Of a DNA stretch of 64,000 bases, positions 1 through 64,000 are shown one piece after another. Source of the stretch: an uncultured Brevinematales bacterium (GTDB taxonomy: Bacteria; Spirochaetota; Brevinematia; Brevinematales; CAZQBT01); the NCBI GenBank assembly GCA_964591955.1, contig CAZQBT010000005.1, positions 6,192-70,191 of the forward strand, written 5' to 3'. The translations under genes were made by a program, and so were the position numbers. The notes under the pieces were generated by a model. That model had not been told where the DNA came from, searched no databases, and saw only the letters and a list, made by a program, of their open reading frames with translations. Within the stretch, counting starts at the first letter, position 1, and each line of letters starts with the position of its first letter.

Positions 1-696
1 CCCGATACGTTTTTCTATAAGTTCGACAAGTTTATCTTCTATTTTTATACGGGCATCCTTTTGGACAGAACCGGCGGAATCGCAAAAAGTTTTGATAATC
101 TCCCTGTCTTTGGATGTGAATTTTTCGACGATATTGTCAATACCGTCAAAGCAATCAAGATTAATCTCCGGGACAGGCTTCGGTAAAAACACCTTTTTTT
201 CTGCAATAACAATAGTCCCCGCGACAATATCCCCGATACGCTTGTTTTTTTTGCTGATTATCATAGTAATAACGCCGACAAGATGGCTTATGGGAAGCAT
301 ATCAATAATCCTGAAAATATTGCGAAGAATAACGGCAAAAGCGTTGACATACGAACCGTCATCACGCACCACCCTGATATTGAGTATTCGCTTGCCCGGC
401 GTCTGCCCTTTCCAAACCAGTTCAAAAATCATACGATAAGCGGTAATAGCAATCCCTCCGAGCATAAGCAACACAAGAACTACAGCGGCATAAGAATCGG
501 TTTGGAACTGCACTATTTCATTAACGGCAATACCGCCCAAAATCAGCACAAAAATAATAATATAAAAGATAAAGAAAATCGCTCCCTGAATCAAAGCGTC
601 TAAAATAAAGGAAACAATTCTGTAAGAAATTCCCGCAATTTCAAAATTAACCTTAACCTTTTCGGAGGTTTGGTATTGCTCTAATTTTTTCGCCAT
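1..696 (-). CDS. RDD-family integral membrane protein (C-terminus runs off the left edge of the window)
   Basis: Not in the ORF track because it has no stop inside the window. Hand translation of the reverse strand from ATG 696-694 gives an open 232-codon frame: MAKKLEQYQTSEKVKVNFEIAGISYRIVSFILDALIQGAIFFIF...TPGKRILNIRVVRDDG...RIGDIVAGTIVIAEKK. It has TM helices plus the R..D..D pattern of RDD proteins. Track ORFs 92-439(+), 283-603(+) and 45-227(-) are shadow frames of it. Confidence 0.6.
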   Translation of the reverse strand, partial: MAKKLEQYQTSEKVKVNFEIAGISYRIVSFILDALIQGAIFFIFYIIIFVLILGGIAVNEIVQFQTDSYAAVVLVLLMLGGIAITAYRMIFELVWKGQTPGKRILNIRVVRDDGSYVNAFAVILRNIFRIIDMLPISHLVGVITMIISKKNKRIGDIVAGTIVIAEKKVFLPKPVPEINLDCFDGIDNIVEKFTSKDREIIKTFCDSAGSVQKDARIKIEDKLVELIEKRIG

Positions 697-750
697 AATA
701 TACCCGATTTAAAAAATTAAAATCCCCGATAAGCAAAAAACAGCATTGCT

Positions 751-1305
751 TCATAAAAGAGTGTAAAGCATCCCCTTTTTAAGTTTATCGGCTATCGACT
801 TATCGGCAAGCCTTTCAAGCAAGACAAAAGCAAACAAAGGCGCGGTAGCAGGACCCCTGCTTGTAATAATATTTCCGTCTATAACAACAAGGTCATCAAG
901 TTTTTGGACATTATCAAATCCGTCAAGACTACCCGGATATGAGGTGGCGCGTTTATTATCAAGAATACCCGCGACAGCAAGAACGGACGGGGCGGCGCAA
1001 ATAGCCGAAACGATTTTCCCTGTCTTATAAAACTCACGAACAAGCTCAATGACACGCGGATTGGCTTTAAGATTATTGGTTCCGGGCTGACCTCCGGGCA
1101 AAATAAGGGCATCAAATTCGTCCGACACAATATCAGCCAAATCCTTATCAACTAAGGTAATAATATCGTGAGCGCCGTTAACCTTATCGCCACCCGGGGT
1201 AACGGTAACCACATCAACGCCTCCGCGCCTCAAAATATCAATTACGCTGAAAGCCTCTATCTCCTCAAATCCGTTCATCAAAATAACAACTGCTTTTTTC
1301 CGCAT
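751..1305 (-). CDS. DJ-1/PfpI (YajL/ThiJ-like) family protein
   Basis: MRKKAVVILMNGFEEIEAF...ALILPGGQPG...GKIVSAICAAPSVL shows the DJ-1 fold with the nucleophile-elbow Cys. Start moved to ATG 1305, which has GGAGG 8 nt upstream; the track start is a TTG. Confidence 0.85.
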   Translation of the reverse strand: MRKKAVVILMNGFEEIEAFSVIDILRRGGVDVVTVTPGGDKVNGAHDIITLVDKDLADIVSDEFDALILPGGQPGTNNLKANPRVIELVREFYKTGKIVSAICAAPSVLAVAGILDNKRATSYPGSLDGFDNVQKLDDLVVIDGNIITSRGPATAPLFAFVLLERLADKSIADKLKKGMLYTLL

Positions 1306-1328
1306 AACCAAAACCTCCCGATACTAAA

Positions 1329-2033
1329 CTATGTATCTTCCGATAACGGCTTTTCCGTATCCGAAATAGTTGCATCGGTTTTCGAATCGTCTTTTTCGAT
1401 AATTTCTTTAGGTTCCGCTTTCACATCCGGTTTCAGCGTTTTTTCCTTAGGCTTACTTCTCATAGAAGCCCTTTCAATACCGAAAAATACCGATACGTTA
1501 AACCATGATACGAACCTGCCATCAACCAAATCGTAATAGTATATCTGATGATAAGAAACAGCCGGCTCAATAACAATCCTGAATTGCGCTTCAAAAATAT
1601 CAAACCGCAGACGGGAAAATTTATACCCTGCACGTATAGCATACCCGCCGGCAAAATTGATACGGTAAGGGTCAAGCCCCAATTCCTCAGGCAAATTATA
1701 ATAAGGCATATTCACAACCGCCCCGTTGAGTTTTAAACCTGCAAATGCACCATCCATCCTGCCGTTACGACTAAAATAGTAGCGGGGTTCAAACCCCAAA
1801 TCAAAAAGAAATGCGCTTCCGTAGGTGTCGGGACGTCCTATATGAAAAAATTCGCTAAACCCGAAAGAACTTGAAAAGCTAAGCGAAGGGGTAATACCCC
1901 ATTCGTAACGCACACCGATAATCCAGTTGCCCGCATTACCCCCCTCAAAAAAAGTTGACTGCGGTATCTCGGGATAAACTGCGCTAAACAAAACAAACAT
2001 CAGGAATAGAAAAACAAAAAATCTTATTTTCAT
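1329..2033 (-). CDS. Secreted hypothetical protein, possible small beta-barrel OMP
   Basis: Signal peptide MKIRFFVFLFLMFVLFSAV. Gly/aromatic-rich alternating segments and a charged C-terminal tail. No family recognised. Confidence 0.4.
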   Translation of the reverse strand: MKIRFFVFLFLMFVLFSAVYPEIPQSTFFEGGNAGNWIIGVRYEWGITPSLSFSSSFGFSEFFHIGRPDTYGSAFLFDLGFEPRYYFSRNGRMDGAFAGLKLNGAVVNMPYYNLPEELGLDPYRINFAGGYAIRAGYKFSRLRFDIFEAQFRIVIEPAVSYHQIYYYDLVDGRFVSWFNVSVFFGIERASMRSKPKEKTLKPDVKAEPKEIIEKDDSKTDATISDTEKPLSEDT

Positions 2034-2042
2034 CTTCCACCC

Positions 2043-3347
2043 TTACTTAATTTTGGCATAAAATAATTTTATTTCCGCAGGTTGGAGATGGTATTCAAAA
2101 TTTACTTCGGGAACAAACTCCATACGGTTTTCAACAGAAAGGTCGATAATCTTAGAACCTTTTGCAACCCCCAAAGCCTCAAAAAACCTGCCGTAAAAAA
2201 CTCTCTGCCCGTTGTGAAAATCCTTATTGAGAACGATAAGCGCCTTCTCTTTGCCGTCGCAAGATGTTTTACGCATAACTATTATATTAACCCAGTTGTC
2301 GTTATCTATAATCGTAATAGGCGATTCTTCATTAAATATTTTATATTTTTTTCTCGTGTTATTGATTTCTCGGATAAAGCCGGTGAGGTCATAGTTCACA
2401 TCCTCCCAGTCGTTGGGACCGGTTCTAACCACATCGGTTTTATTCTTAAACCCGAATTCAAATCCAACGGGAATCATCCATCCGCTTGAGAAAAACCCCG
2501 AAAAAAACGTCCTTTGCTTAATACCGGGCATAAAATTCTGAAGCTCATCGGCAAGTCGAATAGTATCGTGGGATTCGGGAAAAGATATGGACGGGGCGTG
2601 TTCACGAACTTGATTATATTGCTTTAAAAGCCAGTCATCCTGAAAATTCCACCATTTGGAGCTGTTAAAAACATAGTCAAACCCCGACTTGGCAAGTTCA
2701 AGAGTTTCTTCGGGAGAGCATCCGAGACTCTCCGCAAAAAATTTCACATCAGGGTTTTTGGATTTTGCAGTGGAAATAAGATACTCCCACAGTTCCGAAG
2801 GAACGGCATAGGCGGCATCCGCCCTAAACCCGTCAAACCCCTTGTCGATATAAAAAACGACAAGTTCTTTCCAATACTCCCAAAGATTTTTCTTATCGGG
2901 AGATTCGGCATTGTCGATTTCCGCAAGGTCTCCCCATTCAATATAGCTCCCGTCGCTCCAAGCGCCCGGGCTTTTAATCTCACCCTTTTTATCGCGCTGA
3001 TACCAGTCACGATTTTTTTTAGTAAACGGATGGTCTTTAGCGGTGTGATTAATTACCAAATCCATCATAATTTTCAAGCCCTTTTTATGTGCCGAGGCAA
3101 CCATATTTTCAAGTTGTTTCATAGGGGGAATATTTGAACTTACATCTATAAACATCGGGTTGAAATCATAATAATCCTTGGGAGCATAAAGACTTCCGGA
3201 AAAACCCGGGTAATGGAACGGGTTTACATAAATCCAGTTAAAACCCAAATCCTTTGCCCTGTCGAAATGGTTATCCCATAAAGCCATCTTGCCGACAAGA
3301 CGCGGGAAAAGATTATAAATCCTTGCGCCTTCTTTTATACTCGCCAT
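2043..3347 (-). CDS. Glycoside hydrolase family 13 (alpha-amylase / GlgE-like catalytic core)
   Basis: GH13 signature regions: DLVINHTAKDHPF, GFDGFRADAAYAVP (nucleophile Asp), FFAESLG (acid/base Glu), FPESHDT. The N-terminal YNLFPRL motif resembles GlgE-type enzymes. Start set to ATG 3347 (GGGGAG 7 nt upstream). Confidence 0.8.
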   Translation of the reverse strand: MASIKEGARIYNLFPRLVGKMALWDNHFDRAKDLGFNWIYVNPFHYPGFSGSLYAPKDYYDFNPMFIDVSSNIPPMKQLENMVASAHKKGLKIMMDLVINHTAKDHPFTKKNRDWYQRDKKGEIKSPGAWSDGSYIEWGDLAEIDNAESPDKKNLWEYWKELVVFYIDKGFDGFRADAAYAVPSELWEYLISTAKSKNPDVKFFAESLGCSPEETLELAKSGFDYVFNSSKWWNFQDDWLLKQYNQVREHAPSISFPESHDTIRLADELQNFMPGIKQRTFFSGFFSSGWMIPVGFEFGFKNKTDVVRTGPNDWEDVNYDLTGFIREINNTRKKYKIFNEESPITIIDNDNWVNIIVMRKTSCDGKEKALIVLNKDFHNGQRVFYGRFFEALGVAKGSKIIDLSVENRMEFVPEVNFEYHLQPAEIKLFYAKIK

Positions 3348-3546
3348 ATAAAAACTCCCCTTCATTAATATTTAAGTTACGCTGTAAATCGCTTATCTAA
3401 AGCATAACGACCTTACCTATTATTTTAAGATGAATCCGAATAAAAGTCCAACAATCAGGCGGGATTTGTGAGGTATAAAAATCTATCAATTAAGATGACA
3501 TTTCATAAATTATGCTTTATAATTATCGATAAGAATTTCAATCAAA

Positions 3547-6525
3547 ATGGAGAAAGATTTGCTTCATAAACCTTTGGCTGCAATTTTTGTTTTTATCCTT
3601 ACAACGATATGTTTTTCAAATATATTTGCCGAAACAACCAACGAGGCAACAGTCTCCGGTCCTCCCCGTTTGGAAGAACTCACCGATATAAGTACGGCAA
3701 GCCCGCACGAAAATATAATTTTCGATAATTACGATGAGGTTTATATCAAAAACTTTGAAAAAGAAAAAATCAGCGAAATTCATTTTATAGGCAACGTTCA
3801 AATTCGCTTTCAAAATAATTTGCTTAAAGCAAGAAAAGTTGTCATAACGGTTAAAGATGATAAGGTGCTTGAAATAGCCGCTTTCGACCGCGTTGAAATG
3901 CATTACGAAAAAGATATATATCTTGCAGATGAGATAATATTCGACCCGAACAAAGAAAGAGGCGTTCTTATAAATATGCGTTCCTACCTTCAGGATATGG
4001 GAGCAGGTCCTATGGGGTCAACGGTGGGATGGTATTACTCGGCAAAAAGGGCAACCATTATGTCCGCAAACCGGTTTATTTTTGAAGATGCCGTCTTTAC
4101 AACCAGCGACAGAAAATATCCCCCCTATTCATTTTCCGCAAAGCGGGGATGGCTTATCAGGGATACGCTGATGTTTGCAAGTAGCGTAACTTATACCGTA
4201 GCTCAGGCGGATTTTCTGTGGATTCCTTTTTTCTTCCGATGGGAAAGAGGAACCGGTATCAGAACCGCTTTCGGGCAGGAAAAACGTATCGGATGGTATA
4301 TGATGAATAGTTTCGGCACAAAGACTTCCTACGGTCAATACGATTTCGGCTTGGATTTCTATGAAAGATTAGGCGAATATTTCCTTATGAATTACCGTTC
4401 ATCTAAAGCTATGGGACCCATAAAAAATCTTTCGGTAAATTTACAGGCGGCAAATGATATTCGTATAATTCGCAATCAAGCCACAGACAGATATTACCAA
4501 CTAATCGACCCGATGAGAGACGGCAACTTCCGGATTATCCGCCAATTTTCTTGGCAATACAGGATAAATTCTACCATAGGCACGGATGCATATAATATAA
4601 GCATATACTGGGAAAACCTTAACGACCCGTTCCTGCAAGGCAAATACACAACAAGAAAAAGCGACTTTGACTTAAAAGAGGTAATCCAACCGGAAGAAAC
4701 ATCTTTTTATAATTATGGAGGCGATGCTTCCGCGCCTACTCGCTCTTTCAGCAGAGGTTTTGACCTGAGAGCGGGTAATTTTTCTATGAACGGGCGATGG
4801 AACTATATCCAAAATGTTGTTCCGGAGGTTACCAATACTTATCTAAACGAAAGATACGAATATATCGTGGACAGAGTTTCGCTGCCCAATATGAGCTATA
4901 ATCTCGGAAGATTAGACCTGTTCAAAAACGTCAAATATAATGTACCCATATCCCGCAAACTTGAAATAGACGGCACAAATTATATTATCGGGGTTAATGA
5001 AGATATTGCTCCATATCTCGAAAAACATCTTAAAGCCCCTGAAAAAACAAAGGCTAAGATACCGACGGAGTTCACAAACGAAACCTCTACTAATACAAAT
5101 TTAATATCCACAAATAGAATAGACGAACCGAAAAAAACACGTCCGAAAGTCGCCGAAAAAACCGAACCGTCATATAAAATGACCACCAATTCCTTTTCCT
5201 TTTATGATTTCTCATCACACGTTACCGCGAATTTCAATTATACATCAACGGAAAGTTTAGAAACCAACGGCGACCCTAAATCCGACCAATACGAACATAC
5301 GGAAAGAGGAACTTGGGTAATAGCGGGCTCAATATTAAACGGTTTATTCGGCCTAAACAACACTATGACACTTGTTAATCGTAAGAAATGGTCAAGTTTT
5401 GAAGCTGAAAAATTAAGCCATGAGAACTATTCCGGTGCTGAATTATCTACCGCGTCAACTGCAACATTTAATAAAACAGGCACCCTGCTTAAAGACCATC
5501 CGCTTGAAATAAAATTCCCGTTAAACGCACAACATTTTTTCAATTACCAAATCATCAGAACAACCTATACCACCACGCCGCGAGAAATGAAACATAATTC
5601 CACTCTTACCACCGGGTTTAATATGTTTAAAAACGACCTAAATTTTTCCATCAGCGCCAACCATAATCTGACTATTCAGGTTACAAACGATTTTGAAGAA
5701 TTGGAACGACTTAATACAAATTATATAGATAACAGATCATACCAAAGGTTAGGCGTTAAAACCTCGCTAAAACTTTTCTTTGTTACGGCATCAACGGGCG
5801 TTACGTTTGATATTCTCGAAACTATCGACAAGCCTATGGAATGGACTATTGAAGAACTGACCAACCGTATCGTGGGCGGAAATCCCCGTCTAACAGTCAA
5901 ATTTGACCCAATGACTTATATCGAAAAATTCGTTAATATCAATCTTCCTACTTTAAGCGGAACCTATGTTTACGACATACTCCAGAATACCAACGTATCG
6001 TTTAACCTAAACGCGGGATATACTGTAAGAAGCGTATCCCTGCCTATACTATATGAACTCTCCGAATTAAGGGTATCCGCAAATTACCGTCATGATTATC
6101 TTTCCCCGAAGTCCTCATATTTTAATATGACTTTTGCAACAACAATAATGTTCAGCAAATACTGGAAATTAACCTTTTCTACTTCCGTAAGAAACAATAA
6201 TCTTTACCGCTATTATCCCGAAAACGCGGAACGGTTTAACGAACCTTATATCCCGTTTTGGGAAAATTTATTCGATAGCGTGAATATATTTGATTATGAG
6301 GCGTTAAAACGGGGATTATTCAAGGTGCAGACGCTTAATTTTGACCTTGTGCATTTCTTGGATGATTGGCAGATGCATCTTAAATTTAACATAAACAGAA
6401 GATTAGACTCTGCAAGAAGAATCGCATACTGGGAACCCGAAATCAGGGTTGAGTTTGTTCTTTCGGGAACAAGCGAGCAATTCCCGCCATATACAAAGAA
6501 ATTCGTGCCTGAAGAATACCAGTAA
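3547..6525 (+). CDS. Large outer-membrane protein, LptD/OstA-like
   Basis: 992 aa with a signal peptide. The N-terminal segment (IHFIGNVQIRFQNNLLKARKVVITVKDDKVLEIAAFDRVEMHY...ADEIIFDPN) resembles the OstA/LptA beta-jellyroll. The long Tyr/Asn/Phe-rich C-terminal part is typical of a large beta-barrel. Assignment is from pattern only. Confidence 0.45.
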   Translation: MEKDLLHKPLAAIFVFILTTICFSNIFAETTNEATVSGPPRLEELTDISTASPHENIIFDNYDEVYIKNFEKEKISEIHFIGNVQIRFQNNLLKARKVVITVKDDKVLEIAAFDRVEMHYEKDIYLADEIIFDPNKERGVLINMRSYLQDMGAGPMGSTVGWYYSAKRATIMSANRFIFEDAVFTTSDRKYPPYSFSAKRGWLIRDTLMFASSVTYTVAQADFLWIPFFFRWERGTGIRTAFGQEKRIGWYMMNSFGTKTSYGQYDFGLDFYERLGEYFLMNYRSSKAMGPIKNLSVNLQAANDIRIIRNQATDRYYQLIDPMRDGNFRIIRQFSWQYRINSTIGTDAYNISIYWENLNDPFLQGKYTTRKSDFDLKEVIQPEETSFYNYGGDASAPTRSFSRGFDLRAGNFSMNGRWNYIQNVVPEVTNTYLNERYEYIVDRVSLPNMSYNLGRLDLFKNVKYNVPISRKLEIDGTNYIIGVNEDIAPYLEKHLKAPEKTKAKIPTEFTNETSTNTNLISTNRIDEPKKTRPKVAEKTEPSYKMTTNSFSFYDFSSHVTANFNYTSTESLETNGDPKSDQYEHTERGTWVIAGSILNGLFGLNNTMTLVNRKKWSSFEAEKLSHENYSGAELSTASTATFNKTGTLLKDHPLEIKFPLNAQHFFNYQIIRTTYTTTPREMKHNSTLTTGFNMFKNDLNFSISANHNLTIQVTNDFEELERLNTNYIDNRSYQRLGVKTSLKLFFVTASTGVTFDILETIDKPMEWTIEELTNRIVGGNPRLTVKFDPMTYIEKFVNINLPTLSGTYVYDILQNTNVSFNLNAGYTVRSVSLPILYELSELRVSANYRHDYLSPKSSYFNMTFATTIMFSKYWKLTFSTSVRNNNLYRYYPENAERFNEPYIPFWENLFDSVNIFDYEALKRGLFKVQTLNFDLVHFLDDWQMHLKFNINRRLDSARRIAYWEPEIRVEFVLSGTSEQFPPYTKKFVPEEYQ

Positions 6526-6535
6526 GGCGGTTTCT

Positions 6536-7648
6536 ATGAAATTCAAGCTAACCGCTTCCGACAACCGCGCCCGCGCAGGTGTTTTAAGTCTCTCTCACGG
6601 GGATATTCCCACTCCCGTATTTATGCCAGTCGGGACACAGGCTACGGTAAAAACCGTTTCTCCCGATGAACTTATAGATATGGGTGCAAATATTATACTC
6701 TCCAATGCCTATCATCTCTACCTGAGACCGGGTATTGAGGTTATAGAAAATGCCGGGGGTATCCATCGCTTTATGAACTGGGAAAAAAACGTGCTTACCG
6801 ACAGCGGGGGTTTCCAGATATTTTCACTTGCCCGCCTTAATTCCATCACCGATGAAGGTGCAACGTTCCAATCTCATATAGACGGGTCGCGTCATTTTAT
6901 TAATCCCGAAAAGGCAATGCAAATCCAAAACTCCATAGGCGCGGATATAATTATGTGTTTCGATGAGTGCGTTCCCTCCGATGCCGGCAAGGAACGCTCC
7001 CTTGAAGCCCTGATACGAACTACCGGATGGGCAAAGCGATGTAAAACCGAGCTTGCACGCCTTAATCCCTCCGACCGTTACCTCTTCGGGATTGTGCAGG
7101 GTGGAATTTTCGAGGATTTAAGACGACGAAGCAGTCGCGAACTTATTGATATAGATTTTCCCGGCTATGCAATCGGGGGACTTTCGGTCGGCGAGGAGCG
7201 CGATATTATGTATGATATGTTGTGGGTTATGGATGAGGAACTGCCTGAAAACAAGCCCCGCTACCTTATGGGCGTAGGGGTGCCGGAGGATATTCTTGAG
7301 GCTGTTGAGCGCGGGGTTGATATGTTCGACTGCGTTTTCCCTACGCGCGCGGGTAGGCATTCCACCGCCTTTTCGCGAAGGGGCAAACTACCCCTTAAAA
7401 ACAAGGAGTTTGAGTTTGACCTGAACCCTATTGACAAGGAATGCTCCTGCTATACCTGTCGTAATTTCTCCCTGTCGTATATACGCCACCTGTTTATGGC
7501 GAAGGAAATGCTCGCTATGAGACTTACCGCGCTCCATAACCTTCATTTTCTCTTAGACTTAACCGCACAGGCAAGACAGGCAATCATTGATGGAAGGTTC
7601 AAGGCATTCAAGGATGAGTTTTTATCCCGTTATCTTGCAAAGAATTAA
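6536..7648 (+). CDS. tgt: Queuine tRNA-ribosyltransferase
   Basis: MKFKLTASDNRARAGVLSLSHGDIPTPVFMPVGTQATVK...LTDSGGFQ...GLSVGE...CSCYTCRNFSLSYIRHL (Zn site) gives full-length Tgt motifs. Start is ATG 6536, 8 nt after the upstream stop. Confidence 0.92.
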   Translation: MKFKLTASDNRARAGVLSLSHGDIPTPVFMPVGTQATVKTVSPDELIDMGANIILSNAYHLYLRPGIEVIENAGGIHRFMNWEKNVLTDSGGFQIFSLARLNSITDEGATFQSHIDGSRHFINPEKAMQIQNSIGADIIMCFDECVPSDAGKERSLEALIRTTGWAKRCKTELARLNPSDRYLFGIVQGGIFEDLRRRSSRELIDIDFPGYAIGGLSVGEERDIMYDMLWVMDEELPENKPRYLMGVGVPEDILEAVERGVDMFDCVFPTRAGRHSTAFSRRGKLPLKNKEFEFDLNPIDKECSCYTCRNFSLSYIRHLFMAKEMLAMRLTALHNLHFLLDLTAQARQAIIDGRFKAFKDEFLSRYLAKN

Positions 7649-8395
7649 CTATTCCTGCGGATTCCTGTTCGACCCGAAAATAGCCAACAAAGTTATCACG
7701 TAAATCATCGCAGCTAAAATCGGGGGAAATATCTTTAAAATATGTAATACAATGGTTACCGCCAATATAATCAAAAAAACAGGTCTTTTAAATAAACTTT
7801 TCCCTAATAAAATTACCGCAAAAATAAAAGCTACAATCATCAATATCATCAAAATCCAGTTACCGACAGACGGCAGAATTTCACGAATAGGATTGCCAAT
7901 CCTAACCATTAAATGCCCGAAAGGCGTCAGGTATTCCAATTCGTTGAGATGGTTTAACGCGTATTCCGAATAACGAAGGATTATTGCATTAATATCGCCG
8001 GTTTCATTGTAAGATAAGGCTATCTCACGAAGTTTCTCCTCTGCGGCTTGCGAATATAGATTATCAGGCTCATACGCAAAATGATAATCCACCCTGTCGG
8101 AATAAAAAACAAAAATTGATATGGATTTCCTTTTTCGCGCAACCGACAAAAGTTTATCAACGGAATTTGAAATAATCTCATTGAAATTGGTTTCTCTCTC
8201 AAGACTGAAAATATAGATATAGGTATCCGCATTGTGCCTGCTGTCTATCTCAACGATATTTTTATATATCAGTTCCCGTGTTTCGGTATCAAGAAGCCAC
8301 ATCCCGCGGTTGAAGTATTTGGTAAGAGAGGCAAAAACCGTAGTCGAGAAAAAGACAAAAACCGAAACAAAAAAAACGAGTTTGATTGATTTCAT
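7649..8395 (-). CDS. Membrane protein, weakly TPM-domain-like (signal peptide, soluble domain, C-terminal TM helices)
   Basis: Signal peptide, a roughly 150-aa domain with alternating beta/alpha pattern, then 2-3 hydrophobic helices (WILMILMIVAFIFAVILL, VFLIILAVTIVLHIL). Family call is tentative. Confidence 0.35.
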   Translation of the reverse strand: MKSIKLVFFVSVFVFFSTTVFASLTKYFNRGMWLLDTETRELIYKNIVEIDSRHNADTYIYIFSLERETNFNEIISNSVDKLLSVARKRKSISIFVFYSDRVDYHFAYEPDNLYSQAAEEKLREIALSYNETGDINAIILRYSEYALNHLNELEYLTPFGHLMVRIGNPIREILPSVGNWILMILMIVAFIFAVILLGKSLFKRPVFLIILAVTIVLHILKIFPPILAAMIYVITLLAIFGSNRNPQE

Positions 8396-8414
8396 TTATC
8401 ACTCCCGATAAATT

Positions 8415-8447
8415 AAAAAAGACGGAGCTAAAAAGCTCCGCCTTTTT
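8415..8447 (-). terminator. Rho-independent terminator downstream of the pullulanase gene
   Basis: Stem CGGAGCT/AGCTCCG (8423-8429 / 8434-8440) with an AAAA loop. Flanked by an A-run on + (a T-run on the minus strand) and a T-run on +, so it could act in both directions. Confidence 0.5.
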
Positions 8448-8462
8448 ATATAAAGCAATAAA

Positions 8463-10964
8463 TTACTTAGCGAGATACATACCTGTAAAAGAAGGAACGG
8501 AAACCGAACCGCTAACCTTCTTACCGCCCTTGATATTGGACTTGTCCTTATCTACAATCACAGTCCATTCGCCTTCGGGAATATCAAACTTAACATCGGC
8601 GCGAGAACCGTTGACCAAAATCACATAGCTCTTGGAATCGCTGCTATGAGCTTTGTCGTAATGGTAACCCAAAGCGCCCTGAACATTTCTGCCGTTCTCA
8701 TCAACACCGTCAAAGAATTCAATCTTGTCGATAGGATAAGAACCGAAAGATTTGCTGTTCTTACGAATATCAATAAGTCCCTGATAATAATTAAACAGGT
8801 CAATATTGGCTTTCTTTAAGTCCCAATTAAGCCAGTTGGACTCGTTGTCTTTTTCGTAAGAGTCGCGGTCAAGAAGATGAGGCGCTGTTTTCTGCGACCA
8901 TCTTTGAGGGTTGCCCTGTCGGTTAGTTCCCATAGTGTTAATCCAGGTGTTGCCCTCTTTAACCCAATTAGCGGAATTAGGCGGGAACACGTCTTTACCT
9001 GAAGGAGGAATAACAATCTTCATACGGGCAAATTCCATCCCCGAATGAACCATCACGGGACCCTGAACGCTCATAAGGTAAAGAATAACCAATTTATTTT
9101 GTTGCATCTGACGTTCGGTCAAGGTAGCAACTTTAAGATATTCCTCAGGTTTAATCTCCTGATTGCGTCTAACGTCGCCGTTATTAATCCTGATAATATC
9201 GCTTAAAGTCTCGTTATCGTGAGACTCGACATAAGTAACGGAAAATCTCGGCTCGTTATAGATATTAGGATGAGCAAGGACACCTTGACGAAGGTCGGCG
9301 GTGCGCGCTCTACCCTGATGAAGCGAATCTTTCATAATCGGGCGGGTTTTGTCGTTCCAAGCCGCGATTTTATTTCGCGCCATACCTTCGGGAGAATATC
9401 CGCCGCCGTCTCTCGGCTCACCGCGTCCACCCATCCAAGGCTCTGCGGTAAGCACGGTTTTTGGATTAACCTTGTAAACCGCATCTTTTATATGGTCATA
9501 GGTTTCCCAGTCGATAATAGTTCCAAGGTCAAAACGGAACCCGTCAACGCGATACTCTTCAACCCAGTAGCGGGTGCTGTCAACAAGAACCCTTCTCGAC
9601 ATAGGACGACAAGTCCTGAAGTCGTTACCGCATCCGCTTCGGGCATCATCCGTGCCGAAAGGAGTAAGCCAGTAATAGTATTTCTTGTCGATAAACTTAA
9701 AAGGATTTCTGTCATACTGCGCGGTGTGGTTATAAACCACGTCCATTAGAACGGCAATACCGTGCTGATGGAAAGCATCGACAACTCTCTTGAAAGCATG
9801 AACCTGTTCGCCGGTTGTTCCAATCCAGCCGCCGGCATTAATCTTTCCTTCAAGATAGAAAGACTCGGGGGCGAAGAAACCGGAAGTCATATAACCCCAG
9901 TGGTTTCTGCCGTAAGTATTCCATGTATTATAAACGAAATCGCGGGATGTAACCTTATAAGGAGCTTCCACCTCGCCGAAATCATGTATAGGTAAAAACT
10001 CAATGGCATTAACACCGAGTTCAAGAACGTGGTTAATACCGCCCTGCTTGCCTAATTCGGTTAACCCGTCATAAGTGCCTTTTTTGTTAATATCCTTTGA
10101 AAGCATAGTAAGGTCGCGAACATGAGCCTCATATATAATATACTCGGTCTGGTCGTAACCCATATACTTTTTCTGGGAGCGCCATCGGTAAGTTGATGGG
10201 TCAACAAGAACCGTCAGATGAGTCTGGGGAGAAATATTCAAAGTAGCCATAGCCTTAGAATAAGGGTCAGCCACGATATAGTTAGGGTCAAAAACCTCAG
10301 TTGCGCCCCTGGGACCCCATACGCGATACCCGTATAATTTGCCCCAGTGAGTTCCGCGAAGAGTAACAGACCATACGCCGGACTTAGGGTCAAGTGTCAT
10401 TTCGTGCTGTGTTTCGCCCTGCTGTTTTTCCTTACCCGGAGCATCGGTATAAGGCTTGTCGAACATACAAAGCATTACTTTCTGAGCGCGGGGAGAAAAT
10501 ACGCGGAAAGTAGTATTTCCGCCGGAAAGCGTAGCGCCCATAGGTTCGTCAGAAAAGAACTTGTTTAAAAGTTCATCGCCCCATTGAGCTTCAAAGAAAT
10601 TGGTTTCCATTTCGCCTTCTCTTCGTGAATGAGGGCTAATAGCGCCGACATTATAATTGACCTCCGAATTTAACGGGGGAACAATTAAAATAACTTGTCT
10701 TCCTCTTCTTGCAAGTTTGGCTTCAAGCGGAACTATGGGGTTATCGGTCTTGCCGAACTCATAAATAACAAAATTAGACACGCTGATTTCATCCTGAGTA
10801 AACCGCAAATCAGCGTGAATTTCCGTTTCCGATTCTCTTGTAGCACCGCTGAGACGGAGAGGTCTGTCGGCAGTAGGACGGGCTTCTTCCCTACACGCTA
10901 CAAAAGCTAAAAACCCTAAAGCCACGACTACCAAAATGAGCGGGCTTAGTTTTTTCCATTTCAT
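8463..10964 (-). CDS. Type I pullulanase-like GH13 lipoprotein
   Basis: Lipobox LAFVAC. GH13 regions VLMDVVYNHTA, VDGFRFDLG, LTAEPW and YVESHDN, plus an N-terminal carbohydrate-binding-like extension. The size (833 aa) and motifs fit the pullulanase/debranching subfamily. Confidence 0.8.
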   Translation of the reverse strand: MKWKKLSPLILVVVALGFLAFVACREEARPTADRPLRLSGATRESETEIHADLRFTQDEISVSNFVIYEFGKTDNPIVPLEAKLARRGRQVILIVPPLNSEVNYNVGAISPHSRREGEMETNFFEAQWGDELLNKFFSDEPMGATLSGGNTTFRVFSPRAQKVMLCMFDKPYTDAPGKEKQQGETQHEMTLDPKSGVWSVTLRGTHWGKLYGYRVWGPRGATEVFDPNYIVADPYSKAMATLNISPQTHLTVLVDPSTYRWRSQKKYMGYDQTEYIIYEAHVRDLTMLSKDINKKGTYDGLTELGKQGGINHVLELGVNAIEFLPIHDFGEVEAPYKVTSRDFVYNTWNTYGRNHWGYMTSGFFAPESFYLEGKINAGGWIGTTGEQVHAFKRVVDAFHQHGIAVLMDVVYNHTAQYDRNPFKFIDKKYYYWLTPFGTDDARSGCGNDFRTCRPMSRRVLVDSTRYWVEEYRVDGFRFDLGTIIDWETYDHIKDAVYKVNPKTVLTAEPWMGGRGEPRDGGGYSPEGMARNKIAAWNDKTRPIMKDSLHQGRARTADLRQGVLAHPNIYNEPRFSVTYVESHDNETLSDIIRINNGDVRRNQEIKPEEYLKVATLTERQMQQNKLVILYLMSVQGPVMVHSGMEFARMKIVIPPSGKDVFPPNSANWVKEGNTWINTMGTNRQGNPQRWSQKTAPHLLDRDSYEKDNESNWLNWDLKKANIDLFNYYQGLIDIRKNSKSFGSYPIDKIEFFDGVDENGRNVQGALGYHYDKAHSSDSKSYVILVNGSRADVKFDIPEGEWTVIVDKDKSNIKGGKKVSGSVSVPSFTGMYLAK

Positions 10965-11183
10965 AAAAAATCCTCCTCTATTTGTTTATATCATATTTCA
11001 CTACAATTATTATTATACCCCCTGATTCTATATCAAATCTGAAAATAGTCAATAGTAGAATCAAATAAATTACAATAAAAAAACAATATATATATTTTAT
11101 TTAGTATAAACGAAATCTAAATTGCTTTTTTTGTCAATGTAGGTATAATATTAAAGGCAAAGAAATAGCGCAAAGGAAAAATA

Positions 11184-13133
11184 ATGGCAAAAAAGATTTC
11201 CAAGATTCGTTCCAAACTCGAAATTGAGAAAATAGACGGAGATAATCGCTCAAAACTCTACAAAGACTTCCAAAAAGTCGGAGGGAAGGTAGTAGAAATT
11301 GAGGATGATGATAAAACCAAAGAATTGGAAAAGCTGAACGCATTTGTCCGGGAAAAAGAATTAAGAGAAAAAGAAGCCAAGGCAAGGAAAGAGAGAATTG
11401 CAAAGGAGATGGAAGAAGCGGAGAAAAAAAAGGCAAAAACATCGTCTTCCGCCACCTCATCTCCCGCTTCATCGGCAACATCAAAACCATCTTCAAAAGC
11501 GGTAAAACAGTCGCAAACAACCGCAGTATCGGGGGCGGAACCCCCGCAAGATAAAACACATATACAGGAAAAAAGAGCATTCGGGGACCGGGAAAAAATT
11601 AGAAAAAAAATTATGGAAGAAATTACCAAGCAGAAAAAAAAAGATGAAAAACTCGATAACCGAATGAGCCTGCTATCGGCAAAACTTGCCTGTATTTTCG
11701 CCCGCATATTTAATCTATGGGGGAACCATTTTTCCAAAAAATTTATAGAAGAAACCGTTATCTATTTTAAAGCCTCGCTCAAAAATGCTCATCAGATTCT
11801 CACCTCGGTTCTCTATCAAAACAAAGCCGTTGCCGACCTTATTAAAGATGCTTTAAACACTAAAGACCATTCTTATTATTATGAGCTTATTTATCGGTTC
11901 GACAACTTGCTCAAAGACGAGACGCTTGAGGAAATAGAAAGCGCACAAAATACACTTAACCCGATTAAAGAAGCTAAAAACGGGTTTATTGCATTGTTTA
12001 AAGAAATGTATATACTTGCGCCATACCATCACGTTCTCGAAAATGCCGCAGGGGTTGTTTTAAAAATGGAGGAAAAAATCAGCAAACTTAATCCCGGTAT
12101 GGTAAACAACAATATAAGAGTCGTTACAAATTCCATTGAATATGTGTTTAGCAGGTATTTCCCGCGTATAGAGATGCTGATAGACTATTACCATAAGGAA
12201 CAAAAAGTTGCTCTGGGCAAAAAAAGTAGTATTAAAGAGTTTTTAGGTAGTGATGAAAGCAACCATATCGGGCATTATACCAATCTTTGGCGGGAACAGG
12301 CGGAACAGGAAAAAAAGAAACAGGAAAGAGAGGCTCGTCAAGCGGCGGAACAGGAAAATCAACCTTATGATACCGCTTATGAAAATGCCCTTGAAAATAT
12401 TGAGCAAACCGAAAATATAGCCGAGGAAACCAGAAAGGGATTAAAACTCATATATTACAATTTGGATTTTCCTAAAACATTGAATTTTTTTATAGAAAGC
12501 AAAGATGCCCGCTCGCTTTTTCAAATAAACGACAAAATTTTTATAATCTACACTCTTATAGATTTCTTTGAAAGAGAATTTTCGTTCCTGTTTGCAACAA
12601 ATATTGTTGAATATAATATATATTTTGACCGCCTGAAACGTAAAATTGATTCTAAAGATACATTAAAGAGGATTCACTACAAATTCAACGATATATACAG
12701 GCGAATAAAAGAGTATTTAAAGCTGCTTGTTGAATGGAAAAAACTCATTGACAGGGGAGAAAGTATAGAGAAAGGCTCGCGGGAACTTGACTACGTGCGT
12801 CATCAACGCGATACGATTTTCAAATCGGCAAACTATGAAACCCGAAAAATAGTTGATGACCTGAACAAAATGTTCCTGTTTATCGTGAACGATTGTAATA
12901 AAGGAAAACAGGTAATTGCAAATCCCGAAGAAATTTTGGACTTAGGTCATAAATCGGGAGCTAATAAAATCTGCCACAAAAAAACCGTGGTTCAGGCATT
13001 TACCGGCGCTTATGAATTTTTATCCGCGTTTTTATTCCTACTAACAAGCGCAGACTTAATCCCAAACGAACTTATGCTCAAGAAAAACCAATTCCTGAAA
13101 TTACCTCGTAACGAAAAATCAAATCAAGGATAG
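11184..13133 (+). CDS. Hypothetical protein with Lys/Glu-rich and Ser-rich N-terminal low-complexity region
   Basis: 649-aa ORF, first gene of a tightly packed same-strand run (11184-16380). The N-terminal 150 aa are KE-rich with an SSSATSSPASSATSKPSS tract; the remainder is helical-looking. No family recognised. Confidence 0.55.
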   Translation: MAKKISKIRSKLEIEKIDGDNRSKLYKDFQKVGGKVVEIEDDDKTKELEKLNAFVREKELREKEAKARKERIAKEMEEAEKKKAKTSSSATSSPASSATSKPSSKAVKQSQTTAVSGAEPPQDKTHIQEKRAFGDREKIRKKIMEEITKQKKKDEKLDNRMSLLSAKLACIFARIFNLWGNHFSKKFIEETVIYFKASLKNAHQILTSVLYQNKAVADLIKDALNTKDHSYYYELIYRFDNLLKDETLEEIESAQNTLNPIKEAKNGFIALFKEMYILAPYHHVLENAAGVVLKMEEKISKLNPGMVNNNIRVVTNSIEYVFSRYFPRIEMLIDYYHKEQKVALGKKSSIKEFLGSDESNHIGHYTNLWREQAEQEKKKQEREARQAAEQENQPYDTAYENALENIEQTENIAEETRKGLKLIYYNLDFPKTLNFFIESKDARSLFQINDKIFIIYTLIDFFEREFSFLFATNIVEYNIYFDRLKRKIDSKDTLKRIHYKFNDIYRRIKEYLKLLVEWKKLIDRGESIEKGSRELDYVRHQRDTIFKSANYETRKIVDDLNKMFLFIVNDCNKGKQVIANPEEILDLGHKSGANKICHKKTVVQAFTGAYEFLSAFLFLLTSADLIPNELMLKKNQFLKLPRNEKSNQG

Positions 13134-13137
13134 CTCT

Positions 13138-14850
13138 ATGCATTCGCTTCGCTCAAAACTAAACAGGATAAACAATAACGGCTATAAAATATATAAAAGC
13201 CTCTACGGTCAATATAACTTCGGCAATTTCACTCTCAGCATAGACCAAATCCAAGCCGACCCGTTTGCATCACCTTCAAAAATAACCGTATCAATCCCGT
13301 TGCAAACTACCGGAATCCCTCAAAACCTGATTAATACCCCGATACGGAAAAAGGCGTTTGTCGATGCCCTTTCGCGGGTAATAGCAAAATCAATCCGAAA
13401 GGTTACAAAAGGCAACCGGGGCACCGGTAATTCGGGGGTTTTCGCTATCAATTACGGCACCCAAAAGATACTCCTGCGAAATTCCGTTATAACAAACGGC
13501 AAGGATTTGCAAGTCCGTCTTCTTGTAGGGCTTCCCGCTTACGGCAGAAAAATCGACGCCATCCAAGCCGAAGAAATGTTTTTTGAGGAACTCCCCGAAA
13601 TGGTCAACCAAACCCTTTTTTGGAAAAACCTCGACCATAAATATTTTCATTCCTTTGTAAATCTTATCGAAAAGCAGGAATATATCCGCGCAATGTTACC
13701 GGAACTCGGACTTGTATGTTTTATCGCGGATAATTCAATACTTGCAAGGCGCTCCGGCATAGACGACACCCCGCTGGATTCGGCGGTAAAATTTGTTTCG
13801 CCTGAAAGTATGCGTATAAAAATTGAGTTTCCCGACAAAAGCAATATATCCGGGATGGGTATTCCAAACGGTGTTACTCTGATAACCGGCGGCGGATTTC
13901 ATGGAAAATCAACCCTTCTCAATGCCATACAGGAGGGAATTTATAACCATATACCCGGTGACGGGCGCGAGTATGTCGTATCACAAAGGCATCTTGCAAA
14001 AATCCGTGCCGAGGACGGCAGAAATGTCGCCTCATCGGATATTTCGATTTTTATCAACAATCTACCCGGTGGAATTAACACATCGACTTTCTCAACCGAA
14101 AACGCCAGCGGGTCAACCTCGCAGGCTTCCAATATAGTCGAGGCAATAGAGGCGGGTGCTGAAGTGTTGCTTATGGACGAGGACACGTCGGCGACAAATT
14201 TCCTTATACGCGATAAGCGTATGCAGGAATTAATCCCATCGGGAAAAGAACCGATTACCCCGTATATAGACACGGCGAGGGCGTTATTTGAAAATCACGG
14301 CGTTTCCACTATCCTTGTTGTCGGGGGTTCGGGAGATTATATTGATATTGCCGATAAGGTTATACTTATGGATAACTACAAAGCGGAAGATGCCACCGCA
14401 CGCGCCAAGGATATTGCCCGAAAATATCCTTATACCCATATAAACGAATTTAACCGTGAAATCAGGATTCGTCGAAGAATCCCGCTCCGCGATTCGATAG
14501 ATCCGTCTAAAGGAAAAAGAGAGGCGAAAATCTCATCCTGCGATACGGGGATAATTTTCGGCAAACAGCGCATTGAGCTTTCGGGATGGGAGCATATAAT
14601 CGACAAGACACAATATAGCACAATCGGCGACCTTATATATTACGCGCTGAAAACCAACCTGATTGACAACAAAAACTGTATTGATGATATAATCAAGTTG
14701 CTTGTAAAGGATATGGAAAGCGAGGGTCTCGATATAATATGGCAAAAAGTATCGCGGCAATGGAATTATTACTGCGAGGTGAGAGAACTTGATATAGCCG
14801 CAACTATTAACCGTCTGAGAATGCTTAAAGCGAGGTCAAAAGAGGGGTGA
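13138..14850 (+). CDS. Predicted ATPase of the ABC class (ABC_ATPase family, P-loop)
   Basis: GGGFHGKSTLLNAIQEGIYNHIPGDGREYV...RAEDGR...FSTENASGSTSQASNIVEAIEAGAEVLLMDEDTSATNFLIRD...EPITPY. This matches my recollection of the conserved core of the 'predicted ATPase of the ABC class' family. Confidence 0.7.
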   Translation: MHSLRSKLNRINNNGYKIYKSLYGQYNFGNFTLSIDQIQADPFASPSKITVSIPLQTTGIPQNLINTPIRKKAFVDALSRVIAKSIRKVTKGNRGTGNSGVFAINYGTQKILLRNSVITNGKDLQVRLLVGLPAYGRKIDAIQAEEMFFEELPEMVNQTLFWKNLDHKYFHSFVNLIEKQEYIRAMLPELGLVCFIADNSILARRSGIDDTPLDSAVKFVSPESMRIKIEFPDKSNISGMGIPNGVTLITGGGFHGKSTLLNAIQEGIYNHIPGDGREYVVSQRHLAKIRAEDGRNVASSDISIFINNLPGGINTSTFSTENASGSTSQASNIVEAIEAGAEVLLMDEDTSATNFLIRDKRMQELIPSGKEPITPYIDTARALFENHGVSTILVVGGSGDYIDIADKVILMDNYKAEDATARAKDIARKYPYTHINEFNREIRIRRRIPLRDSIDPSKGKREAKISSCDTGIIFGKQRIELSGWEHIIDKTQYSTIGDLIYYALKTNLIDNKNCIDDIIKLLVKDMESEGLDIIWQKVSRQWNYYCEVRELDIAATINRLRMLKARSKEG

Positions 14851-15815
14851 AGCTCAGAGAAATTTTAAACCGCTTCGGGAAAGCAAAAACGCCTTTCCTT
14901 TTCATAATAGACTTTGATATGAAAGATTATATAGTAACGCCATTGGATAAAATCCCCCCTGAAATTCGCTACGACATAAACGGAATAGCAAATTCCGCTC
15001 CCGCCTCCGCAATGAACCGCGATTTTTATTTCAGGAAATTCCCGATAGAATATGATAAATATCTTGCCGGGTATAAAAAAGTAAATCGGGAGTTTTACAA
15101 CGGAAACACTTTCCTGCTTAACCTGACTTTCCCTACTAAAATAGAAACCGACCTGTCATTAAGCGAAATATACAACCACAGCAAGGCAAAATATCGCCTT
15201 TTATATGACGAAAAATTTGTTGTGTTTTCTCCCGAAACCTTTATAATAATAGAAGATAATAAGATTTTTTCATTCCCGATGAAAGGAACGATAGAGGCTG
15301 CCATACCCGATGCGGAAAGGATAATACTTGATGATGAAAAAGAATTAGCCGAACACACAACTATAACGGATTTAATCCGCAATGACTTATCAAGCACGGC
15401 AAAAAACGTGAGGGTTGAAAAATTCCGTTATATAGAAAAGATAAACGCGCTGGGCAAAGAACTGTTACAGGTAAGCTCAAAGATTTCAGGGGAACTTGAC
15501 GAGGAATGGAACGGGCGTATCGGGGATATACTGATACGTCTTTTACCCGCAGGCTCAATAAGCGGAGCGCCCAAACCCAAGACTATCGAAATTATAAAGG
15601 ACGCGGAAAATTATAACCGGGGGTTTTTCACCGGCGTTTTCGGGATATACGACGGGAGAAGGCTTGAAAGCGCGGTTATGATTCGATTTATCGAGAAAAC
15701 GGCGGAAGGGCTTGTGTTTAAAAGCGGAGGGGGGATTACCGTTTACAGCGACCCGGTAAAGGAATACAATGAACTTACGGAGAAAGTTTATGTGCCTGTT
15801 AGTCGAAACGTTTAG
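14847..15815 (+). CDS. pabB: Aminodeoxychorismate synthase component I-like (chorismate-binding domain only)
   Basis: GTG start overlapping the upstream stop (GTGA). PMKGT...ELAEHTTITDLIRNDL...PAGSISGAPK...IIKDAE...RGFFTGVFGIYDG...AVMIRF...GGGIT gives chorismate-binding enzyme motifs. It is short (322 aa) and lacks the usual N-terminal domain. Confidence 0.7.
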   Translation: MKLREILNRFGKAKTPFLFIIDFDMKDYIVTPLDKIPPEIRYDINGIANSAPASAMNRDFYFRKFPIEYDKYLAGYKKVNREFYNGNTFLLNLTFPTKIETDLSLSEIYNHSKAKYRLLYDEKFVVFSPETFIIIEDNKIFSFPMKGTIEAAIPDAERIILDDEKELAEHTTITDLIRNDLSSTAKNVRVEKFRYIEKINALGKELLQVSSKISGELDEEWNGRIGDILIRLLPAGSISGAPKPKTIEIIKDAENYNRGFFTGVFGIYDGRRLESAVMIRFIEKTAEGLVFKSGGGITVYSDPVKEYNELTEKVYVPVSRNV

Positions 15816-16380
15816 GATAGAAAACGGTGATATACAGATTGTCGAGTATCACGAGGAGCGTATGAACGGCGCGAGATGGGAACTTTTCGGGTGTCGGGAT
15901 TGGATAGCGGCGGAAACCTTTATATCGCCTCCGAAAAACGGATTATACAAATGCCGCGCCTTATACAAACGCGAAATCGAAAAAGTCGAGTATGTCCCGT
16001 ATATACTAAACCGCCCCCGCTCCCTTCGTATAGTGGAAAATAATGATATAGATTACAGCTATAAATACGCGGATAAAAGCGAGTTTAAAACGCTCTTATC
16101 GCAAAAGGGGAATTGCGACGATATTTTAATTATCAAACACGGGTTCGTTACGGATATTTCAAGAGCGAATATAGCCTTTTTCGACGGGAAAAACTGGCTA
16201 ACCCCGGACACTCCCCTGCTCTACGGGACAAAACGCGCATACCTCTTGGATTGCGGAAAAATTCAGGAGGCTACAATAAAGCGGGATGATATTAAACGCT
16301 TTAAAAAAGCTGTTATATTCAATACAATGATAGACCTTGAGGATAAAGTCGAAATAGATATTGATAACATTATAGAATAA
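15790..16380 (+). CDS. pabC: Aminodeoxychorismate lyase-like (class IV aminotransferase fold)
   Basis: Follows and overlaps pabB (ATG 15790 lies inside the pabB 3' end). Contains ...ILIIKHGFVTDISRANIAFFDGKNWLTP...LLYGTKRAYLLD..., typical of the PabC/IlvE fold. The call rests on context plus weak motifs. Confidence 0.55.
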   Translation: MCLLVETFRIENGDIQIVEYHEERMNGARWELFGCRDWIAAETFISPPKNGLYKCRALYKREIEKVEYVPYILNRPRSLRIVENNDIDYSYKYADKSEFKTLLSQKGNCDDILIIKHGFVTDISRANIAFFDGKNWLTPDTPLLYGTKRAYLLDCGKIQEATIKRDDIKRFKKAVIFNTMIDLEDKVEIDIDNIIE

Positions 16381-16446
16381 ATGTCATAAAACTTGACGAT
16401 ACGCTTTGGAATAAGTATAATTATACAAAACTAATAGGATTAACAG

Positions 16447-16857
16447 ATGGACGCAAAAACTTTAGAATTTAAACCAATCTCAATGTTTAAACGTGTTTTG
16501 CTTATCATATTGGGAAGCATATCGGCGGGTTTGGCATTGCTGTTCGTGTTCATACGCGGGATACCGACAACCCCGTTTCTGCTCATAGCAACGGCGTGTT
16601 ACGCGCGAAGTTCGGAGCGTCTATACAAATGGCTATATTCAAACAAGTTCCTAAAAAAGCCCCTGCAAACTATGCACGATGTAATGGAAGGACGCGGAAT
16701 GGCGCTTAAAACAAAAATAATAATCGTGGCAATAGCATGGACATCAATAACACTTGCCGCAATTCTTATAAACAATCTTGCCGTGAGGATAATTCTTGTA
16801 ACGCTTGCCTTAATCAAAGGGTTTGTGATGTTTTTTGTAATCAAGACGGCAAGGTAA
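16447..16857 (+). CDS. ybaN: YbaN/DUF454 family inner-membrane protein
   Basis: LLIILGSISAGLALLFVFIRGIPTTPFLLIATACYARSSERLYKWL is the DUF454 signature N-terminus. Four hydrophobic helices. Confidence 0.7.
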   Translation: MDAKTLEFKPISMFKRVLLIILGSISAGLALLFVFIRGIPTTPFLLIATACYARSSERLYKWLYSNKFLKKPLQTMHDVMEGRGMALKTKIIIVAIAWTSITLAAILINNLAVRIILVTLALIKGFVMFFVIKTAR

Positions 16858-16869
16858 ATCAATCAAACA

Positions 16870-16897
16870 TTGACTTTTCTTGTATAATATCTATAAT
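16870..16897 (+). promoter_or_regulatory. Sigma-70-type promoter for the ATPase/small-protein pair
   Basis: TTGACT (16870-16875), 16-nt spacer, TATAAT (16892-16897). AAGGAG RBS at about 16920; GTG start at 16933. Confidence 0.45.
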
Positions 16898-16932
16898 AAT
16901 ATCCGTATCTTTTTATTGTAAGGAGTTCAATA

Positions 16933-18102
16933 GTGATAAATAGTCTTAAAATAACGAATGTAGGACCTATAAGCAACGCCGACATCGAATTCGGAGATTT
17001 AACGGTTTTTGTGGGACCTCAGGCTTGCGGAAAAAGTATCTGTTCCCAGTTTTTAAAACTTATTCAGGATACGGGATTTATTAAAAACGAATTAGAAACA
17101 TTCGGATTTGACTGGAAAAATGAATGGAGCAGGTTTTTACAAATATATTTCGGTGAAGGGATGAATTCAATCTGGAAAGAAGACAGTAAAATTATTTATG
17201 ACAACGAGTCTTTTGATGAAACAAGGCTAAAAAAGGCAAGGATGCCCAGACAAGCTGAAATTAAAAATTTTTATATTCCCGCACAGCGGACTACAACAAT
17301 AGAAAACGGATGGCTCAAACCGTTTAACGGGTTCGATTCATCGTTTCCCTATGTCTTAAAATCTTTTAGCGAAAATATCCGTCAAACAATGGATAAATCC
17401 TTTATTAAAGATTCAAGCACCATATTCCCTCAAGATAACATATTAAAAAAGGGACTTCGCGAAATAATTGAAAAAAACATATACCGAAATTCAAGGATGG
17501 TTATCAAAGAAATAAGTAATCGCAAAGCCGTTTTTCTTGAAATAGGAGATTCTAAAAATCATATCTCCTTCGGGAGTTGGTCAACGGGACAACGCGAATT
17601 TGCTCCTCTTTTGTTCGGTTTATATTGGGCTTTGCCCTCATCTAAAACCACCGTAAAAAGTGGGATAGATACAATCGTAATAGAAGAACTTGAAATGGGT
17701 TTGCACCCCAAAGCCATTATAGCAATAATGAGTCTCATAATTGAATTGCTGAACAGGGGATATAAAGTCGTTTTATCCACACACTCAAACATTGTCCTTG
17801 ATGTTATGTGGGCAATAAATACAATAAAAGGACATAAGAATAGTGAAAACAGGATACTTGAAATTTTCGGAATAGAGAATTTATATAACAAAAAAAAATG
17901 GGCAAAAAAATGCCTTGAAAAAATATACAAAATATATTATTTTGAAAAAACGGAAAACGGGGAAACTAAATTCAATACAAAAGACATATCCTCTTTGGAT
18001 CCGGGTAATGATGACCCCGATTTAGCCGGATGGGGCGGACTATCGGGTGAAAGCGGAAGGATTGCCGATATCGTTTCAACCGTGTTTGATACGGCGGAGT
18101 AA
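16933..18102 (+). CDS. ABC/SMC-like AAA_15/AAA_21-type ATPase (OLD/GajA/PtuA-class N-terminal ATPase architecture, no fused nuclease)
   Basis: The N-terminus LKITNVGPI...FGDLTVFVGPQACGKS carries Walker A (aa 28-35). Also an ABC-signature-like SWSTGQRE (215-222), Walker B DTIVIEELEMGLHP (246-259) and H-loop VVLSTHSN (279-286). Confidence 0.75.
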   Translation: MINSLKITNVGPISNADIEFGDLTVFVGPQACGKSICSQFLKLIQDTGFIKNELETFGFDWKNEWSRFLQIYFGEGMNSIWKEDSKIIYDNESFDETRLKKARMPRQAEIKNFYIPAQRTTTIENGWLKPFNGFDSSFPYVLKSFSENIRQTMDKSFIKDSSTIFPQDNILKKGLREIIEKNIYRNSRMVIKEISNRKAVFLEIGDSKNHISFGSWSTGQREFAPLLFGLYWALPSSKTTVKSGIDTIVIEELEMGLHPKAIIAIMSLIIELLNRGYKVVLSTHSNIVLDVMWAINTIKGHKNSENRILEIFGIENLYNKKKWAKKCLEKIYKIYYFEKTENGETKFNTKDISSLDPGNDDPDLAGWGGLSGESGRIADIVSTVFDTAE

Positions 18103-18105
18103 TCT

Positions 18106-18552
18106 ATGAGCATTGTCAATATCATAAACGGTAGTATATTAGCCCCGCATTTGAAATCCGGAATTCAGGCAATACAAAGGAAATACAGGAATAAAATTTG
18201 TAATGGAACCCCTCTGAACAGTGTCGATATTGACACAACTCAGCAAAGAAATCAACCTAACGCTAATAGATGGGACTACCTGATAGTAGCAACGAAGTCT
18301 AATACTCAAATTGCGGTTTTTGTTGAAATCCACAGTGCATATTCATGTGAGGTCGGCACTGTCATAAAAAAATATGATTGGTTAAGAAATTTCATATCAA
18401 CCAATCTTCGCAATTTACAACTCGGCTCTGCAAAATATTTTTGGATTTCATCAGACGGAATACATATACCAAAACATACACCTCAATATAAAAGACTGGC
18501 AAGACACCCTTTCTTAAGACTGCAAACAAATCTGGATTTAAGCAAAATTTAA
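18106..18552 (+). CDS. Hypothetical 148-aa protein, partner of the upstream ATPase (candidate effector)
   Basis: Starts 3 nt after the ATPase stop. No family recognised. The core ...NRWDYLIVATKSNTQIAVFVEIHS... is beta-strand-rich and only loosely reminiscent of a restriction-endonuclease-like fold. Confidence 0.5.
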   Translation: MSIVNIINGSILAPHLKSGIQAIQRKYRNKICNGTPLNSVDIDTTQQRNQPNANRWDYLIVATKSNTQIAVFVEIHSAYSCEVGTVIKKYDWLRNFISTNLRNLQLGSAKYFWISSDGIHIPKHTPQYKRLARHPFLRLQTNLDLSKI

Positions 18553-18554
18553 CC

Positions 18555-19085
18555 TTACTTCTTTTTCTTGGACAAAGCAATACTAAGAGCGGTTGTGAGT
18601 TTAAGAATATTGGTGTTATTGGCTTTGAGACGGTTAGAAAGAACCGCCGAGATTTTCCACAGGATTTTAAACCCGATTAGAGGATACTCCCCGGCAAGTT
18701 TCTCGAAATCGTCCTTGTGAATTTCATACAGGACACAGGGAGCAACAGCCTTGATGGTAGCGGAACGAGGCGCGCCCGTTATCAGCGACATCTCACCGAA
18801 AAAGTTCATTTTATTGGCATCAAGCACGGCAATAGACTTTTCCGCCTCACTCCATTTATGAGAACCGACCTGCAAAGTGATACTGTTCATCACCTGAACA
18901 AGCCCCTCTTTAAAAATAAACATAGTAAATCCTTCCTCGCCTTCGGTGATAACGGTATCCCCCTCCTTGAATTTTATCTCACGCAAGATTTTGGAAAAGG
19001 TTTTCAATTCATCATCGGTAAGTTCGGCAAGGAAAGGAATCCCCGCGAGAAATTTAATATCTATGCCGTTTTTTTTAGGTGCCAC
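18555..19085 (-). CDS. Cyclic-nucleotide-binding domain protein
   Basis: FKEGDTVITEGEEG...FFGEMSLITGAPRSATIKA is the canonical CAP/CNB phosphate-binding cassette. Stand-alone protein of 176 aa. Confidence 0.85.
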   Translation of the reverse strand: MAPKKNGIDIKFLAGIPFLAELTDDELKTFSKILREIKFKEGDTVITEGEEGFTMFIFKEGLVQVMNSITLQVGSHKWSEAEKSIAVLDANKMNFFGEMSLITGAPRSATIKAVAPCVLYEIHKDDFEKLAGEYPLIGFKILWKISAVLSNRLKANNTNILKLTTALSIALSKKKK

Positions 19086-19096
19086 TACAACCTCCC

Positions 19097-20290
19097 TTAG
19101 TAAATCACGAAAGCAAAACTGTCTTCTTCACGGATAACATAACCGTCATCGGGATTAATCTTAACATTGTGTTTCTCCTCGCTTTTCTCAAACTCATCGG
19201 CAACCTCGCTGAATTTAGCGCGGATAAAAGCATCAATAGCGTTATCACTTGAAAGAAGGTCATCAATAGTCAACTCCTTTTCCGTAGCAAGAAGCCCGAC
19301 AACCATACTGCGGTTTTTTTCACGGAAAAAAGCAAAAAGTTCCTTAAAGGTTTTGCCTATAAACTGACGGGGAATTTCCGCCATACGGATTTTCGGTTCT
19401 TCATAGTTTGCAATAAGCGCACGGATAAAATCCGGCATAGCAGGAGAACTCAAAGCCCCCGATATAATAATCGGGTTAAATTCCCCGTTAAGTATTACGT
19501 TATCCGCACCGGCGCGAAGTATGTTTTTAGCCTTGTCGCTTTTTATAACCTCGGCAAAAATTTTAATCTCGGGATTGACGGCTTTTATAGTTAAAACGGT
19601 GTAAAGAGTCCGCTCATCCGCCTCATCAAGAAGTCTTTGTCCGTAAGTATCGGCGAGAATCACCACCGACCTGCAGTCCTCAATATTGGCACGGCGAAGC
19701 ACGTTTTCTTTAGTAAAATCCCCGTGTATAAACCGGATATTATAACCGAGAAACTTGGACTTTATCTCGTCATAATCCTCTTCGGTACCGTCATTTACAA
19801 GAACAAGGTTAAAATTACGACTTCCGAGAAAAACCGGCAAAGAAGAAATAATCTTTTCGAGATTATTATTCCATCCGAGAATCAAAATATGGTCTTTAAA
19901 GTTCACTTCTCCTAACCCCCTACGTTCTTTAATTCTTACTTCCACAAGGAAAGAAGCTATACTACCTGAGAAAACCGAGAAAAAAGTAACGCCTGCAAAA
20001 ACGGTCAGGATACCGACAATTTTTCCAAGCGAGGAAGTCGGGACAATATCCCCGTAACCGACGGTGGTTATTGTAACAAAAAGCCACCATATCGAGTCAA
20101 AGATATTGTTTATCTGCCGCTCTTCATTGGCGGGAATTGACTCGATAAAAAACATCAGAATCCCGAACAGAACTACGCCGACAAATAAAAAGAAAAAAAT
20201 TCGGTTACCCGGTTCCGCCCATTTATTCTTGATAAAAAAAGCGATATTTTTAAAGAAACCGGGACTTTTGGAATTACTCACCTTTATCAA
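19097..20290 (-). CDS. Two-TM potassium channel with tandem RCK/TrkA-N domains
   Basis: Selectivity filter TTVGYGD, then two Rossmann-like RCK units (HILILGWNN..., SVVILADT...). Confidence 0.85.
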   Translation of the reverse strand: MIKVSNSKSPGFFKNIAFFIKNKWAEPGNRIFFFLFVGVVLFGILMFFIESIPANEERQINNIFDSIWWLFVTITTVGYGDIVPTSSLGKIVGILTVFAGVTFFSVFSGSIASFLVEVRIKERRGLGEVNFKDHILILGWNNNLEKIISSLPVFLGSRNFNLVLVNDGTEEDYDEIKSKFLGYNIRFIHGDFTKENVLRRANIEDCRSVVILADTYGQRLLDEADERTLYTVLTIKAVNPEIKIFAEVIKSDKAKNILRAGADNVILNGEFNPIIISGALSSPAMPDFIRALIANYEEPKIRMAEIPRQFIGKTFKELFAFFREKNRSMVVGLLATEKELTIDDLLSSDNAIDAFIRAKFSEVADEFEKSEEKHNVKINPDDGYVIREEDSFAFVIY

Positions 20291-21540
20291 CTCCCCGAAG
20301 CATCGTCTTTTACGGAAATACGCAGGAATTTGCGGATAAACTTGCCGATTTCAGCCTTAGAATCCTCCGAAAGATTCAAGAACTCAAAGGCGACATTAAG
20401 CCCGGCATTTTCACCCGGAATATAATCATAACGCACAACCCGTGCGGAAACATCAATTTCTTTACTATCCAAAACCAAAGTAAGAATGACAACTGAGTTT
20501 TCCCTGAATGAACGGGTTAAATAAATATTTTTGGTGCTTGCCAAAATCCCGCCCATAGAGAAATTAATTACGCTAAAAGTTTCTTCCTGACTCATATCAG
20601 CGGATTTTGTCTTAACAACAACCTCACCCATTATATCGGCAAGTCCCTTAATGTAGAATATATCGTAAATGGATAGTTTTTTAAACTCCGGGCTATTAGC
20701 AGGCACCGAAACCTCAATAACTCCGGCTACCCTGTCTCCGATTAAAACCGGGACCATACAATACGAGGAAATCCCGCGTCCGACATAATTATCGCGAATC
20801 TGCTCAAGCACGTCGGGAGAAAGAGTCTTTTTAATAAGCTCAAAATATTTTTCATACCCTATAATATTGTATTTATCGCCAAGATGGACGTAATTGTTTA
20901 AATTATCGGTATCTCCAATCCAAAAAGTCTTTTTATAAGTAGCAACGACTTTTTCAAGAGGAGTAAGGTTAGTATCGCCTTTGAAAATATTAGTCTTGAA
21001 CCTGTTTGAGAACCTTCCCAATTCCTGACCTATCATTTCGGCAATTCTTTTTATATCGGGTTCTTCCTGTGTCAACTCCATATACAGCCCTTTTAAAGTA
21101 GGCGGCAATTCGTCTATATTAACCTTAGAAGCCGCCTCCGAAGAAGGAGTATCAAGACGCTTAATATACATCCGCATAATATCTCCGCTCATATCAACAC
21201 GGGTATATTTACGCAAAAGATGATGACTGAGCAACTCAGGCATCATAACATCAATACTCTTAAGCGGAACATTAAGCAAGCGAAGATTTATCGGGCTTGA
21301 AGAATAAAAATTACGGTTATATTCGAAAGCTAAAGAAAGATTTTTTACAGGGAGAACATCCGGAATAGAATCGAAAAAAATCGAGACATAATCCGAATCC
21401 GACTTGGTAACAAACCCTGAAATAATACGCTGATTATCACGATTTTTAATATTAACCGCAATATGCTTCAATCGAAGGTGGTTAAAAATAGTAACAATTT
21501 CGTTTTTTCTTGAAATATCTTTTTCCATCGCTGCCCCCAT
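20287..21540 (-). CDS. GAF-domain signalling protein with PilZ-like N- and C-terminal modules
   Basis: The central region ...SSYCMVPVLIGDRVAGVIEVSVPAN...LADIMGEVV is GAF-like. The C-terminal beta-barrel-like region carries an NFSMGG (N-x-S-x-x-G) PilZ motif. An R-x-x-x-R (RKYTR) lies about 220 aa upstream, after a YcgR-N-like segment. Confidence 0.5.
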   Translation of the reverse strand: MGAAMEKDISRKNEIVTIFNHLRLKHIAVNIKNRDNQRIISGFVTKSDSDYVSIFFDSIPDVLPVKNLSLAFEYNRNFYSSSPINLRLLNVPLKSIDVMMPELLSHHLLRKYTRVDMSGDIMRMYIKRLDTPSSEAASKVNIDELPPTLKGLYMELTQEEPDIKRIAEMIGQELGRFSNRFKTNIFKGDTNLTPLEKVVATYKKTFWIGDTDNLNNYVHLGDKYNIIGYEKYFELIKKTLSPDVLEQIRDNYVGRGISSYCMVPVLIGDRVAGVIEVSVPANSPEFKKLSIYDIFYIKGLADIMGEVVVKTKSADMSQEETFSVINFSMGGILASTKNIYLTRSFRENSVVILTLVLDSKEIDVSARVVRYDYIPGENAGLNVAFEFLNLSEDSKAEIGKFIRKFLRISVKDDASGS

Positions 21541-21543
21541 TAA

Positions 21544-22593
21544 TCACTCAAACGTAATAGACCAAATCTTTATAGTACGGTCGCGGGAACCGGAAGCAAG
21601 AAATTTGCCGTCGGGACTAACCGAAAGCGACATAATATGCGACCAATGGTCTTTAACGCGTGTAACAATATCCCCCTTTTCAATGTCAAATACATAAATC
21701 TCATTATCATCCCCACCGGAAAAAATATATCGGCTATCGGGAGAAAATTTGGCAACAAGAACGCTCCCCAGATGCCCGCGCAATACGCGATAAGGCTCGG
21801 AAAGATTATTCGTTCGCCAAACGGAAACGGTAGAATCCGCGCTTGCAAGAAGAAAAAATTTGCCGTCATCGGAAAAACGAACATATTCAATCGGCATTCT
21901 GTGAAAATCAATTTGATGCCTGAGATTCAAATCGGGAAAACTCCAAATTTTTGCAAGCGAATCCTGCCCCCCGCTAAGAGCAAGATTTCCGTCGGGTGAG
22001 ATACATACGTTCCAAACCTCTTTATTATGCGCCTGCAACTCGGTTTTCTTTTCTAACTCGGGAACACTCCAAACAATCAGTTTGCCGTCAACTCCCGCCG
22101 TTAAAACATTACGGCTATCGGGTGAAACATGCAAACTCTGTATTCCCCTTGAATGAGCAAGTTGTGCGCGCTCTTCACGAAGACTATCGGAATAAAGAAC
22201 TTTCAAGGTTTCATGCGCCCCGATAACCAAATACCTGTTATTAGGCGAAAAATGCACCGGGATACCCCAGATAGCGCCGTATTGCTCAAATCTGCAAAAC
22301 AACTCTTTTCCCGTTTTATAATCCCACAACCTTACGGAACGGTCTGCAGCGCCCGAGGCAAGACGATTACCGCTTTTATTAAAATCAAGATAAAAAACAT
22401 ATTGATGATGTCCAACTAAAGTCCTATATAGAGTCAATCTTAGTTGCTTTGCCTCGACAACAGGCGGGGTTTCAGTTACTACAAGCGGAATACCATCCGG
22501 CGACACAACCTCTTTTTTGCCACAAGATGCATAAACCGTCAAAAGTATAAATACTGAGAAAAAAGCCGAAACCCTCAAAACTAATAACTTCAT
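21544..22593 (-). CDS. WD40 beta-propeller repeat lipoprotein
   Basis: Signal peptide plus lipobox (LLTVYASC). About seven repeats with the H..V..L.FSPDG..LASGS.D.T.K(I/L)W pattern. Start set to ATG 22593 (the track start is a TTG). Confidence 0.8.
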   Translation of the reverse strand: MKLLVLRVSAFFSVFILLTVYASCGKKEVVSPDGIPLVVTETPPVVEAKQLRLTLYRTLVGHHQYVFYLDFNKSGNRLASGAADRSVRLWDYKTGKELFCRFEQYGAIWGIPVHFSPNNRYLVIGAHETLKVLYSDSLREERAQLAHSRGIQSLHVSPDSRNVLTAGVDGKLIVWSVPELEKKTELQAHNKEVWNVCISPDGNLALSGGQDSLAKIWSFPDLNLRHQIDFHRMPIEYVRFSDDGKFFLLASADSTVSVWRTNNLSEPYRVLRGHLGSVLVAKFSPDSRYIFSGGDDNEIYVFDIEKGDIVTRVKDHWSHIMSLSVSPDGKFLASGSRDRTIKIWSITFE

Positions 22594-22610
22594 AGCTTTT
22601 TCCCAAACAA

Positions 22611-22648
22611 AAATTAACAAAACAAAAGGCTAGGTAACTCCCAGCCTT
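22611..22648 (-). terminator. Rho-independent terminator after the downstream FlaA-like gene
   Basis: On the minus strand: AAGGCTGG-GAGTTA-CC(T)AGCCTT hairpin (22626-22648) followed by TTGTTTTGTTAATTTT. Confidence 0.5.
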
Positions 22649-22688
22649 CTGATGTATAAAATACTTCAGTAATAAAAACCAAAATCTC

Positions 22689-23411
22689 CTACCAGCTATC
22701 CAACATATCGTCGGGATTCTGGCTTTGTTCCGTGAACAAATCGGTATCGGCAGTTAAATAATCGAAGTAAATGTAATAAGGTCTTCCGAGCATATCTTCG
22801 GGATTAAAATCAACCCTGAAACCAACAAAAGTAAGTCCTCTTTCCTCGGTAACTTTGTAATTTTCCTGTTCAACGGTATCGGGGACATTCAGGACAACCT
22901 TTTTCCATCCGACCCAAATCATCCTTTCGGCGGAAAGAACGCGCAATCTGTCAAGATAATCCCTTACAACAAAGCTCAAAGTATGGCGATAATTTCTTCC
23001 TACCACCCAAACGGAAAGACTTTTAGTAATACCTTTAACTTTAGTAGGACGCGCCGGGTTAATGGAAATCCAACTCCAGTCTCTTCTCATAAACTCGGTT
23101 TTCACACCTAATACATAGCGGTTATCCTCGCCGAACAATTCGCGAGGTCCGCCTTCGCGTCTCATAGCACGGGTTACACCGTAATCCCGAGGCATATAAG
23201 AAGCCCATTCACCCGCAGTCTCAAAATCATCAATGAGGAGGGTTTGAACCAACTCTGTGGCAACTGTGCGTCGCGCCGTTTCACCCGCATCGGTATCCAC
23301 AACCTCAAGCTCGCCAACTCTGGCGGCATCCGGTCTCCCGACCTGCTGTGCAAACATCGGGCTTACCGAAATCAATATTACTGCCAACACCACAAACACT
23401 CTATGTTTCAT
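22689..23411 (-). CDS. FlaA-like flagellar filament outer-layer (sheath) protein, paralogue 1
   Basis: Secreted, 240 aa. Shares with its neighbour the block SLSVWVVGRNYRHTLSFVVRDYLDRLRVL...WVGWKKVVLNVP...YFDYL, which I recall as typical of the spirochaetal FlaA family. From memory, not verified. Confidence 0.5.
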   Translation of the reverse strand: MKHRVFVVLAVILISVSPMFAQQVGRPDAARVGELEVVDTDAGETARRTVATELVQTLLIDDFETAGEWASYMPRDYGVTRAMRREGGPRELFGEDNRYVLGVKTEFMRRDWSWISINPARPTKVKGITKSLSVWVVGRNYRHTLSFVVRDYLDRLRVLSAERMIWVGWKKVVLNVPDTVEQENYKVTEERGLTFVGFRVDFNPEDMLGRPYYIYFDYLTADTDLFTEQSQNPDDMLDSW

Positions 23412-23444
23412 AACAATCTCCTTATTACAAAATTTAATCTATAA

Positions 23445-24254
23445 TTACCACGCCTTCCTTGCGAGGTCATCACCGTCAAACCTCTCCACGTGAACATCAG
23501 TCTGAACCTGCATATAATCAAAGTATGCATAAAATTGGTCAACCCTCTCGGTAGGATAACTCCACAGCTTAATAATGTCTAATTTTAACGGTTGCAGGAA
23601 AGGAACATGGTATTGCGCCTGAGGAATATGCCCCGGAATATTAGTGCGAAGATTTCTCCACCCGATATAGTTAAGGTCTCCCACCTGAATCCTGTGCATA
23701 TAGCCTTTAAAATCGCGGATATGAAACTCCATCCAATACCGGTAATTACCGCCCCAAACCCAAATATCAAGACTATGAACAATGCCGAATAAATCAAGAC
23801 TGGATACCTCACTTTCAACTTGCGAATTAGGAGGACTCATAGGATCATCGGGAAAAGCATTAGCGCCGGTAGGTTTGTGAGGGACAAGTTCAATCCAGTT
23901 GTAAGACTGCTTGATAAACTGGGCTTTAATTCCCAACGCCCAATGTTGTCTTGCTTCCTGCTCCTGAGGCAATCCCATCGGCTTTGCCTGAATATATTCA
24001 CCTGCGCATGCCTCCGGGTCGGGATCTGCATTTTCAACGGTAAAATCAACCGGCTTGGCAAATCTGGAAAACCTCACTCTCCAAAGCGTGCCTCTTTCCC
24101 TGTCGATATAATCCCCAAAATCGGAAATGATGTAAGTTTGCAAATTAACCGTATCCCGTTTTTGCTGGCGGAATGCATCGACTTTAGAAAACGGCAATAA
24201 CATAAACACTGCAATCAGCATAAAACCTAAAACTAACCTTCCTTTGTATTTCAT
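23445..24254 (-). CDS. FlaA-like flagellar filament outer-layer (sheath) protein, paralogue 2
   Basis: Secreted, 269 aa. SLDIWVWGGNYRYWMEFHIRDFKGYMHRIQVGDLNYIGWRNLRTNIP...YAYFDYM is a paralogue of 22689-23411. Confidence 0.5.
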   Translation of the reverse strand: MKYKGRLVLGFMLIAVFMLLPFSKVDAFRQQKRDTVNLQTYIISDFGDYIDRERGTLWRVRFSRFAKPVDFTVENADPDPEACAGEYIQAKPMGLPQEQEARQHWALGIKAQFIKQSYNWIELVPHKPTGANAFPDDPMSPPNSQVESEVSSLDLFGIVHSLDIWVWGGNYRYWMEFHIRDFKGYMHRIQVGDLNYIGWRNLRTNIPGHIPQAQYHVPFLQPLKLDIIKLWSYPTERVDQFYAYFDYMQVQTDVHVERFDGDDLARKAW

Positions 24255-24280
24255 CTGCCTCTCCTTAGTTTATTTTTATG

Positions 24281-24637
24281 TTATAAAACATTTTCCACCT
24301 TATTGTTATAATCGACAATAATTATACGGGGCTTAAATATTTTTGCTTCTTCTTTTGTCATTAAGCCGAAAGAAGCAATAATAACGCGGTCTCCCACCTT
24401 ATTCAGATGGGCTGCCGCCCCGTTAAGACAAATAACCCCGCTTCCCCTTTCTCCCGGTATTGCATAAGTCGTAAGCCTTGACCCTCCGGTGATATTCCAC
24501 ACATGAACACGCTCAAAATTTAATATCCCCGCCTGCTCCATCAACTCTTCATCAATAGTAACGCTTCCCACATAATCCAAATCCGTCTCGGTTACTACCG
24601 CCTTGTGTATTTTAGATTTTAAAATCTCAACCATCAT
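24281..24637 (-). CDS. panD: Aspartate 1-decarboxylase
   Basis: [28 protein letters not shown]...[15 protein letters not shown] includes the G-S self-processing site. Size is 118 aa. Confidence 0.92.
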
Positions 24638-24706
24638 CTAAAACTTCCCTTATTCAAAAATTAGTTTCATAAATTTCCTACGTTAATTATAAGGGAAAAA
24701 ATAAAA

Positions 24707-25477
24707 TTAATCCAATCTTATATAAAAATCTCTGCTATTTCCCCAATACCTGCCGCTTGTAGCAAGCACTTTTCCGTTAGCATCCTTAATCTTATAAAGC
24801 AAATAAATATTATACTTGCCTTTCGGTAAAAATTGTCCGTTAATATTCTTACCGTTCCAAAACCTTGTATATTGAGCCTGCCCGTTGATTACATCTATAT
24901 TACGGGAAAGCCCGATTAAATAATATGTAATAAGCCTTCTTCTTTGCCCCGCAGGCACTGCATAAAGTTGGAACTCAACCCTTCTGCCCGCTTGAAACTC
25001 ATTAAAAACAACCGAGGTAAACTTAATATAACGTCTCGGCGAAATACTCTGTCCGCTTCTGTCGTTTCCCGCCTTGATATAACACCCCTCAACGCCTTTT
25101 GTCGAAATACCGTCCGCACGTGCGCTTACACGGGAAGGTGCAGGTTCGCGCGTAACTTCAACGGGTTTGTCCTGAATTTTCGGTTCGGGTTTAATCTCTT
25201 CTATTACCGGCAAGTCTTCTTTCTCTTCCTTAATCACATCATTGGTTGCCTCAGTTTTCGCCAAAAAGACTTCCCTTTCGTCTTCAGGAATAATTTCCGT
25301 TATGGCATCCTCAACCTTCAAATCGCCGACTTCGCCCGCTTCCTGCAATATGCTTTCCCTAATCAAATCGGTAATTATATCTCCCCGAATGTCCTCTTCG
25401 GAAGCGTCATCTTCCCTTCGACAACTCCCTATCATCAGGAACAATCCGGCTATAATTAATATTAAAATCCTTTTCAT
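24707..25477 (-). CDS. Lipoprotein, acidic linker plus C-terminal Ig-like (FlgD-Ig-type) domain
   Basis: Lipobox MIGSC and a Glu/Asp/Pro-rich middle. The C-terminal ...FWNGKNINGQFLPKGKYNIYLLYKIKDANG... resembles FlgD-Ig-like beta-sandwich domains. Confidence 0.4.
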   Translation of the reverse strand: MKRILILIIAGLFLMIGSCRREDDASEEDIRGDIITDLIRESILQEAGEVGDLKVEDAITEIIPEDEREVFLAKTEATNDVIKEEKEDLPVIEEIKPEPKIQDKPVEVTREPAPSRVSARADGISTKGVEGCYIKAGNDRSGQSISPRRYIKFTSVVFNEFQAGRRVEFQLYAVPAGQRRRLITYYLIGLSRNIDVINGQAQYTRFWNGKNINGQFLPKGKYNIYLLYKIKDANGKVLATSGRYWGNSRDFYIRLD

Positions 25478-25499
25478 TTCTTCCCTCCTTGGAAGACCT

Positions 25500-26837
25500 C
25501 TACACCTTTATTTTAGAGTACTTAAACGAATACTCCAATAATCCGCTAACAACCTTAGGATAAAAATCCGTAGATTTATGCGGCATCTCTTCGTTTTTCT
25601 CAGCTATATTCACCACGTTAATAGGGTCAACGGGATTCAGGATAAAAGCAATCGCGCATTTACCCGCCTTGACCAAATCAAGCGCCTTGGCATCACCCCT
25701 GATATAATACAATTGCTTTGCGGTATTTTCCGAACTAATCCCGAATATCGGATTAAGTATAGATGATTCCAAAAGAACTACGTCCAATTCTTTCATTGCT
25801 TCAGACAACTGCTTCCCGCCTAAAGCCTCATCCAATTCGCTTTTAAGAACCAATAACAAATACTTGTTCGGAAAATCCCTGTGATATAAACCTATGGCTT
25901 TTTGACCGTTTCGTTTATATTCCGCCAAAAGTTTACGAAGTTTAATTCTTGCCGCTTTTTCCATACGGTAATCGCTAAACTCCATCGCGGCAATTTTATA
26001 GTGCTTTTCTACTTTTCTCAAAATCTCCAAACCGGAAAGAGAGGTTTGTTTAATTAGCCTGTGAGTAGGCAAAATTTTGATTGTCTCATCATAAACATTA
26101 AAAAACGCGCCTATTGTATAATTAAAAGGCTCTTTACCGGTATATTTTTCTCCTAATTCCTGCTTCCTTGAATTACGATATTTCAATGCGGTTTCATAGC
26201 GATGATGCCCGTCGGCTATATACACGCTTTTATCTGCAAAACAGGTTTTAATATTCCCGTTAATCTCAGCATCGGAAATTTTGTATATCCTATGCTTGTG
26301 TCCTTCCCCATCAACTACTTCCAACATTGGTTTTTCCGACGATGCAATCACCTTGTCGTAAAGATTATTTAGTTGCTTCTCCTTGTCTTTGTAAACAAAA
26401 AATACGCTTTCAAGCTCGGTATTTGTTTCATTAAGCAAAAGATGCCTGTCTTCAACGTAAGCCGTAAACGTTTTTTCATGCTTCTTGACAACCTCACCGT
26501 ATTCCTCGATTTTCAGAAGTCCAATAAAACCCCGTCGTATCAGGGTATTGCCGTCAAAATTAAATTCCGTCTCATAAACATAAAACCCCGGTTCACCGTC
26601 GATTATAAGAACATCTCTCAAAAGCCAGCTAAAAATCTTATTCATCGCATTGCGATATTTCTCCTCGCCCTCCCCGTCGGGCAATACCAAATTGACAAAA
26701 TTATACGGGTCTTTTTCGATAAGGGCTTCCTTTTCGTCGGCAGTTATCATATCATAAGGCGGACATATCAAATCCGACATATCCTTAACCTTTTTAGTGT
26801 TGTAATACATTGCTCCAAATTCCGCTAACTGTGCCAT
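25500..26837 (-). CDS. DUF1015 family protein (paralogue 1)
   Basis: ICPPYDMIT near the N-terminus and the YIADGHHRYETALKY motif. Size is 445 aa. Confidence 0.8.
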   Translation of the reverse strand: MAQLAEFGAMYYNTKKVKDMSDLICPPYDMITADEKEALIEKDPYNFVNLVLPDGEGEEKYRNAMNKIFSWLLRDVLIIDGEPGFYVYETEFNFDGNTLIRRGFIGLLKIEEYGEVVKKHEKTFTAYVEDRHLLLNETNTELESVFFVYKDKEKQLNNLYDKVIASSEKPMLEVVDGEGHKHRIYKISDAEINGNIKTCFADKSVYIADGHHRYETALKYRNSRKQELGEKYTGKEPFNYTIGAFFNVYDETIKILPTHRLIKQTSLSGLEILRKVEKHYKIAAMEFSDYRMEKAARIKLRKLLAEYKRNGQKAIGLYHRDFPNKYLLLVLKSELDEALGGKQLSEAMKELDVVLLESSILNPIFGISSENTAKQLYYIRGDAKALDLVKAGKCAIAFILNPVDPINVVNIAEKNEEMPHKSTDFYPKVVSGLLEYSFKYSKIKV

Positions 26838-27044
26838 AAATCCTCTTCCTACAAATTTTTATTTCACCGACAAAAAAACAACACTCTCCCTTTTTCTTAT
26901 CGGTATCCTATATTATATAAATTAAATCAAAAAAGTAAATATTTATTTCGTTTTAAACCTATATTTTTTTATATAAATTTTCTTTTTGATTTTCCATTAA
27001 ATTATCCAAAATCAATAAAAAATCATACCCTTTGCCCCGTTGAA

Positions 27045-27073
27045 TTGACAGTATTTATTTTTTAGATTATCAT
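27045..27073 (+). promoter_or_regulatory. Sigma-70-type promoter upstream of rdgB
   Basis: TTGACA (27045-27050), 17-nt spacer, TATCAT (27068-27073). ATG at 27104 with a GGAGGGGG RBS. Confidence 0.4.
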
Positions 27074-27103
27074 ATTAAACCATTTATTAGTTCGGAGGGG
27101 GTT

Positions 27104-27712
27104 ATGGAGCTTATTGTAGCTACACATAACGCAGGTAAATTTAAAGAAATCAAATCAATACTTCAGGATTCCCAAATCAACGTTCTTTCACTCAACGATA
27201 TCGGGTATAAACAGGAAATAGTCGAAAACGGAAACTCCTATTTTGAAAACGCGCTTAAAAAAGCAAGGGAAATTTGCAATCACAAAAAGGAGGCATTTAT
27301 ATTATCGGATGATTCGGGGCTTGAAGTTGATTATTTAGACGGGAAACCCGGTATTCATTCCGCCCGTTTCGCCGGGGAAAAATCTACCGACACCGACCGC
27401 ATAAACAAACTTCTCCATTCGCTCAGAGGGGTCGGATTGGAAAAACGCGGGGCGCATTTCGTATGCGTTATGGTGCTGGTTTCTCCCGACGGATGTATTC
27501 ACTCCACTCGCGGGGAATCTTACGGCGCAATATCATTATACCCTCAGGGCAATGAGGGATTCGGTTACGACCCGGTATTTCTGCCGGTGGAATTCGGGTA
27601 TTCAAGAAGTTTTGCTACAATTCCTTCTTCAATTAAAAACCGCATATCTCATCGCGCGCGCGCTTTATCATGTATGACGGAAATTATCAAGGATATATCG
27701 GGGAATATATGA
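27104..27712 (+). CDS. rdgB: dITP/XTP pyrophosphatase (RdgB/HAM1)
   Basis: LIVATHNAGKFKEIKSIL...SDDSGLEVDYLDGKPGIHSARF...FGYDPVF...HRA. Confidence 0.9.
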   Translation: MELIVATHNAGKFKEIKSILQDSQINVLSLNDIGYKQEIVENGNSYFENALKKAREICNHKKEAFILSDDSGLEVDYLDGKPGIHSARFAGEKSTDTDRINKLLHSLRGVGLEKRGAHFVCVMVLVSPDGCIHSTRGESYGAISLYPQGNEGFGYDPVFLPVEFGYSRSFATIPSSIKNRISHRARALSCMTEIIKDISGNI

Positions 27713-28377
27713 ACAAAAACCAACTTTTTTCACTGATAACCGCTTACGCAAAAAACGAATGGTGCAATATCCCTAAAGATGCTTCCGTTTCGGAAAACAG
27801 CTTGAAACTTGATGCGCTCTATAATGAATGTTTCCATTGCACAAAATGTTCTCTTTATAAAAACGCTACAAATCTTGTGTTCGGCACGGGCAACCCCGAT
27901 GCTAAAATCGTCTTTGCAGGTGAAGCGCCCGGCGAAGAAGAGGATAAGCAGGGACTGCCTTTTGTAGGTCGCGCCGGTCAGCTTCTGACACGCGCTCTTG
28001 AGGAAGCGGGTAGTTCCCGCGAAGACGTTTATATCTGCAACGTTTTAAAACACCGCCCGCCCAACAACAGGAATCCCAATCCCGATGAAATAGCGCTGTG
28101 TTCTTCTTGGCTCAAAGCTCAATTGGATATTATCAAGCCCCGGCTTATTATAACTCTCGGTAATTTTTCAACAAAACTCCTTCTGGATACCACAACCGGA
28201 ATTACGCGTCTTCGGGGAAAACTCCATCCATCCTCATTAGGCTATGATATTTTCCCGATACTGCACCCGGCAGCTATTTTACGAAATATGAATCAATTTC
28301 CCGAATTTCTCGATGATATAAAAACGGCGGTTAAAATATCACTGTCTGCAAACAAAAATTCGGGCGACGATATATGA
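27709..28377 (+). CDS. Uracil-DNA glycosylase, family 4
   Basis: CTKCSLY...[37 protein letters not shown]...HPAAILR. ATGA overlap with the rdgB stop. Confidence 0.85.
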
Positions 28378-30359
28378 AAATAGCGGAAGTAGCTCTCAAT
28401 GTCCCTATTGAAGAAAATTTTTATTACATAATCCCCGAAGGCATTGAGGTTGCTCCTTACGTTCGCGTATCCGTAGAGTTCGGCAAACGCAATTTGAGCG
28501 GATTTGTAATAGCAATCCGCGAAAGCGAAACTATACAAGCCCGACTTGAAGGTTTAAAACTCAAGGAAATCAAAGACATTATCGACAAATCCCCCATTAT
28601 CAACAAAAACATAATAGATATTGCCGCTTGGATCAGCAGGTTCTATCTCTGCCCGTTCGGCGAAGCTCTTTCCGCAATAACCCCGTCGGCTAAAAATCCG
28701 AAAAAATATTCCCATCATTTTACATATACCGGAGAACTCGCAAGTCTCAACGAAGAACAAATCAGGGCTTATGAGACAATAAAATCGGGATTTAGCGGCG
28801 AACAAAAATCCTTTTTGATACACGGTGTAACGGGTTCCGGTAAAACCGAGGTTTATAAGCATCTTGTGCGCGACACCCTCAATAACGGAAAATCCGCAAT
28901 AATACTAATACCCGAAATAGCCCTGACCCCTCAAACTCTCGAAAGGTTTTATAGAAGTTTCGGAGATGAAGTCGCCATATACCATAGTAAATTAACACAA
29001 AACCAACGTTTGGGAGAATGGTTGCGCGCACTTGACGGAAATGCCCGCGTAGTAATAGGTCCCCGCTCGGCAATCTTTGCCCCGTTAAAAAATCTGGGAA
29101 TCATCATCATTGATGAAGAACACGAAACATCATACAAGGCGCAAAACTCCCCGCGATATAACGCCCGTCAGGTGGCGATGTTCCGCACTAAACAGGAGAA
29201 TGCCGTCCTTGTTCTCGGCTCCGCCACGCCCACTATCGAAACCTATTATTTCGGCAAAAACGGAAATCTTAAACTTTTGGAACTTTCCTCAAGATACGGA
29301 CAAACTCAAATGCCTGAAGTCGATATTATTGATATGACTAATGAGGAAACGGGAAACAGGATTATTTCCCGTCCCCTTATGACCGAAATGATGAAAACCT
29401 TAAGCGAAAAAAAACAAACCCTGCTTTTTCTTAACAGGCGGGGGTATGCTCCGGCTCTTATGTGCAAAAACTGCGGTTTTCTCTTTAAATGCCCGAACTG
29501 CGACATCGCTTTGACATTGCATAAAAAAAACAAAACTATTGAATGCCATCACTGCGAACATACCGTATATATCCCCAATGCCTGCCCGTCCTGCAAGGGA
29601 ATTGAACTTAATGAGGTTGGAAGCGGAACCGAAAGGATAGAAACTATGCTTTCCGAAATATTTCCGAAATCTAAAGTTGCGCGAATCGACTTGGACACGA
29701 CCAAGCTTAAAGGAAGCCTTGATGAAATACTCGACAATCTGCGCAAAGGTAAAACCGATATTATTATCGGAACCCAGATGATAGCAAAGGGACACGATAT
29801 AGCGGGAATAAATCTTGTAGGCGCGATACTCCCCGATATTATCCTCAGCCTGCCGGATTTCCGAAGCGCGGAACGGGCGTTTATCCTTCTGACACAGGTT
29901 ATAGGCAGGGCGGGAAGACGGGAAACGCGGGGCAAGGCTTTTATCCAGACTTTTTTACCATCCCATTATGCTATTCAAAATGCCGCTCTTCAGGACTATA
30001 AAAAGTTCTATGACAGGGAAATACAAAACCGCGAAACGTTTTTATACCCTCCTTTTGTAAGGCTCGGACGGATTGTTTTTCGCTCCAAAGATAAGGAAAA
30101 AGTCGCGGAGTTTGTTTCAATCCTCAAGCCGTTTATTGCCTCGCAAAAAAAACGCTTTGCTCCGGCGGAAATTCTCGGTCCGGTGTCCTGCCCTATCGAA
30201 AAGTTGAATAATCAATACAGGTATCATATAATAATAAAAGCGGAAAACATACGTGCCGTTAATCTTATTATGAAAGTCGTCAGGGATTTCTTCAAGGCGG
30301 GTAAATTTTCAAAATCTATATACGCAGAACTCGATATCGACCCGATAAATATGATGTAA
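28374..30359 (+). CDS. priA: Primosomal protein N' (replication restart helicase PriA)
   Basis: Walker A GVTGSGKT, DEEH box and Cys-rich Zn module CKNCGFLFKCPNCDIALTLH...CHHCEH...CPSCKG. ATGA overlap with the upstream gene. Confidence 0.92.
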   Translation: MKIAEVALNVPIEENFYYIIPEGIEVAPYVRVSVEFGKRNLSGFVIAIRESETIQARLEGLKLKEIKDIIDKSPIINKNIIDIAAWISRFYLCPFGEALSAITPSAKNPKKYSHHFTYTGELASLNEEQIRAYETIKSGFSGEQKSFLIHGVTGSGKTEVYKHLVRDTLNNGKSAIILIPEIALTPQTLERFYRSFGDEVAIYHSKLTQNQRLGEWLRALDGNARVVIGPRSAIFAPLKNLGIIIIDEEHETSYKAQNSPRYNARQVAMFRTKQENAVLVLGSATPTIETYYFGKNGNLKLLELSSRYGQTQMPEVDIIDMTNEETGNRIISRPLMTEMMKTLSEKKQTLLFLNRRGYAPALMCKNCGFLFKCPNCDIALTLHKKNKTIECHHCEHTVYIPNACPSCKGIELNEVGSGTERIETMLSEIFPKSKVARIDLDTTKLKGSLDEILDNLRKGKTDIIIGTQMIAKGHDIAGINLVGAILPDIILSLPDFRSAERAFILLTQVIGRAGRRETRGKAFIQTFLPSHYAIQNAALQDYKKFYDREIQNRETFLYPPFVRLGRIVFRSKDKEKVAEFVSILKPFIASQKKRFAPAEILGPVSCPIEKLNNQYRYHIIIKAENIRAVNLIMKVVRDFFKAGKFSKSIYAELDIDPINMM

Positions 30360-30368
30360 GGGAAAAAA

Positions 30369-32234
30369 ATGCAGGAACACGGCGAGTCAACGAAAATCAG
30401 GCTTTTGTTTATTTCGATAGCTGTCTATCTAATAAGCGGAATAATGTTCGTTCAGCTATTTACGCTTCAGGTTGTAAGAGGAGAGGCATATCTCAGGCAA
30501 TCCGAAGAAAACCGAACTCAGATTATTCGTATCCCCGCTTACAGAAGTATAATCTACGACAGAACCCGCCAAAACAAACTCGCACATAACCGCAAGTCTT
30601 TGGCTATTGTAGTAATACCATCCAACCTTCCCGAAAACATTGAAGAAAAAGAGGCAACCCTCTCCAACGCTTCGGCGCTTTTGGATATACCGATAGAACA
30701 AATCAAGCAAACCATAGATGAACAGGCTTTCGATAAATATACACCGGTTGTTCTGAAACACGATATAGACTACGGCACACTCGTAAAATTTGCCGAAAAC
30801 TACCAACTTTATCCCGGTCTTATGTGGGAAAACCGTCCGAGAAGAGTTTACGACCTTGAGAAGAAAGCCTCTCAGGTTATAGGATATACGGGTATCATAA
30901 GCAGACCCGAACTAAACCGTCTGCGCTCAAACCCCGAATACCATTTCGGAACTATACTCGGCAAGATGGGTATAGAGCGTCATTATGATGAAATAATACG
31001 TGGAAAAGAAGGTCTGCTTGAACGAACCGTAGATGCAAGACAAAACGTTCTGGAACAAACAATCCGTCTTGACCCCCTGCCCGGAGACCCTATTGTCCTT
31101 ACTATACATAAAGACCTTCAGGCTAAGGCTTACGAATTGTTCGGTGAACGTATCGGCGCGGTTGTCGTTACAAAACCCTCAACCGGCGAAATTTTGGCAT
31201 TGGTAAGCATCCCCGGCTTTGACCCGAACATATTTACCGACAGGTTTTCCACTGAGGAATTTTTTATTCTTCGCGATGATGAAAGCAAGCCGTTTTTAAA
31301 CAGGGCAATACAGGGCGTTTACCCTCCAAGCTCCGTATTCAAGATGATTTCCGGCTCTGCAATTTTGGACAGCGATTTCACGCCGTCAAAAAGCGTTACC
31401 TGTCGCGGGTGGCATCGAATCGGTAACAGGGTTTTCCGATGCTGGGATACTCACGGACCAAATATAGATTTTGTAAAAGGCATAGCGCATTCCTGCGACG
31501 TGTATTTCTATACGGCGGGACTTTATATAGGGCGCGAGAAAATCTTAGACTTTGCCCGCGCTTACGGTATGGATAAACGGACGCAAATCGACATACCCGG
31601 CGAAACTTTCGGACTTATCCCCGAAATGGAATGGTTTACCCGTCGATACCGAAGGCCTTGGTCCCACGGTGACACTGCAAATATATCTATCGGACAGGGC
31701 GACCTTCTTTCAACGCCTATCGGGATGAACGCTATGACTATGGCTATTGTTAACGACGGGGTTATCTACAAGCCTTTCCTCCTGAAAGAAATCCTGTCTA
31801 TCGTGGACAGGCAACCTAAATGGGAAAAGAAACCCGAAGTGCTTAGAAAGGTAAATCTTTCACCCGAACAGTTTGCCCTGTTGAGAAAATCTATGGAAGA
31901 CGTTACAAAATACGGGACGGCAAGATGGCTTCAGTATCTTACTCCCGTGCCGATAGCGGGCAAAACCGGAACCGGACAAGCGGGCGAAGGTAAGGAAAAC
32001 CACGCATGGTTCACCGCCTATGCGCCGGCGGATTTTACCGACATAGACGATGTAATAGTAGTTACGGTGGTAGTTGAGCATGGCGGTGGAGGTTCTGCGG
32101 TTGCCGCGCCTATTGCCGCAAGGCTTATCGACCATTATTTCAGGAATATACTCAAACGGGATTATCGGTTTAAACGCTCAGCATCATCCGCACCCGCCGC
32201 AAGGCAATCTCAAAACGAATCGGGAGAAGGATAA
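30369..32234 (+). CDS. mrdA: Penicillin-binding protein 2 (elongasome transpeptidase)
   Basis: N-terminal TM helix, S-x-x-K (SVFK), an S-x-D/N-like motif (SCD) and KTGTG. Immediately followed by rodA. Confidence 0.85.
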   Translation: MQEHGESTKIRLLFISIAVYLISGIMFVQLFTLQVVRGEAYLRQSEENRTQIIRIPAYRSIIYDRTRQNKLAHNRKSLAIVVIPSNLPENIEEKEATLSNASALLDIPIEQIKQTIDEQAFDKYTPVVLKHDIDYGTLVKFAENYQLYPGLMWENRPRRVYDLEKKASQVIGYTGIISRPELNRLRSNPEYHFGTILGKMGIERHYDEIIRGKEGLLERTVDARQNVLEQTIRLDPLPGDPIVLTIHKDLQAKAYELFGERIGAVVVTKPSTGEILALVSIPGFDPNIFTDRFSTEEFFILRDDESKPFLNRAIQGVYPPSSVFKMISGSAILDSDFTPSKSVTCRGWHRIGNRVFRCWDTHGPNIDFVKGIAHSCDVYFYTAGLYIGREKILDFARAYGMDKRTQIDIPGETFGLIPEMEWFTRRYRRPWSHGDTANISIGQGDLLSTPIGMNAMTMAIVNDGVIYKPFLLKEILSIVDRQPKWEKKPEVLRKVNLSPEQFALLRKSMEDVTKYGTARWLQYLTPVPIAGKTGTGQAGEGKENHAWFTAYAPADFTDIDDVIVVTVVVEHGGGGSAVAAPIAARLIDHYFRNILKRDYRFKRSASSAPAARQSQNESGEG

Positions 32235-33553
32235 TGATTAAAGAACATTTAAAAAACGTATCACTTGTTTACATAATTATCCCGTTGGTTTTAACTATAA
32301 TAGGGGTAATATTTATATTCAGCACGGGAATAAATCCCGACGGCACAAACTCAGGACAGTTTATCCGTCAATTAATATGGATAGCAATAGGTTTGGGGCT
32401 TGCCGTTCTGGTTTTGTCTATCGACTATTACCAGTTGGTTGAAACATCCGAATATTACTATATAGCAGGTATCGTATTTTTGATTTTCACGTTGCTTTTC
32501 GGAAGAGTTATCCGCGGTTCGCGAAGCTGGTTGGGATACGGGGGTATGGGCATTCAACCCTCGGAGATAATGAAAATATTTTTTATACTTATGTTTGCCA
32601 AATTTCTCGGCAAGGCTCCTGAAAAAGAAAAATCGTTGAGAACTTTTCTAATATCACTTGCATTAATTGCAGTTCCATTAGGCTTAATACTTATACAACC
32701 CGACCTCGGAACCTCAATCGTTTTTATAGTAGTATTTATTGTTATGTGCGTAATGGGAATAAATAAAATAAAATATTCGGTTTATCTGCTATCGGTAGCG
32801 GGAGTTACGGGATTTATGGTTCTTACAAGGGCATATTATGAATTTCATTATATAGAACACGGGGGCTTACCGATGGACTTTTTGACTATACTTTTCAGCT
32901 TTGAGGCGATGGTGGGTATAGCAATAACGATGTTTATAATAGCGGCTATCGCTTTTGTAATCGACCTGTTCCGCCCGTTGGAAATAATCAATAAAATCCT
33001 GCCGATTCCTTTAGTAATAGGGATTTCTTTTGCAGTATCCGCCGTTTCAATCAAGTTACTCAAACCATATCAATGGAGAAGGCTTCTTGTATTTCTTAAT
33101 CCCGAATTCGACAGGTGGGGTGCGGGATACAATATAATCCAATCCAAGATTGCCGTAGGGTCGGGAGGTTTTCTCGGCAAAGGGCTTTTTCGCGGAACGC
33201 AAAACACCCTCGGTTTCCTCCCCGAAAAAAACACGGACTTTATCTTTTCAATCATATCCGAGGAGCTCGGTTTTCTCGGAAGCGGGCTTATTATCTTACT
33301 ATTCTTAGTATATTTCTACTTTATAATCCGCTTAATTAAAGAGGCAAAAGATAAAGAGGGCAAACTTGTAGCCTCAGGGATACTCGCTATGTATTTTACG
33401 CATTTCGCCGTCAACGTAGGAATGACGCTTGGTATTGCGCCGGTAACGGGTCTCCCGCTGCCGTTTATAAGCTACGGGGGGTCATCGTTTTTAGCCTGTA
33501 TAATAGGCGCATCGCTGTTGGCAAATATACATTCAAGACGCTTTGTGCATTAG
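32234..33553 (+). CDS. rodA: Rod-shape-determining protein RodA (SEDS family)
   Basis: About 10 TM helices. PEKNTDFIFSIISEELGFLG and GLPLPFISYGGSS are SEDS motifs. 1-nt overlap with mrdA. Confidence 0.88.
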   Translation: MIKEHLKNVSLVYIIIPLVLTIIGVIFIFSTGINPDGTNSGQFIRQLIWIAIGLGLAVLVLSIDYYQLVETSEYYYIAGIVFLIFTLLFGRVIRGSRSWLGYGGMGIQPSEIMKIFFILMFAKFLGKAPEKEKSLRTFLISLALIAVPLGLILIQPDLGTSIVFIVVFIVMCVMGINKIKYSVYLLSVAGVTGFMVLTRAYYEFHYIEHGGLPMDFLTILFSFEAMVGIAITMFIIAAIAFVIDLFRPLEIINKILPIPLVIGISFAVSAVSIKLLKPYQWRRLLVFLNPEFDRWGAGYNIIQSKIAVGSGGFLGKGLFRGTQNTLGFLPEKNTDFIFSIISEELGFLGSGLIILLFLVYFYFIIRLIKEAKDKEGKLVASGILAMYFTHFAVNVGMTLGIAPVTGLPLPFISYGGSSFLACIIGASLLANIHSRRFVH

Positions 33554-33614
33554 AAATGCGGAACTGCCTTGCAAAACATATTATGCATTACAAGGCAACC
33601 CTTTATATTGCGAA

Positions 33615-33935
33615 CTAAGATTTCTTAAGTTTTACGGCAGTGCCGTAAGCAAGGATTTCGGAAGCTCCCGCCATAACCTGGGTAGAAACATACCTAAATC
33701 CGACAATCCCGTCAGCGCCTAAGCTTTCCGCCTCTTTAACCATCCGCTCATAGGCAATCTTTCGGGCTTCATTCATAAGCATAGTATATCCTTTAATCTC
33801 TCCTCCGATAATGGTTTTTAAACCTGCGCCGATGTCTCTAAAAACGTGTTTTGCCTTAACAATACTTCCGTTTACAACGCCGATTGTTTCGCTAACATCA
33901 AACCCTGAAATTGAACAAGTAGTCGAGACTTTCAT
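33615..33935 (-). CDS. ybjQ: YbjQ/UPF0145 family protein
   Basis: ...VVNGSIVKAKHVFRDIGAGLKTIIGGEIKGYTMLMNEARKIAYERMVKEAESLGADGIVGFRY... Start set to ATG 33935 (GAGGAGAG 7 nt upstream). Confidence 0.8.
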   Translation of the reverse strand: MKVSTTCSISGFDVSETIGVVNGSIVKAKHVFRDIGAGLKTIIGGEIKGYTMLMNEARKIAYERMVKEAESLGADGIVGFRYVSTQVMAGASEILAYGTAVKLKKS

Positions 33936-33974
33936 TATAACTCTCCTCAAAAATTTTTATAGTATAAATCGCAA

Positions 33975-34262
33975 CTATTCGTTTTTATCGACAATTAGAA
34001 AAAGCCCCTCAATGGAACGGACAACAACGTCATCATCCTTGCGGATTTTAGTCTCCGAAGTGGCGCGCCAAATCTCGCCTCTCACCTTAATCATCCCCCT
34101 GCCCTTTTCATCAAAGTCCTCAATGGCAATACCTTTCTCGCCAATCATCCCCTCCTTGCCCGACACGACACGGTTTTTAAGCGAAAGAAGGAGTAAGACC
34201 GCGGCTAACAAAACCAAGCCGCCGAGGACTATCGACAGTAAAAACATCATTATTAGATTCAT
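33975..34262 (-). CDS. Short NfeD-like protein (TM helix plus C-terminal OB-fold domain)
   Basis: 95 aa. ...VVSGKEGMIGEKGIAIEDFDEKGRGMIKVRGEIWRATSE...DDDVVVRSIEGLFLIV is clearly paralogous to the C-terminus of the upstream long NfeD. ATGA overlap with it. Confidence 0.7.
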   Translation of the reverse strand: MNLIMMFLLSIVLGGLVLLAAVLLLLSLKNRVVSGKEGMIGEKGIAIEDFDEKGRGMIKVRGEIWRATSETKIRKDDDVVVRSIEGLFLIVDKNE

Positions 34263-35632
34263 TTCTTTTTCTCCACAAACAGCTTGAGCCCCTCAACTGA
34301 AACAACAACAAGTTCATCATCTTTAGAAACGGATTCACTTTTTGAAACAGCGCTCCAAACCTCGCCATGAACGCGAATCTGCCCCTTTCCATCGCTGAAA
34401 TCCGAGACTGCCTGACCGACAAGCCCGACCATCCCTTCCTGACCCGAAACCGCGCGCTTCCTGAGAGCGGGGAAAAGAAAAACCAAGGCAAGCGCAAGTA
34501 AAGCAACAAGCGGAATTACAACCCCCGCAATCACCCCGACAGAAACACGCATAAACGGCAAATTCGTATCAAAAAGCATCGCCGAACCGATAACAAGCGA
34601 AAGTATCCCGCCCAAAGTCAACAGTCCGTAAGATGTTATACTAAATTCCATAATAAACATCACAAATGCCAAAGCCATCAAAAACAGCCCCGCGTAATTT
34701 ATAGGCAAAACCTGAGTTGCGTAAAGCCCGAGTATAAAGCACAATGCGCCGAGAGTTCCGGGAAAAATTAAGCCCGGTGTGCGAATTTCAACGCCTATGC
34801 CGGTAAGTCCCAATATAAAAAGAAGATACGCAAGATTGGGATTAGCAAGCACGGTCAACAGGTTCTCGCCCCAGCTTTTTTCTATATTGACGTAAGATAC
34901 AACAGTATCCTCTCCGTAAATTTGCTCCATAAGACTATCTATATCAACGGCGATAAAGTCGATAACGTTTTTCGCAAGCGCATCATCGGTGGTAATAGAC
35001 ACGCTTTCCACTACGGCAAGTTCAGCCCATTCCTTATTGCGTCCCCGGAGTTCCGCGATAGCCTTGATAAAAGCCACGGTATCCTGCTCGATTTTTTTAG
35101 CAAGATGCTCCTGCGAATCGTCTTTATTGTCGGCGCGATTGGTTTGCTCTGCAAGAAGACGTTTTAAAATATCTCCGATACTCTCTTCTTTATTATCCGT
35201 ATTTCCGCTTATAGAAACAGGGTGTGCCGCCCCAATATTGCATCCCGGCGCCATAGCAGCATACTTTGCCGATATGGTAATAAACACACCCGCCGAACCG
35301 GCTCTCGCTCCGAACGGTGAAACATAAACAACCGTATCAATACCGTCGCTGTCCGCGTTCAGAATAAGCTGGACAATACCGCGGGTTGCCTCAAGAAGCC
35401 CGCCGGGCGTGTCAAGGACAAAAACCACCGTGTCGATATTTCTATTTTTCGCCTCGCTCAAAACCCTGCGCATATATTTTTCGGTAACGGGGGTTATCGC
35501 CTCTTTAACCTCGGCAACCGCGACAGTCCGTATTTTTGCATCATTTTGCGCAACGGAATTGACTGCGGATATAGCCCCGATAAACAGGGAAAGTATAATC
35601 AATGAAACCGAAGCGATTTTTATGGTTTTCAA
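34259..35632 (-). CDS. NfeD-type membrane-bound serine protease (ClpP class) with C-terminal OB-fold
   Basis: VVFVLDTPGGLLEATRGIV...ARAGSAGVFITISAKYAAMAPGCNIGAAHPV is the ClpP-like domain. A multi-TM region follows, then ...VSGQEGMVGLVGQAVSDFSDGKGQIRVHGEVWSAVS...ELVVVSVEGLKLFV. Confidence 0.8.
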   Translation of the reverse strand: MKTIKIASVSLIILSLFIGAISAVNSVAQNDAKIRTVAVAEVKEAITPVTEKYMRRVLSEAKNRNIDTVVFVLDTPGGLLEATRGIVQLILNADSDGIDTVVYVSPFGARAGSAGVFITISAKYAAMAPGCNIGAAHPVSISGNTDNKEESIGDILKRLLAEQTNRADNKDDSQEHLAKKIEQDTVAFIKAIAELRGRNKEWAELAVVESVSITTDDALAKNVIDFIAVDIDSLMEQIYGEDTVVSYVNIEKSWGENLLTVLANPNLAYLLFILGLTGIGVEIRTPGLIFPGTLGALCFILGLYATQVLPINYAGLFLMALAFVMFIMEFSITSYGLLTLGGILSLVIGSAMLFDTNLPFMRVSVGVIAGVVIPLVALLALALVFLFPALRKRAVSGQEGMVGLVGQAVSDFSDGKGQIRVHGEVWSAVSKSESVSKDDELVVVSVEGLKLFVEKKK

Positions 35633-35696
35633 TATTCGCTCCTTAAAATTATTCTTTAATTAATATAAACGATTTGTGATATAAAGTCAATAGAAA

Positions 35697-36191
35697 TCAA
35701 AGAGCGATGTCTTGTATCTGTTTGAGGTTGCCTGAAATAAAGTCCACAACGACGCGCGAGGTTTCGGATACAATCGGCGCGATTGTTACCTGATCGCTTC
35801 CGGGTATAAGATATAAAACCCCCGTATTATACCCGATATTGAGGATAATCCCGACTATTATCAAGAGCTGCGCAAGACCGAGAACGCCTCCGAGCAATGA
35901 GTCAAGCCATTCCAATTCCATAAACTCAAGGACATTTTCAAGCAGATGAGAAAGTTTTTTGATTACAAAATATACTAAGATAAAGATAATTATAAACAGA
36001 ACGATATACCCGACCTGCCCGTATTGTTCGCTGAATATATGAGGAACTATTATCGGGGCAAGTTTTCCTCCGGCAAAAATTCCTCCGATTATGGCTATAA
36101 GGCTGAACACCATATAAACCAATCCCTTTCTAAAACCCCAAATAAAGCCCACGATAAGAATAGCAATTAAGGCGAAATCAACCGGATTCAA
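35697..36191 (-). CDS. cvpA: CvpA family membrane protein
   Basis: MNPVDFALIAILIVGFIWGFRKGLV... with four TM helices; a typical CvpA N-terminus. Confidence 0.7.
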   Translation of the reverse strand: MNPVDFALIAILIVGFIWGFRKGLVYMVFSLIAIIGGIFAGGKLAPIIVPHIFSEQYGQVGYIVLFIIIFILVYFVIKKLSHLLENVLEFMELEWLDSLLGGVLGLAQLLIIVGIILNIGYNTGVLYLIPGSDQVTIAPIVSETSRVVVDFISGNLKQIQDIAL

Positions 36192-36247
36192 TTTTATCTC
36201 CTTTTGCCTTTTTATTACTTGTCGGAATATATAACCCCAAAATGAAA

Positions 36248-36631
36248 CTAAACTAATTTCTCGTTTATCTCAATATACTCATAGTCGATTTTCTTGAAAT
36301 TGCGGTTTCGGTTAAAAAACTCGCGGATAACGTCATACTCATAGAAATCATAAACGGCAATATTTTTATATTCCTTAGCATCGTTAAACAAATTCACATC
36401 AATAAAAAGCTCGACACTGACCCCGTTTTTTTCATGCTTTAGGTTGAAAGAAATAATTTCGTAGCTGTTTTTTTCTTTTTTTTCCAAATCGCGCTTACGC
36501 AATTCCTGCACCTTTTCCAAAGCCTTTAGCGCTAAAAATGAACAAAACTCCCTGACCAATGCCTTTTTACCCGGTCTTACCCCCGTTACAAGATGATTAA
36601 AGACAATAGACCCCGCTATCGAATCTTTCAT
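36248..36631 (-). CDS. Hypothetical protein
   Basis: 127-aa ORF with no overlapping better frame. No family recognised. Confidence 0.4.
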   Translation of the reverse strand: MKDSIAGSIVFNHLVTGVRPGKKALVREFCSFLALKALEKVQELRKRDLEKKEKNSYEIISFNLKHEKNGVSVELFIDVNLFNDAKEYKNIAVYDFYEYDVIREFFNRNRNFKKIDYEYIEINEKLV

Positions 36632-36801
36632 ATTGCTCCCCGTAGATTTACGTCAAAAATATTATCGGAGTATAGGTCTCCGAAATAAAACGTTTATTTT
36701 CGCTAAACGGTCTTTTTTTAATTGCTCCCTTAGTTAAAACTTGTTTTTATACATATCGCAATTTATAATTTTATTTACTAAAGTTCAGGCAGGGGAAAAT
36801 T

Positions 36802-38079
36802 ATGTATAAATTTCTAATTTTGATAAATATTATTTTGTGCCTGTCGCTTATCGGGTGCGATAGCGGGGTTACAATCCAAGACCTTGACGCATCCGAATCC
36901 GACTATCACAGCGGGTTTTACAACCCGTTGATTTACAAAGACAATCTATTCTTTGAGGGTTCTAACGGCGCAAAATCCTACATATACAAAATTGAAGACG
37001 GGAAAATCCATAACGCCGTAAAAAACAAATCCTCATATAAAAGCAACTTCAATTCCCCTGTCGTATTCGATAAAAAAATTATCTTTGAGGGAAACAACGG
37101 GAAAAACCCTTTAGCTTATTCCTTTGACGGTAAACAAATCACGGTGCTAACAACTACCCCCTCCGATTACAAAAGCGGATTTGCCAATCCTTTCGTTTAT
37201 CGCGATACATTATATTTCGAGGGATACAACGGTAGAACATACAAAGTTTACGCTTATGACGGCGTAACCTTAAAGAACGTTCCTTATCAAGACGGTTACG
37301 CAGGCGGGTTTTCGTATCCTGCAGTCTATAACGGGCTTGTCTATTTCAGGGGATTTAATCAAAGAAACTCGCCCTCTATGTTCGCAATAAGGGACAATAA
37401 AATCATAAAGCCCGCGGGCTATAACGGCGATTTTAAAAACCCCTTCGCGTTCGACAACAAACTCTATTTTGAGGGAAGCTATCGCGAAACCAATGTCGCT
37501 TTTGTGTTTGACGGGAAAACCGTATCGCCGATTTTATCGGAAGATTCCGATTATCTATGGGGTTTTGACAATGCAATTGCGTTTAACGAAAATCTATATT
37601 TTGAGGGCAACTGCGGGGTTTTCGATTTGGATACCAAAATCTACCGTATTGACAATAACTCTATCAGAAATATCGAATCGCGGGTATCCGACTACCGAAA
37701 AAATTTCCGGTTTCCTATCGTTTTCGACAAAAACCTATACTTTTTCGGTGTTTACGGTATCGACTGGTTTAATTCGCGATGCTATAAATACGGCGGCGAC
37801 AAGATACGCAACATAAGCGCAGGCTCATCGGGTTACGCCAACGATTTTGCCAACCCCGTCATTTTCAACAATAACCTTTATTTTCAAGGCAGGCAAACCA
37901 GAAGTTTAAGCTCCGCACGCGTTTTCCGTTACCACTCAAAGCAGGTAAAAAGAATCCCAAGCCATAACTCATCCTACGCCGACTGGTTCGCAGAACCGGT
38001 AGTCCACAACGACAGGCTTTATTTTCGGGGGAACGACGGCGAGAAGCCGAAAGTCTATGTTATAAAGGACGGGGAGTAA
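36802..38079 (+). CDS. Lipoprotein built from about 9 tandem 44-aa repeats (beta-propeller-like, ELWxxDGT-repeat-like)
   Basis: Lipobox LSLIGC. Nine units of the pattern S-D/G-Y-x-x-x-F-x-x-P-hydrophobic(2)-x-x-x-L-Y-F-E/R-G-x-N-G-...-Y-x-x-D-G, for example SDYHSGFYNPLIYKDNLFFEGSNG...YKIEDG and SDYKSGFANPFVYRDTLYFEGYNG...YAYDG. Confidence 0.65.
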   Translation: MYKFLILINIILCLSLIGCDSGVTIQDLDASESDYHSGFYNPLIYKDNLFFEGSNGAKSYIYKIEDGKIHNAVKNKSSYKSNFNSPVVFDKKIIFEGNNGKNPLAYSFDGKQITVLTTTPSDYKSGFANPFVYRDTLYFEGYNGRTYKVYAYDGVTLKNVPYQDGYAGGFSYPAVYNGLVYFRGFNQRNSPSMFAIRDNKIIKPAGYNGDFKNPFAFDNKLYFEGSYRETNVAFVFDGKTVSPILSEDSDYLWGFDNAIAFNENLYFEGNCGVFDLDTKIYRIDNNSIRNIESRVSDYRKNFRFPIVFDKNLYFFGVYGIDWFNSRCYKYGGDKIRNISAGSSGYANDFANPVIFNNNLYFQGRQTRSLSSARVFRYHSKQVKRIPSHNSSYADWFAEPVVHNDRLYFRGNDGEKPKVYVIKDGE

Positions 38080-38294
38080 GGCGCGGATTAAAGTTGATAT
38101 GCAGGATTAGTCTAATATATGACTGAAGCATATAAAGACAGGCTGGAAGCCGGTCCCGCTGAAAATACCGATATGCAGGTCCCGCACTTGATGACCGCTT
38201 TATTATCTAAAAGTCTTTTTTTTAACCAACCGGTTATCGAGTTCCGGGCGTTTGCGAAGCAGGGTCCCGGAGTATTGAGATACCCGAAGCTATC

Positions 38295-39524
38295 TCATAC
38301 CCTTTGCGATACCAACCCCGAACGAAGTTTGGGTTCAAACCATGTCGATTTCGGAGGCATCACCATCCCCCTGTCCGACACCTCCATAAGTTCTTCTATC
38401 GAAACGGGATACATCGAAAAAGCAACGGCGAAATTGCCCCCGTCAACCTGACGGATTAACTCCTCCGCGCCCTTAATCCCCCCGACAAATTTCACCCTCT
38501 TTGATACGCGGGGGTTATCTATACCGAGTATCGGCGATAAAATTTTGTCCTGCAAAACCGACACGTCAAGCGAGGCTACGGGGTTTGAGTTATCGACTAC
38601 GTCTCTTTTTCTTAGGATGGAATACAGGGTTTTGTCGATATAGGCGATAATCTCTCCCTTGTGGTCGGGCGAGGTTTTATCGCATTTCTCAACGATAAAA
38701 TTATCCTCAAGTTTTTTGATAAACTCATCGGAGGTAAGCCCGTTTAAGTCTTTGACCAATCGGTTATATGCAAGGATTTCGAGTTGAGACGATGGGAAAA
38801 CTACGGCGGAGAAAAAATTATAATCCTCCGTTCCGTTATGCGTCTTGTTTTGGGATTTAAGGATATTGCGCGCTTTTACGGATGATGCCGAACGGTGATG
38901 CCCGTCACAGATATAAAACGCGGAAATACCCGCGAAGTATTCCGTGAAATCTTTTACCGAGTCGGGGTCTTTTACCACCCAAAGCCTGTGTATTACCCCG
39001 TTTTCATCCTTGAAGTCGTATTCGGGTGGGACGGATACTATACCCTCGATTTTCTTATCATATTCGGTATCATCCCTGAAGCACATAAATACCGGTCCCG
39101 TATGAACACCCGTTACAAGAAGGAGTTTTGCGCGGTCATCCTCCTTTTCGGGGATAGTATGCTCGTTAATCTTTATCCTGCCCTCCTCGTAATCATCACA
39201 ACTTACCGAGGTATAAAACCCGAACTGCGTTTTGGAATTGCGGGTTTGCGCGTATATATAAAAAGACGGGGCATCCTCCTCAAACAGGATACCGTCTTTG
39301 AGAAACTTCTCAAAATTCCTTTTAGCGGTTAAGTAAACCTCCTCGCTGTATTCATCGACTCCTTTAAGCGAGGCTTCCGCGCGGATTACATTGTAGAACG
39401 AAAGAGGGTTGTTGCGTATTGCCGCCTCAACTTCCTCCCGCTCAACAACGTCATAGGGAGGCGCGTTTAATTGCTCCACGTATTCTTTTTTAGGACGAAT
39501 ACCTTTAAATGCCTTGACTATCAT
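38295..39524 (-). CDS. DUF1015 family protein (paralogue 2)
   Basis: NAPPYDVV near the N-terminus and the FYICDGHHRSASS motif. Size is 409 aa. Confidence 0.8.
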   Translation of the reverse strand: MIVKAFKGIRPKKEYVEQLNAPPYDVVEREEVEAAIRNNPLSFYNVIRAEASLKGVDEYSEEVYLTAKRNFEKFLKDGILFEEDAPSFYIYAQTRNSKTQFGFYTSVSCDDYEEGRIKINEHTIPEKEDDRAKLLLVTGVHTGPVFMCFRDDTEYDKKIEGIVSVPPEYDFKDENGVIHRLWVVKDPDSVKDFTEYFAGISAFYICDGHHRSASSVKARNILKSQNKTHNGTEDYNFFSAVVFPSSQLEILAYNRLVKDLNGLTSDEFIKKLEDNFIVEKCDKTSPDHKGEIIAYIDKTLYSILRKRDVVDNSNPVASLDVSVLQDKILSPILGIDNPRVSKRVKFVGGIKGAEELIRQVDGGNFAVAFSMYPVSIEELMEVSDRGMVMPPKSTWFEPKLRSGLVSQRV

Positions 39525-39708
39525 AATACTCTCCGTTCCCCGTTTTTTTAGAATTATTATAACCCTTTTTACATAACATTTCTAACTTTGCGACAATTAA
39601 ATTTGTTTAACTTCTAAACCAAAAATGCAGATAATAAATATAATGGAAACTCTCTGAAATTATGGTATAATATATATAAGGGATATCCGAAATATCGAGA
39701 GGAATCAA

Positions 39709-40731
39709 ATGAAAAGGCACGTGTCGTTAATAGTTATCGTATTTTTGGGGCTTTTTATCGGTTCAAGTGTTTTCGCGCTTACGATAGATGAGGCAATGTT
39801 TAATCTGGGGGTTAAAATCTACGACAGCGGGGATTATCGGGAGTCGGCAAAGCAGTTCGGCAGTTTAATTGCCCGTTATCCCGAAACGCGGTATTACAAC
39901 CACGCAATATATTATCTCGCTATGTCGCATTATAATATGGATAACTACAACGAGGCGTTAAGGTATTACACGATTTTAAACCGTCGTGCAAATAACGAAA
40001 CCGAAAAGCGATGGGCGGTATTCGGGATGGCGCAAAGCTACAAAAGAATAGGAAATATGTTGCAGGCTGCCCGTTATTTTGAATCTTTCGCCCTGAATTT
40101 TAAGGACTCCCCCGTTGCATCATCGGCGTTGTTTTTTGCCGCCGAATGTTATGAACTTGCCGGGAATCAATCCCGCGCCCTTGAACTTTATCGCAAGCTC
40201 GTTTTGGAATATCCGAACAGCCGTTATTTACAGGAGGCGCTTGCTAAAACGGCGGAAAAAACCCCCTCTAAAAATAACTATACAAAGCCCGATGATATAC
40301 ATCAATGGAAACCCAATTTAGGAAATTCATCCAATTCCGCAAGCAAAGTTGATTCGGCTAATAAAATCGCAACGCCCACAAATTCGGGAATCATTTCCAA
40401 AACGGAACCCGTTTTGGTAGTAAAAACCAATTTTATCATTATGACAAACCGTGTCTTTTTAACACAAAGCGTAGAGCATCTACAATTTAAAGAAATTACG
40501 AATAAATTGGTATTGACCAACCAGAAATTCATTACGCAAAGAGTTGAACTCGCCGAAGACCCCAAGAAAAAAGAAATAGAAAAACAGGCGACAATCAACC
40601 GTCAAACCGAAGAGGAAATTGTGAGGATGCGCGCATTGCTTGAAATGCAGGCTCGGCTTCTCGAAATCAAGCAACAAGCTATCAGACAAAAAGAGGAGCT
40701 TATGAAAGAAGAGGAAAAGGAGAATAAATGA
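39709..40731 (+). CDS. Secreted TPR-repeat protein with C-terminal coiled coil
   Basis: Signal peptide plus 3-4 TPR-like units (...YRESAKQFGSLIARYPETRYYNHAIYYLAMSHYNMDNYNEALRYY...; ...LELYRKLVLEYPNSRYLQEALAK), resembling YbgF/CpoB-type TPRs. The tail is E/K/Q-rich. Confidence 0.65.
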   Translation: MKRHVSLIVIVFLGLFIGSSVFALTIDEAMFNLGVKIYDSGDYRESAKQFGSLIARYPETRYYNHAIYYLAMSHYNMDNYNEALRYYTILNRRANNETEKRWAVFGMAQSYKRIGNMLQAARYFESFALNFKDSPVASSALFFAAECYELAGNQSRALELYRKLVLEYPNSRYLQEALAKTAEKTPSKNNYTKPDDIHQWKPNLGNSSNSASKVDSANKIATPTNSGIISKTEPVLVVKTNFIIMTNRVFLTQSVEHLQFKEITNKLVLTNQKFITQRVELAEDPKKKEIEKQATINRQTEEEIVRMRALLEMQARLLEIKQQAIRQKEELMKEEEKENK

Positions 40732-42455
40732 GTAAAACATTTGCATTAGTTACGGCGTTTATTTTTACCGCTTTTTTCACCGTCAATTTATACTCAAGTT
40801 ATCTAACTATTGATACTAAAGAACTTATCTTTTCTTTGGATAGTCGAACCGGAAGGTTTTATATTGAAAACCCGGCTGCAAGTTCAAGAGAGCTTCAATA
40901 TCTGCTATTCAAGGATAATCCCCCGTCTTCTTATCCGATTCTAATACTTAACGGGCAACCCTATCGCCTGAGCGACAGGAATGTCAAAACCAAACAAACC
41001 TTTACCCGCGATAATAACAGGATATACGGAGTTTTTTCTATTCAGGATGTTGACTTTGAAATAAGCTATACCCTAACCAACTCTCCCGCTTCGGATGGAG
41101 GAGACACAGTCCTATGTATAGTTTCTATCAAAAACAACACCCAGTTGGATATCAGGGCGGGGGTGAGGTTTCTATTTGATACCGTGTATAACGAAAGACG
41201 GGATGAACCGAGGATTTATCTTTCAAGCACGCGTCGCGTTGATAACGAATTACTGATACCCCAACAAACCCTTACGGATTTTGTATTCTGCGGGGAGTAT
41301 GATGCTTTCACCCGTCAATTCAAACAAGGGCTTTTTATATATCCATACGTTAATAATTACCGCGCGCACTCGATAATCATAGGTAATTGGCGTAAACTTG
41401 ACGAGACAGAATTAGACTACGATGTAAGCCCTCGCGACCGCTTTCGATATAACCGCTTTGGCGTTCAGGATGCGGCGGTTGCCGTGTTTTTCAGGGGCGT
41501 TCCGATTAAACCGAATGAAATCGTAAATATCGGCGCTGTGCTTTCAAAAAACCACTTTGAGTTCAGCGACTTCCTGACAAAACCCGTTGTCGTTGTTCCT
41601 ACATTGGATAAAAAAGAAGATACGGAAAAACCCGAAGAAAAAATTAAGGTTACGAACGACGTTAAGGTAGTTGAAACCGCAAAACCCGACAGACCTGAAA
41701 CCACAAAGCCTAAAGAAGATAAAACAGAACCCGTAAAAGCGGATAAGTTGCCTATTGAAACGATACTTACACAGGTGTTTTATACTACAAACGGAAAAGT
41801 CGATTATGATATGATGAAACGTCAACAGGAAATGGCTTTGCTTAAAACCCAGATTGATGCGTTAGACCGTCTTGTGCAACTTATAGAGCGTATAGATACG
41901 TTTATGACCAATCCCGAAGCCGTCAGACATACAATTATAACTCAAAAAACCGAACCGGTTACCACTGAACCCGAAAAAACCAAAGTAGAACCGGCGACTG
42001 AAGAAGCAAAGACGGAAGAAACAAAGAAAGAATATTCCAAAATAAGAGATATTCCCGAATATATACCATCAAAAGAACTTCCATCCGCAGATAGAGAAGA
42101 CGTAAAAGAAGTTATGGATAAAACTATCTCGGAATATGAAAAAAGATTTGCCGAACAAAAAGCTCATTATGAAAGACTTATTCGTGAACAGGACGAAGGG
42201 TTTAAAAAGATATACGACGAATACGATGAAAAACTAAGCGGGGTCAAAGAAATACGCGGAAGAAGCGAACGGATAAAAAAACTCGATACCACAATTGACG
42301 AGTTAAACCAAAAAATCCGTCTCATAGAACAACTCAAAGGGCTTCGTCTTGATTTTTCGAGTATGCCTGATGGCAGGATTTCCCAAATCAAAGAAGAAAT
42401 TGATATGATAGAAATGCAATTATTAAGATTAAGCATAAAATCCGGGGACAAGTAA
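40728..42455 (+). CDS. Hypothetical secreted/membrane-anchored protein with Pro/Thr/Lys/Glu-rich linker and long coiled coil
   Basis: ATGA overlap with the TPR gene. N-terminal hydrophobic helix, a roughly 270-aa globular domain of unknown family, TEKPEEK/KPKEDKTEP-type linker and a heptad-like C-terminus. Confidence 0.5.
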   Translation: MSKTFALVTAFIFTAFFTVNLYSSYLTIDTKELIFSLDSRTGRFYIENPAASSRELQYLLFKDNPPSSYPILILNGQPYRLSDRNVKTKQTFTRDNNRIYGVFSIQDVDFEISYTLTNSPASDGGDTVLCIVSIKNNTQLDIRAGVRFLFDTVYNERRDEPRIYLSSTRRVDNELLIPQQTLTDFVFCGEYDAFTRQFKQGLFIYPYVNNYRAHSIIIGNWRKLDETELDYDVSPRDRFRYNRFGVQDAAVAVFFRGVPIKPNEIVNIGAVLSKNHFEFSDFLTKPVVVVPTLDKKEDTEKPEEKIKVTNDVKVVETAKPDRPETTKPKEDKTEPVKADKLPIETILTQVFYTTNGKVDYDMMKRQQEMALLKTQIDALDRLVQLIERIDTFMTNPEAVRHTIITQKTEPVTTEPEKTKVEPATEEAKTEETKKEYSKIRDIPEYIPSKELPSADREDVKEVMDKTISEYEKRFAEQKAHYERLIREQDEGFKKIYDEYDEKLSGVKEIRGRSERIKKLDTTIDELNQKIRLIEQLKGLRLDFSSMPDGRISQIKEEIDMIEMQLLRLSIKSGDK

Positions 42456-43513
42456 TGGCTGAAAAAATCAAGGTGCTTATTGTTGATGATTCCGCAATAG
42501 TTCGGGGAGTGCTTGAGGAAAAACTTTCCGCGTTTGAAGATATAGAGGTGGTCGGCACCGCTCCCGACCCGTATATAGCAAGAACAAAAATCCTGAAATT
42601 AAACCCCGACGTTATAACCTTAGATATTGAAATGCCGAGAATGGACGGACTTACCTTTTTACAGCGTCTTATGACTTACTACCCTCTCCCCGTAATTATA
42701 GTAAGTTCCGTTACCACACAGGATACTTTGGCATCAATCAAAGCGCTTGAAATAGGCGCATTTGACGTGGTCAATAAACCGAGCGGGGCTTTTTCGGTCG
42801 AGGAAGTAATTGAGGAGATAGTTTTTAAAATCCGTAAGGCTTACGCTATCAAGGATATTTATATTTCCCGCGGGATTCATATAACAAACCAAATAAAAGA
42901 CAAGACAATAAAATATGACGACAATCTCCTCAGCAGCGTATCAACCACCGACAAACTTATAACCATAGGGGCATCAACCGGCGGAACAGTCGCGCTTGAA
43001 TATATATTCAGGAATCTCCCCTCCAATATGCCTCCGATATTGGTAACCCAGCATATGCCCCCGCAGTTTACATACCAGTTTTCTCTTAGGCTAAACGAGC
43101 TTTCCGCATTGGAAATAAAAGAGGCGGAGAACGGAGACCTTATTACGTCGGGGCATGCCTATATAGCACCGGGGGGGTATCATCTTGTCGTTAAGCGTAA
43201 AGGGGCTTTATTATACGCTTATCTTGATGACGGGGAAAGGGTGCATTTCCAGAAACCGGCCGTTGACGTGATGTTTCATTCAATAGCACGACAGGTGGGA
43301 AAAAACACGGTCGCCGTATTGCTTACCGGGATGGGAAAAGACGGAGCAGCGGGACTGCTTGCGCTTAAACAAAGCGGGGCTTCTACAATAGCGCAGGATG
43401 AAAAAAGCAGCGTAGTATGGGGAATGCCGAAAGCGGCTGTCGATATGAACGCTCATACGGAAATTTGCCCCTTAGATAATATTCCCAAACGTATCGTTGA
43501 ATTATCTCGATAA
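42455..43513 (+). CDS. cheB: Chemotaxis response regulator protein-glutamate methylesterase
   Basis: REC domain (VLIVDDS...DVITLDIEMPRMDG) plus methylesterase domain (IGASTGG, LVTQHMPP.FT, GMGKDGA). 1-nt overlap (TAATG) with the upstream gene. Confidence 0.9.
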   Translation: MAEKIKVLIVDDSAIVRGVLEEKLSAFEDIEVVGTAPDPYIARTKILKLNPDVITLDIEMPRMDGLTFLQRLMTYYPLPVIIVSSVTTQDTLASIKALEIGAFDVVNKPSGAFSVEEVIEEIVFKIRKAYAIKDIYISRGIHITNQIKDKTIKYDDNLLSSVSTTDKLITIGASTGGTVALEYIFRNLPSNMPPILVTQHMPPQFTYQFSLRLNELSALEIKEAENGDLITSGHAYIAPGGYHLVVKRKGALLYAYLDDGERVHFQKPAVDVMFHSIARQVGKNTVAVLLTGMGKDGAAGLLALKQSGASTIAQDEKSSVVWGMPKAAVDMNAHTEICPLDNIPKRIVELSR

Positions 43514-43519
43514 ATATAA

Positions 43520-43549
43520 AAGGGCATCCTCTGGGGGTAGGATGCCCTT
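43520..43549. terminator. Perfect 11-bp hairpin between convergent cheB and the OMP gene
   Basis: AAGGGCATCCT (43520-43530), loop CTGGGGGT, AGGATGCCCTT (43539-43549). No strong U-tract, but the position between convergent genes fits a bidirectional terminator. Confidence 0.55.
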
Positions 43550-43608
43550 GTTGATAAGAAATCTGAAGGTAGCACAACGGTTAATACCGTTGCCTGTATA
43601 TCTGGATT

Positions 43609-44283
43609 TTACTCTCCCTTAGCATAATTAAACGGTATCCACAACCAAGCGCCGTAAGATACGGATATACCGTTTTCGGAAAGAATATCGCCGAGAGGCA
43701 GCCCGACGGAAAGTTGAGCATCGCCTATATCAAAACACAAACCGGGAACAAGCTCAAGCCCGAACCCTCCATCATCGCCAAAGGTATAAACCGGGTTAAT
43801 CTCAAGATAAACCGATACACCGAAAGGCAATTTCAAAACCGGTGCAATAACCGCGCCGATTTCCATAGCATCAAGCATAGCGCCGTAAGGAAAAGTTAAT
43901 GCGACATTTGCCTCAATAGCGAACATATCCAATTCATCGTAAATCAAATGATACTGAAGGCTAAGATAATCCGCTCCGGCTTGCACCCCTACGATAGCAA
44001 GGTCTTTACCGCTAAAATCATAACGTATCATTCCCCAATTTCCCGTGAAGTTATAGAAAAAGTCCATCTTATCGGAAAAACCCCATTCAAGCATCATTTC
44101 AAAGTCGGTATAAGACATCGGGTCGGGAGTCAGCGCACCGCTTAAAAACGGGTTCACCGCAATAGTATCGGCACCGGTCATTCCCACCCACGCATTGTAG
44201 GAATATGAATGAGCCTTTGATGCCAAAACAAAAGTTCCCATACTTAGACAAACCACCATAACAAACAGATACATTCCTTTCAT
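43609..44283 (-). CDS. Hypothetical secreted protein, possible small beta-barrel OMP
   Basis: Signal peptide MKGMYLFVMVVCLSMGTFVLASKA. Gly/aromatic-rich alternating pattern ending in ...WLWIPFNYAKGE. Located directly downstream of amt-glnK. Confidence 0.4.
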   Translation of the reverse strand: MKGMYLFVMVVCLSMGTFVLASKAHSYSYNAWVGMTGADTIAVNPFLSGALTPDPMSYTDFEMMLEWGFSDKMDFFYNFTGNWGMIRYDFSGKDLAIVGVQAGADYLSLQYHLIYDELDMFAIEANVALTFPYGAMLDAMEIGAVIAPVLKLPFGVSVYLEINPVYTFGDDGGFGLELVPGLCFDIGDAQLSVGLPLGDILSENGISVSYGAWLWIPFNYAKGE

Positions 44284-44339
44284 AAGTCTTCCTCCTGAAT
44301 TTGAATTTTGGAATAAAGGCAGACAAATTTTTAAATATT

Positions 44340-44404
44340 GAAGCGGCTGCCGCGGTATTATCGTAGGGGTATATCCGAATATGAATCACCGCCGCAGCCG
44401 CTTC
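44340..44404 (-). terminator. Long imperfect stem-loop immediately after glnK (terminator or attenuator-like)
   Basis: GAAGCGGCTGCCGCGGT (44340-44356) pairs with ACCGCCGCAGCCGCTTC (44388-44404): 17 bp with one mismatch and a 31-nt loop. It starts 6 nt after the glnK stop. No classical U-tract. Confidence 0.45.
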
Positions 44405-44410
44405 TTGAGC

Positions 44411-44749
44411 TTACATTGCTCCTTCGCCCCGCTCACCAGTTCGTATCCTGACCGTCTCATCTATTGTGGAGACAAAAATCTTTCCGTCCCCGACCTCTCC
44501 CGTATAGCATACGGAGATAATTTTGTCGATAATTTTATCGACTAACTCATCCTGAGTAACCAGAACGACAACAAGTTTGGGGATAAGGTCAACGTCATAC
44601 TCGTTGCCCCTGAACATCTCTTTATGCCCTCTTTGACGCCCGAAACCTCCCGCCTCAAACACGGTCAATCCATGTATGCCCAACCCGCTGAGAGCGGTTT
44701 TCAAATCGTGGAGTTTAGAGGGTCTTATTACGGTTTCAATTCTTTTCAT
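44411..44749 (-). CDS. glnK: Nitrogen regulatory protein P-II
   Basis: MKRIETVIRPSKLHDLKTAL...GFGRQRGHKEMFRGNEY (T-loop, Tyr51 conserved)...GDGKIFV...RIRTGE. Start set to ATG 44749 (GGAGG upstream; the track start is a TTG). Confidence 0.92.
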   Translation of the reverse strand: MKRIETVIRPSKLHDLKTALSGLGIHGLTVFEAGGFGRQRGHKEMFRGNEYDVDLIPKLVVVLVTQDELVDKIIDKIISVCYTGEVGDGKIFVSTIDETVRIRTGERGEGAM

Positions 44750-44761
44750 AACTTCCTCCAA

Positions 44762-46048
44762 TTAAATTTTAGTAAAATCTTTTCTGAAATCAGGATAACA
44801 ATCAGCCTCGTGTTCGGCAATATCAATACCGAGAATTTCCTCTTTTTTGGATATTCTCAAGCCGACGGTTACTTTAATCAAGCCGAAGAGAATAACTCCC
44901 GTAACAACAACCCATGCGAGTATGGCAAGAATACCGATAGCCTGAACACCGACCTGACCTAACCGCGTTACCCCATCCGCCAAGTCATTGGCAAAAATAC
45001 CTGCGGCAAGAGTTCCCCAAATACCGCAAACACCATGAACCGAAAAAGCGCCTACGGGGTCGTCGATTTTAAGAACCCTGTCAACAAACAGGACGGAAAG
45101 CACAACAATTACGCCGCCGACAGCGCCGATAACAACTGCAGCCCAAGGGTCAATGTTAGCGCATCCTGCAGTAATAGCAACAAGCCCCGCAAGTGCGCCG
45201 TTTAATGTCATACCTATATCAGGGACTTTAAGGGTTACCCATGAGGTTATAAGCGCCCCGATAGTTCCCGCAGCAGCGCCCAAAGTGGTAGTCAGTGCAA
45301 TATACCCGATTTCCGGAACTCCGGCAGTGGTGGAACCCGAGTTAAACCCATACCACCCGAACCAGAGTATAAAAACACCGAGAGCAGCTAAGGGAAGGTT
45401 ATGTCCGGGAATAGGTTGCGAGGTTCCGTCCTTGCGATACTTGCCCAAACGTGGTCCAAGGAATATCGCGCCGATAAGTCCCAGAACGCCGCCTACCATA
45501 TGCACAACCGAAGAGCCGGCAAAATCGATATAACCGAGTTCAACAAGCCAGGGTGTGTTGGTATCAAGCAGAAGGTCGCCCCATGCCCAATGCCCCGAAA
45601 CAGGATATATAATCAGGGTTACGACAAAACTGTAAATCAGATAAGAAACAAACTTTGTCCTTCCCGCCATAGCTCCCGAAACAATTGTGGCAGCGGTTGC
45701 GGCAAACACCAATTGGAAAACAAAAAAGGTAAAAACCCATTCGGCGTTTTCAACTAAGGGACTGACAAAAAAATGGGAAGCGCCCATAAAATTACCCGCG
45801 CCGAACATAATGCCGTATCCGACCGCCCAGAATGCAAGCGCACCCATCGAGAAATCCAGGATGTTCTTCATCAAGACATTGCCCGCGCTCTTAGCGCTTA
45901 TAAATCCGGCTTCCACCATAGCAAACCCTGCTTGCATAAAAAACACCAAAAACGCCGCGATTAATGTCCATACAATATTGAGATTGACTTGAATCAACAC
46001 CGCAGCTTGCACGGCTTCCGTTACTCCGACAGCAACTAATTCTTCCAT
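44762..46048 (-). CDS. amt: Ammonium transporter (Amt family)
   Basis: 11-TM protein with DFAGSSVVHMVGG and ...FSVHGVCGIWGTLAAGIF... Amt signatures. Followed by glnK. Confidence 0.92.
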   Translation of the reverse strand: MEELVAVGVTEAVQAAVLIQVNLNIVWTLIAAFLVFFMQAGFAMVEAGFISAKSAGNVLMKNILDFSMGALAFWAVGYGIMFGAGNFMGASHFFVSPLVENAEWVFTFFVFQLVFAATAATIVSGAMAGRTKFVSYLIYSFVVTLIIYPVSGHWAWGDLLLDTNTPWLVELGYIDFAGSSVVHMVGGVLGLIGAIFLGPRLGKYRKDGTSQPIPGHNLPLAALGVFILWFGWYGFNSGSTTAGVPEIGYIALTTTLGAAAGTIGALITSWVTLKVPDIGMTLNGALAGLVAITAGCANIDPWAAVVIGAVGGVIVVLSVLFVDRVLKIDDPVGAFSVHGVCGIWGTLAAGIFANDLADGVTRLGQVGVQAIGILAILAWVVVTGVILFGLIKVTVGLRISKKEEILGIDIAEHEADCYPDFRKDFTKI

Positions 46049-46081
46049 ACGTTCCTCCTAATAGTGAAGTTATAGTTTTTA

Positions 46082-46097
46082 TGCAATAAGAGTGCCA
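46082..46097 (-). promoter_or_regulatory. Sigma-54 (-24/-12) promoter of amt-glnK
   Basis: The minus strand reads TGGCAC (46097-46092) TCTTA TTGCA (46086-46082), an exact TGGCAC-N5-TTGCA. It lies about 34 nt upstream of the amt ATG (46048), with an AGGAGG RBS in between. Confidence 0.65.
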
Positions 46098-46277
46098 TAC
46101 GGTTAAAAACCGTGCAAATTTATTCGGCGTGTTTAATTATTTCAATACAACGAAAACATTTAATAAAAGAGGTTAAAATTAGACTATAATGCCAAATAAA
46201 AATTCATATAGGTTTTACTGATTAATAAATGTGCAATCAAAATGACAGGTGGTTATTTTTTAGGCAGATGGGCAATG

Positions 46278-47411
46278 TCAAATATTATCTACCAAAAATG
46301 AGGCTATATCATCAGAGCCGCTTTTTAGCCCGAGATTTTTTATATTTTGCTTATAGCGGGTTATTATATCGCTACTCAGGATTGTATCCAAAACCCCGAA
46401 AAAATTTTTCTCCGAAGGCGCATACCATCCCACTCCCTTTCGGATAGAAAAATCGACATTGGGTTTTTCCGCCTGATTAGCGTATTCGGTAAAAATAACC
46501 GGCGCATCCATAAGCAACGCCTCAAGCGTAGTCGATGCCCCCGCTTTGGCTATACAAAAATCCGAGATACTTAAAAGCTCGTTCATATTATCCACAAACC
46601 CCAAAGGGATAAGATTTGTCTGCGAAGGAAGCGAGTTTTTGAGCTTTTCAAGCCCGTCTTTAAGAGTATCATTACGCCCGCAAACCGCGATAACATTAAA
46701 CGGAAGCCCGCGCCTGTAAATAGTCTCAACAAAGCCTCCGATTTTACCGATACCCTGACCTCCCCCGCTTGAAAGCACTGTAAGTTTCGATTTGTCGATA
46801 TTGTATTTTTTCATAATCTCATCTTTAGAACGGTTCAACTTGAGAAATTTGTTGTTTATGGGAAAATCGAAAATCCTGATTTTGTCCGCAGGCACACCAT
46901 GCCTCATTGCCCGTTTTTTAGCAAGTTCCGAAGCCACAATAATATAATCCGCCTTCTTTTCACACCAGAACGAATATGCCTGAAACGGGTCGGTTATCAT
47001 CCCGATAACCTTTGCCGGAAGCGAAAGCCTGTCCCGAACAATCCTCGATACCTGCAACGCGAAATAGTGCGAGGAGAAAATCAAGTCGGGTTCGTAATCC
47101 GCAACATAATCCGCCATCTTGGACAGTAGTTTTTTGTGAAACACGGGGATATATGCCCGCGTCAAAGGATGGAGCAACTCGCCCATTATATAGGAGGTCA
47201 AAGCAAAACCCCTATGAGCAAGCGAGTAATCCCAGAACCCCTTGAAAAATTTGTCTTCTTTTAAAGCGCCGACCTCGCGCGCAAAGTCTATAACGTCTAT
47301 TTGATACTTCCCGGGGTGCATTGCCTCAATAGAGTCCCTCACCGCAATAGCCGGCATCTTATGTCCCGCCCCCGCCTCAAGTATAGGCATTAAAATCTTT
47401 TTTTTATCCAA
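46278..47411 (-). CDS. Monoglycosyl-diacylglycerol (MGDG) synthase-like glycosyltransferase (GT28)
   Basis: KKILMPILEAGAGHKMPAIAV... N-terminus and a C-terminal ...CIAKAGASTTLEALLMDAPVIF... GT-B motif. Apparent TTG start with GGAGG 6 nt upstream. Confidence 0.72.
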   Translation of the reverse strand: MDKKKILMPILEAGAGHKMPAIAVRDSIEAMHPGKYQIDVIDFAREVGALKEDKFFKGFWDYSLAHRGFALTSYIMGELLHPLTRAYIPVFHKKLLSKMADYVADYEPDLIFSSHYFALQVSRIVRDRLSLPAKVIGMITDPFQAYSFWCEKKADYIIVASELAKKRAMRHGVPADKIRIFDFPINNKFLKLNRSKDEIMKKYNIDKSKLTVLSSGGGQGIGKIGGFVETIYRRGLPFNVIAVCGRNDTLKDGLEKLKNSLPSQTNLIPLGFVDNMNELLSISDFCIAKAGASTTLEALLMDAPVIFTEYANQAEKPNVDFSIRKGVGWYAPSEKNFFGVLDTILSSDIITRYKQNIKNLGLKSGSDDIASFLVDNI

Positions 47412-47447
47412 GGGAAGCCTCCGCAGATTAAGAAATAGGCACGCATT

Positions 47448-47475
47448 ATTGTAAATTACAGGTGGTTTTTGTCAA
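47448..47475 (-). promoter_or_regulatory. Sigma-70-type promoter of the glycosyltransferase gene
   Basis: Minus strand: TTGACA (47475-47470), 16-nt spacer, TACAAT (47453-47448). Confidence 0.45.
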
Positions 47476-47535
47476 CAGGCTAATTGCTTTCAGAGTGAAA
47501 TACATTATTTGCGAAAGACAACCCCATTGAGAGGA

Positions 47536-48519
47536 TTAAGGAATCTCCACGTTGTTTAAAACCTGTTCAACAATATTTTCGCTTGTAAGCCCCTCGGCTT
47601 CCGCCTCAAACGACAGGATAAGACGGTGGCGAAGAATATCATACGCGACCTCTTTAACGTCTTCCGGGTAAACATAACCTCTTCCGTCAAAAAACGCCCC
47701 GGCACGAACCGCTCTTATGAAATTAATCGAGGCGCGCGGCGATGCACCGTATTTAAGATAGCCCTTGCTTATACCGAACTCTTCGGGGTTACGGGTGGCA
47801 TAGACTATATTTACGATATAGTCTATAATTTTATCATCGACATAAACGGTAGCAACAAAATTCTGCAAGTCGATCATATCCCGCGAACCGGCGACTTTTA
47901 CCGGTTTCGGGTATTCAAGCCCTCCCATCCGCGTAATAATAATTTTTTCCTCGTCGCGGTTTGGATAATCAACCTTGAATTTCATAAAGAAACGGTCAAC
48001 CTCCGCCTCGGGCAATGGATAAGTGCCTTCCTGCTCGATAGGATTTTGAGTAGCCATAACGAAAAACGGAGCGGGAAGCGGATAAGTCTCATCGCCGATA
48101 GTAACGGTTTTCTCCTGCATAGCCTCAAGAAGCGCCGACTGGACTTTTGCAGGCGCGCGGTTAATCTCATCGGCAAGTATAAAATTAGAAAACACAGGAC
48201 CCTTTTTCGTATCGAAAGCTCCTTTATTCTGGTTGTAAATCAGGGTGCCTCGTATGTCGGCGGGGAGCATATCGGGGGTAAATTGTATCCTGTGGAAATC
48301 CATATCAAGGATTTGCGACAGGGTCGAAATAGCGAGAGTTTTTGCAAGCCCGGGAACCCCCTCAAGAAGGATATGGCCTCCGGTGATTATAGCCGACATC
48401 ATACGGTAAAACAGCTTCTCCTGCCCTACTATTACCGTGTCGTATTGCTCCTTGATTTTTTCGACTATACGAATTTTCTCTTTTGCGGTTTCGTTAAGTT
48501 TAGCGATTGTCTCGTCCAT
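47536..48519 (-). CDS. moxR: MoxR-family AAA+ ATPase
   Basis: GHILLEGVPGLAKT (Walker A), ILADEINRA (Walker B) and VMATQNPIEQEGTYPLPEAEVDRF are AAA_3/MoxR hallmarks. Confidence 0.9.
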   Translation of the reverse strand: MDETIAKLNETAKEKIRIVEKIKEQYDTVIVGQEKLFYRMMSAIITGGHILLEGVPGLAKTLAISTLSQILDMDFHRIQFTPDMLPADIRGTLIYNQNKGAFDTKKGPVFSNFILADEINRAPAKVQSALLEAMQEKTVTIGDETYPLPAPFFVMATQNPIEQEGTYPLPEAEVDRFFMKFKVDYPNRDEEKIIITRMGGLEYPKPVKVAGSRDMIDLQNFVATVYVDDKIIDYIVNIVYATRNPEEFGISKGYLKYGASPRASINFIRAVRAGAFFDGRGYVYPEDVKEVAYDILRHRLILSFEAEAEGLTSENIVEQVLNNVEIP

Positions 48520-48631
48520 ATTTCCTCCGATATAAGTATAGACTATATTTTACACTAAAATCGGCTATAAGTAAAACAAAGCCTATGAAAATAATCAGGC
48601 TGAAAAAGCGGGGAGGGATATAAATTAAGCC

Positions 48632-48659
48632 TTGACAATTTATCAACACACGATAATAT
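48632..48659 (+). promoter_or_regulatory. Sigma-70-type promoter upstream of the ICMT-family gene
   Basis: TTGACA (48632-48637), 16-nt spacer, TAATAT (48654-48659). ATG at 48683. Confidence 0.4.
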
Positions 48660-48682
48660 AATCGGATAGTTAAGGAGTAACG

Positions 48683-49198
48683 ATGTCGCGACCGCCCGAA
48701 ATATCCCATATTTTTTCGATACTCGCTTTGCCGTTTAACGTAATAGTAACCGCTCCCGTTATAATATCGGTTTTAGATAAAAACTCTAAGTTCGGATGGG
48801 GATTAAGTCCGGCGTTTAAAATCGCACTTTTTATTGCCGGCGGGGTCTTAATAGTAGCAGGGATGTGTCTATTGATTATAACTATCGGGATGTTTATCCG
48901 AATTGGAAAGGGGACTCTCGCGCCGTGGAACCCAACCCGAAAACTTGTCGTTACGGGACCATATCGCTACGTCCGCAACCCTATGATAAGCGGCGTGATT
49001 TTTATACTTATCGGCGAAACTATGATAATCGGCTCGGTATATCTTGTCGTTATGGCGGGCGTATTTTTTGCGGTAAATCATCTGTATTTTATCTTTGTAG
49101 AGGAGCCGGGTTTGATTAAGCGGTTCGGAGAGGAATATAGGGTTTACAAGAAAAATGTCGGGCGATGGTTACCGCGATTTACGCCGTGGGAAAAATAA
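48683..49198 (+). CDS. Isoprenylcysteine carboxyl methyltransferase (ICMT)/phospholipid methyltransferase family membrane protein
   Basis: Multi-TM protein with LVVTGPYRYVRNPMISGVIF..., matching the ICMT-family G-x-Y-x-x-x-R-(N/H)-P-x-Y motif region. Confidence 0.7.
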   Translation: MSRPPEISHIFSILALPFNVIVTAPVIISVLDKNSKFGWGLSPAFKIALFIAGGVLIVAGMCLLIITIGMFIRIGKGTLAPWNPTRKLVVTGPYRYVRNPMISGVIFILIGETMIIGSVYLVVMAGVFFAVNHLYFIFVEEPGLIKRFGEEYRVYKKNVGRWLPRFTPWEK

Positions 49199-49204
49199 TG
49201 CGGT

Positions 49205-49867
49205 TTAGTAAAAATGATTAGCCGCTTTAACCATCCTGTCCATAATAGACAAAGCCTTGTCTTTGTCGATAAATTTTGCGGTCTCATTCCATTTGATACC
49301 ATAGTCTTCTATAAAAAAATTGTCGCGTCCCTGAAATAATTCAATAAGCGCCGACTGCAACCTCGTGTCGGACAAAAAAACCTTTATCTGCTCTTTTTTC
49401 TTACCGCTTACGGAAATCAGTTTTTCCAAGATTGGATTATGCGGCACGTTTACAAAAAATTTCTTGAATAACTTTTTACCGAAATTTGTAAAAAAATCAG
49501 CCCTCTTTATTTTCATATCATAATCATACCTTTTTTTAAAAGGCAAAAAAATGTTCATTAACTCGACGGAATGATTAGAACCGCTTTTTTGGGTTGACCG
49601 ATAGATGTAAAAATCATAATCCTGATATTTGCCCGAAATAATACCTATAAACATCTGTGAAATCATTTTTTTCCAGAATGGAGTTTCAAGCAACTTTATA
49701 AAGCTGTGTATATCTTTTGCCCCTAAGTGCCTGCCTAAAATTATATAGCCAAGCGAATCGGCATTCCCGGTAAACGCCTCAACTCCCGGCTTAAACGTCA
49801 TACCTAATTCGGATGCAAGTCTCTGCCACGTTTGCACATCATCCTTTCTAATAAATATTCCTCTCAT
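49205..49867 (-). CDS. Hypothetical protein
   Basis: 220-aa ORF, Lys/Phe-rich. No family recognised. Confidence 0.4.
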   Translation of the reverse strand: MRGIFIRKDDVQTWQRLASELGMTFKPGVEAFTGNADSLGYIILGRHLGAKDIHSFIKLLETPFWKKMISQMFIGIISGKYQDYDFYIYRSTQKSGSNHSVELMNIFLPFKKRYDYDMKIKRADFFTNFGKKLFKKFFVNVPHNPILEKLISVSGKKKEQIKVFLSDTRLQSALIELFQGRDNFFIEDYGIKWNETAKFIDKDKALSIMDRMVKAANHFY

Positions 49868-49973
49868 ATCAATCCCCCTGTCTTTTAATAATTATAACAA
49901 AACGCGCGGGCAATATCAAATATCCTTCAGCTAAAAACGGAAAAAATTAATTTGAAAAAATCCGCCTTTAAAC

Positions 49974-50041
49974 TTGACAAAACCTGTCGGATTATATATT
50001 ATATACTATCAAGTCTATGGAGATAGTATTATATAGGAGGA
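49974..50041 (+). promoter_or_regulatory. Promoter, inverted-repeat operator and leader of the DsrE-like/TusA operon (copy 1 of a duplicated control region)
   Basis: TTGACA 49974-49979; -10 TATTAT 49997-50002. Perfect 8-bp inverted repeat ATACTATC (50003-50010) / GATAGTAT (50022-50029). AGGAGGAG RBS; ATG 50045. 63 of 77 nt are identical to 52925-53001 (hand alignment, no gaps). Confidence 0.55.
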
Positions 50042-50044
50042 GAT

Positions 50045-50524
50045 ATGAACGGGAAAAAATTATCAATAATAGCTTTCAGCGGGGATTTCGATAAAGCAAT
50101 CGCCGCGTTCACATTGGCAACAGGCGCAGCCGCGGTCGGCTATGAGGTCAATCTCTTTTTTACTTTTTGGGGTTTCAACATAATCAAGCGTAAAAAGGGG
50201 AGAAGGTTTACAGGCAAGGGATTTATGGCGAGGATGTTTAACTTCCTTATGGGCGGATTTCGCAACCTCCCTCTAAGCAGGTTGAATTTCGTGGGAGCAA
50301 GCCCCCGCCTTATGACAGGCCTTATGAAAAAACGCAACGTCGCTACATTAAAAGAGCTTGTATCATCGGCTGTCCAACTCGGCGTAAATTTCTACGCCTG
50401 TGAGATGTCTATGGTGATACTCGGATTAAAACTTGAGGATTTAATCCCGGAAATAAAACCAGACATTCTCGGTGTCGCAAAGTTTCTTGAGATTTCCGAC
50501 GGAGGCGAGACCTTATTTATCTAA
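50045..50524 (+). CDS. DsrE/DsrF/DrsH-like (DrsE_2) family protein
   Basis: KKLSIIAFSGDFDKAIAAFTLATGAAAVGYEVNLFFTFWGFNIIKRKK...NFYACEMS... matches my recollection of the DrsE_2 family, including the conserved Cys in ACEMS. Confidence 0.7.
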   Translation: MNGKKLSIIAFSGDFDKAIAAFTLATGAAAVGYEVNLFFTFWGFNIIKRKKGRRFTGKGFMARMFNFLMGGFRNLPLSRLNFVGASPRLMTGLMKKRNVATLKELVSSAVQLGVNFYACEMSMVILGLKLEDLIPEIKPDILGVAKFLEISDGGETLFI

Positions 50525-50537
50525 AACGGAGGACACT

Positions 50538-50762
50538 ATGAAACAATACAAATTGGATATAACATCGGAACACTGCCCGATGACTTTTGTCAAAACGAGA
50601 ATCGAATTGGATAAATTGCAGGACGGCGACCGCCTTGAGGTTATCCTGCGCGAGGGTGAACCGTTGGATAATGTCCCTAAAGCGGCTAAAGAACAGGGTT
50701 ATCGCGTGTTGAAGGTATATCATATAGATAAGGACATACACGGCATCCTGATAGAAAAGTAG
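50538..50762 (+). CDS. TusA/SirA-like sulfurtransferase
   Basis: 74 aa. MKQYKLDITSEHCPMTFVKTRIELDKLQDGDRLEVILREGEPLDNVPKAAKEQGYRV carries the active-site CP-x-P/T motif and the TusA fold pattern. GGAGG 6 nt upstream of ATG 50538. Confidence 0.85.
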   Translation: MKQYKLDITSEHCPMTFVKTRIELDKLQDGDRLEVILREGEPLDNVPKAAKEQGYRVLKVYHIDKDIHGILIEK

Positions 50763-50867
50763 TATCAAGCAATCGGCTGTTTAATTTTATATTGCGGAAT
50801 GGGGAAATGCCGTAATTCTACGATATTCACAGGCAACAACCCTTCCCGTCAATCACGCAAAATACCG

Positions 50868-50903
50868 GCGGGGCGCTCTTAAAAATTAGCTTCAGCGCCC
50901 CGC
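50868..50903 (+). terminator. GC-rich hairpin after the DsrE-like/TusA operon
   Basis: GCGGGGCGCT (50868-50877) pairs with AGCGCCCCGC (50894-50903): 10-bp stem, 16-nt loop. No clear U-tract. Confidence 0.45.
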
Positions 50904-50949
50904 TCTCCTCTAAAAAATCAAACCCTATTTAAAAAAAATTCATTCATAC

Positions 50950-50978
50950 TTGACTTGTAGGATTAAATATGATAGAAT
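50950..50978 (+). promoter_or_regulatory. Sigma-70-type promoter of the porin / FMN-binding protein genes
   Basis: TTGACT (50950-50955), 17-nt spacer, TAGAAT (50973-50978). AGGAGG RBS; ATG 51022. Confidence 0.45.
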
Positions 50979-51021
50979 AGACTAACTTTATTTGTTTAGA
51001 CTAAAAAACAGGAGGTCATAT

Positions 51022-52161
51022 ATGCAGAAGCATATTATTTTTTGGTTCGCGCTGGCTCTAATGACGGCAAGTTTTGTCCCGTTATCGGCGCAAAGTTCGG
51101 ATAATATCGGGCTTGAGGATGAGGATTTCGCCTATTCTTCATCTCAAGGCGTTCATCTCGGCGGTTACGGTGAACTTCACTATAACTACAAATCAACCGA
51201 AACCGGAGAGGTATCTTCGGTTTTCGATTTCCACCGTTTCGTGATTTTTTTCGGCTACACTTTTAATGAACAGTGGTCGATGTTTTCCGAAATTGAGATT
51301 GAGCATAATTTTGTGCAGGACGGTCAGGGTTATCTTGCCTTGGAGCAGGCTTATCTCGCATACCAGCCGTTTGACTGGATGGGTTTTCAGGTCGGCGTTC
51401 TTTTGCCGAGTGTCGGGATAATAAACGAAACTCACGAACCCCCTACTTTCCTGTCGGTCGAACGCCCTATCTACTCAAGAAACATTATCCCAACCACATG
51501 GTATGGTAACGGCGTAAGTGTTTACGGTAACATTTCGGGACTACAATACCGTCTTGTTGCTATGGAGGGATTGGACGGGTCTAAATTCAACAAGCAGACC
51601 GGTATCCGCTCCGGACGGGGAAGAGGATTCTATCACTTTGATAATGCAAAATACCTTTTGTATAATCTCGCCCTGGACTATACCGGTATCAGCGGTTTGC
51701 GTATCGGCGGCTCGGCTACATATAATAACTCATTAGTAGAAACGGACGGGATTAACGATATTAATAATCCCATACTCCTGCTTGAATCACATATCCAATT
51801 CAAGTTTAGGGGGCTTATTACAACCTTTGAGTTCGGACACATAAGCTACGGCAACCCCGATGTTTTGGATTTGCAAGCCTCTTTCGGCTATTATCTTGAG
51901 GCGGGATATAATATAGGTTATCTTTTCGGATGGCGCGCACAGCTAATCCCGTTTGTCAGATGGAGTCATATCGACACCGCTTGGAAAACTTACAGCGGAA
52001 CGGACGAAGGACAAAAAAGACTGAAACTTATGGGAGGTATCAGCTTCTTGCCTATAGAAAATATTTCTCTAAAAATTGATTTCGCAAACGAAATAAAAGG
52101 CTCGTCCCCGAATACTTCCCAAACTTTCCTTTTGAATATCGGTATGGGTTATATGATTTAA
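51022..52161 (+). CDS. Outer-membrane porin-like beta-barrel protein
   Basis: Signal peptide MQKHIIFWFALALMTASFVPLSAQ. GGYGELHYNY...FDFHRFVIFFGYTF...FSEIEIEH... plus alternating beta-strand pattern, as in OprO/P-like or uncharacterised anion porins. Start set to ATG 51022 (the track start is a TTG). Confidence 0.5.
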   Translation: MQKHIIFWFALALMTASFVPLSAQSSDNIGLEDEDFAYSSSQGVHLGGYGELHYNYKSTETGEVSSVFDFHRFVIFFGYTFNEQWSMFSEIEIEHNFVQDGQGYLALEQAYLAYQPFDWMGFQVGVLLPSVGIINETHEPPTFLSVERPIYSRNIIPTTWYGNGVSVYGNISGLQYRLVAMEGLDGSKFNKQTGIRSGRGRGFYHFDNAKYLLYNLALDYTGISGLRIGGSATYNNSLVETDGINDINNPILLLESHIQFKFRGLITTFEFGHISYGNPDVLDLQASFGYYLEAGYNIGYLFGWRAQLIPFVRWSHIDTAWKTYSGTDEGQKRLKLMGGISFLPIENISLKIDFANEIKGSSPNTSQTFLLNIGMGYMI

Positions 52162-52190
52162 CCCGTTTTGACACCGTTATTTCCTCCGAT

Positions 52191-52233
52191 GTAACCGCAC
52201 TACCCGCTTTTAACGGCGAAAAGGTGCGGTTAC
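52191..52233 (+). other. 10-bp perfect stem-loop in the porin / FMN-binding intergenic region
   Basis: GTAACCGCAC (52191-52200) pairs with GTGCGGTTAC (52224-52233); 23-nt loop. Not followed by a U-tract. Confidence 0.35.
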
Positions 52234-52282
52234 AAACGGAGTATTTATGAAGTCTCAAATTTATAATTTACGGAGAATAACT

Positions 52283-52813
52283 ATGAAAAGAATTTCCTTA
52301 GCAATAATGATAACCTGTTTTGCATCTGTTCCATCGTGGGCTTCCATAAACAGAGAAGCGAGAAAAGCGATAACCGAAAGCGTATCCGAAAACGCGGAGG
52401 TCGGTTTTAAAAAAACATATATCGGCGACGATTTAAAAACACTAATTGAAACAAAATCCCAATCAAGTTTCCTGCAAAACTATATATATTTCAGTCCGGT
52501 TACTTTGGATGGCGTTATAGTAAACTATGCGATAATCGACAGCGCAATGGAAAGAACCGCCCCGTTTACATTTCTTGTCCTGTTTACTCCCGACTTGAAA
52601 ATCCGAAACGTAACGGTAATCCGTTATATATCCCGCTACGGAAGCGGTATCCGCGATTCACGATGGCTTAAACAGTTTGAGGGCAAAACCGCCGGTTCGG
52701 GTTTTCGTCTTAACAGTAACATAGATTCCATTAGCGGCGCTACAATCTCCGCACGCTCAATCGCCGATGCATTGGAAAGACTCTCGCTTTTAATCCCGCA
52801 TCTGGTAAAATAA
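52283..52813 (+). CDS. Periplasmic FMN-binding domain protein (NqrC/RnfG/NosR-type FMN_bind)
   Basis: Signal peptide MKRISLAIMITCFASVPSWA. C-terminal ...WLKQFEGKT...NIDSISGATISARSI contains the S-G-A-T motif whose Thr is the flavinylation site in this domain family. Confidence 0.7.
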   Translation: MKRISLAIMITCFASVPSWASINREARKAITESVSENAEVGFKKTYIGDDLKTLIETKSQSSFLQNYIYFSPVTLDGVIVNYAIIDSAMERTAPFTFLVLFTPDLKIRNVTVIRYISRYGSGIRDSRWLKQFEGKTAGSGFRLNSNIDSISGATISARSIADALERLSLLIPHLVK

Positions 52814-52927
52814 AATTTGCCTGTATAATTTTTTCCTCAATCCGTTATATGCAATATTCCCGTTTTCTATACGCTTATCCAAAATATATTCAGCTTGATT
52901 TTTTTTTTCAAAAGCACAACTTAAAAC

Positions 52928-52995
52928 TTGACAAAAACTATCTGATTATGTATAATATACTATCAATACTACGGTAATAATAGTATTTAGGAGGA
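52928..52995 (+). promoter_or_regulatory. Promoter, inverted repeat and leader of the ThiS-MetY operon (copy 2 of the duplicated control region)
   Basis: TTGACA 52928-52933, 17-nt spacer, TATAAT 52951-52956. ATACTATC 52957-52964, with its partial complement ATAGTAT at 52980-52986. AGGAGGAG RBS; ATG 52999. The distance from -35 to ATG is the same as in copy 1 (71 nt). Confidence 0.55.
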
Positions 52996-52998
52996 GTT

Positions 52999-54441
52999 AT
53001 GAATATTAAAATCAACGGAAAAATCGAGCCTATCCCGCAAGATAGTATCACTGTATCGGAACTTTTAGAACTCAAGCAGGTTAAATATCCCGATATGGTT
53101 TCGGTTCAGCTTAACGGTGAGTTTGTAGAAAGAATCCTGTTCGATAAAACGACGGTTAATGAGGATGATGAGTTTGAGTTCCTGTATTTTATGGGGGGAG
53201 GGTCACAAGGATGGGATTTTGCAACCCGCGCTATCCATTCCTGCCCGCCAATCGAATCGACAAATAACCCGACTGTCCCTCCGATATATCAAAGTGCGGC
53301 TTTCAGCTACGACACAGCCGAAGAAATAGAAACGGTATTTGACGGCAGGGGCTTCGGTTATATCTACTCCCGTATCTCCAACCCAACGGTTACCGCATTT
53401 GAGTATAAAATCAACTCGCTTGAAAACGGTGTCGGAACGGTCGCCGCCGCTTCGGGTATGTCGGCAATCCTTAATTCCATACTTGCACTTGCCGGCAGCG
53501 GGGAGGAGATTATCGCAAGCAAAAGTTTGTTCAGCGGAACGCGCTCGCTTTTCGACGAGGTTTTAAGCAAGCTCGGTATCAAGGTCATATACGCCGATAT
53601 TAACGATACCGCTACCCTCCAATCTCTCATAACCGATAAAACCCGTCTCGTTTTTTGCGAGACAATCGGAAACCCTCTTTTGGACATAACGGATTTTTTA
53701 AAACTTGCGGATTTGGCGCATAAACACCGTATCCCTCTTATAGCCGACAGCACACTCACAACCCCATATCTTTTCAAGGCAAAGGATTTCGGGGTTGATA
53801 TAGTAGTCCATTCGGCGACCAAATATCTTACCGGCAACGGGACCGCCGTTGGCGGGGTAATAACCGATTTAGGCAATTTTGACTGGAATAATTCCCTCTC
53901 AGGCGATATCCGCGATAATGCTAAAAATTTCGGGCAATTCGCGTTTTTGTCCGTTCTTCGTAAAAAAATCCTGCAAAACACGGGAGGGGTTCTTTCACCC
54001 TTTAACGCATTTCTTCATAACCTCGGCGTTGAAACTCTATCTCTCAGGATGGAACGGCATTGCACAAACGCTTCGGAGTTAGCTCTCTATTTAAGCAATC
54101 ACAAAAAAGTTAAAAAAATTACCTACCCCGGCTTGAATAAAAATCCTTACTACGCACTCGCAAAAAATCAATTTAGCGGAAAATTCGGGGCGCTTTTGAA
54201 TTTCTCGCTTGAAAGCAGGGAGGATTGCTTCAAGTTTATATCCCGCTTAAAAATGACCAAAAATCTCGCCAACCTCGGCGACTCAAAAACTATGGTTATA
54301 CATCCCGCCTCAACCCTGTTTTCATCACTACCGAAAGAACATCGCCTCTCAATAGGCATAACCGATGAGATGATTCGGGTATCCATAGGAATTGAGGCAA
54401 TCAGAGACATTATTGAAGATTTTGAAAACGCTTTAAGCTAA
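52999..54441 (+). CDS. Fusion protein: ThiS/MoaD-like sulfur-carrier domain (aa 1-68, ends FMGGG) plus O-acetylhomoserine sulfhydrylase-type PLP enzyme (MetY-like)
   Basis: N-terminus MNIKINGKIEPIPQDSITVSELLELKQVKYPDMVSVQLNGEFVERILFDKTTVNEDDEFEFLYFMGGG aligns by eye with ThiS (…ING…TV.ELL…V.LNGE.V.R…L.D.D..E…GG). The rest is ATRAIHS...YSRISNPT...VVHSATKYLTGNG (PLP Lys)...GDSKTMVIHPASTLFS, the Cys/Met-metabolism PLP family. Confidence 0.8.
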   Translation: MNIKINGKIEPIPQDSITVSELLELKQVKYPDMVSVQLNGEFVERILFDKTTVNEDDEFEFLYFMGGGSQGWDFATRAIHSCPPIESTNNPTVPPIYQSAAFSYDTAEEIETVFDGRGFGYIYSRISNPTVTAFEYKINSLENGVGTVAAASGMSAILNSILALAGSGEEIIASKSLFSGTRSLFDEVLSKLGIKVIYADINDTATLQSLITDKTRLVFCETIGNPLLDITDFLKLADLAHKHRIPLIADSTLTTPYLFKAKDFGVDIVVHSATKYLTGNGTAVGGVITDLGNFDWNNSLSGDIRDNAKNFGQFAFLSVLRKKILQNTGGVLSPFNAFLHNLGVETLSLRMERHCTNASELALYLSNHKKVKKITYPGLNKNPYYALAKNQFSGKFGALLNFSLESREDCFKFISRLKMTKNLANLGDSKTMVIHPASTLFSSLPKEHRLSIGITDEMIRVSIGIEAIRDIIEDFENALS

Positions 54442-54451
54442 GGAGGATTTT

Positions 54452-55255
54452 ATGGAATTAAACGATAAGCAAATAGAACGTTACAGCCGCAATATTATAT
54501 TAAAGGAAGTCGGCGGGAAAGGGCAAACAAAACTTTTAGAATCGAAGGTGCTTGTTATCGGTGCCGGAGGGTTAGGCGCGCCGGCTTCTTTATACCTTGC
54601 CGCTTCGGGTGTGGGAACTATCGGTATTGCCGACGGAGATGCCGTTGATATTACCAATCTTCAACGCCAGATTATCCATTTCACACCGGATATCGGCAAG
54701 CCTAAGGTAACTTCCGCTAAAGAAAAAATTATCGCGCTTAACCCCGATGTAAATGTCATTACCTATAATGACAGGATAACCGCCGACAATATCGCATCGG
54801 TAATACAAGACTACGATTTTATTATCGATGCTACCGACAACTTCCCGACAAAGTTTCTTATTAACGATGCCTGTGTGCTTAACAAAAAGGCGTTTTCTCA
54901 CGGCGGAATACTTCGCTTTGACGGGCAAACGCTAACCCATACGCCGGGCAATGCATGTTACCGATGCGTATTCGACAGTCCGCCTCCTAAAGGGCTTGTG
55001 CCTACTTGTAGTCAGGCGGGAATTCTCGGCGCGGTAGCGGGAATTCTCGGTTCAATACAGGCGGCGGAAGCGCTTAAATTTATACTCGGCACGGGGGACT
55101 TATTAATCAACAGGCTTCTTGTGATGAACGCACTTGATATGAGCTTTAGAACCGTTGATTTAAAACGAAACCCCAAGTGTAAAATATGCGGAAATTCGCC
55201 TGAAATTACGGAATTAACCGATTACGAAGAACCATCCTGCGATTTAAGGAGGTAG
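54452..55255 (+). CDS. ThiF/MoeB/HesA-type adenylyltransferase (E1-like), no rhodanese domain
   Basis: RYSRNIILKEVGGKGQTKLLESKVLVIGAGGLGAPASLYLAASGVG...DNFPTKFLINDAC..., with CYRC and CKIC as a Zn-binding pair. Confidence 0.88.
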   Translation: MELNDKQIERYSRNIILKEVGGKGQTKLLESKVLVIGAGGLGAPASLYLAASGVGTIGIADGDAVDITNLQRQIIHFTPDIGKPKVTSAKEKIIALNPDVNVITYNDRITADNIASVIQDYDFIIDATDNFPTKFLINDACVLNKKAFSHGGILRFDGQTLTHTPGNACYRCVFDSPPPKGLVPTCSQAGILGAVAGILGSIQAAEALKFILGTGDLLINRLLVMNALDMSFRTVDLKRNPKCKICGNSPEITELTDYEEPSCDLRR

Positions 55256-55257
55256 CC

Positions 55258-55650
55258 GTGATAAAAATCAAAAAAGAGATTGTAGAAGCTATACATAAAC
55301 AGGGAAAAAACGAACTCCCAAATGAAGCCTGCGGTTATCTCGCCGCAAAAGACGGGGTAATAGTAAAAGCCTTTCCTATGACTAACGCCGATAAAAGTCC
55401 CGAACATTTTTCCTTTATTCCAAAGGAGCAGTTCGACGTTGTCAGGAAGGCAAGGGAGGAAGGCTTGGAGATGATTGCGATATATCATACCCATCCCGCT
55501 ACCCCGGCGCGGATGTCAAACGAGGATATCCGTCTTGCTTACGACACAAACACTCTCTATGTGATATACTCGCTGAAGGATAATGATATAAAATGTTTCA
55601 GCACGGACGGAGATAAAAAGATAAAAACAATCGATTTGGAGGTGATTTAA
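55258..55650 (+). CDS. JAMM/MPN+ metallopeptidase (Mec+/HcyD-like)
   Basis: NEACGYL (catalytic Glu) and HTHPATPARMSNED, which equals H-x-H-x7-S-x2-D. GTG start 2 nt after the E1 stop, with an AAGGAGG RBS. Confidence 0.88.
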   Translation: MIKIKKEIVEAIHKQGKNELPNEACGYLAAKDGVIVKAFPMTNADKSPEHFSFIPKEQFDVVRKAREEGLEMIAIYHTHPATPARMSNEDIRLAYDTNTLYVIYSLKDNDIKCFSTDGDKKIKTIDLEVI

Positions 55651-55651
55651 G

Positions 55652-57859
55652 ATGAGTATATTCAGATTGCCCGACAGCTTAGATAAAGATATAGCGGAAT
55701 ACGCAAGACTGGTTAAAGGCTATCTAAACGGAACAATCGACAAGGCACAACTCAAGGCTTTTCGCGTTCCTATGGGTATATACGAACAACGCGAAAACGA
55801 AAAGTATATGATGAGGTTTGTTATCCCCGGCGGTGATTTATCACCTATGCAATTATACGCCTTGGCGGAGATTGCTAAAAAATATTCGCCGTCAGACCTG
55901 CATATTACCACCAGAGGCGATATGCAATTACACGGAATAAATCTGCCCGACACTATTGTTATTATCAAAAAGCTGCGGACTATCGGATTAACGACACGCG
56001 GCGGAGGCGGCAATACCGTCAGAAATATTCTTATAGACTACCTTTCGGGATTAGACCCCGAAGAGGCTTTTGATGTCGCGCCTTATGCTCAGGAATTGGC
56101 AAGCAGGTTGATAAGCGAACCGGATTCGTTTACTCTCCCGCGAAAATTCAAGATAGCATTTTCAAGCAGTCCCGAGGACAGGGGCAAGGCTACGGTAAAC
56201 GACCTCGGATTTATTGCCGAAACCGATAAAAACGGCAACCGAGGGTTTAAGGTTTATATCGGCGGAGGGATGGGGTTAAAACCGCGCACGGGGATAGTCC
56301 TGTTTGATTTTGCGCCGGATACCGAGGTGTATAATATCGCAAAAGCCGCAAAAGACTTTTTCAATAAATACGGAAACCGTAAAAACAAACACGCCGCAAG
56401 GTTAAGATTTGTCTTATCCAAGCTCGGCGAAAATGATTTTCTTTCCAAATTCAGCGAGGAATACGAACGGGTCAAGGCTTTGAGTTTCCCGCCTTTTGAT
56501 ATTAAACCGGTGGAAACGCCCGGTGATTACGGTTATATATTAATACCGTTATTCTTAGGCGACATTTCCCCCGAATCCGCGGAGAATATTGCCGAAATCG
56601 CTATGCAGTTTGAAACCGCATCAATACGTTTAACATCACAACAAAACCTTATTATCAAAGGTATCCCGAATGAGAGTATTAAAGATATAAGAGAGCAAAT
56701 TCCGAATACGGGTATCCCCGGGCAATTCCCGTCGTTTATAGGCAACGCCGTTGCCTGTGCGGGAGCAAGCACCTGCCGTTTGGGAATATGTCTTTCGCGC
56801 AACCTTTTATCCGCTATTAAGGATATAACAAGCGAAAAAGCCTACCCCAATACGGATGATTTATCGCTCAAAATTTCGGGATGTCCTAACACCTGCGGAC
56901 AGCATATAATCGCCGATATAGGATTTTTCGGCAGGGGAGTGCGTTTCGGGAAAAGCAACGCAATCGCCCCGGCTTATAACGTGGTATTGGGCGGTCATCT
57001 CGGAAACGGGGTTTCCTCGCTTGCCGAAAATATCGGGGTTATTGCCGCTAAAAAAATCCCCGAATTTATGGGCGAGGTTTTGGGTTTTATCGGTCAAAAC
57101 CGTCTGACGGATGAGGCTTTTAGTGAGTTCATCAAGCGCGTTGGAAAAAATGAATTTACCAAAATATTGGATAAATACGGCGAAATCCCCGACATTGAGG
57201 AAAACAAGGACTATTACTATGACTGGGGCGATGATAAACCGTTTTCTATCTCCGAGAGGCTTGAGGGTGAATGTTCGGCGGGGTTGTTTGACCTTATCGA
57301 AACCGACCTGAAAACGGCTAAGGACAAACTGACGTCAAATCTTCCACGCGAGGCGCTGTATTACTCGCTTCGCGCCCTGTTAATCACCCGAGGAATAGTG
57401 CCGGGTAGTGAAAGCGAAACGGTCTCCGGGTTTAACAAATTTTTCTTAGGCAAATATATAGAACAGTCTTACGAGACGCTTATTAAAAAATTTGTCGATA
57501 GCGGGGAAATCCGCGTTAATGAAGCCGAAGATTTTTACAACCGCATAGAATGGCTATACGAACAAATGGATAACAGCCTCAAGTTTCCCGAATTAGCCCA
57601 TAACGAGGATAAAACAGATAACGCAACCGAACCAAAAGAGAATATCAAGGATTTTCGGGAAATACCGTGTCCGATGAATTTCGTTAAAGCAAAGATGGCG
57701 CTTGAAAATATCGAAATAGGCGAAAGGTTGGAAATTTATATTGATGACGGAGAGCCGATTGACAACGTCCCTCCTTCGTTACGAAACGAGGGGCATAGTA
57801 TTGTATCGCAGAAGCGAATCGGCGATTACTGGTCGATTGTAGTCGAAAGGAGGGTTTGA
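55652..57859 (+). CDS. Assimilatory-type siroheme-[4Fe-4S] sulfite reductase with C-terminal TusA-like domain
   Basis: Two NIR/SIR half-domains (…HITTRGDMQLHGI…, …IRLTSQQNLIIKGIP…). Cluster/siroheme Cys motifs are CAGASTC (C-x5-C) and CPNTC (C-x3-C). The last 72 aa, NIKDFREIPCPMNFVKAKMALENIEIGERLEIYIDDGEPIDNVPPSLRNEGHSIV..., form a TusA fold with a CP motif. Confidence 0.8.
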   Translation: MSIFRLPDSLDKDIAEYARLVKGYLNGTIDKAQLKAFRVPMGIYEQRENEKYMMRFVIPGGDLSPMQLYALAEIAKKYSPSDLHITTRGDMQLHGINLPDTIVIIKKLRTIGLTTRGGGGNTVRNILIDYLSGLDPEEAFDVAPYAQELASRLISEPDSFTLPRKFKIAFSSSPEDRGKATVNDLGFIAETDKNGNRGFKVYIGGGMGLKPRTGIVLFDFAPDTEVYNIAKAAKDFFNKYGNRKNKHAARLRFVLSKLGENDFLSKFSEEYERVKALSFPPFDIKPVETPGDYGYILIPLFLGDISPESAENIAEIAMQFETASIRLTSQQNLIIKGIPNESIKDIREQIPNTGIPGQFPSFIGNAVACAGASTCRLGICLSRNLLSAIKDITSEKAYPNTDDLSLKISGCPNTCGQHIIADIGFFGRGVRFGKSNAIAPAYNVVLGGHLGNGVSSLAENIGVIAAKKIPEFMGEVLGFIGQNRLTDEAFSEFIKRVGKNEFTKILDKYGEIPDIEENKDYYYDWGDDKPFSISERLEGECSAGLFDLIETDLKTAKDKLTSNLPREALYYSLRALLITRGIVPGSESETVSGFNKFFLGKYIEQSYETLIKKFVDSGEIRVNEAEDFYNRIEWLYEQMDNSLKFPELAHNEDKTDNATEPKENIKDFREIPCPMNFVKAKMALENIEIGERLEIYIDDGEPIDNVPPSLRNEGHSIVSQKRIGDYWSIVVERRV

Positions 57860-58314
57860 TGGCATATCCCGTATTGCTTGATATACAAAACCGCGAATGC
57901 CTTGTGGTCGGAGCGGGAAAAATCGCTTTAAAGAAAACCAAAGAACTGTTAAAGAACAAGGCGCGGGTTTTTGTTGTCGCAAAAGAGATTATGCCTGAAT
58001 TTTATGCACTTGCACGGTATCAAAATATTACCGTAAAAACCGAGTCTTTTGCACCCGACTATATTAACGGGAAATTCCTCGTTATCGCCGCTACCGATAA
58101 TCCCGCACTCAATGAATATATCTGCCGTGAGGCTTCGCTAAGGAACGTGTTGTCGAACAGCGTTTCGGGAAGGAAATACGCATCCTTTATGAACACGGCG
58201 TATTTTGGAAATAAAGATATTTTAGTCGCGGTATCATCATCCGGAAAAAATCCCAGCAAAAGCCTGAAACTGAAAAATCTGATTAAAGAATATATCGCGC
58301 AAATTCAAGGTTAA
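57859..58314 (+). CDS. Precorrin-2 dehydrogenase / sirohydrochlorin ferrochelatase (SirC/CysG N-terminal domain type)
   Basis: YPVLLDIQNRECLVVGAGKIALKKTKELL...VIAATDNPALN... is the Rossmann motif and layout of the siroheme synthase N-domain. TGATG overlap with the sulfite reductase stop. Confidence 0.7.
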   Translation: MAYPVLLDIQNRECLVVGAGKIALKKTKELLKNKARVFVVAKEIMPEFYALARYQNITVKTESFAPDYINGKFLVIAATDNPALNEYICREASLRNVLSNSVSGRKYASFMNTAYFGNKDILVAVSSSGKNPSKSLKLKNLIKEYIAQIQG

Positions 58315-58326
58315 AAGGAGATTTTT

Positions 58327-59391
58327 ATGGGTTTTCTGCTTGTCGGTTTTTCGCATAACAACTGCCCGCTTGATATAATGGAGAAAATACATATTACACC
58401 GAAAGAGCTAAGCGGCTTCTATAATGGTTTGCCGTTTAAAAGCAAGTTTTATCTCCAGACGTGTAACCGTCGCGAATTAATTGTGGACAGCGACAATCCG
58501 GTTGAGGCGGGAAATATTATCAAAGATATTATATCCGAACGGTTTAAGCTATCCCCGAAAGAAACGGAAATCCATTCCCGAATGTATATGGGCAAACAAG
58601 CGGTCAAGCATCTTTTCGGCGTTGCAACGGGGCTTAAATCCGCCGTTACCGGGGAAAAGCAAATTCTCAGCCAGATGAGGACATCATATAACGAGGCAAA
58701 AAGTATCGGGGCGCTCAGGGGTAGTCTTGACGGAGTAATACAATGGGCGCTTTTTACGGGAAAAAAAGCTCACAGGATAATGCCCGATTCCCGCTACCCC
58801 GAATCAATCGCCGAAACCGCATTGGATTTTGCCGTAAAGCATCACGGTTTATTATCTAAAAGAATTATGCTGATAGGCGCGGGGGAAACGATATACCGTA
58901 TAGCAACGGGGATAAAAAATATCAATAGCGGACTTGTTTTTGTTGCAAATCGGAATATAGATAAAGCCCGCGAACTTGCCCGCAAGACCGATAGTAAAGC
59001 TATACCGCTTTCCGATATCGGGCGGGTTATAAACGAGGTAGATATTATTTTCAGCGCGACCTCCGCGCCTCATTATATTTTGCGAAAGGAATTGCTTGCT
59101 AAAATAGACAGCCCCGTTACAATATTCGACTTGGCAATCCCCCGCGATATTGAAAGCACGGAAAATCCTCTTATAAAAGTAATGGATATTTCGGCGCTGA
59201 AAAAATATTTCAGCCTGAACTACGGTAACAGGCTTTATGAATACAAAAAGCTAAAAAAAATCGTTGATTTGGAAGTATCAAGGTGGAATTATGATTATCA
59301 GGTTAGGAACACGAAAAAGCGCTTTGGCGTTAAAACAAACGGAAGAGGCAATCCCGATTTTGAAGGAAGCTCTTGCCTCGGCGAAGTTTGA
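58327..59391 (+). CDS. hemA: Glutamyl-tRNA reductase
   Basis: LLVGFSHNNCPLDIMEKI..., the active-site YLQTCNRRE, and the NADPH-binding MLIGAGETIYRIA. It is short (354 aa), and its last 101 nt overlap the next gene in another frame. Confidence 0.85.
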   Translation: MGFLLVGFSHNNCPLDIMEKIHITPKELSGFYNGLPFKSKFYLQTCNRRELIVDSDNPVEAGNIIKDIISERFKLSPKETEIHSRMYMGKQAVKHLFGVATGLKSAVTGEKQILSQMRTSYNEAKSIGALRGSLDGVIQWALFTGKKAHRIMPDSRYPESIAETALDFAVKHHGLLSKRIMLIGAGETIYRIATGIKNINSGLVFVANRNIDKARELARKTDSKAIPLSDIGRVINEVDIIFSATSAPHYILRKELLAKIDSPVTIFDLAIPRDIESTENPLIKVMDISALKKYFSLNYGNRLYEYKKLKKIVDLEVSRWNYDYQVRNTKKRFGVKTNGRGNPDFEGSSCLGEV

Positions 59392-61321
59392 TATTATCGG
59401 TATCGACACAAGCGGCGACTTGGATAAAATATCAAGTATCAGTCAAACGGAGGGAAGCGACTTCTTTACCGATAACATAGACTCCGCGCTTTTAAACAAA
59501 ACAATAGATATTGCACTACACAGCGCCAAAGACCTCCCCGATGAATTCCCTGAAGGGATAACTGTCGCCGCTATCACCGACGGCATAGATAAACGGGACG
59601 TTCTTGTCGTAAGGCGGGACTTGGTTGATTTCCTGAAGGATAAAGATATACCAAAGAGTTTTTCAATCGCGACAAGCAGTAAGCGAAGAAAAAAGCAGAT
59701 AAGCCAATATTTCCCCGATGCCGTAATAAAAGATATTCGCGGTAATATAGAGGAAAGACTCTCGCTGTTGGATAACGGATACGCGGACGGTCTTGTAATA
59801 GCCGCGGCGGGGCTTATCAGGCTCGGACTTGAAAAACGTATATTCAAATACCTCCCGTTTACAGTCCATCCGTTACAGGGTAAACTCGCATTTTGTATCC
59901 GTGAAGACGACCTGAGCCTTAAAACCGCGCTTGAAAAGATTGATACGCGAAAGAAATGGGGAAAGGCATATCTTGTGGGAGGGGGGCCGGGCGACCCGGA
60001 ACTTATCACGGTTAAAGCCCACCGTATCCTTGAAACCGCCGATATTGTTCTTTACGATGCTCTTGTGAGCGCGGAAGTATTAAACATCATACCTAAATCC
60101 GTTACAAAAATAGAATGCGGTAAACGCAAAGGCAATCACAGCGCTTCACAGGAAGAAATTAATAATCTGATTTTCACTTATATAGAGAAAGGAAAAACCA
60201 TTGCGCGCCTGAAAGGAGGCGACCCGCTTATATTTGCAAGAGGGGGCGAGGAGATTGAATTCTTAAAAAGAAATTTTGCCGATTACGACATAGTCCCCGG
60301 CATAAGCGCAGTGCAAGGCGTATCCGCATATTGCGAAATTCCCTTAACGCGACGGGGAGTCTCCTCCTCACTGCTTCTACTGACAGGACATCCGATAGAA
60401 AGCCTTGAAGCGCCGACCCCTGATTTCGCGGGAACTATCGCTATATATATGGGTGCAACGCAAACTAAAAAAATAGCATCCCTGTTCTTTCAAAAGGGAT
60501 GGTTACCCGATACACCCGTAATTGCAGTCTCAAACGCATCGCTGTATAATCAGGAAAAACGTTATATGAAATTAATCGACTTGGCATCGTCTCAGGAAAA
60601 AATCAAAACCCCCGCCCTGCTTATTATCGGCAAGGTCGCGGAATACGGGAAAACCAAAAGCCGTTTTGAGCACAAAAAGAAAGTCCTGTTTACAGGCACC
60701 TCCCCCGATAAATACCGCGACTACGGCGAACCGGTTATCCGACCGATGATAGAACTTGCTCCGCTTGACGATAAATCAAACCTTCACAAGGCTATCCGAA
60801 ATATCAATGGATACGACGCGATAGTTTTTACATCAAAGCACGCCGTCCGGTTTTTCTTTGAGGCGTTGTATTCTTCGGAAAAGGACGCAAGGTCGCTTTC
60901 CGAGTTGCAGGTTTATTCTATCGGGAGAGTTACATCGGGAGAACTGAAAAATTACGGTATCATTCCCGACGGACAACCCGTTTTTGAAAGCGCCGAGGGC
61001 TTGATTGAATATTTTATCAAGCATAAAATCAGGAACAAAAAAATAATAATCCCGCGTTCAAATCTCGCGCACCCGGAGCTTCCCGAAGGTTTGCGAAAAA
61101 TCGGAAATTCGGTTGACACGGTGGATACATATAAAAACGTTGCCCCATCGGAAAGCCCGAACATTGACTTTGATTTTATCGATACGGTAATTTTTACATC
61201 GCCGTCCGGGGTAAAGAATTTCAAAAAGATATACAAAAACCGTTTAAAACCCGGTACCGAAATCATAACTACCGGAAAAATTACGCAACAAGAGGTGGAG
61301 AATGAAAAGATTAAGACCTGA
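59291..61321 (+). CDS. Triple fusion: porphobilinogen deaminase-like (domains 1-2 only), uroporphyrinogen-III C-methyltransferase, and uroporphyrinogen-III synthase
   Basis: aa 1-218 (HemC): IIRLGTRKSALALKQ, ALHSAKDLP, ATSSKRRKKQ, IRGNIEERL. aa 224-455 (TP_methylase/CobA): AYLVGGGPGDPELITVKA...RLKGGDPLIFARGGEE...VPGISA. aa 463-676 (HemD): ...AIVFTSKHAVRFF...VIFTSPSGVKNF. Start set to ATG 59291. Confidence 0.8.
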   Translation: MIIRLGTRKSALALKQTEEAIPILKEALASAKFDIIGIDTSGDLDKISSISQTEGSDFFTDNIDSALLNKTIDIALHSAKDLPDEFPEGITVAAITDGIDKRDVLVVRRDLVDFLKDKDIPKSFSIATSSKRRKKQISQYFPDAVIKDIRGNIEERLSLLDNGYADGLVIAAAGLIRLGLEKRIFKYLPFTVHPLQGKLAFCIREDDLSLKTALEKIDTRKKWGKAYLVGGGPGDPELITVKAHRILETADIVLYDALVSAEVLNIIPKSVTKIECGKRKGNHSASQEEINNLIFTYIEKGKTIARLKGGDPLIFARGGEEIEFLKRNFADYDIVPGISAVQGVSAYCEIPLTRRGVSSSLLLLTGHPIESLEAPTPDFAGTIAIYMGATQTKKIASLFFQKGWLPDTPVIAVSNASLYNQEKRYMKLIDLASSQEKIKTPALLIIGKVAEYGKTKSRFEHKKKVLFTGTSPDKYRDYGEPVIRPMIELAPLDDKSNLHKAIRNINGYDAIVFTSKHAVRFFFEALYSSEKDARSLSELQVYSIGRVTSGELKNYGIIPDGQPVFESAEGLIEYFIKHKIRNKKIIIPRSNLAHPELPEGLRKIGNSVDTVDTYKNVAPSESPNIDFDFIDTVIFTSPSGVKNFKKIYKNRLKPGTEIITTGKITQQEVENEKIKT

Positions 61322-62270
61322 TAGAAAAAACCAACAAACCCGCGATAAACACGCCGAAACCTCACTTAGTATCAAGGACTTTATTTACCCGTATTTCGTA
61401 TGCGACACCCCCGAATTGGAAAAATCCATAGACGGGTTTGATAATATGAAGGTTCATTCAATCGACGGTTTGCTTAAAGATATGGAAGACACCGCCGCTC
61501 TCGGCATAGACAGGATTTTGCTATTCGGCGTTATCCCTCACTCCCATAAAGACGAAATCGGAAGTGCGGGCTTGAGAGAAGATAGCCTTATAGCAAAAGC
61601 AATAAGAAAGATAAAGCCCGCCTTTCCGAATATAACGGTTATAGCCGATGTCTGTCTCTGCGGATACTCCTCGCACGGACACTGCGGAATAGTTAAAGGC
61701 AGCGAGGTATTAAACGATGCCACTCTGCCGTATCTTGCTAAAATGTCATCGGTCTTTGCGGGGGCCGGCGCCGATATAGTCGCGCCCTCGTCAATGATGG
61801 ACGGGCAGGTTGCGGCAATACGCGATGAACTCAACAAACGGGGACTCGCTAAAACAAAGATTTTGGGTTACTCCGCAAAATACGTATCAAATCTATACTC
61901 CCCGTTTCGCAACGCCTCGTCATCATCGCCTTCATTCGGAGACAGAAAAACCTACCAGATGGACTTCCGCAACCGAAGCGAGGCTATGGAAGAAATCCGT
62001 GCGGATATTGAAGAGGGGGCGGATATGGTGATGGTTAAACCCTCGCTATTCTACCTTGATACGATTTATCAGGCTAAAACCGAATTTCCCGATATTCCGC
62101 TGGTCGCTTATCAGGTATCGGGGGAATATATGATGCTCAAAGAGGCATCGAAAAACGGTGTTTTTAACGAAACCGAAATTTTTAAAGAGGCGCTTATATC
62201 CGTAAAACGAGCCGGCGCAGATATGATTATTTCATATTACGCGAAGGAGGCTTGCAGATGGCTAAGATAA
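61302..62270 (+). CDS. hemB: Porphobilinogen synthase (delta-aminolevulinate dehydratase), Zn-type
   Basis: MKRLRP...FIYPYFV...; the Cys-rich Zn site DVCLCGYSSHGHCG; ...MVKPSLFYLD... (active-site Lys); ...AYQVSGEY... Confidence 0.9.
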   Translation: MKRLRPDRKNQQTRDKHAETSLSIKDFIYPYFVCDTPELEKSIDGFDNMKVHSIDGLLKDMEDTAALGIDRILLFGVIPHSHKDEIGSAGLREDSLIAKAIRKIKPAFPNITVIADVCLCGYSSHGHCGIVKGSEVLNDATLPYLAKMSSVFAGAGADIVAPSSMMDGQVAAIRDELNKRGLAKTKILGYSAKYVSNLYSPFRNASSSSPSFGDRKTYQMDFRNRSEAMEEIRADIEEGADMVMVKPSLFYLDTIYQAKTEFPDIPLVAYQVSGEYMMLKEASKNGVFNETEIFKEALISVKRAGADMIISYYAKEACRWLR

Positions 62271-63520
62271 ACCGCTCGATTGAGGCTTTTAAAGAAGCCC
62301 GTAAGGTGATAAGCGGAGGAGTCAACAGCCCCGTCCGTTCGTTTAAGGCGGTGGGCGGAAATCCCGTTTTTATACAATCGGGCAAGGGAAGCAAAATACG
62401 GGATTTGGACAATAACGTATATACCGACTTCTGTATGTCGTGGGGCGCTTTGATATTGGGGCATTGCGACAGGTTTGTAATACGGAAGGTTAAGAAGGCA
62501 ATATCCAAGGGGACAAGTTTCGGATGTCCTACGGAGACGGAAACCGAACTTGCAAAAATAATTTGCGATGCAATCCGTTCTATCGACAGGATTCGATTTG
62601 TAAATTCGGGGACGGAAGCCGTTATGAGCGCAATCCGTCTTGCCCGCGGATTTACCTCAAAAAACGGAATACTTAAATTCGACGGATGCTACCACGGGCA
62701 TAGCGACTCATTATTGGTAAACGCGGGTTCGGGCGTATCAGGAATCGCCAACTCATCAAGCAAAGGAATCCCCGGCGAGTTCGTTAAAAACACAATATCA
62801 ATCCCGTTCAACAACACGGAGATTTTAGAAAAAACCATAGAGGAGCATCATTCAAACCTCGCCTGCGTTATAACGGAGGTAGTTCCCGCAAATATGGGAC
62901 TTGTTTTGCCCAAGCGCGAATTTCTTGAAACATTGAGAAAGCTCACCGAAAAATACGGGATAGTATTGATATTCGATGAGGTAGTAACGGGTTTTCGCCT
63001 GCAATACGGAGGAGCGCAGGATTATTTCAAAATCGCGCCGGATTTAACCTGTCTCGGCAAGATTATAGGGGGAGGATTTCCCGTGGGGGCTTTTGGAGGC
63101 AGAGAGGAGATTATGCAAAACCTCGCGCCGACGGGAGACGTATATCAGGCGGGAACGTTGTCGGGTAATCCGGTAGCGATGAGCGCGGGTATTGCAACAC
63201 TCGCCAAGTTAAAAAGCGGGCAAATCTATAATAAACTGAACGCCCTCGGCGCGAAAATCGAAAAAAGACTTAGCCCTAAACTGAATTTAAAGCGTCTCTG
63301 CTCTATGTTTACGGTGTTTTTCACAGACAAAACCGTAAAGAATTACGATACGGCAAAAACTTCCGACACTTCGGAGTTTGCACGATGGTTTAACTATATG
63401 CTTGATAACGGCATATATTTATCCCCCTCGCAGTTTGAAACGAATTTTATCTCGGCGGCTCATACGCCGGCGGATATGGAAAAGTTTATAAATTCAGCAG
63501 AGCGGTTTATTTCGCAATGA
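62258..63520 (+). CDS. hemL: Glutamate-1-semialdehyde 2,1-aminomutase
   Basis: ...ISGGVNSPVRSFKAVGG...DFCMSWGALILGH...FDEVVTGFR...DLTCLGKIIGGGFPVGAFGG (PLP Lys)...GTLSGNP. Start set to ATG 62258 (GGAGG 7 nt upstream). Confidence 0.92.
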   Translation: MAKINRSIEAFKEARKVISGGVNSPVRSFKAVGGNPVFIQSGKGSKIRDLDNNVYTDFCMSWGALILGHCDRFVIRKVKKAISKGTSFGCPTETETELAKIICDAIRSIDRIRFVNSGTEAVMSAIRLARGFTSKNGILKFDGCYHGHSDSLLVNAGSGVSGIANSSSKGIPGEFVKNTISIPFNNTEILEKTIEEHHSNLACVITEVVPANMGLVLPKREFLETLRKLTEKYGIVLIFDEVVTGFRLQYGGAQDYFKIAPDLTCLGKIIGGGFPVGAFGGREEIMQNLAPTGDVYQAGTLSGNPVAMSAGIATLAKLKSGQIYNKLNALGAKIEKRLSPKLNLKRLCSMFTVFFTDKTVKNYDTAKTSDTSEFARWFNYMLDNGIYLSPSQFETNFISAAHTPADMEKFINSAERFISQ

Positions 63521-63540
63521 AAAAAATTTCGGCAAACCGC

Positions 63541-63569
63541 TTGACTTAATAATATAATTGTAGTATGAT
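63541..63569 (+). promoter_or_regulatory. Sigma-70-type promoter upstream of the last ORF
   Basis: TTGACT (63541-63546), 17-nt spacer, TATGAT (63564-63569). ATG 63588. Confidence 0.4.
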
Positions 63570-63587
63570 TATATAACGAGGAAAAAT

Positions 63588-63974
63588 ATGAATATAAAAA
63601 CCATCCTCAAAAAGGGCATGACTCTTGTTTTTATCTCAATAATTTCGATAAGTTTGACGGCGTTCCAAAAGATATGCTGCTGTAACACAATATCGCAATC
63701 CGATTTTACCGCAGTATCATCTCCCTCACCGTCTATCGTATCATCAAATCTTTGTCATAACCATCTCGAAAAAAGCGAGGGAATTTGTTTTAATCAGGCG
63801 GATGAAACAAAACCCGTTACGGTTTTAATCGCGGAAAATTCCGTAAATTTTATAGCCGATACTCCCCCCGTAAGTGATTTTACCTTCTCCCGAAAAGCCG
63901 ATACATTTATTAATCAACCTTCAATTCAAACAAAATTCCCAATTTTTCTTAAGCCGGTCATCCTCCGTTGTTAG
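63588..63974 (+). CDS. Small secreted/membrane-anchored hypothetical protein with a CCC motif
   Basis: 128 aa. N-terminal hydrophobic helix LVFISIISISLTAF, then KICCCNT, LCHNH and GICFNQ. No family recognised. Confidence 0.4.
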   Translation: MNIKTILKKGMTLVFISIISISLTAFQKICCCNTISQSDFTAVSSPSPSIVSSNLCHNHLEKSEGICFNQADETKPVTVLIAENSVNFIADTPPVSDFTFSRKADTFINQPSIQTKFPIFLKPVILRC

Positions 63975-64000
63975 ATTTGCCTTTGCTCCATTATCCTACT

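Follow-up and report, generated by a model that had tools for sequence, protein, structure and literature searches.

A duplicated promoter with a predicted operator heads the dsrE2-tusA and thiS-metY units of an uncultured Brevinematales bacterium

Two nearby gene units of an uncultured Brevinematales bacterium, together encoding what we take to be the protein-thiocarboxylate homocysteine pathway known from Wolinella succinogenes, begin with copies of the same promoter-operator-leader, each of which contains a sigma-70-type promoter and, a few nucleotides past its -10 box, an imperfect dyad. Both copies lie within the 64-kb stretch of DNA that we analyzed (64,000 nucleotides, hereafter the window). 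The explanation that we favor, to which we assign a probability of roughly two in three, is that an operon was split, that its promoter-operator was duplicated, and that a putative Rrf2-family repressor encoded outside the window acts on the two units. The elements of the two copies are as follows.

49951..50049, + strand: copy 1 of the promoter-operator-leader repeat, upstream of dsrE2-tusA
49974..50002, + strand: copy 1 sigma-70-type promoter, TTGACA-17-TATTAT, 11/12 hexamer matches
50006..50029, no strand assigned: copy 1 dyad, CTATCA-N12-TAGTAT, one mismatch to CTAYNA-N12-TNRTAG, starting 4 nt after the -10 box
50035..50042, + strand: copy 1 Shine-Dalgarno sequence AGGAGGAG, identical in copy 2
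52905..53003, + strand: copy 2 of the promoter-operator-leader repeat, upstream of thiS-metY
52928..52956, + strand: copy 2 sigma-70-type promoter, TTGACA-17-TATAAT with a TG extension, 12/12 hexamer matches
52960..52983, no strand assigned: copy 2 dyad, CTATCA-N12-TAATAG, exact match to CTAYNA-N12-TNRTAG
52989..52996, + strand: copy 2 Shine-Dalgarno sequence AGGAGGAG, identical in copy 1

The original prediction, which had called the repeat a shared promoter-operator-leader, gave 63 identical positions out of 77 for an ungapped alignment of 49971-50047 with 52925-53001, and a recount returned exactly that number. The distance of 71 nt from TTGACA to ATG that it reported also holds for both copies (49974 to 50045 and 52928 to 52999), and the common blocks that it listed, AAACTTGACAAAA, GATTAT and ATATACTATCAA together with the ribosome-binding site AGGAGGAG, are all found in both. 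Extended without gaps, the repeat covers 99 nt (49951-50049 against 52905-53003), of which 77 are identical (78%), and it stops exactly at the start codons of both downstream genes. How unusual is such a pair? When the 77-nt upstream regions of the window's genes were aligned at their start codons and all 1653 pairs compared, the mean was 22.2 identical positions (sd 4.4) and the next best pair reached 37; copies 1 and 2 share 62. A dispersed repeat or MITE-like element was considered and rejected, as the 64 kb contain just two copies, each of which ends exactly at a start codon, and their flanks are unrelated. Contigs of the same organism from eight samples are 100% identical to the window and thus carry no polymorphism information.

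Copy 1 heads a pair of sulfur-transfer genes and copy 2 a longer unit that starts with a fusion gene:

50045..50524, + strand: gene for a DsrE2-type (YrkE-like) sulfur carrier (Pfam DrsE_2, 1.3e-43; NCBIfam DsrE2 match below the cut-off)
50538..50762, + strand: gene for a TusA-like sulfurtransferase (Pfam TusA, 3.8e-19)
52999..54441, + strand: gene for a ThiS-MetY fusion, a carrier ending in GGG joined to an O-acetylhomoserine sulfhydrylase (Pfam ThiS and Cys_Met_Meta_PP)
54452..55255, + strand: gene for a ThiF/MoeB-type adenylyltransferase, HcyF-like (Pfam ThiF, 8e-80)
55258..55650, + strand: gene for a JAB/MPN metalloprotease, HcyD-like (Pfam Prok-JAB)
55652..57859, + strand: gene for a sulfite/nitrite reductase hemoprotein with a C-terminal TusA domain (Pfam NIR_SIR, NIR_SIR_ferr and TusA)

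The ThiS-MetY fusion is 43-54% identical to its relatives. Between the copies lie a porin-like gene without a family match and then a small gene for an FMN-binding domain, with their own promoter at 50950; genes for sirohaem and haem synthesis are found further downstream of the copy 2 unit. A 220-aa gene divergent from copy 1 gave no family match. Elsewhere in the window, two FlaA genes occupy 22689-24254 and mark the organism as a member of Spirochaetota.

Both copies have the hexamers and a spacer within the 16-18 bp of sigma-70-type promoters, directly upstream of a gene, and among all sigma-70-like sites in the 10-kb region theirs are the top two. The TG extension is gone from copy 1, whose -10 box reads TATTAT. 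The same -35/-10 architecture is found in eight further related promoters. The promoter between the copies (50950-50978), which the original prediction had set apart as sharing only generic features, has generic hexamers only and lacks the dyad.

Each copy very likely joins its near-consensus sigma-70 promoter to a 24-bp operator of the repressor type, which we predict from the pattern CTAYNA-N12-TNRTAG. Copy 2 is the sole exact match to this pattern in the 64-kb window, and copies 1 and 2 are the only intergenic sites there with at most one mismatch. In size and place the element agrees with Rrf2 operators, which are imperfect dyads of about 23-27 bp that lie at the core promoter or overlap it. 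The original prediction had drawn the symmetry differently. The inverted repeats that it described are present, namely a perfect palindrome, ATACTATC-N11-GATAGTAT, at 50003-50029, which encloses the copy 1 dyad, and ATACTAT-N16-ATAGTAT at 52957-52986 in copy 2; inverted repeats of the ATACTAT/ATAGTAT kind have two matches in the window against 0.01 expected by chance. What did not hold up is the N11 palindrome as the register of the operator: it is absent from relatives, and we dropped it for the N12 register that they have in common. The 3-nt shift of the right half-site of copy 2 proved to be an artefact of picking the word ATAGTAT, as the conserved register puts both dyads at the same position. 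The 8-bp perfect palindrome of copy 1 in the N11 register is not needed by our operator model and counts against it.

Loci of relatives were fetched with the DsrE2 and ThiS-MetY proteins. With the promoters anchored on their -10 boxes, CTAYNA-N12-TNRTAG starts at +3/+4 after the box in eight distinct ones that head the homologous operon: copies 1 and 2 of the window, L161 (Spirochaetes bacterium GWF1_49_6), L157, L159, L034, L035 and L036. The match is exact in six of them, with one mismatch each in copy 1 and L036. Across the 16 half-sites T2, A3, Y4 and A6 are found in all 16 and C1 in 14. Genomes differ freely in the -35/-10 spacer and in the stretch that separates the arms, so the arms are under selection. 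None of 200,000 composition-preserving shuffles gave a match in more than two of the eight promoters, a result that is inflated in that the pattern was derived from these same eight. When the genome collection was scanned with the ThiS-MetY protein, the nearest genome was only 46% identical, too distant to be compared base by base.

Only two loci, L163 and Thermospira aquatica (CP073355.1), test the pattern independently, both having been fetched after it had been fixed. L163, a metagenome contig, has over 12.4 kb a single site that departs from the pattern by no more than one mismatch (TATAAT-tc-CTACTA-N12-TAGTAT); it sits between an rrf2 gene and cysK-metY, 3 nt past the -10 box. The 20.5 kb of T. 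aquatica contain two exact sites, against an expectation of about 0.3 at the frequency seen in the window (1.6e-5 per position). Each lies in a promoter, one heading thiS-metY-thiF-dsrE2-tusA and the other a unit encoding an FNT transporter and a NirB-like reductase. These two promoters are near-duplicates of each other, so the phenomenon has occurred at least twice. In T. aquatica the dyad follows the -10 box at a distance of 16 nt, wholly inside the leader, which argues that its position relative to the promoter is not universal. Overall, 9 of 11 sites have the dyad starting at +3/+4 from the -10 box, and it heads a sulfur/homocysteine operon in nine genomes. Conservation upstream of orthologous operons, which the original prediction had expected of a true operator, extends to eight promoters beyond the window, which come from seven further genomes and of which seven have the fixed register.

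What might bind the dyad? An Rrf2-family gene adjoins the dyad promoter in six of the nine genomes. In L033/L034, L035 and L036, rrf2 is the first gene driven by that promoter and a CysK-type PALP gene comes next; L157 and L159 have rrf2 divergent from the promoter, and L163 has it just upstream. The site thus recurs both before functionally related genes and before the gene of the candidate regulator itself. The conservation of the dyad, its confinement within the window to the two copies and this adjacency all strengthen the original proposal that one factor, of repressor type and linked to sulfur or methionine, would control both units through a predicted operator at -10/+1. The adjacent Rrf2 proteins of the relatives, which have three conserved cysteines, pass the cut-off of the Rrf2 superfamily only; CymR is the best match among the named subfamilies, with scores of 92-128 bits against the cut-off of 195 for CymR proper (NCBIfam NF047409).

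If the dyads are operators, the regulator is likely to be a trans-encoded Rrf2-family repressor of the CymR/IscR-like, three-cysteine type. That such a repressor would be encoded in trans is suggested by the window itself, as a tblastn search of the 64 kb revealed no Rrf2 gene; Pfam scans also found no regulator gene among the 40 window proteins. The lack of an Rrf2 gene in the window also weighs against a firm assignment, as does the division of the Rrf2 genes beside dyad promoters into three subfamilies with a mutual identity of only 31-35%, so that one shared specificity is not assured. In the mechanism that we envision, a dyad starting 3-4 nt after the -10 box would cover the transcription start, a dimeric repressor bound to it could block open-complex formation or promoter escape, and the Rrf2 regulator may sense cysteine, sulfur or Fe-S status.

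It is also conceivable, if unlikely, that the dyad is the operator for a regulator of some other family encoded elsewhere, in which case the Rrf2 adjacency would represent a separate layer of cysteine control. Consistent with such a regulator, the other two spirochaete loci, L161 and T. aquatica, resemble the window in that there is no Rrf2 gene near the operon, the adjacent Rrf2 genes are of divergent subfamilies, and L028 and L031 have Rrf2 genes beside the same pathway but a degenerate dyad or a different palindrome. However, no other kind of regulator gene is recurrently found beside the dyad promoter, and in three genomes this promoter drives rrf2 itself, as is usual for autoregulation. 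In length and symmetry, too, the dyad fits Rrf2 operators, which are described as about 23 bp long (PMC9338935).

Another possibility, to which we give little weight, is that the inverted repeat acts in RNA, as a 5'-leader hairpin that serves mRNA stability, tunes translation, or binds a protein or small ligand. The arms can pair, over 7-8 bp in copies 1 and 2 and in L161, and the varying distance between the ATACTAT and ATAGTAT words (N7, N13 and N16) would be tolerable for a hairpin. However, folding yields about -6 kcal/mol, and six of the eight leaders have z-scores between -0.3 and -1.6; the arms of L034, L035 and L036 amount to only 4 bp with 16-nt loops, and the ribosome-binding sites of copies 1 and 2 are left free by the dyad hairpin. 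Moreover, the left arm begins 1-4 nt after a consensus -10 box and so would be mostly untranscribed. Position 5 of the dyad is unpaired in 6 of 11 sites, and over the 11 sites there is no covariation beyond column composition, as values as high as those observed arose in 110/500 and 71/500 shuffles. A dimeric DNA-binding protein produces just such a symmetry, visible in the consensus but with no covariation between paired positions, and the evidence favors a DNA site over an RNA element. A further point for RNA comes from T. aquatica, where one of the two leaders folds better than its shuffles (z = -2.2); because the whole dyad is transcribed in this organism, we retain a small probability for an RNA role.

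Could the leader be a riboswitch? SAM riboswitches (S-box and related) likewise stand ahead of methionine-pathway genes, but the leader here is only about 36-40 nt long. An Rfam search of 49800-53100 with E-values up to 10 returned nothing other than an unrelated CRISPR repeat, and there was no match at the gathering score in the window, which also speaks against the hairpin. With no Rfam match and no significant folding or covariation, the original view that this is not a riboswitch stands.

How did the operator come to precede two units? In every relative fetched, dsrE2-tusA lies inside the operon after thiF, and, except in T. aquatica, directly before the JAB gene. In the window the JAB gene directly follows thiF and dsrE2-tusA is outside, which argues that this order is derived and that the operon was split. 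Copy 2 is probably ancestral and copy 1 derived, since TGTATAATATACTAT of copy 2 is identical to the thiS promoter of the Spirochaetes bacterium GWF1_49_6. We envision an ancestral single operon of thiS(-metY), thiF, dsrE2, tusA and the genes for the JAB protease and the sulfite reductase-TusA protein, whose products would lead from sulfite to homocysteine via a protein thiocarboxylate. The dsrE2-tusA pair was relocated about 3 kb upstream with a copy of the promoter-operator, and through this retained copy both units may still answer to one regulator. The predicted co-regulation would then be of the ordinary kind that follows an operon split, a familiar mechanism, and the two units may illustrate that co-regulation can outlive such a split through copying of the promoter-operator. 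Placement of dsrE2-tusA within the relatives' operons, together with the shared operator predicted here, also ties this pair functionally to the thiocarboxylate route.

It is very unlikely that the likeness is just a leftover of the rearrangement that moved dsrE2-tusA, with both copies plain constitutive promoters that have no specific operator: although parts that other species do not conserve are also unusually alike in the two copies, with 13/17 identical positions in the -35/-10 spacer and 15/23 in the flank upstream, which shows common descent of the two copies, the dyad arms are kept among genomes in which ThiS-MetY identity is only about 50% and the surrounding bases differ, and in two independent loci the fixed pattern singled out promoters of sulfur genes.

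IscR operators are imperfect dyads that overlap promoters and have a little-contacted centre, and the published CymR box is not known to resemble CTAYNA-N12-TNRTAG. In other respects CymR of Bacillus subtilis and Staphylococcus aureus offers a close parallel to the proposed Rrf2 repressor, as it is a dimeric Rrf2 repressor that acts on sulfur-assimilation and cysteine/methionine promoters in partnership with CysK (PMC9338935), and in the relatives the dyad promoter drives rrf2 and then the CysK-type gene. However, the relatives' Rrf2 proteins carry three cysteines like the Fe-S proteins IscR and NsrR, a cluster is absent from B. subtilis CymR (PMC9338935), and the target here is the ThiS-thiocarboxylate route. 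The operators of IscR, NsrR and RsrR resemble ours in being imperfect dyads of about 23-25 bp that overlap promoters, and their rrf2 genes are also autoregulated (PMC9338935). Our predicted operator has its arm centres about 18 bp apart, and both its half-sites and its target genes are different.

Krishnamoorthy and Begley reportedly described the HcyS/HcyF/HcyD/MetY protein-thiocarboxylate pathway to homocysteine in Wolinella succinogenes in 2011. The clusters have in common a ThiS-like carrier, a ThiF-like adenylyltransferase, a JAB protease, an O-acetylhomoserine sulfhydrylase and a sulfite reductase; here, however, ThiS is fused to MetY, the reductase has a TusA domain, and the cluster includes the DsrE2-TusA pair. 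We know of no description of how the HcyS/HcyF/HcyD/MetY pathway is regulated, and for the ThiS-thiocarboxylate/DsrE2-TusA route to homocysteine, whose regulation we did not find described, our analysis offers a concrete predicted operator and a candidate regulator family.

At somewhat less than even odds, we propose that the dyad marks a regulon that spans phyla (Spirochaetota, Omnitrophota and unassigned lineages), in which the ThiS-thiocarboxylate/DsrE2-TusA route would be under the control of a three-cysteine Rrf2 repressor and the promoter-operator would be a copyable cassette, duplicated whenever the operon breaks up, independently here and in T. aquatica. Although the mechanism itself would not be of a new kind, we found no description of a regulon with this dyad in the literature searched, and to that extent the regulon was previously uncatalogued. 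A metagenome scan for further members with ATATACTATCAAN{5,15}ATAGTAT matched at least 119 stretches, and the matches inspected were all unrelated AT-rich sequence without promoter similarity; among the matches listed, none came from contigs of this organism. Since T. aquatica is a cultured organism with a complete genome and two copies of the site, the prediction is directly testable there. Finally, when an L159-type Rrf2 protein was used to search for the organism's own Rrf2, the most promising match, P0266, came from other samples, and its contig gave one of the independent instances of the predicted operator described above.

Two genes downstream of the duplicated promoters encode fusion proteins:
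52999-54441, in-frame fusion of ThiS and O-acetylhomoserine sulfhydrylase (ThiS-MetY)
55652-57859, sulfite/nitrite reductase hemoprotein with a C-terminal TusA domain

Because the C-terminal GGG of the ThiS carrier lies at the junction of the ThiS-MetY fusion (…FMGGGSQGW…), a JAB protease, whose gene is found two genes 3′ of the fusion gene, would have to cut the protein to free the carrier. The protein collection holds approximately 35 relatives of this fusion (43-54% identity), some of which are labelled Omnitrophota, and the reductase-TusA fusion is likewise present in the operons of relatives. The TusA domain of the reductase, taken together with DsrE2 and free TusA, suggests that the reductase hands its sulfur to the ThiS carrier through a persulfide relay rather than as free sulfide.

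Three further genes lie between or beside the two promoter copies:
49205-49867, − strand, 220-aa protein, divergent from copy 1 (the copy before dsrE2-tusA)
within 50950-52813, between the copies, porin-like protein of 389 aa that lacks a family match
within 50950-52813, between the copies, 188-aa protein with an FMN-binding domain

The porin-like and FMN-binding genes have their own promoter (TTGACT-17-TAGAAT), from which the dyad shared by the two copies, CTAYNA-N12-TNRTAG, is absent. The 220-aa protein has no match in Pfam or NCBIfam. A promoter-like site of its gene at 49919-49891, a TG-extended TTGATA-17-TATAAT, lies 55 bp upstream of the copy 1 −35 box.

A comparable duplication occurs in Thermospira aquatica (L169, CP073355.1), which contains two near-duplicate promoter-operator-leader regions:
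3830-3940 and 7640-7745 of L169

One region precedes a unit consisting of a 75-aa ORF, an FNT transporter and a NirB-like reductase, and the other precedes thiS-metY-thiF-dsrE2-tusA. Both carry the CTAYNA-N12-TNRTAG dyad without mismatch, and in both it extends to TTCTATAA/TTATAGAA. The metagenome relative L031, which encodes a different, shorter Rrf2 protein (133 aa; Rrf2 is the candidate regulator family), carries different palindromes at the corresponding promoters:
5640-5707 and 830-864 of L031

Since these palindromes, AATTCATAC-N8-ATATGAATT before thiS and CTACTAATATAGTATC before rrf2, are unlike the dyad, the operator types of the pathway vary between lineages.

Among the listed matches of the metagenome scan for inverted-repeat words of the window promoter, a recurrent, nearly identical element, TTGCAAATATACTATCAAATTTGATAGTATGCAAG, was found on many human gut contigs (L038, L056, L059, L075, L092, L100, L105, L112 and others). 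This element, a perfect palindrome around ATACTATCAAATTTGATAGTAT, has no relation to the window promoter. Elsewhere in the window, the phylum of the source organism, Spirochaetota, is identified by two adjacent genes (22689-24254, − strand) that encode the flagellar filament outer-layer protein FlaA, a hallmark of spirochaetes.

Follow-up and report, generated by a model that had tools for sequence, protein, structure and literature searches.

The locus considered here raises the question of what is made by an operon whose first gene joins a ubiquitin-like sulfur carrier to an enzyme, and of how a carrier encoded in this way could function. Within the window (the whole 64,000-nucleotide stretch of DNA that was analysed), four tightly packed plus-strand open reading frames (ORFs) encode a fusion of a ThiS-type carrier to a MetY-type sulfhydrylase (52999–54441, 480 aa), an E1-like enzyme (54452–55255, 267 aa), a JAMM peptidase (55258–55650, 130 aa) and a sulfite reductase with a TusA domain (55652–57859, 735 aa); genes for siroheme synthesis lie directly 3′. 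The intergenic gaps of 10, 2 and 1 nt given by the initial annotation match the ORF coordinates exactly, but its start at 52928 is the first base of a promoter-like site and not that of a gene, the first gene beginning at 52999. The operon probably serves protein-thiocarboxylate-dependent homocysteine synthesis of the Wolinella type in a spirochete, with the N-terminal 68 residues of a carrier–MetY polyprotein as the carrier. If the polyprotein reading is true, release of the carrier presumably requires the protease that the second gene downstream encodes.

Profile searches found the expected Pfam domains in all four proteins above the gathering score, and every motif originally quoted is present in the translations: FMGGG, HSATKYLTG, GAGGLG, CYRC and CKIC (the last three in the E1), EACG, HTHPATPARMSNED, CAGASTC (C-x5-C) and CPNTC (C-x3-C). 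The carrier domain (residues 1–68, 52999–53202), of the ThiS/HcyS beta-grasp type and ending in EFLYFMGGG, matches Pfam ThiS at residues 3–68 (38 bits against a cut-off of 22.5). Its residues 1–64 are modelled by AF2 at pLDDT 85–90 in the order beta-beta-alpha-beta-beta-beta, with the Geobacter ‘ThiS’ 3cwi as top Foldseek match (E 6e-9, 49% identity, TM 0.77/0.89); score and model together bear out the proposal that these 68 residues form a beta-grasp carrier. The remainder of the protein (residues 69–480, 53203–54441) is a PLP-dependent O-acetylhomoserine sulfhydrylase, with Cys_Met_Meta_PP at residues 76–479 (388 bits), 443 bits for TIGR01326, structural matches to 8sf5, 7kb0 and the Wolinella succinogenes MetY 3ri6 (E 5e-99), and a PLP lysine, K275, that is invariant among fused homologues. 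The E1, of the ThiF/MoeB/HcyF type, has ThiF as its sole Pfam domain (268 bits), with no rhodanese domain above the gathering score; it scores 331–345 bits with MoeB and SAMP-activating E1 models and matches the E. coli ThiF and MoeB structures at E about 1e-53. The third protein is a JAMM/MPN+ metallopeptidase of the HcyD type (Prok-JAB, 77 bits; desampylase model, 62 bits and below that model's cut-off) that matches 2kks (E 4e-24) and Pyrococcus JAMM1 (5lda) and keeps the E...H-T-H-x7-S-x2-D motif intact. The reductase is a monomeric siroheme/[4Fe-4S] enzyme of the NirA/Sir type, comprising two NIR_SIR_ferr/NIR_SIR pairs, an unassigned stretch of about 150 aa (57140–57670 gave no Pfam match) and a C-terminal TusA domain (residues 667–733, 57650–57850, 61 bits); its structural matches are plant nitrite reductase and M. 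tuberculosis NirA (1zj8, E 3e-39).

The fusion is real, since the identical 480-aa protein occurs on 14 contigs, including three independent assemblies, and about 30 homologues of 43–54% identity share the ThiS–MetY architecture. Despite this divergence, 30 of 31 fused homologues keep FLYFMGGG almost unchanged, with G66, G67 and G68 kept in at least 90% of the 31; the linkers after GGG are unconserved and 1–16 aa long, and the junction (residues 65–104, pLDDT 30–50) is predicted to be flexible. Downstream of the fused gene, all five further fused homologues that were inspected encode ThiF, Prok-JAB and a TusA-bearing sulfite reductase. Genes for PAPS reductase, CysD/CysNC, cysteine synthase and siroheme synthesis are often found near fused homologues; the 64-kb window itself has none for sulfate activation, in agreement with the initial annotation. 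Carriers of the FLYFMGGG subfamily are widespread: species-representative genomes from many phyla yielded at least 585 matched stretches, mostly with the gene order seen here. Among 80 species-representative genomes with such a carrier, an E1 adjoins it in 72, a JAMM peptidase in 71 and MetY in 62; the expected conservation of E1 and JAMM genes beside MetY holds in all five fused relatives.

Within this subfamily the ThiS–MetY fusion seems to be a minority form that has arisen repeatedly. The carrier stop codon is in frame with MetY in several split loci, the MetY ATG lying 0–2 codons on, and two further carriers are fused to their own downstream gene (DsrE2 in locus L021, E1 in L062). Where the motif could be located (70 carriers), 68 carriers continue beyond GGG: 66 have a tail of 1–15 aa, and the remaining two are the DsrE2 and E1 fusions. 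Because stand-alone carriers are almost always tailed in this way, trimming by the JAMM peptidase would already be obligatory, and the loss of one stop codon would therefore give a cleavable polyprotein. The fusion is thus most readily understood as a subfamily rule taken to its limit: C-terminal tails are disposable, and stop-codon loss ahead of a downstream gene is tolerated.

In Wolinella succinogenes, the neighbourhood of ThiS, JAB, E1, SirA, Sir and OAH-sulfhydrylase genes has been characterised biochemically as HcyS/HcyF/HcyD/MetY/Sir, and reconstitution reportedly worked with sulfide. The window operon is of the same pathway type, as first proposed, and differs in that the carrier is fused to MetY; all the functional assignments stand. 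The MetY structure match, the 2006 neighbourhood described below and two Campylobacterales loci (L024 and L068) with the same layout suggest that the carrier, E1 and peptidase correspond to HcyS, HcyF and HcyD. The likeness to CysO/MoeZ/Mec+/CysM of M. tuberculosis holds as a functional analogy only, the E1–rhodanese fusion and CysM of that system being absent here. The layout had also been called heavily fused and not known to be characterised. The carrier–MetY fusion is indeed uncommon, and is the only uncommon feature of the operon, but the pathway is already known, the siroheme operon is recurrent, and the reductase gene is most often fused to TusA (29 of 41 reductase-containing loci, or 29 of the 80 related loci). 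The neighbourhood itself, with ThiS, JAB, an E1 without rhodanese, an obligatory SirA/TusA, sulfite reductase and OAH sulfhydrylase, was described by Iyer et al. in 2006 (PMC1779556). The novelty of the fusion principle was likewise overrated: MoaX becomes active only after cleavage between Gly82 and Ser83 (PMC4326299), a JAMM peptidase cleaves the D. radiodurans MoaD–MoaE fusion, and linear SAMP fusions are substrates of HvJAMM1 (PMC8832034). A fused MoaD–MoaE that is active only once cleaved provides the precedent for a carrier–MetY polyprotein.

Homology to systems of Wolinella and Deinococcus and to MoaX suggests the following course. The JAMM peptidase would cut after Gly68 (FMGGG|S), splitting the polyprotein into a 412-aa MetY and a 68-aa beta-grasp carrier that ends in glycine. 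Gly68 would be adenylated by the rhodanese-less E1, and the acyl-adenylate attacked by sulfide to give carrier-COSH; the siroheme reductase would make this sulfide from sulfite, perhaps delivering it via its TusA-domain cysteine. MetY, with PLP on Lys275, would then join the thiocarboxylate to the O-acetylhomoserine-derived intermediate, an S-to-N acyl shift would yield carrier-homocysteine, and hydrolysis of the amide by the JAMM peptidase would free homocysteine and recycle the carrier. The downstream genes would supply the siroheme.

A rival course would differ only in the step that loads sulfur onto the carrier. SirA/TusA was predicted to substitute for rhodanese in this class of operons (PMC1779556), and sulfur might accordingly reach the carrier not as free sulfide but as a persulfide through the reductase TusA, possibly also through a DsrE2-like gene (50045–50524, plus strand; DrsE_2, 149 bits) and a stand-alone TusA gene (50538–50762, plus strand; 69 bits), an acyl-disulfide then being reduced to the thiocarboxylate. 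This pair lies 2.2 kb upstream and is probably functionally linked to the operon: in three fused relatives, and likewise in 15 of the 80 loci, E1 and JAMM are separated by a DsrE2+TusA pair. Both TusA copies, fused and stand-alone, have the conserved cysteine, and the E1 retains that of its PTCSQAG loop, which corresponds to the acyl-disulfide-forming position of E. coli ThiF. A siroheme reductase, however, yields sulfide and not sulfane sulfur, so that a TusA persulfide would require sulfide oxidation, and the Wolinella reconstitution reportedly ran on sulfide; we regard such a relay as possible but rather unlikely.

It is also conceivable, though improbable, that the ThiS domain is never released and is either kept for docking or regulation or degenerating, with MetY using free sulfide and the E1 and JAMM peptidase serving a carrier encoded elsewhere. 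MetY enzymes normally use bisulfide, a specificity that Arg at the position of T. maritima MetY (TmMetY) Arg270 is said to enforce (PMC8191291). In favour of the thiocarboxylate pathway, the window MetY has Gln there, as does the thiocarboxylate-using Wolinella MetY, and both have lost the PDPSYHG loop, whereas related operons contain second MetY paralogues, not fused to a carrier, in which Arg and loop alike are retained. Arg is nevertheless kept in 15 of 30 fused homologues, so the residue is not a general marker, and this half would fit the use of bisulfide. Since MetY enzymes generally take free sulfide and the reductase would supply it, the carrier may be facultative. The fused homologue P0067, whose downstream genes lie beyond the contig end, has the ThiS domain but no longer GGG, so at least one lineage can keep the N-terminal domain uncut. 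Against a domain that stays attached speak the junction GGG kept in the other 30 of 31 proteins within a flexible segment, the presence of E1 and JAMM in every fused operon seen, the trimming already needed in 97% of stand-alone carriers, and the lack of a second carrier ORF in the 64-kb window or around fused relatives. Still less probable is a product such as cysteine or another thiol, made from O-acetylserine or another activated substrate. Among NCBIfam models, the MetY part scores best with the OAH/OAS sulfhydrylase subfamily, though at 443 bits it stays under the cut-off of 495; the top PDB match is annotated likewise, and several related operons contain cysteine synthase (PALP) genes. 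Yet the enzyme has the gamma-family fold, homocysteine is the product of 3ri6, its characterised relative that uses a thiocarboxylate, and the cysteine synthases, where present, are separate genes, suggesting a division of labour. PADLOC E1–E2 and JAB models do match the E1 and JAMM peptidase weakly (up to 61 and 23 bits), which might point to ubiquitin-like conjugation or an anti-phage system (CBASS Cap2/Cap3 or Bil-like); these matches extend no further than the common adenylation fold, an E2 domain is absent, MoeB-type models reach 345 bits and the context is wholly sulfur and siroheme metabolism. That reading, like an assembly or sequencing artefact, which the independent assemblies and diverged fused homologues contradict, is effectively refuted.

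For the preferred thiocarboxylate pathway, transcription would start at the promoter-like site, probably running through hemL. This sigma-70-type site (TTGACA-17 nt-TATAAT, 52928–52956, plus strand) is the only 12/12 consensus match within 49800–64000, but is suggestive only, because promoter-like sites are in total no more numerous in the region than in shuffled sequence. Between its −10 hexamer and the ribosome-binding site lies an imperfect palindrome (52957–52986), a candidate operator with 13-nt arms (ATACTATCAATAC and GTAATAATAGTAT) that are 85% complementary and spaced 4 nt. No Rfam riboswitch was found in 48–64 kb of the window, and no Rrf2 regulator gene, such as lies upstream in the fused operons of relatives, was seen adjoining the operon. 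The tetrapyrrole genes, all on the plus strand, begin with one for a CysG N-terminal-type precorrin-2 dehydrogenase/sirohydrochlorin ferrochelatase (57856–58314; NAD_binding_7, 85 bits; TIGR01470 cysG_Nterm, 93 bits against a cut-off of 62) that overlaps the reductase stop codon. They continue with hemA (58327–59391, GlutR_N), a hemC-cobA-hemD fusion (59264/59360–61321, Porphobil_deam+TP_methylase+HEM4), hemB (61302–62270, ALAD) and hemL (62252–63520, Aminotran_3), adjacent genes from 58327 to 63520 overlapping one another. The tetrapyrrole set is also found 3′ of the reductase in one fused relative and in several other loci.

The four genes of the operon lie on the forward strand where the initial annotation had placed them, separated by intergenic gaps of 10, 2 and 1 nt, and every motif quoted there is present in the translations. 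The first gene (52999-54441) encodes one protein with two Pfam domains: ThiS at residues 3-68 (38 bits against a cut-off of 22.5) and Cys_Met_Meta_PP at residues 76-479 (388 bits). The second (54452-55255) encodes an E1 of 267 aa in which ThiF is the sole Pfam domain; the proposed absence of a rhodanese domain is thus borne out, and in NCBIfam the alignments to MoeZ/MoeB-rhodanese models end at about model position 260-270. The JAMM gene (55258-55650) starts 2 nt past the E1 gene, and its product matches Prok-JAB (Pfam, 77 bits) and carries the complete metal-site motif E...HTH-x7-S-x2-D in translation, as expected of the peptidase. The last gene (55652-57859) encodes a sulfite reductase with two NIR_SIR_ferr/NIR_SIR pairs and, in the same protein, a C-terminal TusA domain (Pfam, residues 667-733), in agreement with the fusion claimed earlier. 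The top NCBIfam models are, in gene order, an O-acetylhomoserine (OAH)/OAS sulfhydrylase subfamily, MoeB together with SAMP-activating E1, desampylase (below cut-off) and the NirA family. In the reductase, the stretch of about 170 aa that separates the second NIR_SIR module from TusA (57140-57670, residues ~497-673) has no Pfam match at E <= 0.1; the reductase-TusA proteins of relatives have a comparable total length of 735-795 aa.

The operon had been described as starting at 52928. No gene starts there; the coordinate marks the beginning of a perfect TTGACA-17-TATAAT site, the sole 12/12 match within 49.8-64 kb. Downstream of this promoter-like site lie an imperfect 13-nt palindrome (52957-52986) and then an AGGAGG ribosome-binding site. 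An upstream riboswitch or leader RNA was ruled out, with no Rfam match at E <= 0.1 within 48-64 kb. The reductase gene is followed by genes whose ends overlap or almost touch: a CysG_N-type precorrin-2 dehydrogenase/ferrochelatase, hemA, a hemC-cobA-hemD triple fusion, hemB and hemL. Because no convincing + strand terminator breaks the run from the operon to hemL, a single transcript may extend from 52928 to about 63520. The product of the triple fusion (59264-61321) joins porphobilinogen deaminase to uroporphyrinogen-III C-methyltransferase and uroporphyrinogen-III synthase, as is also the case in the related loci L086 and L087. Upstream of the operon is a DsrE2-TusA pair (50045-50762) that contains the second TusA of the neighbourhood (50538-50762, Pfam). 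The interval from this pair to the operon holds a gene at 50992-52161, whose 389-aa product begins with a signal-like segment and matches no Pfam family, and one at 52247-52813, whose product of 188 aa has a weak FMN_bind (RnfG-like) domain.

The fusion of carrier and MetY, proposed from the sequence of a single contig, is real. The 480-aa protein is found identical on 14 contigs, three independent assemblies among them, and of the 120 top database matches 31 cover the full query. The junction FLYFMGGG is present in 30 of these 31 full-length fused homologues and is nearly invariant although they share just 43-54% identity with the query, whereas the linker that follows it on the way to MetY comprises 1-16 residues and is unconserved. 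The PLP lysine of the MetY part (Lys275) is invariant among the fused homologues. In the window the junction reads FMGGG|SQGW, and the glycines are therefore internal in the primary translation product. AlphaFold predicts residues 1-64 as a confident beta-grasp, followed by residues 65-104 (the GGG tail and the N-terminal arm of MetY) at low confidence, a segment that is probably flexible. The model of the carrier domain is nearest to the Geobacter metallireducens 'ThiS' structure 3cwi (E 6e-9, 49% identity, TM 0.77/0.89), with E. coli and B. subtilis ThiS, MoaD and ubiquitin as the next structural matches, so the view of the N-terminal 68 aa as a beta-grasp carrier holds in both profile and model.

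The gene order around the fused form is conserved. Downstream of each of five other fused homologues (44-54% identity) come ThiF, Prok-JAB and a TusA-bearing sulfite reductase (5/5), so E1 and JAMM accompany the fused MetY in relatives as had been anticipated, and an Rrf2 regulator lies upstream in five fused relatives. In three of the five, E1 and JAMM are separated by DsrE2 and TusA, and for this reason the DsrE2-TusA pair of the window probably belongs to the functional unit of the operon. Genes for PAPS reductase, CysD, CysN/C, cysteine synthase, a second unfused MetY and siroheme synthesis also recur near fused relatives; the sulfate-activation genes missing from the window likely reside elsewhere in the genome.

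A profile of the carrier and junction, scanned over species-representative genomes, gives at least 585 matching stretches, the best of which has 63% identity to the window's carrier. They come from Spirochaetes, Omnitrophota, Margulisbacteria, Desulfobacterota, Clostridia and Bacteroidota, and further from Ignavibacteria, Planctomycetota, Acidobacteriota, Campylobacterales and others; the Campylobacterales loci L024 and L068 have the same carrier subfamily and layout as the window. Among 80 loci drawn from the profile matches, the same-strand neighbours of the carrier include E1 in 72, JAMM in 71, MetY in 62, a TusA of the reductase type in 49, sulfite reductase in 41 and a DsrE2+TusA pair in 15. 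Reductase and TusA are fused in 29/80 loci, and JAMM is joined to the reductase in 6/80 (L018, L024, L033, L045, L053 and L072), where it forms the N-terminus of the reductase, with or without TusA. Some relatives (L006, L026, L034, L067 and L089) encode, in place of a 735-aa fusion with two modules, a one-module sulfite-reductase-like protein of ~290-310 aa and then a separate small TusA, and the short protein of L089 has ferredoxin-type Fe-S motifs. The carrier profile also matches, at E <= 1e-10, 556 representatives of a library clustered at 50% identity. Since the best 150 of these 556 are all 58-152 aa long, the fused state is a minority and stand-alone carriers dominate; this search gives no count of full-length fusions, which probably either fall in clusters represented by unfused MetY or are there as fragments only.

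The C-terminal ends of the carriers are informative with respect to the origin of the fusion. The carrier motif could be located in 70 of the 80 loci, on which the following counts rest. Only 2/70 carriers end exactly at GGG, while 66/70 have 1-15 residues beyond it, two being the commonest number, and the remaining 2/70 run on without a stop into the next gene. One of these (L021 8181-8675, a Bacteroidetes MAG) reads into DsrE2, GGGQQKKLSLISFSGDFDK..., and the other (L062 7842-9026) reads into E1, GGGSMNLTESQIERYSRH... In the Campylobacteraceae locus L068 the carrier ends GGGA; Wolinella HcyS reportedly has one extra alanine and would likewise need trimming. The presence of tails past GGG on 68 of the 70 carriers indicates that C-terminal trimming is, as far as can be judged from sequence, obligatory for this carrier subfamily, and because trimming would be obligatory anyway, the data suggest that the carrier tolerates fusion to any downstream gene (MetY, DsrE2 or E1). 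Several split loci have the carrier stop in frame with MetY, whose ATG follows 0-2 codons on (e.g. GGGS*MEFETKAVH in Rosettibacter), and one base change would convert such loci to the fused architecture. Programmed read-through or recoding at these junctions was ruled out, given that MetY has its own ATG 0-2 codons past each stop. In a rough neighbour-joining tree of the MetY domain, the 30 fused proteins are scattered in about nine separate patches amid unfused ones, a pattern that fits repeated fusion or fission.

Cleavage at the junction glycine is presumably needed for activity, because adenylation needs a free carboxylate and because of two comparable cases (PMC4326299, PMC8832034). The M. 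tuberculosis MoaD-MoaE protein MoaX works only once cut between Gly82 and Ser83 (PMC4326299), and the Deinococcus radiodurans MoaD-MoaE fusion DR2607 is cleaved by the JAMM protein DR0402, as linear SAMP fusions are by HvJAMM1 (PMC8832034).

The MetY part closely matches the structure of Wolinella MetY (3ri6, E 5e-99). In T. maritima MetY, Arg270 limits the second substrate to bisulfide (PMC8191291). Both the window's MetY (LRKKILQNTGG) and Wolinella MetY have Gln at this position, and the PDPSYHG loop that precedes it is missing from both, a hint that the window's enzyme may be of the carrier-using type. Arg is nevertheless found in 15/30 fused proteins, and the change to Gln, present in only half of them, was dropped as a universal marker of thiocarboxylate-using MetY. 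The 3ri6 match to residues 60-71 (the carrier tail) is an artefact in which the TEV-site tag ENLYFQG aligns by chance with EFLYFMGG; an automated analysis could take it for a fused carrier in the Wolinella structure. Carrier-MetY operons often contain a second, unfused MetY gene as well, for example those of L084 (5743-7035), L086 (5589-6884) and L088 (12190-13485). The second paralogues in related operons are of the bisulfide type, keeping both Arg270 and the PDPSYHG loop, which suggests two parallel homocysteine routes in one locus.

From the identities of these genes and their conservation, both of which are established, we infer a route in which the carrier-MetY polyprotein would be translated first, JAMM would cleave past Gly68 and E1 would adenylate the released carrier. 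Sulfide from the siroheme reductase, possibly relayed via the TusA cysteine, would turn the adenylate into a carrier thiocarboxylate, which MetY would join to OAH; an acyl shift and then hydrolysis by JAMM would yield homocysteine and regenerated carrier. The main alternative to the use of free sulfide is a persulfide relay by TusA/DsrE2, which would stand in place of the rhodanese. That the N-terminal carrier domain stays uncleaved is less likely; this reading would suit P0067, a fused homologue that has lost GGG and whose contig ends at the gene, but GGG is at least 90% conserved over the 31 fused homologues, and no second carrier ORF was found in the window or around fused relatives. A pathway product other than homocysteine is also less likely. 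The locus does not resemble the thiamin ThiS/ThiF/ThiG system, in which the carrier clusters with thiG, thiH/thiO, thiC or thiE: the carrier's neighbours are MetY, E1, JAMM and reductase, and no thiamin gene is found among the window ORFs scanned. Systems for defence or ubiquitin-like conjugation (CBASS Cap2/Cap3, Bil) equally combine E1 and JAB proteins, yet such an assignment is the less likely one and was rejected, given that the PADLOC matches are weak and partial (at most 61 bits, to the adenylation fold) and neither an E2 nor an effector is present.

It is conceivable, if rather improbable, that within the homocysteine route the polyprotein would be zymogen-like, with MetY inactive until JAMM, which would also recycle the carrier, releases its N-terminal arm, and that the TusA domain of the reductase would hand newly reduced sulfur directly to the E1-bound carrier adenylate. 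If true, the operon would form a closed sulfite-to-homocysteine route in which free sulfide never appears, comparable in bacteria to the ubiquitin-fusion precursors of eukaryotes and serving as a post-translational control point for methionine synthesis.

Neighbourhoods of the window's kind correspond to class 4e of Iyer, Burroughs & Aravind 2006, whose listed species include Wolinella and Geobacter metallireducens (PMC1779556). According to later papers that cite the work, the HcyS/HcyF/HcyD/MetY/Sir route to homocysteine of Wolinella succinogenes was reconstituted by Krishnamoorthy & Begley 2011 (via PMC5764234, PMC8191291, PMC6225789); the protein-thiocarboxylate homocysteine route is sparsely covered in pathway databases (PMC5764234). 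The window's operon shares with the Wolinella Hcy system and class 4e a beta-grasp carrier, a rhodanese-less E1, a stand-alone JAB peptidase, an OAH sulfhydrylase, a siroheme sulfite reductase and a SirA/TusA element. In the window's operon the TusA is fused to the reductase, as is common in the family. As in Wolinella, the carrier is apparently made as a precursor in need of trimming. Unlike the Wolinella system, the carrier is covalently joined to MetY instead of bearing a 1-15-residue tail, the operon continues in the same direction into a full siroheme gene set, and no sulfate-activation genes are near it. In MoaX and DR2607 likewise, the carrier forms the N-terminal part and the consumer of its thiocarboxylate the C-terminal part, and the junction of MoaX, a glycine pair followed by Ser (G82|S83), resembles that of the window (G68|S69). 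In both systems cutting exposes the glycine, with a JAMM/MPN+ peptidase as the cutter in Deinococcus, and the same is predicted for the window; the window differs in leading to homocysteine and not molybdopterin, and in having a PLP enzyme and not MoaE as acceptor. We know of no second, product-releasing role for the peptidase in the MoaX and DR2607 systems.

The analogy drawn in the initial annotation with CysO/MoeZ/Mec+/CysM of M. tuberculosis applies to the logic, namely a carrier thiocarboxylate, a PLP enzyme, an acyl shift and a JAMM peptidase that frees the amino acid, but not to the components. The M. tuberculosis E1 bears a rhodanese domain, its PLP enzyme is a beta-family cysteine synthase, its carrier is unfused, and its operon has no sulfite reductase or TusA; conversely, no PALP (CysM-type) gene lies in or beside the window's operon. 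ThiS-family carriers are often joined to pathway partners, even within this operon class: in some actinobacteria the sulfite reductase carries ThiS at its C-terminal end, and ThiS-ThiG and Ubl-ThiF fusions were also noted in 2006 (PMC1779556). In the actinobacterial protein the carrier is C-terminal and its glycine is free without cleavage, whereas the window's N-terminal carrier would need release. The initial annotation, correct in observation and interpretation, knew of no characterisation of this layout, yet most of it is known or common: the pathway and its neighbourhood, an E1 without rhodanese, the fusion of reductase and TusA, and siroheme genes linked to the operon. The carrier-MetY polyprotein, for which the literature search found no describing paper, is an uncharacterised architectural variant. 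Given the MoaD-MoaE precedents and the near-universal carrier tails, it appears mechanistically unsurprising, and it opens no new kind of biology; the tolerance of run-on fusions by the carrier parallels eukaryotic ubiquitin-fusion genes. The fused form is a clean natural substrate on which to study the recognition of a ubiquitin-like fold, and the cutting of linear fusions, by JAMM peptidases of prokaryotes, and identification of the carrier subfamily would improve predictions of methionine prototrophy for uncultured spirochetes, Omnitrophota, Margulisbacteria, Desulfobacterota and others.

Elsewhere in the window, large ORFs of 992, 649 and 575 aa (3547-6525, 11184-13133 and 40728-42455) have no significant Pfam match, and two DUF1015 paralogues (25500-26837 and 38295-39524) lie within 13 kb. 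On the reverse strand, at 19097-22620, a bacterial WD40 beta-propeller protein (358 aa) is encoded beside a PilZ-domain protein and a TrkA/RCK potassium channel. Two adjacent genes at 22689-24254 encode FlaA, the periplasmic flagellar sheath or filament outer-layer protein, a spirochete marker.

Follow-up and report, generated by a model that had tools for sequence, protein, structure and literature searches.

We found that an uncultured Brevinematales bacterium encodes a sulfur carrier of the ThiS family and its client enzyme, the O-acetylhomoserine sulfhydrylase MetY, as a single genuine in-frame fusion. By sequence comparison, the surrounding operon represents a widespread cassette, the protein-thiocarboxylate homocysteine system of Wolinella succinogenes, and the fused product is probably a precursor from which an HcyS-type carrier is cut after G68, with the JAMM metallopeptidase of the same operon as the most likely enzyme. 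The window, meaning the whole stretch of DNA that was analyzed, comprises 64,000 nt (GenBank assembly GCA_964591955.1, contig CAZQBT010000005.1, positions 6,192 to 70,191). The coordinates of its relevant features are collected in Table 1.

Table 1 Features of the fused gene and its surroundings, in coordinates of the window.
Feature	Position	Strand	Basis or detail
DsrE2-like gene	50045-50524	+	Pfam
TusA gene	50538-50762	+	Pfam
Putative sigma-70-type promoter (TTGACA, 17 nt, TATAAT) ahead of the operon	52928..52956	+	consensus match only
Putative ribosome-binding site GGAGGAG	52990-52996	+	sequence inspection
ThiS-MetY fusion ORF	52999-54441	+	480 aa, 52.9-kDa precursor
HcyS-type ThiS sulfur-carrier domain, aa 1-68, end FLYFMGGG	52999..53202	+	PF02597
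Predicted processing site G67-G68 / S69	53197..53205	+	codons GGA GGG TCA
O-acetylhomoserine sulfhydrylase (MetY) domain, aa 69-480	53203..54441	+	PF01053
ThiF/MoeB-type E1-like adenylyltransferase (HcyF equivalent), without rhodanese domain	54452..55255	+	PF00899, E = 8.2e-80
JAMM/MPN+ metallopeptidase (HcyD equivalent)	55258..55650	+	PF14464, E = 1.1e-21
Sirohaem-type sulfite reductase with C-terminal TusA domain	55652..57859	+	NIR_SIR, NIR_SIR_ferr, TusA (aa 667-733)
Precorrin-2 dehydrogenase-like gene	57856-58314	+	Pfam
Glutamyl-tRNA reductase-like gene	58327-59391	+	Pfam
HemC/methylase/HemD fusion	59264-61321	+	Pfam

At the junction, positions 53191-53214 read ATG GGG GGA GGG TCA CAA GGA TGG (M65 G66 G67 G68 S69 Q70 G71 W72). 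Sequence and ORF translation agree that these codons are crossed without a stop or an in-frame restart, as an earlier sequence-only reading of this DNA had claimed. The Pfam ThiS profile (PF02597) is fully covered, from 1 to 76 of its 76 positions, by aa 3-68, and PF01053 (Cys_Met_Meta_PP) matches aa 76-479 (E = 3.7e-116). Two structures match the carrier domain at E = 1e-14, namely 3CWI and Geobacter ThiS (2K5P); the latter alignment spans residues 1-68, with FLYFMGGG on residues 61-68. In an end-to-end alignment, the terminal GGG of Bacillus subtilis ThiS (1TYG_B) falls on G66-G67-G68. As first translated, the protein runs on for 412 residues past G68 without a stop, leaving the carrier without a free C-terminal glycine carboxylate. 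Because G68 is internal, the free carboxylate needed for adenylation is attainable only via proteolysis. Structure prediction, which the earlier reading had proposed for judging the linker, yielded an AF2 model with a mean pLDDT of 88.7 (87-96 across aa 1-60) and a confident β-grasp for residues 1-64; the junction is predicted to be flexible, with a pLDDT below 50 at residues 65-67.

On the other side of the junction, the standalone MetY of a spirochaete locus (L039) starts MGWDFETRAVH, where the window reads QGWDFATRAIH; G71-W72-D73-F74 thus equal residues 2-5 of the standalone enzyme, and only S69, plus Q70 in place of Met1, stands between the GGG and the MetY N-terminus. The ATG at 53211 spans GGA-TGG (G71-W72) and is out of frame, its frame stopping 18 codons on (23 codons past the GGG codons), just as previously described. 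Since it follows GGAGGG and reads M-G-F, this ATG was considered as a fossil metY start or as a sign of an error in the TTTT homopolymer. Both ideas are ruled out by the L039 protein: because that MetY starts MGWDFETRAVH, GGA-TGG must be genuine MetY codons in the fused frame.

From codon 66 to about codon 140 of the window's ORF we read no in-frame ATG, GTG or TTG, so MetY is producible only as part of the fusion. It is accordingly very unlikely that two proteins are made separately by recoding, whether the ribosome shifts frame or terminates at the G-run or initiates internally, even though the G-rich ATG GGG GGA GGG looks like a slippery site and also like a Shine-Dalgarno sequence, metY starts 0-10 nt past the Gly codons in split relatives, and locus L089 retains in-frame ATGs after the GGG. 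In the window, the alternative frames reach stops 23 and 44 codons past the GGG, and the only upstream start candidate, M65, is an invariant ThiS residue without a preceding Shine-Dalgarno-like sequence. Moreover, the Gly codons and the junction DNA differ at every fused locus, which means that there is no conserved slippery site, and internal initiation would still leave the carrier C-terminus blocked.

To place the fused gene among its relatives, we compared the 120 closest homologue clusters, of which 31 contain the same fusion. LYFMGGG is unchanged in 30 of these 31, while the remaining ThiS domain of the 30 proteins has diverged to a median pairwise identity of 47% (down to 27%); the stretch directly after the GGG is hypervariable in both length and sequence. 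The motif's conservation at the domain boundary, on which the earlier reading had made its case depend, therefore holds with one exception, P0067, which has a degenerate N-terminal domain without GG and a different gene context. The GGG is invariant in the standalone carrier family as well. An invariant LYFMGGG within an otherwise diverged domain suggests that selection maintains the fused domain for a carrier function.

The same data bear on the quality of the sequence. An identical 480-aa protein was recovered from 14 contigs, which derive from different samples and assemblers, and this, the invariance of LYFMGGG and the 30 fused homologues together argue against an indel artefact, in line with the earlier judgement that the fusion is genuine. 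The homopolymers GGGGGG and TTTT do lie at the junction and most relatives are split, but an error of sequencing, assembly or gene calling, with a homopolymer indel erasing a stop codon, is extremely improbable. Among the 30 other fused proteins, the junction is encoded by different DNA, one cluster member alone being present on 32 contigs, and the in-frame QGWDFATRAIH matches the true N-terminus of the standalone spirochaete MetY.

In a MetY-domain tree (neighbour-joining, distance-based and without support values), the fused proteins are scattered over at least six groups, and fusions to MetY thus look recurrent, with apparently at least six origins. Fusions of the carrier to ThiF (locus L062) and to DsrE2 were each seen in a single locus. 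When 1.84 billion representatives were searched, no fused representative of ~480 aa was among the best 150 matches; presumably, fused proteins are either rare or hidden in clusters with an unfused representative. The best 120 matches of a ThiS-domain profile search were all standalone carriers, and we used them for tail statistics, not for fusion counts.

The operon reads thiS-metY, thiF, JAMM, sulfite reductase-TusA. The putative promoter ahead of it agrees with the consensus at 12 of 12 positions and is the top-scoring site of the region, and an Rfam scan of 49800-58500 (E ≤ 1) returned two chance-level matches only and no riboswitch or leader RNA. The top NCBIfam matches of the ThiF protein are MoeB and SAMP-activating E1 models. 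Two genes downstream of the fusion lies the JAMM gene, whose product matches 2KKS (E = 4e-24) and Pyrococcus furiosus JAMM1 (5LDA; E = 9e-9; motif HTHPATPARMSNED), with desampylase as its best NCBIfam match, under the cut-off of that model. Its catalytic motif E...H-x-H-x7-S-x2-D is present as NEACGY (E23) and H77-T-H79-PATPARM-S87-NE-D90. The adjacent peptidase named in the earlier reading is hence intact, and the same applies to the five other fused loci: in 6 of 6 cases, the window included, the fused gene is followed by thiF and by a JAMM gene with an intact motif.

The sulfite reductase is the presumed sulfide source of the carrier, and the genes at 57856..61321 would supply its sirohaem cofactor. 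The DsrE2-like and TusA proteins encoded at 50045..50762 are probable accessory sulfur-relay proteins of the carrier system; in other loci, this gene pair lies inside the operon, between thiF and JAMM. Overall, we found the cassette in at least 585 loci of species genomes. Among the best 80 of these, 74 have a ThiF homologue (58-71% identity), 72 JAMM and 65 MetY, a sulfite reductase homologue follows the JAMM gene in 46, and thiS-metY-thiF-JAMM-SiR-TusA is the prevailing order. Compared with the window, Campylobacterales cassette loci show identities of 50-57% for ThiS, 62% for ThiF and 45-52% for JAMM. A weak ThiS-like match within the window (42252-42401) was discarded, as it lies within an unrelated 575-aa ORF.

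This gene context also speaks to whether the fusion is cut at all. Were the protein left uncleaved, the ThiS domain would be, for instance, a docking or regulatory module or a relic, with the carrier encoded elsewhere or MetY using free sulfide. Against this, thiF and JAMM, both useless without a carrier, are retained, and a second HcyS-type thiS was found neither in the 64-kb window nor in the ~13-kb stretches around five other fused genes. Furthermore, LYFMGGG and other family-invariant residues are kept in 30 of 30 fused proteins from at least six lineages despite identities down to 27%, whereas a relic domain would be expected to decay, as it has in P0067. That degenerate ThiS-like domain does show that a MetY can carry such an N-terminus without GG. 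A carrier gene could also lie outside the 64 kb of visible genome, and the Ubl-ThiF fusions of Iyer et al. coexist with a separate ThiS, another role having been suggested for them. Finally, the MetY domain is about equally close to the sulfide-using enzymes 7KB0 (Thermotoga maritima MetY; E = 2.9e-99) and 8SF5 (E = 4.6e-105) and to the carrier-using W. succinogenes MetY 3RI6 (E = 4.6e-99), so that sequence alone is no proof of carrier dependence. On balance, we consider an uncleaved fusion unlikely.

If the precursor is cut, JAMM is not the sole possible cutter, since the protease that cleaves mycobacterial MoaX between Gly82 and Ser83 is reported as unidentified, and MoaX is mis-processed in Escherichia coli (PMC4326299). 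All 78 cassette loci that were checked have the complete catalytic motif, and no JAMM features specific to fused loci were found, lengths and motif being as in split loci. JAMM is just as common in loci with carriers that would need little or no trimming. Since split loci have the gene as often as fused ones, finding it in the operon does not favour one hypothesis over another. We nevertheless doubt that a housekeeping protease or autocatalysis cuts after the GGG, with JAMM acting only in homocysteine release: the homologous DRJAMM, HvJAMM1 and PfJAMM1 cleave linear Ubl-protein fusions, the cassette has no other conserved peptidase in the 80 best loci, and no intein or other self-cleaving element was detected by Pfam. 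In W. succinogenes, HcyD is said to trim HcyS-Ala and reportedly has a dual role. Cleavage by JAMM remains the reading we prefer.

How the fusion may have come about is suggested by the split relatives, the existence of which had been raised as a point to be checked. Such versions do exist; their typical form is GGG-X(1-25)-stop and not GGG-stop, which fits the extra residue of HcyS invoked by the earlier reading. Between 1 and 25 residues follow the GGG in 115 of the 120 standalone carriers (best 120 profile matches) and in 76 of the 78 standalone carriers of cassette loci, and one Campylobacteraceae carrier ends GGGA. Directly after the GGG, most fused proteins have S or Q and most standalone carriers S, Q or A. 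Judged from these tails, trimming after the GGG is the family norm and the fusion its extreme case: a carrier with a C-terminal extension, as is characteristic of the HcyS-type pathway, is present here with an extension of 412 aa. In unfused relatives, thiS usually lies directly upstream of metY, and the commonest arrangement, in 16 of 48 loci, is a 4-nt stop/start overlap (ATGA). Given a tail that is trimmed anyway and a thiS directly upstream of metY, loss of the stop codon would cost nothing, and from such adjoining, ATGA-overlapping genes it may have been lost repeatedly.

For the pathway itself, we infer the cleavage, the identity of the protease and the subsequent chemistry, the latter by homology to the W. 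succinogenes system. The 52.9-kDa precursor would be cut after G68, most likely by the operon's JAMM metallopeptidase, into a carrier ending in Gly-Gly-Gly and a MetY starting at S69 (computed masses 7.8 and 45.1 kDa). The ThiF-like enzyme would then adenylate the liberated carrier carboxylate, and sulfide from the sulfite reductase, possibly delivered via the TusA and DsrE2 proteins, would turn the adenylate into a thiocarboxylate. MetY would join this thiocarboxylate to O-acetylhomoserine, and after an S-to-N acyl shift, JAMM would free homocysteine and restore the carrier.

A broader scheme is conceivable, though we offer it tentatively. Among ThiS carriers of the HcyS branch, an obligatory trimming by JAMM may have made the carrier's stop codon dispensable, and the Gly codons may at the same time serve the following gene as its ribosome-binding site, forcing a short tail and the ATGA overlap. 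The carrier would then fuse repeatedly to whatever lies downstream (MetY, ThiF or DsrE2), as a recurrent prokaryotic counterpart of ubiquitin-fusion precursors, and the JAMM cut might also activate MetY and fix a 1:1 ratio of the two proteins.

The fusion is genuine, but it modifies a known pathway only modestly. If cleavage is true, the principle of a carrier cut from its own client enzyme would extend from MoaD-MoaE, for which it is proven, to methionine biosynthesis. The tails, overlaps and apparently recurrent fusions would make a clean example of obligatory processing permitting gene fusion, and the family bears on the evolution of ubiquitin-type precursors. Bacterial JAMM peptidases could also be assayed conveniently on the fusion as a natural substrate, with a shift from 52.9 kDa to 45.1 + 7.8 kDa. 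In practical terms, annotations of fused genes at present read either 'sulfur carrier protein ThiS' or 'O-acetylhomoserine (thiol)-lyase', and either name conceals half of the protein; with the carrier hidden within the fused gene, pipelines seeking a separate carrier gene could miss it. According to Price et al. 2018, the pathway was at that time still absent from KEGG and MetaCyc and mis-annotated in UniProt.

Among known systems, the HcyS/HcyF/HcyD/MetY system of W. succinogenes (Krishnamoorthy & Begley 2011; Tran et al. 2011, PDB 3RI6), whose MetY uses a protein thiocarboxylate (PMC8191291), has the same parts as the window operon. Both comprise a ThiS-family carrier, a ThiF-like enzyme without rhodanese domain, a JAMM peptidase, MetY and a sulfite reductase, and in both the carrier precursor requires C-terminal trimming. 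In the window, however, the removable tail is not one residue but the whole 412-aa MetY, so that carrier and enzyme are made 1:1 from a single polypeptide, and the sulfite reductase bears a fused TusA. The cassette corresponds to operon type 4e in Table 1 of Iyer et al. 2006, where the QbsE/QbsD and CysO/Mec+ operons constitute types 4a-4d. These latter systems, for thioquinolobactin and for cysteine synthesis in Mycobacterium tuberculosis, likewise combine a carrier, an E1-like enzyme and a JAB peptidase in one operon. Their peptidases, QbsD and Mec+, expose or regenerate the Gly-Gly terminus of QbsE and CysO, but what is removed there is an amino-acid adduct or a tail of one or two residues instead of a folded enzyme, and the products are a siderophore and cysteine.

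Carrier fusions have been described before. Iyer, Burroughs & Aravind 2006 reported ThiS-ThiG and Ubl-ThiF fusions, including a Pelobacter Ubl-ThiF fusion that co-occurs with O-acetylhomoserine sulfhydrylase; neither that survey nor the related literature we found mentions a ThiS-MetY fusion. The ThiS-ThiF fusion at L062 belongs to the window's carrier family. The Ubl-ThiF fusions differ in that they are usually accompanied by a separate ThiS and have been proposed to act other than as carriers. In the eukaryotic UBA52, RPS27A and polyubiquitin, an N-terminal β-grasp protein is also freed by a cut after Gly-Gly, but ubiquitin is a protein modifier, its partners are ribosomal proteins and not client enzymes, and processing is mostly by cysteine DUBs. 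Beyond the shared fold, we regard this relation as analogy only. The sequence-only reading, which held up on each point open to computational checking, had drawn the same parallel, and its logic stands, yet it overlooked much closer prokaryotic precedents, namely MoaD-MoaE fusions cut after Gly-Gly (PMC4326299; PMC8832034), which make the idea of a carrier cut from its partner less novel than that reading had rated it.

In these precedents, M. tuberculosis MoaX and Deinococcus radiodurans DR2607, a β-grasp carrier likewise precedes its client enzyme in the polypeptide, and Gly-Gly marks the boundary between them. The MoaX cut at Gly82/Ser83, which is required for activity (PMC4326299), has its counterpart in the window's G68/S69; DRJAMM cleaves the Deinococcus fusion, and HvJAMM1 cleaves linear SAMP fusions (PMC8832034). 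Both precedents differ from the window in serving the molybdenum cofactor pathway, with MoaD as carrier and MoaE as client, and in having their JAMM gene outside the operon. By Pfam, the domains of the fused protein are ThiS and a PLP-dependent MetY and not MoaD and MoaE. We therefore describe the ThiS-MetY fusion as a protein predicted, by analogy, to work like the MoaX/DR2607 class without being a member of it by descent.

The ThiS-like and MetY-like parts lie in a single uninterrupted ORF of 480 aa (52999-54441), in which codons 65-72 (53191-53214, ATG GGG GGA GGG TCA CAA GGA TGG; M G G G S Q G W) connect a complete ThiS domain (aa 3-68, profile positions 1-76 of 76) with a complete Cys/Met-metabolism PLP enzyme domain (aa 76-479, E 3.7e-116; both Pfam). 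Residues 61-68 align exactly with the GGG that ends B. subtilis ThiS (PDB 1TYG chain B) and with FLYFMGGG of a Geobacter ThiS (2K5P/3CWI, E 1e-14); G68 is therefore homologous to the residue that ends a free carrier. For the C-terminal part, the matches among solved structures are O-acetylhomoserine sulfhydrylases, one of them the MetY of W. succinogenes, which depends on a carrier (3RI6, E 4.6e-99). From residue 70 the fused protein reads QGWDFATRAIH, and the standalone MetY encoded in a Spirochaetaceae MAG starts MGWDFETRAVH, which establishes the fused frame as the true MetY frame. Judged from these alignments, the linker between carrier and MetY consists essentially of S69. An out-of-frame ATG at 53211, considered as a vestigial metY start, simply corresponds to the Gly-Trp codons of the fused MetY frame. 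The closest solved relatives of the cassette's carrier and JAMM are structural-genomics entries, whose labels ('thiamine-biosynthesis protein ThiS' for 2K5P/3CWI, 'uncharacterized protein' for 2KKS) probably mislead or say little.

The sequence-only reading had described a fusion without in-frame restart and had argued against an indel artefact, and both points hold. The 480-aa product is identical on 14 contigs, which come from a range of samples and assemblers and keep the neighbouring genes unchanged; the same N-terminal domain occurs in 31 of the 120 closest protein clusters (lengths 475-498 aa); and junction DNA and Gly codons differ in every fused locus compared, so that an artefact is effectively excluded. 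The window ORF has no in-frame ATG, GTG or TTG from codon 66 to about codon 140, and the ATG at 53211 indeed stops after 18 codons, 23 codons past the GGG codons. Given this lack of a start, and with no conserved slippery site at the junction and no end near GGG in the other two reading frames of the fused loci compared, recoding is effectively excluded as well. Comparison of homologues also bore out conservation of the junction, a point raised by the same reading: L-Y-F-M-G-G-G is invariant in 30 of the 31 fused clusters. Elsewhere in the ThiS domain, pairwise identity among the 30 fused proteins is 47% at the median and 27% at the minimum, and the stretch past GGG varies in sequence and, by roughly 20 residues, in length.

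Features in and around the thiS-metY operon of the window
Coordinates	Feature	Location
49974-50002	Promoter-like site of the DsrE2-TusA pair	
50045-50762	DsrE2-like gene and TusA gene	2.2 kb upstream of the operon
50992-52161	389-aa protein, signal-peptide-like N-terminus	Between DsrE2-TusA pair and operon
52247-52813	FMN_bind-domain protein, 188 aa	Between DsrE2-TusA pair and operon
52928-52956	Predicted promoter, perfect consensus match TTGACA-17-TATAAT	Upstream of the thiS-metY operon
54452-55255	ThiF/MoeB-type adenylyltransferase without rhodanese	After thiS-metY
55258-55650	Prok-JAB/JAMM peptidase	After thiF
55652-57859	Sirohaem sulfite reductase, C-terminal TusA domain (aa 667-733)	After the JAMM gene
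	Sirohaem synthesis genes	Downstream of the sulfite reductase-TusA gene
59264-61321	HemC/CobA/HemD triple fusion (porphobilinogen deaminase, tetrapyrrole methylase, uroporphyrinogen-III synthase), 685 aa	

The JAMM protein of the window carries the motif HTHPATPARMSNED (H-x-H-x7-S-x2-D). Its matches include 2KKS (E 4e-24) and P. furiosus JAMM1 (E 9e-9); its top NCBIfam match is a haloarchaeal desampylase model, at a score under that model's cut-off. In most related loci the reductase is trailed by or fused to TusA, suggesting that persulfide or sulfide is relayed to the carrier, and the DsrE2-TusA pair lies between thiF and the JAMM gene in other loci. The 389-aa protein has no Pfam match, and neither a riboswitch nor any other known RNA was detected around the operon. 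The HemC/CobA/HemD triple fusion also adjoins the cassette at locus L086.

A profile built from the fused ThiS domains and run against one genome per species retrieved at least 585 loci from many phyla. Of the best 80, 74 have ThiF, 72 JAMM, 65 MetY, 59 TusA and 46 sulfite reductase (SiR), with thiS-metY-thiF-JAMM-SiR-TusA as the most frequent gene order. The set includes Campylobacterales loci (identity to the window 50-57% for ThiS, 62% for ThiF, 45-52% for JAMM). Krishnamoorthy and Begley are said to have found in 2011 that this operon type makes homocysteine via a protein thiocarboxylate. The type was catalogued, including W. succinogenes and G. metallireducens, by Iyer, Burroughs and Aravind 2006 (Table 1, row 4e), and W. 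succinogenes MetY uses the carrier thiocarboxylate (PMC8191291).

Split versions, which the sequence-only reading had proposed to look for, account for 78 of the best 80 related carriers. Two of these 78 standalone carriers end at GGG, the others having 1-14 extra residues; of the 120 best standalone carriers in a larger protein set, 115 extend 1-25 residues past GGG, most commonly by one. Directly behind GGG, fused proteins mostly have S or Q, and standalone ones mostly S, Q or A. Because tails are near-universal in standalone carriers, trimming after GGG seems, on comparative grounds, to be a standing requirement of the HcyS-type carrier family, and loss of the stop codon seems merely to make the removed piece longer. 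Where thiS lies upstream of metY the genes are nearly contiguous, and stop and start overlap by 4 nt (ATGA or GTGA) in 16 of 48 loci. In our reading, the G-rich Gly codons (GGN GGN GGN; within 53194-53214 in the window) occupy the expected ribosome-binding (Shine-Dalgarno) position of metY, which may explain the existence of the tails.

Fusion of ThiS to MetY seems to have occurred repeatedly: a neighbour-joining tree built from MetY domains, without support values, places the fused proteins in at least six groups interspersed with unfused ones, one group being a deep all-fused clade. GGG is kept throughout this clade and has therefore been selected for long after fusion. In five other ThiS-MetY loci, thiF and a JAMM gene lie downstream in every case, no separate thiS was found in roughly 13 kb around each, and JAMM length and motif are alike in fused and split loci. 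That the ThiS domain stays uncleaved in a non-carrier role, the true carrier being encoded elsewhere, has some room in our 64-kb view of the genome, but fits poorly with a GGG invariant across independent fusions and with retention of thiF and JAMM without another carrier nearby. One fused-length MetY (P0067, L084:6001-7449) has a ThiS-like N-terminal domain without Gly-Gly (EIYGLSDKTD), in which Pfam recognises no ThiS; two further Cys_Met_Meta_PP paralogues precede its gene, which overlaps a ThiI/PP-loop-like gene, and the contig ends after it. Its sequence illustrates how a ThiS domain looks after losing its carrier role.

Two further in-frame fusions involve the same carrier family, one with a DsrE2-like protein in a Bacteroidetes MAG (L029:6001-6678, 225 aa) and one with ThiF (L062:6001-7029, 342 aa); each occurs at one locus and may reflect a MAG error. 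Different MetY fusions (P0243, P0252, P0282, P0293; 588-834 aa) carry a C-terminal MetY domain behind other N-terminal regions. In genomes with the fused gene (L085, L087, L088), the neighbourhood often holds an additional, unfused MetY paralogue of 430-431 aa, cysteine-synthase-like PALP genes and a regulator of the Rrf2 family, which hints at parallel sulfide-dependent and carrier-dependent routes.

An AlphaFold2 model from a 71-sequence alignment of the fused protein (mean pLDDT 88.7, pTM 0.79) is confident for residues 1-64, which form the beta-grasp domain, and for the body of MetY. Two stretches have a pLDDT under 50, one in the N-terminal region of MetY (residues 86-98) and the other at residues 65-67, and the scissile region is therefore predicted to be flexible. 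We propose that cleavage after G68, for which the operon's JAMM is the most probable enzyme, would split the 52.9 kDa precursor into a 7.8-kDa carrier and a 45.1-kDa MetY (calculated masses). By homology to the W. succinogenes system, ThiF would then adenylate the carrier, sulfide from the sulfite reductase would form the thiocarboxylate, MetY would condense this with O-acetylhomoserine, and JAMM would release homocysteine from the carrier. Cleavage by another protease is possible, the MoaX protease having been reported as unidentified.

Neither the pathway nor the trimming of carrier precursors by JAMM enzymes is new, and fusions of a carrier to an enzyme with cleavage after Gly-Gly are known as well. 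The 2006 survey (Iyer, Burroughs and Aravind) lists ThiS-ThiG, MoaD-MoaE, Ubl-ThiF and sulfite reductase-ThiS fusions; ThiS-MetY appears neither there nor in the other literature found, which, coverage being incomplete, is absence of evidence only. Databases name the fused proteins 'sulfur carrier protein ThiS' or 'O-acetylhomoserine (thiol)-lyase'. There is firm experimental precedent for the excision of a carrier from its client enzyme: in MoaX of M. tuberculosis, cleavage between Gly82 and Ser83 is obligatory and Gly81 is required for recognition (PMC4326299), the D. radiodurans JAMM cuts its own MoaD-MoaE fusion, and linear SAMP fusions are cut by HvJAMM1 (both PMC8832034).
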